Shown: piece by piece, positions 1-34,585 of the stretch
How positions within the stretch are numbered: position 1 is the first letter of the stretch
How the letters are laid out: the number at the start of each line of letters is the position of its first letter
NCBI RefSeq assembly: GCF_004010195.1
Contig: NC_057754.1
Coordinates: forward strand, 989,293 to 1,023,877
Direction of reading: 5' to 3'
DNA length: 34,585 nucleotides
Origin: Chiloscyllium plagiosum
Taxonomy: Eukaryota
Notes under the pieces: generated by a model
Databases searched by the model: none
What the model saw: the letters and a program-made list of their open reading frames with translations, nothing else
Told to the model about the DNA's origin: nothing
Program-made: the position numbers and the translations under genes

Positions 1-540
1 AGTGAATGTGTGTGTGTGAGTGTGGGTGTGAGCGGGCGGGTGTGAGTGTGAGCGGGTGTGTGTGTGTGAGTGTGGGTGTGAGCGGGCGGGTGTGAGTGTG
101 AGCGGGTGTGTGTGTGTGAGTGTGGGTGTGAGCGGGCGGGTGTGAGTGTGAGCGGGTGTGTGTGTGTGAGTGTGGGTGTGAGCGGGCGGGTGTGAGTGTG
201 AGCGGGTGTGTGTGTGTGAGTGTGGGTGTGAGCGGGCGGGTGTGAGTGTGAGCGGGTGTGTGTGTGTGAGTGTGGGTGTGAGCGGGCGGGTGTGAGTGTG
301 AGCGGGTGTGTGTGTGTGAGTGTGGGTGTGAGCGGGCGGGTGTGAGTGTGAGCGGGTGTGTGTGTGTGAGTGTGGGTGTGAGCGGGCGGGTGTGAGTGTG
401 AGCGGGTGTGTGTGTGTGAGTGTGGGTGTGAGCGGGCGGGTGTGAGTGTGAGCGGGTGTGTGTGTGTGAGTGTGGGTGTGAGCGGGCGGGTGTGAGTGTG
501 AGCGGGTGTGTGTGTGTGAGTGTGGGTGTGAGCGGGCGGG
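1..540. repeat. GT-rich 50-bp minisatellite (~10.7 copies) ending next to the B4GAT1 ATG
   Basis: agcgggcggg recurs exactly at 31, 81, 131 ... 531; units are essentially identical. Confidence 0.95.
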
Positions 541-541
541 G

Positions 542-1744
542 ATGGCGCGGCTCCTGCTCCCTCTCCCCCGGGCTCCCTGCTCCTGTTTCCGGGCGCTGCT
601 GGCCTCCCTGCTGCTGGTGGCCGCGCTGCAGCTGCTGTACCTCGGCCTCCTGTCGGCGATGCACGGCCGCCAGCAGCGGCTCCGCTACTCCCGGCTCTTC
701 CAGGCCGGAGGGCGGCCCGGGGCTGCTCTGGGAGCTGGTGCCCAGGGAGGAGAGTCCCAGTCCCGGGAAGCCCTGACGCTGGGACCGGGGAGGCTGGACC
801 CGAGCGGCCGGTACCGCCTGTACCGGGACGTGAGCCGGAGCCCGGTGAGCCGTGAAGCCGGGGACTTGGAGCTGAGCCTGGCCACCCACAGCTCCTTACA
901 CAACCTGCACCACCTGCCTGGCCTGGCACGGCGTTGGCAGGGTCCCCTGGCAGTGGCAGTGTTCGCAGGACCAGGGGAGCTGAGTGCCAGCCTACAGCTC
1001 ATTCACAATCTGGAGGGGCACTGTCCGTGCCTGCGAGGCCGGGTCACCTTTACCTTGGTCACTCCCAGCGGGCTGCCAGAGAAGGGGGTAGCCCCAGAGC
1101 CGGGTGGAGGGGAGCGCCAGGGGCCCGGGACGCAGGACCCCCAGGTCGGGGAGCCCCCGGACCCTCACCCGGCCTGCCGCAGGGCGCTGGCCCAGCTCCG
1201 TCGCTACAGCCTGGGCCGCACCAACTACGCCCTGTCGGCCGGCCCCTACCCTAACAACCTGCTGCGGAACGCGGCGCGCCAGGCCCTGCCCTCCCGCCAC
1301 GTGCTGGTCATCGACGTGGACATGCTGCCCAGCGCCGGGCTGCACCCCGGCTTCCTGCGGCTGCTGGACGACCTGACCCGGAGCGCGGAGAGCGGGCCCG
1401 GCGCCGACCGCACCGTCTACGTGGTGCCCGCCCTGGAGATGCGCCACACCCGCCGGCTGCCCCAGCACAAGGCCGAGCTGCAGCAGCTCTACCAGGTGGC
1501 CGAGGTACAGCCTTTCTATGCCGAGCTGTGCCCCCGATGCCAGGCTCCCACCAACTACAGCCGCTGGATCAACCTGCCCGCTGCCGCCACCGCCGCCACC
1601 AGTACCAGCAGCACCGGGCCTGCACTGCGGGTAGCCTACACACGGGAGTGGACAGACCCCTGGGAACCTTTCTACATCTCCCGCACCACCGTGCCCCCCT
1701 ACGACGAGAGGTTCGAACAATACGGCTTCAACCGCATCAGTCAG
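542..1744 (+). CDS. B4GAT1: Beta-1,4-glucuronyltransferase 1, coding exon 1 (type II membrane glycosyltransferase, GT49-like)
   Basis: ATG at 542; N-terminal hydrophobic anchor (ALLASLLLVAALQLLYLGLL); motifs YPNNLLRN, VLVIDVDML (DXD), CPRCQAPTNYSRW, DPWEPFY, YDERFEQYGFNRISQ; phase-0 donor CAG|GTGAGC at 1744/1745. Confidence 0.95.
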
Positions 1745-1904
1745 GTGAGCTGTTCGGACGTTATTGGCATCGCGGGTGGGGTGGGGTGGGGCAGGGCTGG
1801 TTGAGTGGGTTGCATGACCCCAAGTGGTTAGTGCAAGTGACCTGTCAGAGTCATACCAGGCCGGATGTGGGATAGGGATGTGTGTGTGTGTGTGAGAGAG
1901 AGAT

Positions 1905-3050
1905 AGTTAGAGTCATAGAGATGTACATCACGGAAACAGACCCTTCGGCCCAACCCGTCCATGCCGACCAGAAATCCCAACCCAATCTAGTCCCACCTGC
2001 CAGCACTTGGCCCACATTCCTCCAAACCCTTCCTATTCATATACCCATCCTGATGCCTTTTAAATGTTGCAATTGTACCAGCCTCCACCACTTCCTGTGG
2101 CAGCTCATTCCATACACGTACCGCCCTCTGTGTGAAAAAGTTGCCCCTTAGGTCTCTGTTATTATCTTTCCCCTCTCACCCTAAACCTATGCCCTCGAGT
2201 TCTGGACTCCCCAACCCCAGGAAGAGACTTGACTATTTACCCCATCCATGCCCCTCATGAATTTATAAACCTCTATAAGGTCACCCCTCAGCCTCCGACG
2301 CTTCAGGGAAAACAGCCCCAGCCTGTTCCACCTCTCCCTATAGCTCAAATCCTCCAACCCTGGCAAAATCTTTGTAAATCTTTTCTGAACCCTTTTAAAT
2401 TTCACATCTTTCCGATAGGAAGGAGACCAGAATTGCACGCAATATTCCAACAGTGGCCTCACCAATGTCCTATACAGCCGCAACATGACCTCCCAACTCC
2501 TGTACTCAATATTCTGACCAATAANNNNNNNNNNNNNNNNNNNNNNNNNNNNNNNNNNNNNNNNNNNNNNNNNNNNNNNNNNNNNNNNNNNNNNNNNNNN
2601 NNNNNNNNNNNNNNNNNNNNNNNNNNNNNNNNNNNNNNNNNNNNNNNNNNNNNNNNNNNNNNNNNNNNNNNNNNNNNNNNNNNNNNNNNNNNNNNNNNNN
2701 NNNNNNNNNNNNNNNNNNNNNNNNNNNNNNNNNNNNNNNNNNNNNNNNNNNNNNNNNNNNTCAATCCTCTTTGTTACTTCCTCAAAAAATTCAATCAAGT
2801 TTGTGAGACATGATTTCCCACACACAAAGCCATGTTGACTATCCCGAATCAGTCCTTGCCTTTCCAAATACATGTACATCCTGTCCCTCAGGATTCCCTC
2901 CAACAACTTGCCACAACTGAGGTCAGGCTCACCGGTCTATAGTTCCCTGGCTTGTCCTTACCGCCCTTCTTAAACAGTGGCACCACGTTAGCCAACCTCC
3001 AGTCTTCTGACACCTCACCTGTGACTATCGATAATACAAATGTCTCAGCA
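1905..3050 (-). mobile_element. CR1-type LINE fragment interrupted by an assembly gap
   Basis: RT-region peptides NYRPVSLTS, QHGFVCGKSCLTNLIEFFEEVT, LYRTLVRPLLEYCVQFWSP, RRRLRGDLIEVYK; frameshifted. Confidence 0.9.
2525..2760. other. Assembly gap (N run)
   Basis: Run of n. Confidence 1.
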
Positions 3051-3794
3051 ATCTCTTCCACTATGGAAGCTTCACCAGCTAGGGTAATAACTGAGCTCGT
3101 GGGCAACATGTCTCAGGGAATCGATGATTAGCAACAATTTGTAAATAGCACATTCATTGTGGTAAAATGTCTAAGTATTGTGGCTTTAGGCACAACACCT
3201 TCACAATAAAACTCTGAAATGTGTCAATGTTGTGCCTGTGACATGTGACAGTGGGTTATATGGAGATAGAAACTAGCAACTGGAAGAGGCCATTCAGCCC
3301 TTGGTGCCTGCTCAGCCATTCCGTCTGATCATGGCTGATTCTATAACTCCACACCCATATACCCGCCTTCTCATCATAGCCTTTGATGCCTTTAAACTCT
3401 ACAAATGTAAAGATACTTGATAAAGTTATTCAGCGACCTGTCCTGCACAGCCTTTGTGCTGGTGAATTCCACAGATAGGCCACTCCTGAGTAAAGTAGTG
3501 TTGCATCATCTCAGTCCTAAATGGTCTCCCCCATATTCTGAGACTGTGACTCCTGCTTCTAGACTCTCCAATCAGGGAAACATTCTTCCCACCAGCCCTG
3601 GTAGAGTTTTGTACATTTCAATCTGATCCCCTCTCTTCTATGAAATTCGAGTGAATACAGGCCAAGCCGAACCAATCTCTCTTGATAAAACACTCCTGCT
3701 ATCCCTCTGCTATGTTCTTTCTATAGCAAGTGTGTGCTATGGAAGACCAAACCTGCACACAACACTCTACGTTGATTGGTTTATTGTCACATTT

Positions 3795-4100
3795 AGATTA
3801 GATTAGATTACTTACAAGTGTGGAAACAGGCCCTTCGGCCCAACAAGTCCACACCACCCCGCTGAAGCGCAACCCACCCATACCCCTACATTTACCCCTT
3901 ACCTAACACTACGGGCAATTTAGTATGGCCAATTCACCTAACCTGCACATCTTTGGACTGTGGGAGGAAACCGGAGCACCCGGAGGAAACCCCCGCAGAC
4001 ACGGGGAGAATGTGCAAACTCCACACAGTCAGTCGCCAAGAGGCGGGTCTCTGGCGCTGTGAGGCAGCAGTGCTAACCCACTGTGCCACCGTGCCGCCCA
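3795..4100 (-). mobile_element. tRNA-derived SINE (HE1-like)
   Basis: Minus strand starts GGCGGCACGGTGGCACAGTGG (A box), has GTGTGGAGTTTGCACATTCTCCCCGTG core and (TCTAA)n tail; related copies at ~5150-5460, 7735-7965, 9465-9720, 16855-17150, 21275-21610. Confidence 0.8.
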
Positions 4101-4655
4101 TAAACCATGTACAGTGCAGTGAAAGGTTTTGTTTAGCATGCAGTACAGGTAGATCATTCTGTACAAAGATCACAGGGTGATCAAACAGAGCGAGGGATAC
4201 AAAGTTACAGCTGCAAAGATGGTGCGCAGAGAGTGAGATCAATATTAGATTTGAAATTTGAGAGGTCCATTCAGAATAACAGCGGGGAAGAAGCTGTTCC
4301 TGAACCTGTTGATACCTTTATATCTTCTGCCTGATGGAAGAGGGTGGATGAGAATCTCCTGTTCCCTGGATGCTGCCTGACCTGCTGTGCTGTTCCAGCA
4401 ATAAAGTTTCAACCTGGATGAGATTATGACCGGGCTGGGAGGGGTCTTTGATGATGCTGGCTGCCTTCCTGAGGCAGTGGGAAGTGTAGATGGATACTCC
4501 AGGTGTGGTCTCACCAAGGCCCTATATAACCTGCTGTAAGACAACTCTACTTCTGAACTCAAATCCTCTCACAATAAAGACAGATATACCACTTGCCTTC
4601 CTAACTGCTAGCAGCACCTGCTGGTCTACTTTCATTGACTGGTGAATAAGGACAA

Positions 4656-4828
4656 AATTAGTGTGGTGCTGGAAAAGCACAGCAGGTCAGGCAGCATTCG
4701 AGGAGAAGGAGAATCGATGTTTCAAGCAAAAGCTCTTCATCAGGAATCCTGCTCCTCGGATGCTGCCTGACCTGCTGTGCTTTTCCAGCACCACTCTAAT
4801 CTCCTGCATCTGCAGTACCCACTTTTGC
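4656..4828. mobile_element. Fold-back Penelope-like terminus insertion with 17-bp target-site duplication
   Basis: Inverted repeat ~4658-4710 / 4747-4800; flanks ctggtgaataaggacaa (4639-4655) and ctggagaataaggacaa (4829-4845); Penelope assignment is inferred. Confidence 0.65.
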
Positions 4829-5149
4829 CTGGAGAATAAGGACAAGCGTTCATTCATCTACATTTCCCAATACATCACTATTTAAAGAATACCGTGACTT
4901 CCTGTTTTTGACAACAAAGTGTAGAGCTTCATATTTGTTTGTGCTGTACCACATCTGCCATGTGTTTGTCCCCATGAACTCAACTTCATCTAAATCACCC
5001 TGAAACCTCCTTGCATCTTCCACACAATCACGCCCAGTTCGGTATTGTCAGCTAACTTAGAAACGGTGCGTTTGTTTCCCTGATTCAGGTCAGTAATATA
5101 TATCGTGAATAACTTTGGGCTGAAACATTAATCCCTGCAGTAACCCACA

Positions 5150-5460
5150 TGGTACAGAGGCTCAGTGGTTAGCACTGCTGCCTCCCAGCGCCAGGGACCC
5201 GGCTTCGATCCCAGCCTCATGCGACTGTCTGTGTGGAGTTTGCACGTTCTCCCCGTGTCTGCGTGGGTTTCCTCTGGGTGCTCTGGTTTCCTCCCACAGT
5301 CCAAAGATGTGCAGGTCCAGGTGAATTGGCCATGCTAAATTGTCCATAGTGTTAGGTGCATTAGTCAGCATAAATATAGGATAGGGGAATGGGTCTGGGA
5401 GGGTTACTGTTTGGAGGTTAGGTGTGGATTTATTGGGTCAAAGGACTGTTTCCATACTCT
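5150..5460 (+). mobile_element. tRNA-derived SINE (HE1-like)
   Basis: A box ggctcagtggttagc, B box-like gcttcgatccc, shared SINE core. Confidence 0.8.
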
Positions 5461-5804
5461 ATTCCATTCCCTCTCTACCACTGCATTAGCGTAATAGAAC
5501 AGAGCAAGGAAGATAATGTTTTGGTTCAGAGAGCATGGAGAGCGAGATCAAGATTAAATTTTAAATTTGAAAGATTAATGAATTCTCAATCCATGCCAGT
5601 ATATTCCCTCGAACCCCATGCACCTCTCATCAAAACCCTTCTTGAAATCCAAATATACCATCACCAGTGGCTCTCCTTCTACAAGTTATATCCTCAAAGA
5701 AACTTCAGTTGGTTAGATAAGCAAGATTTCCCTTTTATAAACTCATGCTGACTTTGTCACAATCAATTAATGATTTCTAAGTGTTCTGTAATCACATTTC
5801 TTAT

Positions 5805-6390
5805 AAGAGATAGTGAAAAAGGCATTTGGTATGCTTCCATTTATTGGTCAGTGCATTGAGTACAGGAGTTAGGTGGTCATGTTGCGGCTGTACAGGACAT
5901 TGGTTAGGCAACAGTTGCAATATTGCGTGCAATTCTGGTCTCCTTCCTATCGCAAAGATGTTGTGAAACTTGAAAGGGTTCAGAAAAGATTTACAAGGAT
6001 GTTGCCAGGGTTGGAGGATTTGAGCTATAGGGAGAGGCTGAACAGGCTGGGGCTGTTTTCCCTGGAGCATAGGAGGCTGAGGGGTGACCTTACAGAGGTT
6101 TATAAAATCATAAGGGGCATGAATAGGGTAAAATATCTTTTACCTGGGGTGGGGCCTAAAGGGTAACTTTTCCACGCTCAGGGTGGTGTATGTATGGAAT
6201 GAGCTGCCAGAGGAAGTGGTGGAGGCTGGTACAACTACAACATTAAAAAGATGGGTATATGAATAGGAAGGGTTTGGAGGGTTATGGGCCAAATGCTGGC
6301 AAATGGGACTAGATTAGGTTAGGATATCTGGGTGGCCTGGATGAGCTGGACCACAGGGTCTGTTTCCATACTGTACATCTCTATGACATA
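5805..6390 (+). mobile_element. CR1 LINE 3' fragment
   Basis: LYRTLVRQQLQYCVQFWSP...HRRLRGDLTEVYK followed by CR1 3'UTR. Confidence 0.9.
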
Positions 6391-8106
6391 CCAGTCCCCT
6401 GGATGCTGATTAATAAAAGGATCGCTGTATCTTGAACTTTTGAGAAACGATATACAAAGTAGAAGACTGGCTACAGCAGCTTGGATAGAAATGACAAGTC
6501 TACAACACTTTTAGCAGGGTCGCATGGTATAATTAAAGATGGAAAGAAAGATAGCAGATTTGAGCACCAACATATTCTGAGGTTACTTTGCTCAGGAGCC
6601 TCCATTCTCTTCCTCTAATCTCCAGCATCTGCAGTACTCACTCCCGCCTGGTGAATAAGGACAAGCATTCGTTCATCTACATTTCCCAATACATCACTAT
6701 TTAAAGAATACCATGACTTCCTGTTTTTGACAACAAAGTGTAGAGCTTCATATTTGTTTGTGCTGTACCACATCTGCCATGTGTTTGTCCCCATGAACTC
6801 AACTTCATCTAAATCACCCTGAAACCTCCTTGCATCTTCCACACAATCACGCCCAGTTCGGTATTGTCAGCTAACTTAGAAACGGTGCATTTGTTTCCCT
6901 GATTCAGGTCAGTAATATATATCGTGAATAACTTTGGGCTGAAACATTAATCCCTGCAGTAACCCACCTGGTACAGAATCACCAGTCAAAGTTTGAGAAT
7001 CATAACCCGCTGCAATTAAATTATTGTCACAGAGTCATAAAGTTGCCCCTTAGGACAGTTTTAAATCTCTCTCCTCTTACCTTAAACCTATGCCCTCCAG
7101 TTTTGGACTCCCCTATCCTGGGGGAGAAAAGACTTTGTCTATTTATCCTATCCATGCCCCTCATGATTTTATAAACCTCTATAAGGTCACCACTCAGCCT
7201 CCGATGCTCCAGGGAAAACTGCCCCAGCCTGTTCAGCCTCTCCTTATACAGTCAATTCTTCTTTAACATGATGGTTGTGTTCTTGTGCAATCTCGCATCA
7301 TAGAAAAGTTGTGCTTTAGAAACAGCATTTAAAGCGTTGGCGATGTAATCGTGTTACAGACAGCGCACATTTTAAAAGTTTGCGCTTTTGAAATTGTCCC
7401 CAGCTCATCAGTCACGTGACGTTGAATTTTACATTAATGAAACCCCCCGTGTCAAAGCAGCTGACCTGTCGCTCAAACCCGCTAACCCTAGCAACATCCT
7501 TGTAAATATTTTCTGAACCTGTTCAGGTTTCTCAACATCTTTCCTACAGCCGGGAGACCAGAACTGAATGCAGTATTCCAACAGTGGCCTTACCAATGTC
7601 CTGTACAGCCTGATAAAAGCCCAAAGAGCAGCAGATGCTGTAAATCAGCAACAAAACCAGAAGTTGCTGGAGAAGCACAGCATCTGTGAAATCAGAGTAA
7701 CGTTTCCGGTCCGGTGACCCTTCTGAGGAAGCTCGGTGGTTAGCACTGCTGCCTCACAGCGCCAGGGACCTGGGTTCAATTCCACTCTTTGGGAGATTGT
7801 CTGCGTGGGTTTCCTCTGGGTGCTCCACTTTCCCCCCACAGTCCAAAGGTGTGTAGATTAGGTGGATTAGCCATGGGAATTGCAAGGATAGGGCGGGCAA
7901 TGGGATGCACTTTGGAGGGTCGGTATGGGCTGAACAGCCTGCTCCCACGCTGTAGGGATTCTATGGTCTTGTGCTGTGGGCTGGGGCAGAAACAGTTTCG
8001 GTTTGGGTAAGAGTTTTGGTTTTAGCCTTTTCCCTAGCGCTTCGGTGACATTCTGACTGGAGTTAAATCACTGTTATCACTGGTGTTTTTGCACTCCCTC
8101 GGCCAG

Positions 8107-8298
8107 GCCTGTGAGCTCCACGTCGCTGGCTACACTTTCGCAGTGTTGGACAATGCCTTTCTCATCCACAAAGGCTTCAAGCTGGCCAGTGAGTTCCACC
8201 CGCAGAAAGACGAGGAGAACAGACGCAACAGGATTCTTTTCCGCCAGTTCAAACAGGATCTGAAGTTAAAATACCCCGACTCGCCCCGGTGGTGCTGA
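8107..8298 (+). CDS. B4GAT1: B4GAT1 coding exon 2 (63 aa + stop; spliced protein 464 aa)
   Basis: Acceptor ggccAG|GCC after a pyrimidine tract; [25 protein letters not shown]...[17 protein letters not shown] continues FNRISQ in frame and resembles the vertebrate B4GAT1 C-terminus. Confidence 0.95.
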
Positions 8299-10342
8299 AA
8301 TCCATTCCACCCGCAGAGGAAGCTGTGACTCACCGGGGAAACCAGAGACCGACTCCCTTCTCGTTCCCAGAGACCTTGAGAGGTCATTGTGACTGATGCT
8401 TTCCTGCTTCAGTTGCAGGAAACGGAAAGACTATTTTAGCCCATCCACGTGCTGGTCTTTTAGAAATGATTTGGAGGTGCCGGTGTTGGAACTGGGGTGG
8501 ACAAAGTTAAAAAATCACACAACACCAGGTTATAGTCCAACAGGTTTATTTGGAGGCACTGTTGGGCTACAAGCTGGTGTTGTGTGATTTTTAACTTTGT
8601 CCTTTAGAAACAAACTCTTGAGACATTTTACAATTAAAAACCGAACACTGCGGATGCTGCAAATCAGAAACAGAAATTGGTGGGAAAGCTCAGCAGGGCT
8701 GGCAAAATCTGTGGAGAGAGGTCAGAGTTAACATTTCCACTCATGGAGTTGACCAGCGTTTTGGAAACAGGCCCTGCGGTCCAACTTGCCTATCCTACAT
8801 TATTCTTGTCCCTTTCACCAGTCCAGTGGCCCTTAGCATCGGTGGTAGCCAGGAAACAAAGTTGATTTTCTTTTTATTTTCAGAACGTTTGAGACTCCTA
8901 TTTTTCTTCCCCCCCGCCTGACAGAGGTAATGCTTATTTTTCCCTAGCACCATGTCATGTGTATGCAGGTGTTGGACACAGTGAAAATAAAAGTGTGTAA
9001 ATCTTTATTTTTATTCCACCACTGGGTAAACACCTAAGTGGCCACTGACAAGCAATACCCTTCTCAGAGGGCAATGCTGCATGATCAAACAGTGAAGGGA
9101 AGGGCAGGGATTAAATCAAAGGTGTTTTTATACAGATTTTTGGGGGTGGGGTAAGGTGTTAATAGGTGGAGATATAAGCCCAAAGGAAGAGAGAACAGTT
9201 GTACAAAGGAGTGGATGGTCGAGTACTTTTCCAGTACTGCACTTTCCACTCTGATCTTCAATATCTGCATTCTCTTTTTCCTAAGACCAGGATAGAATAC
9301 TGGTTTCAAGATGAAAATCCAACAATTTTGGGCACACCTTCATTTTATTAATCAGTCAGCTATCACACAACCCATAGTTAGCCACTAACAGCTATTCTTC
9401 CAGCCTGCTCATTGTCCACTTTTTGTCTGTCCAGCTGCTCTGCGCCTTTGGGCCCTATCCCTGTGGGCAGCATAGTGGTTAGCACTGCTGCCTCTCACGC
9501 CAGAGACCCGGATTCAATTCCCGCCTCAGGTGACTGTGTGGAGTTTGCATTCTCACCATGTGCTCCAGTTTCCTCCCACAGTCCAAAAATGTGCAAGTTA
9601 GGTGAATTGGCTATGCTAAATTGCCCAGTGTTAAGTGCAGGGGTAAATGTAGGGGAGTGGGTCAGGGTGGACTTGTTGGGCCAAAGGGCCTGTTTCCACG
9701 CTGTAAGGAATCTAATCTAATCATTTACTCCTCAACCTCTCTCCTCACGTATCGTTATTTTCTGCATAGTAGCCACAAAGGAGTTCCTTCCATTAGTTAA
9801 GAGCAGATTCTGCCAAACTTGCTGAGCTTTTCCAGTAACCTTTTGTTTCTGGGACTTTTTGGTTTGATAGTGTCTTTCAAAGTTTGGTTACACCTTAAGT
9901 GATCATTGGAAAGTTGTGTGGGGGTGGGGAAAGAAAAGAAAATGTAAGAGAAAGTAGCTCCACAAAACAGTGTTATTGACTTAAAACAGTAAGCTATTAA
10001 ATGGTGTTTGCTCAGCTACTCCTGTGATCATGGCTGACCTTATATAACCTTCAACTCCACTGTCCTCAGTTACCTTAAAAACATCAGCCTTCTGGATTCA
10101 TACCCCAAGTTCTCATTAGAAACAGTTGCCTCTTTATTTAGTATTTGCAATGGTCTCAAGGTGAGGAGACACCTTTTACCTGGTGGCATCCCTAAGAATC
10201 TGAACTCTAAATATCCAGGAGGTTGGTGAAGCTGCCTGTTGAGTGTGCACTCTAATAACCAGGATATCTAGATCACATGGATGCAATAGCACTGGGTCAG
10301 AAACACCCAGGAATCATGTTTGTACATTTTCTATCATGAATG

Positions 10343-10348
10343 AATAAA
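10343..10348 (+). terminator. Candidate B4GAT1 polyadenylation signal AATAAA (alternative at 8986-8991)
   Basis: AATAAA at the end of non-repetitive 3'UTR-like sequence, just before the opposing gene's 3' end. Confidence 0.45.
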
Positions 10349-10505
10349 TTATTTAAATTATCACCAGTTGTGGAATATTCAATTCCCCACAAGTCAGGAG
10401 TCAGCACTCCAGCTCTTTTCCCACCCAAACGGAAGCTGGTCCATTGACAACTTCACAAACATGACAATAGACACCAAAGACAAGTGGATCAGGGAAAAAA
10501 AAAAG

Positions 10506-10511
10506 TTTATT
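10506..10511 (-). terminator. Candidate polyadenylation signal of the snoRNA host gene
   Basis: + strand tttatt = AATAAA on -, followed by a U-tract, ~525 nt into the terminal exon that starts after the acceptor TTTTTTTTTTTGCAG (AG at 11036-11037). Confidence 0.55.
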
Positions 10512-12220
10512 TCAATTAGACCACAAACAAAGCTGAACAAGTTTCTGGTTCAGGAAGCAGCTCAAAGTGGGTAATATCAACATATTCCATACACAAAGCA
10601 TGTAATGGAAGTATCTGTCCAGTGATGATCAAATCCCTTGCATCTTCACCTGTGAAAAGAAGCACAATATTATAGCCCTTTAAATCAAACCAGCCGATGG
10701 CTGTAATCTGCACTGAGCTGTACGCTTCTGTACTGCTGTAGCCCTCAACCCTTAAGACAAGCAATGTTCATGTGGAGACCTAAATCATTGCAAGTCTGGG
10801 ACAATCATCTAGCATTGCCACTCATTGATCTTGTTCAGTTCTGTAGCAAACGGACTACTAAATGATCAATGTGTATTGTTAAACTTCAACTAACCTTTAA
10901 TCGAGCTCAGCATCTCTTTGCAGAGCACCCACTTGTAGTTATGTGTGCGCAGCATGGTGCTCTGGTTCTGGAAGGCACTGCTGGGTCTGTGCCAATGGTC
11001 ACAATTAGTGGGTACTGTGCTCTTCACCCTGATACCTGCAAAAAAAAAAAGGGAGGGATGGGCACAATCTTAGTTTCACACCATGAAAGATGACCTAGCA
11101 CTGGAACACACCTGTCCCCAGACACAGCTCTTCCTGTGCTACAGGTACCAGTGGGTCCAACCATCTCAGCTTCTGGCTCCTCATAGCATTAAACAGTGAA
11201 CACTTCACTAAAGTAGTTGTTGTCAAGTCCCTGCAGGGATCGGAGGGCCACAGTGCACAGCAAGTGTTTGAAAACCTCCCCTTGCTGCTAAATGTTAGTA
11301 CTGTCCCACCCCAGTGGACACTGTAGGGAGACAGAATCCTGACTGCTATTCCCTATTGTAGGCACACTGTGGTGTTTCACAGAGATGTCCCTATTTCTCC
11401 TGTGCTCCTCTCCTTGGTTTGTACTGGATTGGAATGCAGACTAACTACACTCCTTTAATAAGTGTCTGAGCTGCAATGATTAAATACAATCTTAAATTAT
11501 CTTGGAATATGTTGAAAGGAGGGATTACATTATTCAAAACCAGCAACCCAAACTAAAAAAAAAAGACTAACAGCAATCTAGATTTGTTCAATATGGTATC
11601 AGTGGAATGGCTGATCTTTTACTATATCTGTCATATGATCCTGCCCCACTAGCTACCTGATGAAGGAGCAGCACTGAAAGCTAGTGCTTCCAAATAAACC
11701 TGTTGCGACTATAACCTGGTGTGATTTTTAAACTTGGTCCACCCCAGTACCTCTCCATCTTGTACTGCTAGTGCAAGTTAAGAATCTGATCACAGCTTGC
11801 AATCACAATAAAACCAGTTCATAAACATGGGAGATAAACAGCAGCTCTGTTAATCTTAGCCTGAAAGACATCAGCAGCCTACATGATCACATGGGGGAAA
11901 GCAGTGAAAAGGTCACAAGACAAAATGGTCAGCTGATTGATTAGCGTAACCTCACCTCAATGCTGATGGTGTACATAAAGTTGAAAAAAAAAGTGTGGTG
12001 CTGGTAAAGGGCTTATGCCCAAAACGTCGATTCTCCTGCTCCTCGGATGCTGCCTGGCCTGCTGCGCTTTTCCAGCACCACACTTTTCAACTCTGGTCTC
12101 CAGCATCTGCAGTCCTCACTTTCTGTGTACATATCAAACTCAAATACCCAAGTGTATTAGAAATGCAAAATACTGATTCAATGAGTGAGTTTTCCTCACT
12201 GTGGCAAGCTTTTTTTAAAG

Positions 12221-12288
12221 TGGCAATCAGACATACTAATCAGTCATTGGGTAAGTCAGACTGGGGCAGTAAGTGTCATCACTTGCCA
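12221..12288 (-). ncRNA. SNORD31: Box C/D snoRNA U31
   Basis: Minus strand TGGCAA-GTGATGA...TACTGCCCCAGT-CTGA...TGACTGA...CTGA-TTGCCA; 6-bp terminal stem; guide antisense to 28S ACUGGGGCGGUA as in human U31 (one U:G). Confidence 0.92.
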
Positions 12289-12634
12289 GAACAAAGCAAG
12301 CACTCATCTTCACCACACTCTAGGTTCAGGAAGATTTCAGGGAAGGAGGTTGGGAGTTACACCCATGCCCCTCCAGAATGACAATAAGGGACAGGGTGAA
12401 CTCAGCTAATTGGAGTTTGATCAGTATAATTTATGTGAGGAACCAAACTCAGAAGGCAGCTGTCAGATCATTTCAGAGCCCAGAGATCAGAGGATATAAA
12501 AGGCACAGATCACTGAGAAACCTACCTGGGTTTTTTAAGAAGATTTTGAAGTCAGCCACATCTATAACGAAGGAGAGAAAGATCAGTACACAGCTGGTGC
12601 TTCCCCACAACAATCCAACCCCTACTGTTTTACA

Positions 12635-12712
12635 CTGCATCAGATATTTTTGTGACATCAGAAATTGTTCAGGTGAACGAAACTCCACTTTAAGAATATC
12701 ATCAGACTGCAG
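12635..12712 (-). ncRNA. SNORD30: Box C/D snoRNA U30
   Basis: C box CTGATGA, guide GGAGTTTCGTTCA, D' CTGA, C' CTGATGT, D CTGA, stem CTGCA/TGCAG; D box ~77 nt from the next acceptor; lies between U29 and U31. Confidence 0.85.
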
Positions 12713-13030
12713 CATTAAAGAGCACTCCTCAGGAGGAACTCCTTTCTCCAGTGACCCACATCTGTTCTGAAAGGGCTTCAGTCACTGTTAAGGCATTGAG
12801 ATGTGCAGCATTTTGTAGCCACATGACCTTGGACACCAGCCCCCACAGCATTCCCCACCTCCCTTCCACATGGAGGACCATCAGCCTACATCCCATGTAC
12901 AGAGCCTTTGAACCACAAACACTCACCAGGTCAGGACAAGTCCACCATCTTATCTCAGGCTGAAAGAGAAGGAGAAAAGGATGGTTAGGAACTGAAGCCA
13001 GTACTGCCTTTGGTCTGAAGCGCAGCCTGG

Positions 13031-13099
13031 AGTCACTCAGGGTGTTCAATATCTTTTCACACAGGGTCAAAGTGAGCTAAGAATCATCATCACCAGACT
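13031..13099 (-). ncRNA. SNORD29: Box C/D snoRNA U29
   Basis: GTGATGA...TAGCTCACT-TTGA...GTGAAAA...TGAACACC-CTGA, stem AGTC/GACT; closely resembles human U29; D box ~76 nt from acceptor. Confidence 0.9.
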
Positions 13100-13686
13100 G
13101 TTCACAGAAAACAGCAATGTCCCCTTTTGAGAAGAGCCTCCAGGCTGCAGCCTCAAGCCAAGAAACACTGATTGTCCCTTTTGTTCAGGAGCAGACCACC
13201 CGCCCACTGAAGGATGGCCAAGTCCTGAAGCTGTGATTCCCCTGGGAGTCAGTGGGTTCAACATCACTTGGACTGGACTAGTTTGTTTGGGGGAAGGTGG
13301 GAGGGGGAGCCATGATGGGAGAAACTCACTGAATAGCAGTGGAAGGAGTGGGAAGAATAGAAGGCAAAGATCCTCACCCACTGCACCACAGTGTACAGAG
13401 CTAGGGACAGAGTGTAACACCAGGGAACTGTTCAGGTGCAGCAGTCACCTTCCAGAGTGGTGTCTGTGGACCCACCTCTTGGGAAACTGGTGTAGACCAA
13501 GGCACAGCACTCTCATCACAGCTCAACCAAAACAGAGGACACTGCTCATTGCACCAGGAAGACCACTCACCTGATGTGTCTGGACACCAGCTGTCTTCAG
13601 TCACCTGGAAAAGAACGCAACAGCATTGGAAAGAAGCACTCCCCTGCACACTCCCCAACCCAGCATGTCCATTGACGCAGCTACAT

Positions 13687-13812
13687 TGTCCCATCAGACT
13701 GTTTTGGAAAACAAGCAATCCTCATTTCACACTGAGAGAGACAGTGGGTTCACCTTTGCAGGTTCTGCCTCTACACAGCATGTAAGACTGGAGACTAATC
13801 ATCACAGGGACA
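13687..13812 (-). ncRNA. SNORD22: Box C/D snoRNA U22 (18S pre-rRNA processing snoRNA)
   Basis: ~126 nt; C box GTGATGA, GTCTTAC, conserved core AGAACCTGCAAAGGTGAACCCACTG, D box GTCTGA; terminal stem TGTCCC/GGGACA. Confidence 0.92.
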
Positions 13813-14445
13813 AAAAAAACCCCACTTCCGGGATTCTTTTGGGTGGTGGGGTCGCAGGAGGAGAAGTTCAGCTGAGACACTGTTGGAAAGGCTAGAGGAC
13901 AAAGATTCAACAGGCACTTGTAAAAGGTATGAACAAAGCCTGAATTAAGTCAAAGGGTGGTTGGAAACGTGAAACAGAGGCCACGATCCATGATCATCCT
14001 CAATGGCAGTGCAGGATAGAAAAGGCTTCAGTGGCTTTGTTCTTAATGTGTATATTTTTAAAAACAGTTAAGGGACTAATTGCTGATCTGAGTCAGCTAT
14101 GACCAAGAGGAAAACTCCTCGCATGGTCTGACTTGAGTTTCAACAGTTTCAATCTATTGTGGATAACCAGAGTTGGCTTGGACACGATTCCAACCATATT
14201 ACAGGGATTTGGTACCCCCTCTGCACAGTGAAATGTAAACACCCCCCACCCCAAGAAACCAGACTCCAGGCTGGGCCTTCAATGTGCATTAGGAACAAGA
14301 ACTGCTGGCAGCACTAGATCAGGTTTCTGCTAAGAAAAGGGAATCACTCACCAGATATACACTTCAGAGTCAGACCTGAAACAGAAAACAATCAGATAAA
14401 TAGCTGCAGGCTGATATCAGGGAACAACCCTGGGAAAGGCTAGCT

Positions 14446-14533
14446 GGTTTGATCAGGGCTTTGGTGATTTCAATGCATCATCGACAATGTCGTCCGCCCA
14501 TAGGCCAACACCTGTTTATCATCATTTCAAACC
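14446..14533 (-). ncRNA. Unassigned box C/D snoRNA, predicted 18S rRNA guide
   Basis: GGTTTGA-A-ATGATGA...CGGA(D'?)...CGATGA(C')...TCACCAAAGCC-CTGA-TCAAACC; perfect C and D boxes, 7-bp terminal stem, D box ~77 nt upstream of acceptor at 14376-14377. Confidence 0.85.
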
Positions 14534-15828
14534 ACAGGTACTGCTGTTCCAGAATTAAACCATGTTACGTGAACGTGACAAACCCAGAGAATGCAGTGAT
14601 GCTAACCCATCATCCCCCCTGCTGGTGAACTCCTTACTACAGTCACTTGAGCTGATTGGGAGGATCACCCAACCTCACTGGATCACTTCCAATCAGTCGG
14701 TAACTATTCTGTATCACATGAGGGAAGATTAATACCTCAGCACCTCGCAGCTGTTAACACAACCAGGCTGAATTCAGCACCCACCTGCTTGGGGGGCCTG
14801 GAGGACTGTTTTGCTTATCCCAGAAACCTTCACTTCCCCCATCTCCTGCATTTATCCATCCTGACATCAGTCCAGGTCATGTCCAGCTGTCCTATAAGCT
14901 AGCCAGTAAGGGTCAGTAACCTGTACATCCAGCCCACTGCAGCCTGGACTTCCTCTGTTCTTGCACACTTCAGAACACCACTGCACTGTGGCTCGGAATC
15001 AGGTTCAGACAAACAAGACTTCATTCCAAAACATCTGGAGCAGGCCAGCTCCCAGCAGCTGCCCCACAGCCAGATCACAGCTCAGAGCATAGACATTGAG
15101 ACACTGATGTCCTATCTTTGAAGGCATGTTGTCCTCCTGAAGTTAATTCAGCACTGACCACAGGGATTATCCATTCAGGATGGGTTCTAGTGTACCCTGA
15201 TGGAACTCACCAGAGTGGTTGAGCAAATTTTAAGTGGTCACTTGACCAGCAGTAGGAAGGAGATGGGCAGATTTAGCCAATAGAGTAATGTTGTGCTAGA
15301 AAAGCACAGCAGGCCAGGCAGCATCTGCGAAGCAGGGGAAAAAACACAAATCACAAAAAGAAAAAAAAAAATCAACATTTAGGGCAAAAGGCCTTGATGA
15401 CGGGTTTTTGCACAAAACGCAGGTTCCCCTGCTCCTCAGATGTTCCCTGACCTGCTGCGCTTTTCCAGCGCCCCACTCTGATCTCCAGCATCTTCAGTCC
15501 TCACTTTCTCCTAGATTTAACAAATACACAATCACCCCCTTTTGTCAATTAACATCCCAGGGCAGTCAACTAGAGCAACGACTTCTGAATTGGTAGAATG
15601 GGAGTCGCAACCCCCAAACCCATCAGTAAAAGCACAGATTTGACCATCTTGGACAACAGCAGCCCCAGGAAAGCAGAACCCTCCCTCTTCCTGAACATTC
15701 CTACCTGAGCAAGGAGGAACTTCAGTACTTGCTGCAAGGTTACAGTGCAGGACAGAATCTGTCGAGACAAAAAGATTGATGTTAACTTCGACAGCCAACA
15801 GCACAGAGAGAGCAGAGAATCTATTGCT

Positions 15829-15899
15829 GCTCTCAGTCCAAGTTAGGCATCAACTTGAATTCAGATATATGCTTGTCTGTTTTTAGATCATCACTGAAA
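15829..15899 (-). ncRNA. SNORD27: Box C/D snoRNA U27
   Basis: GTGATGA...GACAAGCATAT-AT-CTGA...TTGATGC...CTGA; guide antisense to 18S AUAUGCUUGUC (Am27 site); D box ~73 nt from acceptor. Confidence 0.92.
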
Positions 15900-16854
15900 C
15901 AGCAGGTGGAGGCCACAAATCACTGATCCTCACTTACTGTGAGTGAGTACAAAATCTTCACAGGTCAGTCAACCCTTCACTATCCGTCAGTGAGATGAAC
16001 ATCCAGAGTTATTAGTAAGGCCACAAAGCATCACTTCAGGAACAATTCCAGCAAAATCTCTTTACTCTTCCATGGGATCACTGGCAAGGACAGTGTTTAC
16101 TACCTCCTTAAAACAGTGTCTGCACAGGGCCATTTAAGTCAATCTATCCTGTACATCTGGATTCACGTGAGTTCAAAACACGGTCCTCCACAGAAGAAAG
16201 TTAGTGATCATGAGGCCAGATTTCAATTCCAGAATATTAAAATTCCAACACTGTTTGATAATGAATTCATCTCCAAATAAATCAGTCTGCAGTTTCAGTT
16301 ACTTATCCAGTCACGTGAGCATTAGGTCACGTCACCACAAATTTCAGCAACTCACTTCTCAGCCCAAGATTATCAGGGAGGATCAAAAACTGGATTAAAA
16401 AGCAGATGAACTGCAGATGCTCTACATCAGAAACAAAAACAGGTTGCTGGAAAAGCTCAACAGGTCTGGCAGCATCAGTGCAGACAAGTCAGTTAACATC
16501 TTGGGTCCAGTGACCCTTCCTCAGAACCAGACTCAAACCAATAACTGACTTCACTCCACAGATGCTGCCAGATGTGTTATACTTCTCTAGAAATAAATCC
16601 TTCTTCCACTTAACCCAGAACTTTAAAAACATCTCCAAAATCTTAAACAAACCAATCATCTGCCAAGTCTGTGCATTTGTGACAATACCCCAGCACTACT
16701 CAATTTTATCAATGGCCCTTAAAAGCAACACATCTCGCACCCAGGATCCATACTGTGTCCTCCTATTCTACATCAGCACAACTCCCTATTCTCAAGCTAA
16801 TTTGGCCTTTGATGTATCCAGACTGCAAATTCAGAGTATCTAAACCAGACATGA

Positions 16855-17150
16855 TTAGATTAGATTACTTAGTGTGGGGAAACGGGCCCTTTGGCCCACC
16901 AACTCCACACCGACCCTCTGAAGAGCAACCCACCTAGACCCATTCCCCTACATTTACCCCTTCACCTAACACTATAGGCAATTTAGCATGGCCAATTCAC
17001 CTAACCTAATTTTCAGACTGTGGGAGGAAACTGGAGCACCCGGAAGAAACCCACACAGACACCGGGAGAATGTGCAAACTCCACACAGACAGGTGCCGGA
17101 GGTGGGAATTGAACCCAGGTCTCTGGCACTGAGGCAGCAGTGCTAACCAT
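16855..17150 (-). mobile_element. tRNA-derived SINE (HE1-like) in a host-gene intron
   Basis: Same core and ttaga tail as 3795-4100. Confidence 0.8.
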
Positions 17151-17665
17151 TGTATCAGTAGCAGTTTAAAACCAAGCCCTGAATTCTGAGTTGTGCTGAA
17201 GGACATTTGATTTTTAATGCTACATGCACTCATGTATAGGAGTGTAGTGTACAATGTCACCACACACAAGGCATCATCTTACGTACAAGCACCTAGGTAC
17301 AGGATCTTAAGATCAGAGTAGAAAGAAAGAACAAGGTGAAGTTAAACATTGCAGTAACTGCACACCGACATAATGCTCACCTTGAGGTTAGCCATGACTG
17401 CAGCCAAGTTAGAATCTGTAAAAAAAAATGCAATCCTTCAAAAACTTTGCTGGTGTCCAAGTCAAGTTAGTGTCACTACCAGGAGGATTTTCATCAACTT
17501 TATGGAACAGAGACCCTTAGCAAATTAAATAGGGACCCAGTAGCAGCTGCCAAAGCACACTGACAGCTCAGACAGAGGTTTTACATCAAGCATCACATAA
17601 CTTCTACAGGAAGCATGGCTCTGCCTGGGTAATGTTTCATTGTGAATGAGATTATGCAGCTGCTC

Positions 17666-17746
17666 AGTGCTACTCAGCTAAAAACTTCAAAGTTTCTACA
17701 TGGAATATGCAGAAAGAGAGAGTTCATCTATCATCTTTGTAGCACT
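17666..17746 (-). ncRNA. SNORD26: Box C/D snoRNA U26
   Basis: 8-bp stem AGTGCTAC/GTAGCACT, C-like AGATGA, guide TGAACTCTCTCTT antisense to 28S AAGAGAGAGUUCA, D' CTGC, D CTGA. Confidence 0.88.
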
Positions 17747-18734
17747 AGTCACATACTGCCCCCCCCCCCAGCTCACTGAATCCCACACTGTTGGAAAGGC
17801 TTCCCTCCTGGGCAGCTGGGGGCATACTAAATTGCCCAGAGTGCTAGGTGCATTAGCCAGAGGGAAATAGGTCTTGGTTGGTTACTCTTTGGAGGGTGGG
17901 TGTGGACGTGTTGGGCCGAAGGGTCTGTTTCCACGCTGTAGGGAATCTAATCTAATGCCCAGGATGAGTATTAATTAGAATCCAATAAACGGCCAAATTT
18001 TTGTTCACACCTCATCTCAGGCCCAGCCAGAATTCTGAAGCCAATACAGTGCCCTATTTCGCCAGCAATTTCCACTCACCCATCTCGTTTATTCCTTTCA
18101 GCATCACCTTGGTCAACTCGCCTGAAAAACAATAAAGACTGATTATTAACACAAGCACACTGCCCCCCTCCCAATAATTTTAGAATAAAGAGGGAGGCCA
18201 CTTAGTATAGAGAAGAGTATGTTGGCTATTCACAGAAGTGAACAAATCCATAACACAGCACATCAACGCACAACTCCCAAGAGCCCCCAAATCAACGACT
18301 TAATGCTGATAATACTGCTTATAGTCTTGCCCCAGTTCAGCTCATTGGTTTTAGACACCAACAGGCACAGAATCCCCAAACAATCTCAGTTTAGTCCCAG
18401 AACGGGATTTTAAAAGAATCTCAACACCAGGTTTATTTGGAAGCACTACTTAGTCTTCAGGCAGTCGACCACGTGAAGGAGCAGTGCTCTGAAAGCTAGT
18501 GCTTTCCAAATGACTATAACCTGGTGTTGTGAAAGTTGTAACTTTGTCCACCCCACTCCAACACCAGCAGCTCCAAATCATACCCCAAGAGCTAGGGGCT
18601 TGCCCCAAACCCAAAACAGGGATTTAAAATTCAACACATACACCATAATTGTAAGTACAAAAAGCTCCCTGGGTTAAGTACAGACCGAGACAGTACATAA
18701 GTTGTGTAAAGAACTGGAATGTGCACGTTCAGGA

Positions 18735-19120
18735 CATAAGGAAAGCACATGGCAGAGGGAAGGGGGAGAGAATATTAAGGAAAGCACATGGCATAGGGAA
18801 GAGGGAGAGAATATTTAGGAAAGCAGATTGCAAAGGGAAGGAGGGAGAGAATATTTAGGAAAGCAGATTGCAAAGGGAAGGAGGGAGGAGGGAGAGAATA
18901 TTTAGGAAAGCAGATTGCAAAGGGAAGGAGGGAGAGAATATTTAGGAAAGCACATGGCAAAGGGAAGGGGGAGAGAATATTTAGGAAAGCAGATTGCAAA
19001 GGGAAGGGGGAGAGAATATTTAGGAAAGCAGATTGCAAAGTGAAGGGGGGATATTTAGGAAAGCAGATTGCAGGGGGGAGGGGGGAGGAAGAGAAAGAGG
19101 TATTTAGGAAAGCTGATGGG
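18735..19120. repeat. Purine-rich ~39-40-bp minisatellite (~9-10 copies) in host intron 1
   Basis: Repeating gagagaatatttaggaaagcagattgcaaagggaagg. Confidence 0.9.
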
Positions 19121-19203
19121 AAAGGGAAAGTGAAAAAGGAAAACCCCTATAAATGAACCGTTGCCCGTGGTGGGACGGGAGCCCGGTTTGCAAGCAGCAG
19201 CAG

Positions 19204-19290
19204 CCCTCGTTCTCAGAACACCGAGTAAAGCTCTAATCACAGGGAGGGTCATCACAGGTCTGTGACTGGTAGTGCTCATCATCGAGAGGG
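19204..19290 (-). ncRNA. SNORD25: Box C/D snoRNA U25
   Basis: C box ATGATGA, guide TCACAGACCTGT (antisense to 18S ACAGGUCUGUGA, Gm1490 site), D' ATGA, C' GTGATTA, D CTGA; lies in intron 1. Confidence 0.92.
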
Positions 19291-19444
19291 AAGGCAGGCA
19301 GGCAGGCGCCATCGGGGGAAAAAAAAGAGACGCGGGGGTCAGCCGAAGGCGGGAGGATGGCGATGGATGCGGATATGGGGCTAAGGGAGGTCGGATGGCG
19401 GTGGATTGTCCAGGTCCCCCCCCTCCCTGCTCTCCCTAACTCAC

Positions 19445-19720
19445 CTCCAGAGGCTGCCACAAAATGGCCGACTGCCGCCCGCGCGCTCCCTTTTGTAGTA
19501 GGGCCGCCCCGGGGCATGCTGGGAGTAGCGACCCTCCAGCCACAATTACTAAATAAAAATACGCTTTCTTTAAAAACCCCAATCCAGGTTATTCCATTAT
19601 TTGACTGGAAATAAATCGATGCGACTTTTTCGAAAAGAAAAAAAGGATAGGTCCAACCACTTCCGTGTTGGCTGATTCTTTTTGGCGCGAAAGGGGATGG
19701 TTGTTTCCCGCCAAACGGCT
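19445..19720 (-). promoter_or_regulatory. CpG-rich promoter and exon 1 of the host gene
   Basis: Donor GAG|GTGAGT at 19445/19444; initiator/YY1-like GGCCATTTT (19461-19469); TATA-like TACAAAA (19491-19497); Staf/ZNF143-like TACTCCCAGCATGCCCCGGG (~19509-19528); ETS CACTTCCG (~19658); E2F-type TTTGGCGCGAAA (19681-19692) and TTTCCCGCCAAA (19704-19715). Confidence 0.7.
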
Positions 19721-20357
19721 GCAGCCCCAGTTCCTTCATCTCCACTTTATCTTTCAACAGAGTTGCACATCAACTTACAAGTTTTACATTAAAGAATGTG
19801 AGGATTGCTGCTAGCTCACTTTTTTTATTTGGAAAGAGGCACTAAAACCAGCCCAGTTTTACTTACCCCACAACTCCCACTCCTCATCCCAATTCAATTC
19901 CATCTTGGCAATAAGAACTGTGCCCACTCTCCCTGCCCAGGGGTGGTGGAGCTTGGAGGGATTGTCAAAAAGGAGTGCAGAATTTGGGGGGGGAACTGTT
20001 CCACTCAGCAGAGAGGTCAACATTCCTGATGAAGGGCTTTGAATAGATGGAACAAAAACAAATTGCTGGAAAAGCTCAGCAGGTCTTCTTTCGGTTTTTG
20101 TTTAGAATTTGGTAGGGTTTGATAGGGTTAGGGACTGGCACAGTTATGAATGCCCCCTTACATGCCATAAAACTCTTTATCATTAAATCAGAGAAGATGC
20201 AACCAGTGCCTCAGTTGACTAAGTGGCCTCCTTAAAGTCTGTGCCACATTCTAATTCAATAACAAACACCCCACAATATTTCAATTTGTAGTTTATGAAC
20301 ACAGGATGAATTAGTCCAATCAGCCCATTAAGCTCCGTAATCAATAAGGTTATAGCT

Positions 20358-20605
20358 TGCACTTTTGTATGTAACGGTATTGTCTAATGTACAAATGTCA
20401 TTGTCACTGTCTTGTCATACATGGAACTGGGATTTGAGGTTTGTCCTCATCTCCCTGTAAAATGGTTGAATGGTAGGGTTTGGGGCCTAGCTTTGCTGCT
20501 CCTCTCCCTTGTAACATTGCTGTCTCTTATGTACAGCTGTAAATGTTTTTTGTAAACTGTTTGTTTGTAATTTGTTTAATAAAATATACAAAACAGGAAA
20601 AAAAA
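20358..20605 (+). mobile_element. 5'-truncated polyadenylated retroposed insertion with 15-bp TSD
   Basis: aataaggttatagct at 20343-20357 and 20606-20620; insert ends with AATAAA (20578-20583) and an A-rich tail. Confidence 0.75.
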
Positions 20606-21274
20606 AATAAGGTTATAGCTGGCTGATTGTGGTCTTAATGTCACTTTTTTGTTCAACCCCCATACTCCCTCATGGATTTAAAAATCTCTAATTTCACCAT
20701 GCAATATATTTAGTGACCCAACCCTGCTGCTCACTGGAGGAGAGAATTCTGAACATTAATGACTCTCAGAGAGAGGAAATTCCGCCTCTTCTTTAACAGA
20801 AATCTCTTTATTCCGAAATCACACAGACTCTAATTCTAGAATACGCGTCAAGAAGAAATAATCTCTTAGCATCGACTGTAAAACCCCCTCAGTAATCTTC
20901 CGAAAAGAGTTTTTGGAAAGGCGTTAACAATGAATTCAAGTAATAAGACTTTATTAATGGGTACATCGTGAATTCCAAGGGGATGAGCACAGGTCCATGA
21001 CTAACGTATGATTCATGTTTCTCCATCGTGTGAGAACCAGGGGTGACTAAACCAGCAGCAGTGACAGCCTAAAGTAAATCGTGAAATATTTCAGAAAGAT
21101 TGCATTGGCATCTGTCAAAAGAAGAAAATGCCTTTTTCACAGTCTATGAGAGCCAGGATTTTCATGCACAAAAAAAATCCCACCATCATTGTATCACATA
21201 CCCCTGCAGCAGCTGACACTTGAACCCCAGCCTCTTGGTCCAGAGGTAAGAACACTACCACTGTACCATAAGAG

Positions 21275-21610
21275 TGGCATAGTGGCTCAGTGGTTAGCGC
21301 TGCTGCCTCACAGTGCCAGGGACCCAGGTTTGATTCCACCCTGGAGTAATTGTCTGTTCGGAATTTGCATGTTCTTCCTTTTTCTGCGTGAGTTTCCTCC
21401 GGGTGCTCCAGTTTCCTACTACAGTCTAAAGATGTGCAGGTTAGATGGATTGGCCATACTAAATTGCCCATTGTCCTGGGGTGTACGGGCTAGTGGATTA
21501 ACCATGGGAGATGCAGAGAGATAGGATAGGGGGTGGTTCTAGATGGCATGCTCTTTGGAGGGTGGGTGAGGATTTGATGGGCCAAATGGTCTGCTTCCAC
21601 TCTGTCTAAG
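21275..21610 (+). mobile_element. tRNA-derived SINE (HE1-like)
   Basis: gtggcatagtggctcagtggttagc A box, gtttgattcc B box, shared core. Confidence 0.8.
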
Positions 21611-23128
21611 ATTCCTCCATGCCATCATTGTATGATTAAGATTTAAAACATTCAAATAAAACTAAATTAAGCACTTAATTTCATTTTGAAAGAAACTGAA
21701 AAGCAGAGAAGTCATATTAAATTTGTACAGTCCCCTACAAATGAATGTATAATTGCTGCAGATTGAAACATCACATGACAGGGGCAGGTTTACACCACAT
21801 TTACAAAATCATAGAAAAGTTATAGTGCAAAGGCTGTTCCAATCAGCATCTCATCACCTGGCATTTCCCCATAACCCGTTCCTTTTCAAATGACACTCTA
21901 ATTCCTTATTGAAAGCCTTGTTTGAGTCTATCTCCACTTCACTCTCACTGTCCATGAGACCTGGGAGCAGAAGTAGGCCATTCAGCCCATCGAATCTGCT
22001 GCATTATGCAATGAGATCATCGCCGATCTTGTTATCCTCAACTCCAGTTTCACGCCATTTCCCCTTAATCTTTGACTCTGTTCATGATTCAAAATCTGTC
22101 TCTGTCAGCCTTTGATACGCTCAATGACCCAGCCTTGACAGCCCTCTCTGGTAAAGAATTCCACAGATTCACTCCTCTCCGAGAGAAGAAATTCCTCCTC
22201 CTCTATCTTACGTAGGTAACAACTTATTCTGAGGTCATGCTCCTCTGGTCCTGAACTCTCCCACAAGGGGAACAACCTTTCCACATCTCCCCTGACAATG
22301 TGCCCTCAGAATCTTATTCTAGAATTCAGGCTAGACTCTTCAGGAGAGATGTTGGAAGTACTTCTACAGACAAGGCTGTTAGAGGTTTGGAACTATCTTC
22401 CACAAATGGCATTGGATGTCAGATCAGTTGTTCACTTTAAATCTGAGATAGATACATTTTTGTTAAGCTAAGATATTAAGGGATAAGCACCAAAGGCAGG
22501 TATATGGAGTTAGGCCACAGACCATCTAATTGAAAGGTAGAACGGGCTTGAGGGGCTGAATGGCCTCACTCTGTTCCCATGTTGCTAATTGCTCCACCAC
22601 TAGGGGCCTGCACTCAGCTCCTATTGGTCCTAATGTTCGGGATAACCCCTCAAATAGCTCTCTATCTCTCTTCCGTTTCAGAAACATTTCAAAACTAATC
22701 TCTTTGACCCCAGTTTTGGTCTCCTGATCTAATATTGTCCTTATGTGGCTCAGTATTAAAGCCTTTGTTTATAATTGACCACAAAGCGCCTCAGAACAGA
22801 CCAATATGCTAAATATAGTACAGAAATAAAAATTTTTATTGTTTGCTCAATGAGTTCTTTGACATGATTTGAATCTTGCTCATTCATGAAGTGCCAAAGC
22901 TTTTGAAAAATGTCACCATTTCCACAGTCTAAACATGTGCAGGTTAGGGTGGATTGCTAAATTGACCCCGAGTGTCCAGGGAAGTGCAGGCGAGGTGCAT
23001 TAACCATGTGTATTAGACAGTCCTGATGAAGGGCTTATGTCCAAAACATCAACTCTCCTTTTCCTCAGATGCTGCCTGACCTGCTCTGCTTTTTCCAGCG
23101 CCACCCTTTGCGACTCTGACTCTCCAGC

Positions 23129-24469
23129 ATCTGCAGACCTCACTCTCTCCTAGTATTAGCCACAAGAAATGCAGGATTACAGGGATAGGGTGGGTATCTG
23201 CAATCCTCACTCTCTCCTAGTATTAGCCATGGGAAATGCAGGATTACAGGGATAGGGTGGGTATCTGCAGTCCTCACTCTCTCCTAGTATTAGCCACGAG
23301 AAATGCAGGATTACAGGGACAGGGTGGGTATCTGCAGTCCTCACTCTCTCCTAGTATTAGCCATGGGAAATGCAGGATTACAGGGACAGGGTGGGTATCT
23401 GCAGTCCTCACTCTCTCCTAGTATTAGCCACGAGAAATGCAGGATTACAGGGACAGGGTGGGTATCTGCAGTCCTCACTCTCTCCTAGTATTAGCCACGA
23501 GAAATGCAGGTTTACAGGGATAGGGTGGGTATCTGCAGTCCTCACTCTCTCCTAGTATTAGCCATGGGAAATGCAGGATTACAGGGATAGGGTGGGTATC
23601 TGCATCCTCACTCTTCTCCTAGTATTAGCCATGGGAAATGCAGGATTACAGGGACAGGTTGGGTACCTGCAGTCCTCACTCTCTCCTAGTATTAGCCACG
23701 AGAAATGCAGGATTACAGGGATAGGGTGGGTATCTGCAGTCCTCACTCTCTCCTAGTATTAGCCACGAGAAATGCAGGATTACAGGGACAGGGTGGGTAT
23801 CTGCAGTCCTCACTCCCTCCTAGTATTAGCCACGAGAAATGCAGGATTACAGGGACAGGGTGGGTATCTGCAGTCCTCACTCTCTCCTAGTATTAGCCAC
23901 GTGAAATGCAGGATTACAGGGACAGGGTGGGTATCTGCAGTCCTCACTCTCTCCTAGTATTAGCCACGGGAAATGCAGGATTACAGGGACAGGGTGGGTA
24001 CCTGCAGTCCTCACTCTCTCCTAGTATTAGCCATGGGAAATGCAGGATTACAGGGACAGGTTGGGTACCTGCAGTCCTCACTCTCTCCTAGTATTAGCCA
24101 TGGGAAATGCAGGATTACAGGGATAGGGTGGGTATCTGCAGTCCTCACTCCCTCCTAGTATTAGCCACGTGAAATGCAGGATTACAGGGACAGGGTGGGT
24201 ATCTGCAGTCCTCACTCTCTCCTAGTATTAGCCACGTGAAATGCAGGATTACAGGGACAGGGTGGGTATCTGCAGTCCTCACTCTCTCCTAGTATTAGCC
24301 ATGGGAAATGCAGGATTACAGGGACAGGGTGGGTACCTGCAGTCCTCACTCTCTCCTAGTATTAGCCATGGGAAATGCAGGATTACAGGGATAGGGTGGG
24401 TATCTGCAGTCCTCACTCTCTCCTAGTATTAGCCATGGGAAATGCAGGATTACAGGGATAGGGTGGGTA
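23129..24469. repeat. 67-bp minisatellite, ~20 copies
   Basis: Unit atctgcagtcctcactctctcctagtattagccatgggaaatgcaggattacagggatagggtgggt with period 67; explains the repeated 61-aa ORFs. Confidence 0.95.
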
Positions 24470-27349
24470 TGGATGAGCTGCTGTTCGGAGGGTCGGTGTG
24501 GACCTGATGGACCGAATGCCTTGCTTTCCACACTGTCCAGATGCTATAACTCGATTAACGTCAGAGTGCTGGAAAAAAAACATAGTGAGAGAGAAAGAGG
24601 ATGCAAGGACAATTTGGCAAAGTAGACAGGTGGGTGGCTGGAAGAACACAGCAAGCCAGGCAGCATCAACACTATGGGTGTAACCCTTCTTCAGGACTGA
24701 GGGTGGGTGTGGGGGGCAGCTGCAGATAAAGGGAGTGGTGGGGACAGGGTAGTGAAATGGTGATAGGTGAAGACAAGTAGAGGGTACGACCTGGTAGGTT
24801 ACACCCAAAACGTTGACTTCTCCCCCTCCTGAGATTGCCTGGCTTGCTCTGTTCTTCCAGCCTCCTGCCTGGCTACTTTGGATTCCAGCATCTGCAGTTT
24901 CCTTTGTCTCTTGTCTAGAACAATTTGGCAAAGCAGATATATGCAATGAGTGGCAGTAGATGGCAGTATTGCACCAAGGATAATAATTAAGTGACATATA
25001 CAGCTCTGATTTGAACCAGGAAAAAGCAGCAAACAATTCAAATCAAAGAGTTTTTTTTCTGCTGGATCATGTCGGACATACACAGAGGTCTGGCAGCATT
25101 TGTGGAGAGAGAATTGGAATGAATGCGTCATGTCTAGGCCAGACAGAGAATGCTTTATAGAACAGTATAGAGTTATAAAAATTTAACAGCATGGAAATAA
25201 AGAAACATCAAAAATAGAACCAGTCTTAGGCCATTCGGCCCTGCCAGCCTGCTCCCCCATTCAGTATGGTCACAGCTGATCATCCAACTCAGCTCTCTGT
25301 TCCTGCTTTATCCCTCCCCATACCCTTCCATTCCTTCAGCCCCAAGAACTGGATCAAATTCCTTCTTGAAAATGTTCAATGTTTTGGCCTCAACTGCTTT
25401 CTGTGGCAGAGAATTCCCCAGGCTCCCCACCCTCTGGGGGAAGATGTTCCTCATTATCCTACCTCGTATCTTTAGACTGTGACCCTTGGTTCAGAAAACC
25501 CCAGCCCCCAGCCCCCCCCCCCCCCCCCCCCCCCACTCCTCGCCCTGGTCATCAGCAACATCCTTTCTGTGTTTCCCCTGTCTATTCCTGTTAGAACGTT
25601 ATACGTGTCAAAAAGGAAACCATTCATCCATTGTGTCCATGCCAGCCCATCAAGCATCCATCTAATCTAATCCCATTTTCCAGCACTTGGCCTACAGTTT
25701 TGTCTGCAATGTGTTTATGTGCTCATCTCAATACTTCTTAAATATTCTGAGCGTTCCTGCCTTTATCACCCTCAGGGTGAAAAAATACTTCCTCAAACCC
25801 CCTTAAAACCTCTTGCTCACTACCCAAAATCTACGCCTCTTGGTTACAGACCCCTCTCCTACGGGAACTATCTCTCCCTCTATGCCGCTCAGAACTTTGT
25901 GCACCTCCATCAGGTCTCCCCCCACCTCACCTCAGCCTTCACTACTCTAAGGAAAACAATCCTGGCCCATCCAGTTTCTCTTCATCACTGAATCACTCCA
26001 GCTCAGGCAGCGTCCTGGTGAATCTCCTCTTCACTCCTTCCAGCACAATCACATCCTCCCTTTAGTGCGGTGACCAGAACTTCACACTGTACTCCAGCTG
26101 TGGCTGAACTAACATCCATACAGCTCTGTCATATCCTCTGCCCTCCTTCCAGCGCAATCACACCCTTCCGATAGTGTGGTGACCAGAACTTCACACTGTA
26201 CTCCAGCTGTGACATAACTAACATCTTATACAGCTCTGTCATATCCTCCCTGACCTTGCATTCAATGCTTTGAATGACACTCTATGTCTATTTTCGATAA
26301 ATCACCATTCAGGCCCCAGTGGAATTTTGTATCCAACTCTGGACCCTGCACTTTAGAAAGAATATCCAGACCCTTAGAGGGTGGGGAGGGAAATTTACTG
26401 GAATGGCCCCAGGGATGAGGGTCCTCAGTGAACGAGGAGAGAGACCGGAGACGCTGTGGGATTGCTCCCCCAGGAGTGGGGAAAGTTCGGGGGGGGGGGG
26501 GGGGGGGAGGAGATTGAATCGAGGCGTTCGGAATTAGGAAGGGGCTGTCGGATTGAGTCAATGTTTGCTCCCAGCGACAGGACAGTCACAGACTGAAGGG
26601 GTTCAGGAACAGATTCCGAGGGAGGGAGAAGAAGATGAAGAGAATATTTCATTTGAGGCAGTGAGTTGTTGTGATCTGGGACCATGCTGCCTGAAAGGGC
26701 AGGGAGAGAGCAGATTCAATTGTAACTTTCAAAACAGGGGAGTATCAGGGAAATAGTAGGAAAGGAGGAATTTAAAGAGAGCTGCGGAGAAAGGGGATAG
26801 TTTCAATAGCTCTCTCTCAAAGGGATGGAGCAAGCGACCAACCCTGTGCCCTGTGACTCTCTGTTTTTTAAGTTATAAAGCCACAATTTTATGAGGTACA
26901 GCACAGAGTACAGAGGTCAGATTGTGAATCAGATCCACCATGCATGATTTGCACTGAACTGTACTTTGGTAATATCTGTCCTGGTTTATGGTTAAAGCAG
27001 CCATTAAGGGCCCTGCAGAATATACTCAGCATAGTTTTATTATGGTGATTAACAGCATTGGGTAATTGAGTGAGGTTAGGCTTTTTATATAATACAGCAC
27101 AAAGCCTATCAGAAAATGTAAACAATAAGATACAAGGTCCTCAGGCTTGTTAATGTGTAAACTAGCCAATAGACTGAGCAACAGTTTAATCTGGTAACTG
27201 CCATTGTGCAGGAGGTAGCTTTCTCACAACAGGGTTGGTCGCTCAATATTAATGATCTGACAGTACTCTCTCATGATTGAACCTCCAAGGGTACAACAAT
27301 CCCTCAGCACTGATCCTCCGACAGTGCCCACACCCTCAGTGCTCCACAA

Positions 27350-28230
27350 CAATCATCAATACCAGTGCCCTGCCAGGCTGCGTACTCAGCCCCTTACTAT
27401 ACTCCTTATATACTCAAAACTGTGTGGCCAAATTCAGCTTTAACTCTATTTACAAATTTGCTGATCACATCCATCATAGTAGGTCAGATCTGAAACAATG
27501 ACGAGATAGAGGAAAGGAAGGAGACAGACATCTTAATGGCATGGTGTAAAGATAAGAATCTCTCCCTTAAGGTCAGCAAATGAAGAAGTGGAGTGGAAGA
27601 CACACCCCTGTCTGTATCAGCTGTGTTCAGGTGGAGGTGATTGAGAGCTTCAAGTTCCTAGGAGTAAATATTATCGACAATCTGTCCTGCTCCACCCACA
27701 CCAATACTACAGTCAAGAAAACACACCTCTACTTCCTCACAAGGCTAAGGAAATTCGGCATAATGTCCACAAAGACTCTTATTGATTTTTATAGATAGAC
27801 CATAGAAAGTATCCTTTCTGGATGCATCACAGGTTGGTACGGCAATTGCTCTGCCCAAGACCACGAGAAATTACAGAGATCTGTGAACACAGTCCATCAC
27901 ACCAACCAGCCTTCCATCCACTGACTCCATCTACACTTCCCACTGCCTCGGGAAGGCAGCCGACATCATCATAGACCCCTCCCAACCCGGGAATATTCCC
28001 TTCCACTAGACAGAAGACACAAACGTTTTAAAACACATGCCAACAAACTTAAGAACAGCTTCTTCCCCCACTGTTGTCAGATTTATGAACTGACCTCTCA
28101 TATATGAGACTTGAACTCTCTCTCTGCACCTTCTCTGTAGCTGTAACACTATATTCTGCATTCTGTTTTATTATCCTGTTGTACTTGTGTAAAGTATGAT
28201 TTGTCTGGATAGCACACAAAACAATATGCT
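27350..28230 (+). mobile_element. Degenerate Rex1/Babar-type LINE 3' part
   Basis: GCVLSPLLYSLYT...YKFAD and FKFLGVNIIDNLS...LYFLTRLRKFG peptides; related 3' end inverted at ~4105-4490. Confidence 0.75.
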
Positions 28231-28850
28231 CTGACCCTGCAGTGCTCCCTTGACACTGACCTTCTGACAATGTGGTACTCCCTCAGAACTAATCCTTTGA
28301 CAGTGCAGCACTTCCTCAGCACTAATTATCTGATAGTGCCCACTCCCTCAGCACTGTCCCTTCAATAGTGTGGTACTCCCTCTGCGCTGGCCCTCTGACA
28401 GTGCGGCACACTCTCATACTGATCCTCCAACAGTGCAGCAATCCCTTAGCACTGACCGTCTGACAATGCGGCACTGCCTCAGCGCTGACCCTCCGACAGT
28501 TCAGCACTCCCTCAGAACTGACCCTCCAACAATGCAGCACTCCCTAGTGCTGCCCCTTCAACAGTGCGGTGGTCCCTCAGCACTGACCCTCCGACAGTGT
28601 GGCACTCTCTCAGCAGTGACCCTCCGGTGGTGTGGCACTCCCTCAGTACTGACCCTCTGGCAGTGCGGCACTCCCTCAGCACTGACCTTTCGACGGTGCA
28701 GCGCTTCCTCAGCACCGACCCTCCGACAGGATGACACTCCCTCAGCACTGATCCTCCGACAGGGTGACACTCCCTCAGCATTGACCCTCCAACAGTGTGG
28801 TGCACCCTTTGCACTGACCCTCCAACAAATGCAACATTCCTTAGGTACTG
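28230..28850. repeat. Diverged ~33-bp tandem repeat
   Basis: Unit ctgaccctccgacagtgcggcactccctcagca; produces the spurious long ORFs at 28322-29109. Confidence 0.9.
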
Positions 28851-31780
28851 AATAATCAAGAGCAAAAGGAGAAAACAAAATAAATGAAATAATCATCATC
28901 AGAGAAAAATATGCTGGGCAAACTAGTGGGGCCAAAGACAGATAGGTCCCTTGGATCTGATGGGGTGCATCCTGGGATAAAAAGGGAGCAGCGATAGAGA
29001 TAGTGAATTTACTGGTAGTAATCTTCCATGAATCCTTAGGAAATGTCTCAAAAGATTGAAAAGCTGCCAATGTAACACCTTTATTCAAAAGGGAGGGAGC
29101 TATAAACAAGTAACTATAGGTCAGTTAGCTTAATGTCTGTGGTTACAAAGATGCTACGAGTCTATTAGAAACATTGAGTATGAATATGACGAAGCAGAGT
29201 TGCTTGGGCTTCATGAAGGGGAAATCATGCCTGATAAATTCACTAGAATATTTTCAAGTGGTAACAAGCAGGACAGATAAAGGGGAAACAATGGATGGAA
29301 TATATTTGGAATTTTAGAAGGCACCACAAATTATGCTACTTACTAAGGTAAGAGCCCATGGTATTGGATATCATATGTTCACATAGATGGAGGATTTACA
29401 AACCAATGACTGATGTATGAGCAGAGATTGGGTCACTTACGATTGTATTCACTGGCAGTTTAGAAGAATGAGGGAGGAATCTCATGGAAACTTATAAAAT
29501 TCTAACAAGACTGGATAGGTTAGATGCTGATAACATGAATGGATGGATGGACAACAATGGAGAGATGAATGGATGGACAAATGAATGAATGATTTTATTG
29601 TATTTTACAATGAGAAAAACAGTAAAATATAGCAAAGTGTTTTTCACTGTCACCACAATCTGGCACATTGTGAATAGTTTTAAGAATAAGAAATAAAATA
29701 GAAAACTCAATGATCAGGGAATTCAGAACCAGGGGATATCTTTCAAGGATTGTGGGGGGGGGGGCGAGGGGAGGGGAACTGAGGTGAGAAATTTGTTCTC
29801 CTAGAGAGTGATGAGCCTGTGGAATTCAATGCCACAGGAAGCAGTTGAAGCCAAAATATTGTGGTTTCAATATAGCTCTTGTGGCCAAAGGGATGAAGGG
29901 AAATGGGGGAAGTGTGGGATTAGATTAGTGAGATCAATGACCAGCCATGATCATATTCAATGGCAGAGCAGGCTTGAGGGGTGAAATGGCCTATTCCTGC
30001 TCCTACCTTCAATGTTTGTATGTTAATTGAAAACAGAGAGCTGGAGTAAAGGGGACAATTTCAGGATAGCAACGTGTACCTAGTGCAGTGCAACAGGGAT
30101 CAGTGCTGGGGCAATATATTAATTACTAGAATTAGAATGAATGAGCTTTATTGTCACATGTACTTAAATGAGTACAGCGAAAAGTGTTTAAATCGCCACT
30201 TACGGTGCCATCTTCGGTACTAGGTCCCTAGGAATAGCTTCTTCAGTTACAATTCTTAGAAAAATAGAGAAGTAAAAAGTCCAACATTGCAGATTTTAGG
30301 AATAACATAAAATGGAGAAAAAAAAAATTCAGTACATGGGTCATAGAGATGTACAGCGCGGAAACAGATCCTTCGGTCCAATCCATCCATGCCGACCAGA
30401 TATCCTCCTTGCAATCCAGTCCATGTTGGGCCTTGAGTCTAGACTCCACCTGGCTTCACCTCAGAGTTCACAAGGCCTGGAGAATGCTCTGAAATCACCT
30501 GGAGACTGGAGGTTCTTGCTGGACTGAGACACCGCCATACTGGGCCAGGGGGCCTCCACGCCACATCCAGGGGAGCCTTGTTGGGTCCGTGCAGATGCCA
30601 CAAGGTCTTACGTTGGAGTCCACAAGGTCAGAAGCTGGGAGTTTGGATTCTGCGAGGTGAGAGGCTGGGAGTTCCTAGGCCGGGAGGTAGGAGGCCAGGA
30701 AGAGAGGAGGAGAAAAAAATGACCAAAGAGAAAAAAAGAGAACAGACAGAATGGACAATTTCCGGCTCAAGCATCCTACCTCGCTGCCATCTTGGATTAA
30801 GTGCATCTACCATATAAGAATCTTGTGTGTTTCAATAAGGTTCTCTTTTGTCCCTCTAAACTCCAATGAGTACAGGCAAAACCTACCTCCCCTCATAAGA
30901 AAGTCCCTCCATATTCGGAATCAACCTAGTGAACTTTCTCCGGATTGCCACTTTAGATAAGGGAACTTATCCTGGACTAAGATGGGGATAGTAAATGCTC
31001 TATTGCCAGGTTCAAAGATGTCACAAAACGAGATGTAAAGGCAAGTGATGAGGATGACACAAAGAGTCTGCAAAGGGCTACAGACAGGGCAAATAGGATG
31101 CAATGTGGGAATTTGTGAGGTTTTCCATTTTGGCAGGAATTGAAGAACTGAATGTTATTTAAATGGAAACAACTTGCAGAAAGCTACAGCAGAGGGATTT
31201 GGGACACAAAAGCAAGCTTCCAAATTCCACTGGTATTAGGGAAGGGAAATGGACTATTGGCCTTTATTTCAAAGCAAATGCAGTATAAAACTAGGGAGGT
31301 TTTGGTAAAACCACACAAGGTACTAGTCAGACCACAGCCGGAATATTATGAACAGATTTTAGGCTGCTTATCTAGGGAAAGATATACTTATACTGGAGGC
31401 AGTCCAGAAAAAGTTCACTGGGTTAATTCCGGATATGGTGGGACTGTCGTACTCACTGGAGTTTAGAAGAACATAAGACAACTTTATTGAAACATACAAG
31501 ACTCTTGCAACACTAGACATGGCAGATGCAGAAGGATTGTTTCCTCTTGTGGTTGGGTATAGGAACAGAGGGCCTATCTCAGGATAAGGGGTCACACATT
31601 TAAGTCAGAGGTGAAGAAAAGTTTATTCTCTTGGAGAGTGGTATATTCAAGGCAGATTTTTATTCAAAAAGGGAATAAAGGATTATATGGAAATGCAGGG
31701 AAGTGAAGCTGAGAATTATTAGATCAGCTGATATCATTAAATGGTGAAGCAGACCTGATGGGCCAAATGGCTTATCCTAA
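28850..31780 (+). mobile_element. Old fragmented CR1-type LINE pieces with nested insertions
   Basis: Decayed RT motifs (gccaatgtaacacctttattcaaaa, ggcttcatgaaggggaaatcatgcctga, VLVRPQPEYYEQ) with many stops and frameshifts. Confidence 0.65.
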
Positions 31781-32605
31781 GATATAGGAGCAAAATTAGA
31801 TCATTTGGCTCACTGAGTTTGCTCTCCCATTCGTTCTTGGCTGATATGTTTCTCAACCCCATTCTCTTGCCCTCTCCCTTTAACCCTTGATCCCCTTACT
31901 AATTGAGAACCTAGCTATCTCTGTCAATGACTTGGTCCCCACAGCCCTCTGCAGCAATGACATCCACAGATTCAACATTTAAAAATGTGTTGCTGGAAAA
32001 GCGCAGCAGGTCAGGCAGCATCAAAGGAGAAGGAAAATCGACGTTTTGGAAGGGCTTATGTCTATATTCTGATAATTTAGCAATGAACTGGGCTTGAGCG
32101 TACATGATGTAACTTGACCGTTTCCAGTTGGCACAAAAAACTGCACAATGCTGTAAACGGTGCAGAGGAGTGCAGGTGACATGGAAACCTTGTGAATGGG
32201 ATAGTAACAGTCTTCTTCTTAATTCTAGTGTACCTACAAAATTTTGTTTATTTGTTCATGGGATTTGAGCATCGCTGGCTGGGCCAGCATTTAATACCCA
32301 GAAGGTAGTGAAGACTCAACCACATTGCTGAGAGTGTGGAATCACATGTAGATCAGACCGGGTAAGCATGGCAGATCTCCTTCCCTGAAGGATATTCGGT
32401 GGCCTAGTTGAGTTTGTCTTCCTAACAAATAACAATGATTTAATGGTAATCATTTCACTGTTAGTTCCAGATTTTTAACTGAATCCAAATTCCACTATTT
32501 GACATGGTGGGATTTGAACCTGGGTCCCAGATCATTAGTGGGGTTTCGGGATTGATAGTCTAGTACTAATATCGCTAGGCCATTGCCTCCCAGAATAGAA
32601 CATTA

Positions 32606-33855
32606 GAGACCTTTGAGGAAGTGACCAATTTGATAGATGAAGGAAGGGCTGTAGATATCATACACATGGACTTTAGTAAGGCGTTTGATAAGGTTCCCCA
32701 TGGTAAACTAATGGAGAAAGTGAAATCACATGGTGTGCAGGGTGTTCTAGCTAGGTGGATAAAGAACTGGTTGAGTAACAGGAGACAGAGAGTAGTAGTT
32801 GAAGGGAGTTTCTCAAAATGGCGAAAGGTGACCAGTGGTGTTCCACAGGGGTCAGTGCTGGGACCACTGTTGTTTGTGATATACATAAATGATCTGGAAG
32901 AGGGCATAGTTGGTATGATCAGCAAGTTTGCAGATGACACAAAGATTGGTGGAGTAGCAGAAAGCATAAGGGACTGTCAGAGAATACAGGAGGATATAGA
33001 TAGACTGGAGAGTCAGGTGGAGAAGTGGTAGATGGAGTTCAATCCAGGCAAATGTGAGGTGATGCATTTAGGCAAGTCTAATTCTAGAGCAAATTATACA
33101 GTAAACAGAAGAGCCTTGGGAAAAGTTGTTGGGCAGAGAGATGGGAGTTCAGGTCCATTGTACCCTGAAGGTTGCTGCATAGGTGGATAGAGAGGTCAAG
33201 AAGGCATATGGTATGCTTGCCTTCATCGGATGGAGCATTGAGTATAAGAGCTGGCAGGTCATATTAAAATTGTACAAGACATTGTTTCAGCCGCATTTAG
33301 AATACTGTGTACAGTTCTGGTCGCCACATTACCAAAAGGACGTGGACGTTTTGGAGAGGGTTCAGAGAAGGTTTATGAGGATGTTGCCTGGTATTGAAGG
33401 TGCTAGCTATGAAGAGAAGTTGAATAGGTTAGGATTGTTTTCATTAGAAAAAAGGATGTTGAGGGGGGAGACCTGACTGAGGTCTACAAAATCATGAAGG
33501 GTTTAGACAGGGTGGATAGAGATAAGCTTTTTCCCAGGGTGGAGGATTCAATAATGAGAGGTCATGCTTTCAAGGTGAGAGGAGAAAAGTTTAAGGGGGA
33601 TACACACTGTAAGTACTTTACACAGAGGGTGGTAGGTGCCTGGAATTCGTTGCCAGCAGAGGTAGGAGAAACCGGCACGGTAGATTGATTTAAGATGCGT
33701 CTGGACAGATGCACGAGTAGGTGGGGAGCTGAGGGATACAGATACTTAGGAACTGGGGAACAGGTTTAAACTGTGGATTTGGATCGGCTCAGGCTTGGAG
33801 GGCCGAAGGGTCTGTTCCTGGGCTGTAAATTTTCTTTGTTCTTCTTTGTTCTTTG
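32606..33855 (+). mobile_element. CR1 LINE 3' portion (RT domain disabled by stops and frameshifts)
   Basis: MDFSKAFDKVPH, GVPQGSVLGPLLFVIYINDL, KFADDTK, HLEYCVQFWSP; (ttctttg)-like tail at ~33830-33855. Confidence 0.92.
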
Positions 33856-33869
33856 AAGTTCCCATCATA

Positions 33870-34400
33870 TATTGACAGGCTGGTTAAGAAGGCGTTTAGC
33901 TCACTTGCTTTTCTTGCTCAGGCCTCTGAATAAAGGAGTTAGTACGTTATGTTGAGATTGGACAGGATGTTGGTGAGGTCTCTTCTGCAATACTGTGTCC
34001 AGTTCTGGTCACCCAGTTACAGGAAAGATATAGAAAGCTGAAGTGGGTTCAGAAGAGATTTTGCACAATGTTGCCCGGCATGGAAGATTTGAGTTATAAA
34101 GAGAGGTTAGATAGGCTGGGATTTTTTTCACTGGAGTGCAGGAGGTTGACAGGCGACCTTATAGAAGTTTACAAAATCATTAAGGATATAGGTAGAGTCA
34201 ATTGTAGTTGTCTTTTCCCTAGGATGGGTGATTTCAAGACAAGGGGGCACAATTTTAAGGTGAGAGGAGAGAGAGTTTAAAAAAGACATGAGGGGCAAAT
34301 GTTTTACACAGAGCGGGGTTCACATGTGGAATGAACTTCCCGGAGTGTTGGATGTGAATATAGTTATGACATTTAAAAGATACTTGGATAAGTACACGAG
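33870..34400 (+). mobile_element. CR1 LINE 3' fragment
   Basis: MLPGMEDLSYKERLDRLGFFSLECRRLTGDLIEVYK. Confidence 0.85.
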
Positions 34401-34402
34401 TA

Positions 34403-34585
34403 TAGAGTCATAGAGACGTACAGCATGGAAACAGACCCTTCAGTCCAACCCGTCCATGCCGACCAGATATCCCAATCTAATCTAGTCCCACCTGCCAGCA
34501 CCCGGCCCATATCCCTCCAAACCCTTCCTATTCATATACCCATCCAAATGCCTCTTAGATGTTGCAATTGTACCAGCCTCCACCA
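34403..34585 (-). mobile_element. CR1 3' end, same subfamily as 1905-2100
   Basis: tagagtcatagag...ggaaacagacccttc...ctagtcccacctgccagcac is near-identical to 1907-2090. Confidence 0.85.

Follow-up and report, generated by a model that had tools for sequence, protein, structure and literature searches.

A highly probable ortholog of the snoRNA host gene SNHG1/UHG in the bamboo shark Chiloscyllium plagiosum

The minus strand of positions 10490-19467 in a 34,585-nt stretch of the Chiloscyllium plagiosum genome (GCF_004010195.1, NC_057754.1, 989,293-1,023,877 of the forward strand; hereafter, the window) very probably carries the bamboo-shark ortholog of SNHG1/UHG (u22hg), a ~9-kb gene of roughly ten short exons (Table 1). 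Eight C/D snoRNA-like RNAs lie on this strand in the order 25-26-27-NET1-22-29-30-31, and Rfam matches, motif counts, and guides confirm the number, strand, and order given in the original prediction. Its assignment of the locus to SNHG1/UHG with a non-coding host is likewise supported by family matches, collinearity with frog, and short exons. We found a one-strand cluster of U22 and U25-U31 family members containing seven of the eight families (three above gathering, two at E ~1e-5, and two weak with the right guides), a conserved snoRNA order, and short exons without a conserved ORF. To call the gene "hidden" was an overstatement, as a comparison of u22hg between human, frog, zebrafish, and pufferfish had already been published (PMC3245925). 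The host gene is already known in fish and frog, and the new point is a cartilaginous-fish member; our literature search did not find a description of a shark SNHG1.

Table 1. Predicted features in and around the candidate SNHG1/UHG locus (window coordinates)
Feature	Position	Strand	Remarks
Promoter-like stretch	19491..19510	-	GC box 19504-19510 and TATA-like TACAAAA 19491-19497; ~30 nt above candidate start
Predicted exon 1 (23 nt)	19445..19467	-	begins CCATTTT, start inferred; donor GTGAGT
U25/SNORD25	19213..19282	-	C box to D box; Rfam weak
39-nt minisatellite, 8.7 copies	18739..19084	.	intron 1, between U25 and acceptor
Predicted exon 2 (42 nt)	18080..18121	-	
U26/SNORD26	17674..17737	-	Rfam above gathering
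Predicted exon 3 (35 nt)	17381..17415	-	
U27/SNORD27	15833..15894	-	Rfam below gathering; D' guide to 18S A27
Predicted exon 4 (54 nt)	15705..15758	-	
Putative NET1/mgx18S-U252 ortholog	14453..14525	-	D guide to 18S; frog match
Predicted exon 5 (24 nt)	14352..14375	-	
U22/SNORD22	13694..13805	-	pre-rRNA processing snoRNA; Rfam above gathering
Predicted exon 6 (34 nt)	13571..13604	-	also in sister-species model P0121
Ninth C/D-like stretch	13432..13519	-	both boxes perfect; 7-bp terminal stem and a long hairpin within
Possible optional mini-exon (23 nt)	13378..13400	-	splice signals; skipped by sister-species model
U29/SNORD29	13037..13090	-	Rfam below gathering; D' guide to 28S A4493 (by eye)
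Predicted exon 7 (33 nt)	12927..12959	-	also in sister-species model P0121
U30/SNORD30	12640..12705	-	Rfam weak; C box starts CTGATGA
Predicted exon 8 (36 nt)	12526..12561	-	also in sister-species model P0121
U31/SNORD31	12227..12282	-	Rfam above gathering
Predicted exon 9 (141 nt)	10895..11035	-	also compared with P0121
Predicted last exon (~160 nt)	10490..10649	-	AATAAA at 10511-10506

At the gathering threshold, Rfam gave three matches in the whole window: SNORD22 (13688-13810, 69.8 bits, over the full model), SNORD26 (17669-17742), and SNORD31 (12221-12289). An E-value scan of 9500-20500 returned 20 matches, among them SNORD27 (46 bits, E 9.9e-6) and SNORD29 (41.3 bits, E 1.3e-5), neither of which reached its gathering score, and a weak SNORD25 match far below threshold (23.5 bits, E 0.31). 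SNORD30 was also weak and far below threshold in a local scan (21 bits, E 0.3), where it ranked second to SNORD11B. The Rfam check that had been proposed for SNORD22 and SNORD25-31 was therefore positive for 22, 26, 31, 27, and 29, weak for 25 and 30, and without any SNORD28. Five matches with E <=1.3e-5 fall in the vertebrate family order on a single strand.

With thresholds that had been set after the sequence was inspected, a motif search for a strict C box, a D box, and a stem of at least 6 bp found six candidates on the minus strand and none on the plus strand (null mean 0.07, and never more than 2 across 300 resamples), and acceptor-to-donor mini-exons numbered eight on the minus strand and none on the plus strand (null mean 0.78, maximum 4). 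The same strict C/D search gave two matches in the remaining 25.6 kb of the window. Guides were paired with human and frog rRNA and with one unrelated partial 18S rather than with shark rRNA, and by eye the base at guide position +5 was the published methylated base for each guide. Also by eye, complementarity was found for the D' guides of U25 (12 bp with human/frog 18S, target G1490 in human numbering, a pairing also set against X. laevis SNORD25), U26 (28S, target A389), U30 (28S A3804, 13 bp with 2 G-U; 18S A1383, 11 bp with 1 G-U), and U31 (28S G4166, 12 bp with 1 G-U). The U27 guide formed a 12-bp duplex on the partial 18S locus, L001, that none of 40 shuffles matched. L001 came from metagenome scans for vertebrate-type 18S that returned zero and then three loci, one of which is 18S, covering the 5' 468 nt; it is a non-circular test for U27 only, and the remaining pairings in that comparison are chance matches.

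The original prediction had left the fourth RNA unassigned. It can be assigned: judged by its sequence, 14453-14525 is a NET1/mgx18S-U252 ortholog, neither U28 nor new. Its 15 nt of guide and D box (an 11-nt guide plus the box) are identical to X. laevis xtmg18S-U252, a single exact match that was not seen in any of 100 shuffles, and whole-length comparison with a single frog sequence, by eye, gave a 17-nt 3' identity and a common GGACGACA. The D guide pairs over 10-11 bp with 18S and places frog U252, human-numbered U286, at +5. Like frog NET1, with which it shares its D-box guide, the RNA stands directly before U22 in the host, although its 5' half and middle have diverged from the frog RNA. 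On L001 the duplex was equalled by 3/40 shuffles, in a circular comparison, as L001 had been fetched by the target motif. NET1 has been reported in frog, zebrafish, fugu, lizard, and opossum, a list from which cartilaginous fish are absent; the U252/U286 site of 18S is methylated in frog and zebrafish (SSU U286/U287 in the latter) but not in human. In the main texts covered by our literature search, NET1 was not described. An 8-9-nt 28S match seen by eye in the 5' half, as a candidate second guide, was dismissed because the match was too short and a canonical D' box was lacking.

Splice-like signals predict one snoRNA per intron, and junctions 6-10 are also predicted from a sister-species model. 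The exon range of 23-54 nt proposed earlier holds for exons 1-8, but exons 9 and 10 (141 and ~160 nt) fall outside it. Weaker acceptors upstream of exon 9 (e.g., 11861) could add an exon. Measured from the D-box end to the acceptor AG, the proposed spacing of 73-88 nt was recovered for five of the eight RNAs (73, 76, 88, 76, and 77 nt for U27, NET1, U22, U29, and U30), and for U25, U26, and U31 the next modelled acceptor is 1090, 257, and 1190 nt away. PMC10234308 cites an optimum for C/D snoRNAs of 40-50 nt to the branch point and a distance of at least 100 nt for most of those expressed in human. Given these distances, the 73-88-nt spacing, described earlier as the known optimum, is compatible with splicing-coupled assembly but no demonstration of it. 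The idea that distal snoRNAs have compensating stems was rejected: it was true for one of three, U26, whose unusually strong flank duplex (-27.4 kcal/mol, z -4.1) is the strongest flanking stem of the set. Around 19301-19700, GC content is 0.64 and CpG o/e 0.74-0.97, and consensus GC-box and TATA-like motifs precede the candidate start. That putative start has two pyrimidines and then A, short of a 5'TOP tract; 5'TOP is reported for fish u22hg (PMC3245925) but is not evident in shark.

As the original prediction had it, the ~9 kb contain no credible ORF: none of the 24 scanned, from 25 of at least 80 aa, reached the Pfam cut-off, and two sub-cut-off matches in the span (E 0.003 and 0.006) were taken as noise. 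The modelled spliced exonic RNA is ~580 nt long, and its first AUG frame ends after 39 codons. Because this early stop would lie ~260 nt above the last junction, the spliced RNA is probably removed by nonsense-mediated decay. The sister-species model P0121, a computed C. punctatum protein, spans junctions 6-10 only and includes no more of exon 9 than its two ends; it agrees with four of the predicted junctions, although frameshifts are required. Its junction peptides agree at 5/8 residues for exons 6 and 7, 7/8 for 7 and 8, 5/7 for 8 and 9, and 6/7 for 9 and 10, whereas unspliced read-through scores worse (3/8, 5/8, 4/7, and 3/8, respectively). The P0121 matches are spread over different frames of the window, and exon 8 contains a stop, such that the ORF is broken between the sister species, and P0121 belongs to a one-member cluster.

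Xenopus tropicalis snhg1 carries 25, 26, 27, 28, mgx18S-U252, 22, 31a, 29, 30, mg28S-G3524, and 31b, and thus has counterparts for all eight shark RNAs in the same relative order within its 11-RNA cluster (PMC6984369). A random order would give this 8/8 collinearity with p 2.5e-5. Frog differs in having U28 and NET2/mg28S-G3524, neither guide of which was found in the shark span (for NET2, between U30 and U31), and two U31, against no clear second U31 in shark; the distance from U25 to U31 is ~5 kb in frog and ~7 kb in shark. U28/SNORD28 was absent from the shark span both by Rfam and by a search for a U28-type guide (18S C1391) allowing at most one mismatch plus G-U. Zebrafish and pufferfish u22hg have seven families in common with human, exons <50 nt, and short ORFs, and in zebrafish U30 is present twice, U31 three times, and intron positions are altered (PMC3245925). 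Because these accepted orthologs also lack U28, its presence is not a condition of membership (PMC3245925).

Human SNHG1/UHG shares seven of the eight snoRNA families with shark, six same-order guides with the same predicted targets, and short non-coding exons, and it has a ninth, duplicate-type snoRNA (PMC3245925). Contrary to the original prediction, the order itself is not the annotated mammalian one: annotated human reads 25-26-27-28-29-30-31-22, whereas shark U22 is fifth, as in Xenopus. Six of the seven families in common are nevertheless collinear with annotated human, U25, 26, 27, 29, 30, and 31 keeping their order; with U22 annotated last, U28 present, and NET1 not expressed, human differs from shark in all three respects. 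The ninth human snoRNA is presumably an extra copy of U22 that lies in the U28-U29 interval. SLC3A2 presumably lies head-to-head upstream of human SNHG1; an ORF scan of the 15 kb upstream of the shark locus showed no head-to-head protein gene, with a reverse-transcriptase fragment as the only match above cut-off among 119 ORFs of at least 52 aa. B4GAT1 (100% identical to Chiloscyllium plagiosum) lies downstream of the locus.

Could the locus be a partly or wholly decayed snhg1 copy, paralog or pseudogene, while a functional cluster lies at another site? U25, U30, U27, and U29 score below Rfam gathering, the C boxes of U26 and U30 are off consensus, and repeats lie inside several introns. Against this, guides, boxes, stems, and splice signals are intact while spacers diverge, a pattern of selection; the Rfam models appear to lean toward mammals, and the sister species retains exon boundaries, all of which makes decay highly improbable. 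Similarly, we regard a diverged U28, or an orphan confined to sharks, as a very unlikely identity for the fourth RNA. That RNA does occupy slot four, that of human U28, its middle is unlike frog's, no Rfam NET1 model is available as a test, and neither a NET1 nor any other Rfam family matched it; yet SNORD28 was not among its 12 weak matches, the span holds no U28-type guide, and an exact NET1 guide is found at the NET1 position ahead of U22. Extremely unlikely is a host that encodes a small protein, either in a 64-codon AUG frame over the last two exons, which ends just ahead of the poly(A) signal, or as the C. punctatum "hypothetical protein". The last exon matches a database protein at 86%, but that protein is a singleton and the only match among three candidates, starts within the U22 intron, and in the window loses its frame twice and runs into a stop; the 64-codon frame is preceded by upstream AUGs, and no Pfam match was found. 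In the annotation of the sister species, chiPu_0020842 looks like translated snhg1 exons and is probably a false protein.

The ninth C/D-like stretch, 13432-13519, was overlooked in the original prediction and may be chance, a decayed U31 copy, or an orphan RNA. Perfect boxes and a 7-bp stem arise by chance in 4-7% of resamples. The stretch folds at -34.8 kcal/mol, occupies the slot of frog SNORD31a, and has a possible mini-exon after it; inspection by eye gave nine pairs (four G-U) between its guide slot and the U31 target, and TGACTG as a sequence common to the stretch and the U31 C' box. However, it has seven weak Rfam matches and none to SNORD31 or another credible family, its similarity to shark U31 is not significant (p >=0.1), and it lacks both a canonical D' box and an intact SNORD31-type D' guide. 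Moreover, it lies just 30 nt from the acceptor of a mini-exon that the sister-species model skips, and 26/40 shuffles paired as well as its D guide on the fetched loci. The stretch is therefore unlikely to be either an orphan C/D RNA that is expressed or a decayed copy of the extra U31 present in frog between U22 and U29. A ninth C/D RNA that belongs to no family and has a long hairpin within it would be a doubtful addition to the reading of an ancestral jawed-vertebrate order given below.

For the SNHG1/UHG ortholog, we infer a transcription start, splicing, processing, rRNA methylation, and decay of the following kind. RNA polymerase II would initiate near 19467, yielding a ~9 kb transcript with about ten short exons. 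Splicing would free the introns, box C/D proteins would occupy the C and D boxes, and exonuclease trimming of each intron would leave one snoRNA. U25, U26, U27, U29, U30, and U31 would guide fibrillarin methylation at conserved 18S/28S sites, U22 would assist 18S pre-rRNA processing, and the NET1 ortholog would guide 2'-O-methylation of 18S U252 (frog), or U286 in human numbering.

The earlier proposal that the arrangement predates the split between sharks and bony vertebrates is soundly drawn, and points to a jawed-vertebrate origin of the cluster. The mid-cluster U22 and the presence of NET1 look ancestral, and U28 may be younger. It is quite possible, though we put it forward tentatively, that the shark retains the ancestral order, with NET1 and U286 methylation present before the split and lost in placentals, the terminal human U22 a later copy, and U28 a gain on the tetrapod side. 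Frog U28 still guides U30 sites, and U28 plausibly arose from a U30 duplicate for that reason. If this history is true, the shark locus would provide no C1391-equivalent methylation, and we predict that shark 18S is methylated at the U286 equivalent, like that of frog and zebrafish and unlike that of human. The general understanding of how snoRNA host genes work is unchanged by the shark locus, which would supply a cartilaginous-fish outgroup for gains and losses in a classic snoRNA host gene.

The original prediction placed eight C/D snoRNAs on the minus strand, in an SNHG1/UHG (u22hg) host gene, and a box-and-stem scan recovered the same loci on this strand and none on the plus strand. Strict settings yielded 6 hits where the null averaged 0.07, and relaxed settings yielded 9 hits, representing 8 loci (U31 was found twice and U29 was missed), where it averaged 0.26. 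These counts far exceed the null. The proposed identities, SNORD22, SNORD25-27, and SNORD29-31, were borne out in part by Rfam. In the whole window, SNORD22, SNORD26, and SNORD31, all on the minus strand, were the three families that passed the Rfam gathering threshold, and a permissive scan of 9500-20500 (20 matches) added SNORD27 (E 9.9e-6) and SNORD29 (E 1.3e-5). SNORD25 was weak in this permissive scan (E 0.31), SNORD30 (E 0.3 in a local scan) ranked second, below SNORD11B, and SNORD28 had no Rfam match.

The methylated rRNA base pairs with position +5 of a C/D guide. Pairing by eye on human and Xenopus rRNA alignments (PMC6984369, excerpt), a reference that is not from shark, placed G1490 at +5 of the U25 guide (12 bp), and A3804 of 28S (13 bp) and A1383 of 18S (11 bp) at +5 of the U30 guide. 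Since their Rfam matches are weak, U25 and U30 were assigned because their guides pair at these targets. On the same alignments, U26, U27, U29, and U31 target A389, A27, A4493, and G4166, respectively, which are tabulated targets of human SNHG1 snoRNAs (PMC13507652, excerpt). For U27, a script run on one partial 18S locus gave 12 bp and put the target on base 27 of the Rfam match; 0/40 shuffles were as good.

The fourth RNA, left unassigned in the original prediction, matched no family in a local Rfam scan. Its C and D boxes are perfect, its stem is 8 bp long, and the guide and D box at its 3' end are the same as those of X. laevis mgx18S-U252 (PMC8797249 Table S3). This 15-mer occurs exactly once in the window and in 0/100 shuffles; with two mismatches allowed, it is matched in 18/100. 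Position +5 of the guide falls on frog 18S U252, or U286 in human numbering (18S alignment, PMC6984369, excerpt), and neither a U28-type nor a NET2-type guide was found in the host span. From the exact guide and D box, the +5 position on U252, and the lack of a U28-type guide, we infer that the fourth RNA is the orthologue of mgx18S-U252, which has been named NET1, is described as having no expression in human, and has copies in zebrafish, fugu, lizard, and opossum (PMC6984369, excerpt). The shark locus lacks U28, as do zebrafish and pufferfish u22hg (PMC3245925, excerpt). The Um252 modification is reported as partial in X. laevis and absent in human (PMC8797249, excerpt), it went undetected in X. 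laevis in an earlier study (PMC6984369, excerpt), and both U286 and U287 are methylated in zebrafish (PMC7668251, excerpt).

All eight shark RNAs (8/8) are collinear with the Xenopus tropicalis snhg1 cluster, which reads 25, 26, 27, 28, mgx18S-U252, 22, 31a, 29, 30, mg28S-G3524, 31b (PMC6984369, excerpt), with a p of 2.5e-5 for a random order. Human UHG is described with nine snoRNAs of eight types (PMC3245925, excerpt), in an annotated order of 25-26-27-28-29-30-31-22 (PMC6984369, excerpt). Six families therefore keep the order first thought to be common to mammalian UHG; U22, which comes last in the annotated human order, and the fourth slot do not. The ninth human snoRNA is presumably a second U22, lying in the middle slot between U28 and U29.

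Ten exons are predicted by GT-AG signals. A mechanical mini-exon scan, with thresholds set post hoc, returned exons 2-8 and one further candidate, 8 in all where the null averaged 0.78, and none on the plus strand. For five RNAs, the D box lies 73, 76, 88, 76, and 77 nt from the acceptor, reproducing exactly the predicted range of 73-88 nt. The modelled acceptors of U25, U26, and U31 lie 1090, 257, and 1190 nt from the D box, and weaker acceptors are present closer to all three. Published work puts the best spacing at 40-50 nt from the branch point and describes stems that compensate where the distance is larger; in a genome-wide survey, the majority of expressed C/D RNAs in human lay beyond this optimum (PMC10234308, excerpt). 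Among the distal U25, U26, and U31, only U26 has an unusually strong flank duplex. The two 8-nt word copies around an insertion in the U31 intron are possibly a target-site duplication.

The span was predicted to hold no credible ORF, and indeed none of the 24 ORFs scanned (of 25 of at least 80 aa) reached the Pfam cut-off. The last-exon frame gave the one database protein match among three candidates, P0121 (chiPu_0020842), a 115-aa hypothetical singleton protein of the sister species C. punctatum that is a computed annotation rather than an observation. It spans exons 6, 7, 8, both ends of 9, and 10, and its junction peptides share 5/8, 7/8, 5/7, and 6/7 residues, every one better than read-through. 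The alignment requires frame changes and crosses one stop in the window. P0121 thus lends indirect support to the predicted junctions and, because of the frame changes and the stop, counts against a protein; it appears to consist of translated snhg1 exons and part of the U22 intron, and the gene model chiPu_0020842 is probably spurious. Once spliced, the modelled host RNA comes to 582 nt, with its last junction at nt 422, a first AUG frame of 39 codons that stops at nt 160, and a longest frame of 64 codons. Since blocking decay stabilises UHG and GAS5 (PMC6954239, excerpt), decay of the shark host RNA may reasonably be expected. A candidate start lies ~30 nt downstream of a TATA-like word, within a GC- and CpG-rich stretch; its pyrimidine tract is not clean.

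A C/D-like stretch between U22 and U29 combines perfect boxes with a 7-bp stem and a long hairpin; in the frog cluster, the corresponding slot holds an additional U31 (PMC6984369, excerpt). Matches of this kind arise in 4-7% of resamples, an Rfam scan gave it no family match, its likeness to shark U31 is not significant, and the P0121 model gives it no intron of its own. It is thus unlikely to be a ninth RNA.

The host gene and B4GAT1 are arranged tail-to-tail. In protein comparison, the first B4GAT1 exon matches Chiloscyllium plagiosum at 100% identity, with Hemiscyllium at 88% and Stegostoma at 79%, which confirms the shark source first assumed. In human, the neighbour of SNHG1 is presumably SLC3A2. 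The copies of the tandem repeat ahead of B4GAT1 are 100% identical, which points to an expansion that is very recent or to an artefact of assembly.

Features of the window, in window positions
Feature	Position	Strand	Description
Tandem repeat	7-540		perfect, GT-rich, 50-nt unit, 10.7 copies, immediately ahead of B4GAT1 start
B4GAT1, two coding exons	542-1783 and 8098-8298	+	Pfam PF13896
Assembly gap	2525-2760		236 N, in B4GAT1 intron; LINE-type RT-like fragments also in this intron, by eye
Host gene	10490-19467	-	predicted SNHG1/UHG orthologue
P0121 alignment	10519-13694	-
U31-intron insertion	11969-12132		~155 nt, flanked by two copies of 8-nt word; internal inverted repeats, by eye
11-nt word	~13250-13262	-	in common with U22 core, after a word resembling a C box (chance expectation ~0.25, estimate)
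C/D-like stretch	13432-13519	-	doubtful ninth RNA
Fourth RNA	14453-14525	-	putative NET1 orthologue
Intron 1 minisatellite	18739-19084		39-nt unit
Acceptor-like site	19113		pyrimidine-rich start of minisatellite, 100 nt below U25 D box
Tandem array	23129-24470		67-nt unit, 20 copies, 96% match, young
Tandem array	28254-28827		33-nt unit, 17.5 copies, 73% match
Reverse transcriptase fragments	32579-34280		broken, LINE-type (RVT_1, E 2e-19)

UHG is known from human, frog, zebrafish, and pufferfish (PMC3245925, excerpt) and from alligator, turtle, and some birds (PMC4378963, excerpt), and is described as deeply conserved (PMC4408788, excerpt). No description of a shark UHG was found in the mostly non-subscription literature, and the Rfam-positive RNAs may already be marked in public shark annotations. 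The useful additions of the shark locus are the predicted NET1 and the frog-like order.

Follow-up and report, generated by a model that had tools for sequence, protein, structure and literature searches.

The stretch of DNA analysed here (the window, 34,585 nucleotides of Chiloscyllium plagiosum) carries at 14446-14533, on the minus strand, an element that looks like a box C/D snoRNA. The locus raises the question of whether this is an unassigned guide in the place of SNORD28, as an earlier note had it, or an RNA that already has a name. Our analysis points to the known NET1 of the snhg1 (UHG) cluster, whose 10-bp guide likely directs fibrillarin to 2'-O-methylate U248 of 18S rRNA as in frog and zebrafish, and we put the probability of this reading at about 0.92. 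Box motifs, terminal stem, spacing to the intron end, register of the pairing and order of the cluster were observed here, and the processed RNA and the methylation were shown in print for the orthologues.

The gene with its terminal stem occupies 14445-14534 of the minus strand; boxes, stem and guide are seen here, and the identity comes from published NET1. The C box ATGATGA (14525-14519) fits the consensus perfectly, and the D box CTGA lies at 14456-14453. Both boxes were found as the earlier note described them, and so was the C'-like box (ATGATGC, 14481-14475). The 7-bp terminal stem that it reported holds within 14446-14533 and reaches 8 bp once one further pair is counted. At 14483-14496 (minus strand) we infer a D' box, probably degenerate, and after it a short hairpin (GAC/GTC) within the RNA; this stretch holds the GGACG(A/G)CA motif that frog and zebrafish NET1 also have. 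The RUGAUGA C box, CUGA D box and closing terminal stem of the class are all present at 14445-14534. When a C box, a D box, a stem of 6 bp or more and a guide of 10 bp or more were required jointly, the 9-kb cluster gave a single match and 200 dinucleotide-shuffled controls gave none. The overall fold was no better than that of shuffles (z -1.0); C/D RNAs usually fold no better than shuffles. A DNA search of the 3.56 Gb genome found the locus in a single copy. The search with a 25-nt motif demonstrates uniqueness only, and is circular because the motif was taken partly from the window itself. The feature at 14446-14533 is confirmed as a real intronic C/D guide.

The minus strand from 12.2 to 19.3 kb is the snhg1/UHG snoRNA cluster. 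SNORD26 (17669-17742), SNORD22 (13688-13810) and SNORD31 (12221-12289) were recognized by Rfam above the gathering score, and SNORD27 (15829-15899, 12 bp to 18S A27) and SNORD29 (13032-13095) below it. SNORD25 (19203-19289) gave a weak Rfam match (E 0.36) and has a 13-bp guide to 18S G1443. An element at 12632-12715, not named by Rfam, has a 12-bp guide to 18S A1340 and is taken as SNORD30. All of them lie on the minus strand, in the order SNORD25, 26, 27, a likely relic treated below, NET1, 22, 29, 30, 31. The host intron of NET1 is predicted, from sequence only, at 14376-14784 (minus strand), with a donor-like CAG/GTGGGT near 14785 and the acceptor TTTCAG/ at 14376 (slashes mark the junctions). 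The predicted acceptor AG falls 77 nt past the D box, inside the 70-90 nt of the class. The claim that neighbours share this spacing stands for SNORD26 (70 nt), SNORD27 (74), SNORD22 (89), SNORD29 (77) and SNORD30 (78); SNORD25 and SNORD31 gave no clear value.

Several other features of the window were recorded. The places that NET2 and a second SNORD31 occupy in X. tropicalis correspond to 12290-12560 and 13100-13580 (minus strand). C-box-like motifs lie near 13519 and 13270, and no convincing snoRNA was found there in a search that lacked the 3' part of 28S rRNA; the same limit applies to the search between SNORD30 and SNORD31, which found no NET2 equivalent. The intron after SNORD25 contains a pyrimidine-rich tandem repeat with units of about 30-40 nt (18760-19150). 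A long open frame on the plus strand (482-1804) carries a Glyco_transf_49 domain (E 5e-71) and is presumably a B4GAT1-type glycosyltransferase exon.

The genome's own rRNA served as the target for the guide; five 18S copies were located by pattern and one full-length copy (L007) was used. The guide (14458-14467, minus strand) forms ten Watson-Crick pairs through its positions 2-11 with 18S 245-254, which puts U248, the equivalent of human U286 and Xenopus U252, at D+5. This alignment agrees with the middle U of CUUUGG that the earlier note had predicted by the D+5 rule. Of the 10-11 nt of complementarity that it gave, ten pairs were found and the eleventh is absent, because the base preceding GCUUUGG is A, both in the full-length copy and, as far as the printed context shows, in four of the five 18S copies. 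Among the 419 CTGA sites of the window the NET1 guide ranks first for the U248 target (-16.4 kcal/mol, the next -13.5), and no duplex at 18S C1348 was among its top sites. Complementarity of at least 10 nt to rRNA beside D or D', which characterizes the class, is therefore present at this guide. Taken alone it is modest evidence, since 6 of the 419 sites reach at least 10 bp in 18S or 5.8S, four of them outside known snoRNAs. The 15-mer of guide plus D box has 82 matches genome-wide, and a C box stood beside none of the 12 inspected (69 other matches outside the window were not in the inspected set). For the D' box, no good duplex was found in 18S, 5.8S or positions 24-1888 and 2139-2325 of the 3401-position 28S model.

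The rDNA is fragmented in this assembly (L004 2309-2697, L007, L008, L015 and L016): one 18S copy is joined to an inverted 28S piece, and the 28S copies examined are incomplete. With the L007 18S copy, the SNORD25 duplex includes a G-U pair in the region of position 1444 (AACGGGUC), which may be a variant of the assembled copy.

The name NET1 came from published tables. In PMC7668251 the zebrafish site SSU_286, a high-confidence methylation site, is assigned to the D-box guide of NET1. The pairing printed there leaves position 1 unpaired and places the middle U at +5, and U287 is given as a +6 modification; the authors suggest that the site helps to fold expansion segment 9es3b-c. The zebrafish host gene is listed in the order SNORD25, 26, 27, NET1, 29, 30, 31. 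In PMC6984369 the RNA appears as mgx18S-U252, that is NET1, between SNORD28 and SNORD22 of X. tropicalis, in the order 25, 26, 27, 28, NET1, 22, 31, 29, 30, NET2, 31. The same paper traces three non-mammalian C/D RNAs of this kind back to Makarova and Kramerov 2009. It reports processed RNA and Um252 in X. tropicalis, neither being detected in X. laevis, for which PMC8797249 in contrast prints the guide RNA and gives a mean RiboMethSeq score of 0.32 for Um252, a partial methylation. Neither Xenopus paper detected a human counterpart of the methylation, and PMC6984369 reports no NET1 expression in human, in line with the earlier note. Sequences corresponding to NET1 are listed in PMC6984369 for zebrafish, fugu, lizard and opossum, and a sister RNA, NET3, is described in PMC3349704 as specific to vertebrates other than placentals. 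The main text of PMC11880993 does not mention NET1. At the level of titles and abstract openings no report of NET1 in cartilaginous fish was found.

Homology to NET1 was judged by an unscored comparison, made by eye, with two orthologue sequences given in print. The final 17 nt are identical to those of X. laevis NET1, and 22 of the final 25 nt match zebrafish NET1. In the centre, GGACGACA is the same in frog and agrees with zebrafish at 7 of 8 positions, so that GGACG(A/G)CA, outside the guide, is common to the three RNAs. A small hairpin starts with this motif, and its middle pair is A-U both here and in frog but G-C in zebrafish. The 5' third is divergent. Because the matches lie outside the antisense element, they indicate descent and not merely a common target. 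The element shares with NET1 the human-U286 equivalent at +5 of a D-box guide, a location past SNORD27(/28) within the SNORD25-31/22 cluster, and this similarity, seen by eye and unscored, outside the guide, which covers the central motif, the hairpin and the bases on either side of the guide.

By the standard C/D pathway, the predicted intron at 14376-14784 would be spliced out of the host transcript and trimmed down to NET1; the C/D core proteins would assemble on the released RNA, and fibrillarin would methylate U248, which faces guide position 5 in the duplex. The mechanism is not a new one. Methylation of U248 in this species is probably partial, as the frog score of 0.32 and the short duplex make plausible.

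The alternative that survives best is a NET1 orthologue that is weakly active or silent here, leaving U248 little methylated or unmethylated. A duplex limited to 10 bp and mismatched at position 12 would fit this, and so would the low score of the X. laevis site (about 0.32 in one study, undetected in the other) and the decayed look of the neighbouring SNORD28-like element. However, perfect C and D boxes, a retained 8-bp stem and 77-nt spacing, and a guide core that does not differ from that of frog and fish suggest selection. We consider a weak or silent NET1 unlikely, though it deserves more weight than the readings below.

A further reading is a SNORD28 that switched its target or, closer to the earlier note's own framing, a new lineage-specific guide in the SNORD28 slot. 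One intron upstream of NET1, at about 15038-14966 of the minus strand, we found what is probably a decayed SNORD28; roughly two chances in three would describe our confidence, judged from sequence features. Two CTGA boxes stand there 35 nt apart. The first, as a D' box, has a 12-bp guide (two G-U pairs) to 18S A1340, ranking third of 419 sites by duplex energy, and the second, as a D box, has a broken guide to C1348, ranking 26th of 419. The box pair is the best of 141 CTGA pairs, but narrowly (-25.1 versus -23.8 for SNORD30) and in a test picked post hoc. An AG lies 78 nt past the second box with a branch-point-like motif ahead of it, and sequences resembling splice donors occur near 15210 and 14785; an exon is predicted at about 14891-14785, which would put the relic and NET1 in separate introns. 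The C box is poor, no clear stem was seen, and 14966-15038 gave no match in Rfam. Gapped-alignment scoring was unsupportive: of 237 sites, the D guide was not among the best 6, while the D' guide scored 15 and a plus-strand control site 16. The ranking by duplex energy is more favourable, but it was chosen with the data already in view.

In PMC6984369, SNORD28 of X. tropicalis directly precedes NET1 and targets C1353 and A1345; from the zebrafish minimal list of PMC7668251 SNORD28 is missing (0 occurrences). A genome-wide search for the SNORD28 family here found none, in a weak search that scored 65 of about 967,000 candidates. The intact SNORD28 guide pattern matched at 9 places in the genome, with RTGATGA upstream in none of the 9 and a degenerate TGAnGA in one. 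SNORD28 may have been lost from this genome, and the relic suggests that the C1391-equivalent methylation was lost in this lineage.

A switched SNORD28 or a new guide could draw on this failure to find SNORD28 in so limited a search, and on the fact that, from SNORD27 to SNORD22, NET1 was the only C/D snoRNA detected in an intact state. Yet the frog carries both RNAs side by side, the separate upstream relic has guides for both Xenopus SNORD28 targets, the motifs outside the guide match NET1, and the SNORD28 model (RF00085) gave no Rfam match to 14446-14533. This reading is already largely refuted by the published NET1 tables, and we hold it to be very improbable. The lack of resemblance to U28 that the earlier note remarked on, and its view of an intronic guide other than SNORD28, hold on the boxes, the stem, the acceptor spacing and the missing SNORD28 match. 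Its assignment to the SNORD28 slot is probably wrong, because X. tropicalis has both RNAs and the likely relic sits upstream here. A chance arrangement of boxes within an intron, for which the ten-base complementarity beside CTGA at four sites outside snoRNAs and the 82 matches of the 15-mer, with no C box at any of the 12 inspected, might speak, is refuted by the syntenic position and the experimentally supported orthologues, besides the empty shuffles, and is the least probable reading of all.

With the locus read as NET1, the finding is real and not new, since the RNA was already described in frog and zebrafish; its cluster position and target are likewise known in print. The earlier note had allowed that it might already be described in fish or frog, and had said that a named family would remove the novelty. 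"Unassigned" thus does not apply to an RNA with a name whose methylation was measured in zebrafish and Xenopus. The Rfam search that was to reveal such a family did not do so: Rfam 15 scans of the locus gave no significant match at gathering or E-value thresholds (best E about 1). This exposes an annotation gap, and scans therefore keep flagging NET1 as unassigned. What is left as new is NET1 in a shark, of which titles and abstract openings gave no earlier report, the shorter 10-bp duplex and the possible loss of SNORD28.

The result adds one species to a snoRNA apparently lost by placental mammals and may deepen its vertebrate origin. The suggestion of an ancestral guide lost in mammals fits the published distribution for the human lineage, but the loss is not mammal-wide, because PMC6984369 reports such a sequence for opossum. 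One scenario, which we rate a little short of even odds, is that NET1 and the U286-equivalent methylation arose in the jawed-vertebrate ancestor and were lost only in placentals. The shark would then be the mirror case, with NET1 kept, SNORD28 decayed in place and the C1391-equivalent methylation lost.

Weak Rfam matches to snoZ196/R39/R59 (RF00134, E 1.9) and SNORD24 (RF00069, E 0.95) cover the boxes and a few guide bases; they reach about 21 bits, where the gathering scores are 55 and 41, and were treated as chance. SNORD28 (RF00085) shares with NET1 here the host gene, an adjacent intron and the class, and differs in target: it directs methylation of 18S C1391 in human (C1348 here), and in Xenopus also of the A1383 equivalent, whereas NET1 here pairs at U248. 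From the published NET1 the shark RNA differs in its canonical C box (ATGATGA versus AGGAUGA in frog and fish) and in a duplex of 10 bp where the zebrafish table has 12, the shortening being due to an A at guide position 12 in place of the G of frog and fish; the species is absent from the published NET1 tables, in the portions examined. With NET1/mgx18S-U252 (PMC6984369, PMC7668251, PMC8797249) it shares the host cluster, the slot after SNORD27/28 and before SNORD22/29, the D-box guide, the target U and its register, the 3' end, and the central motif with its hairpin.
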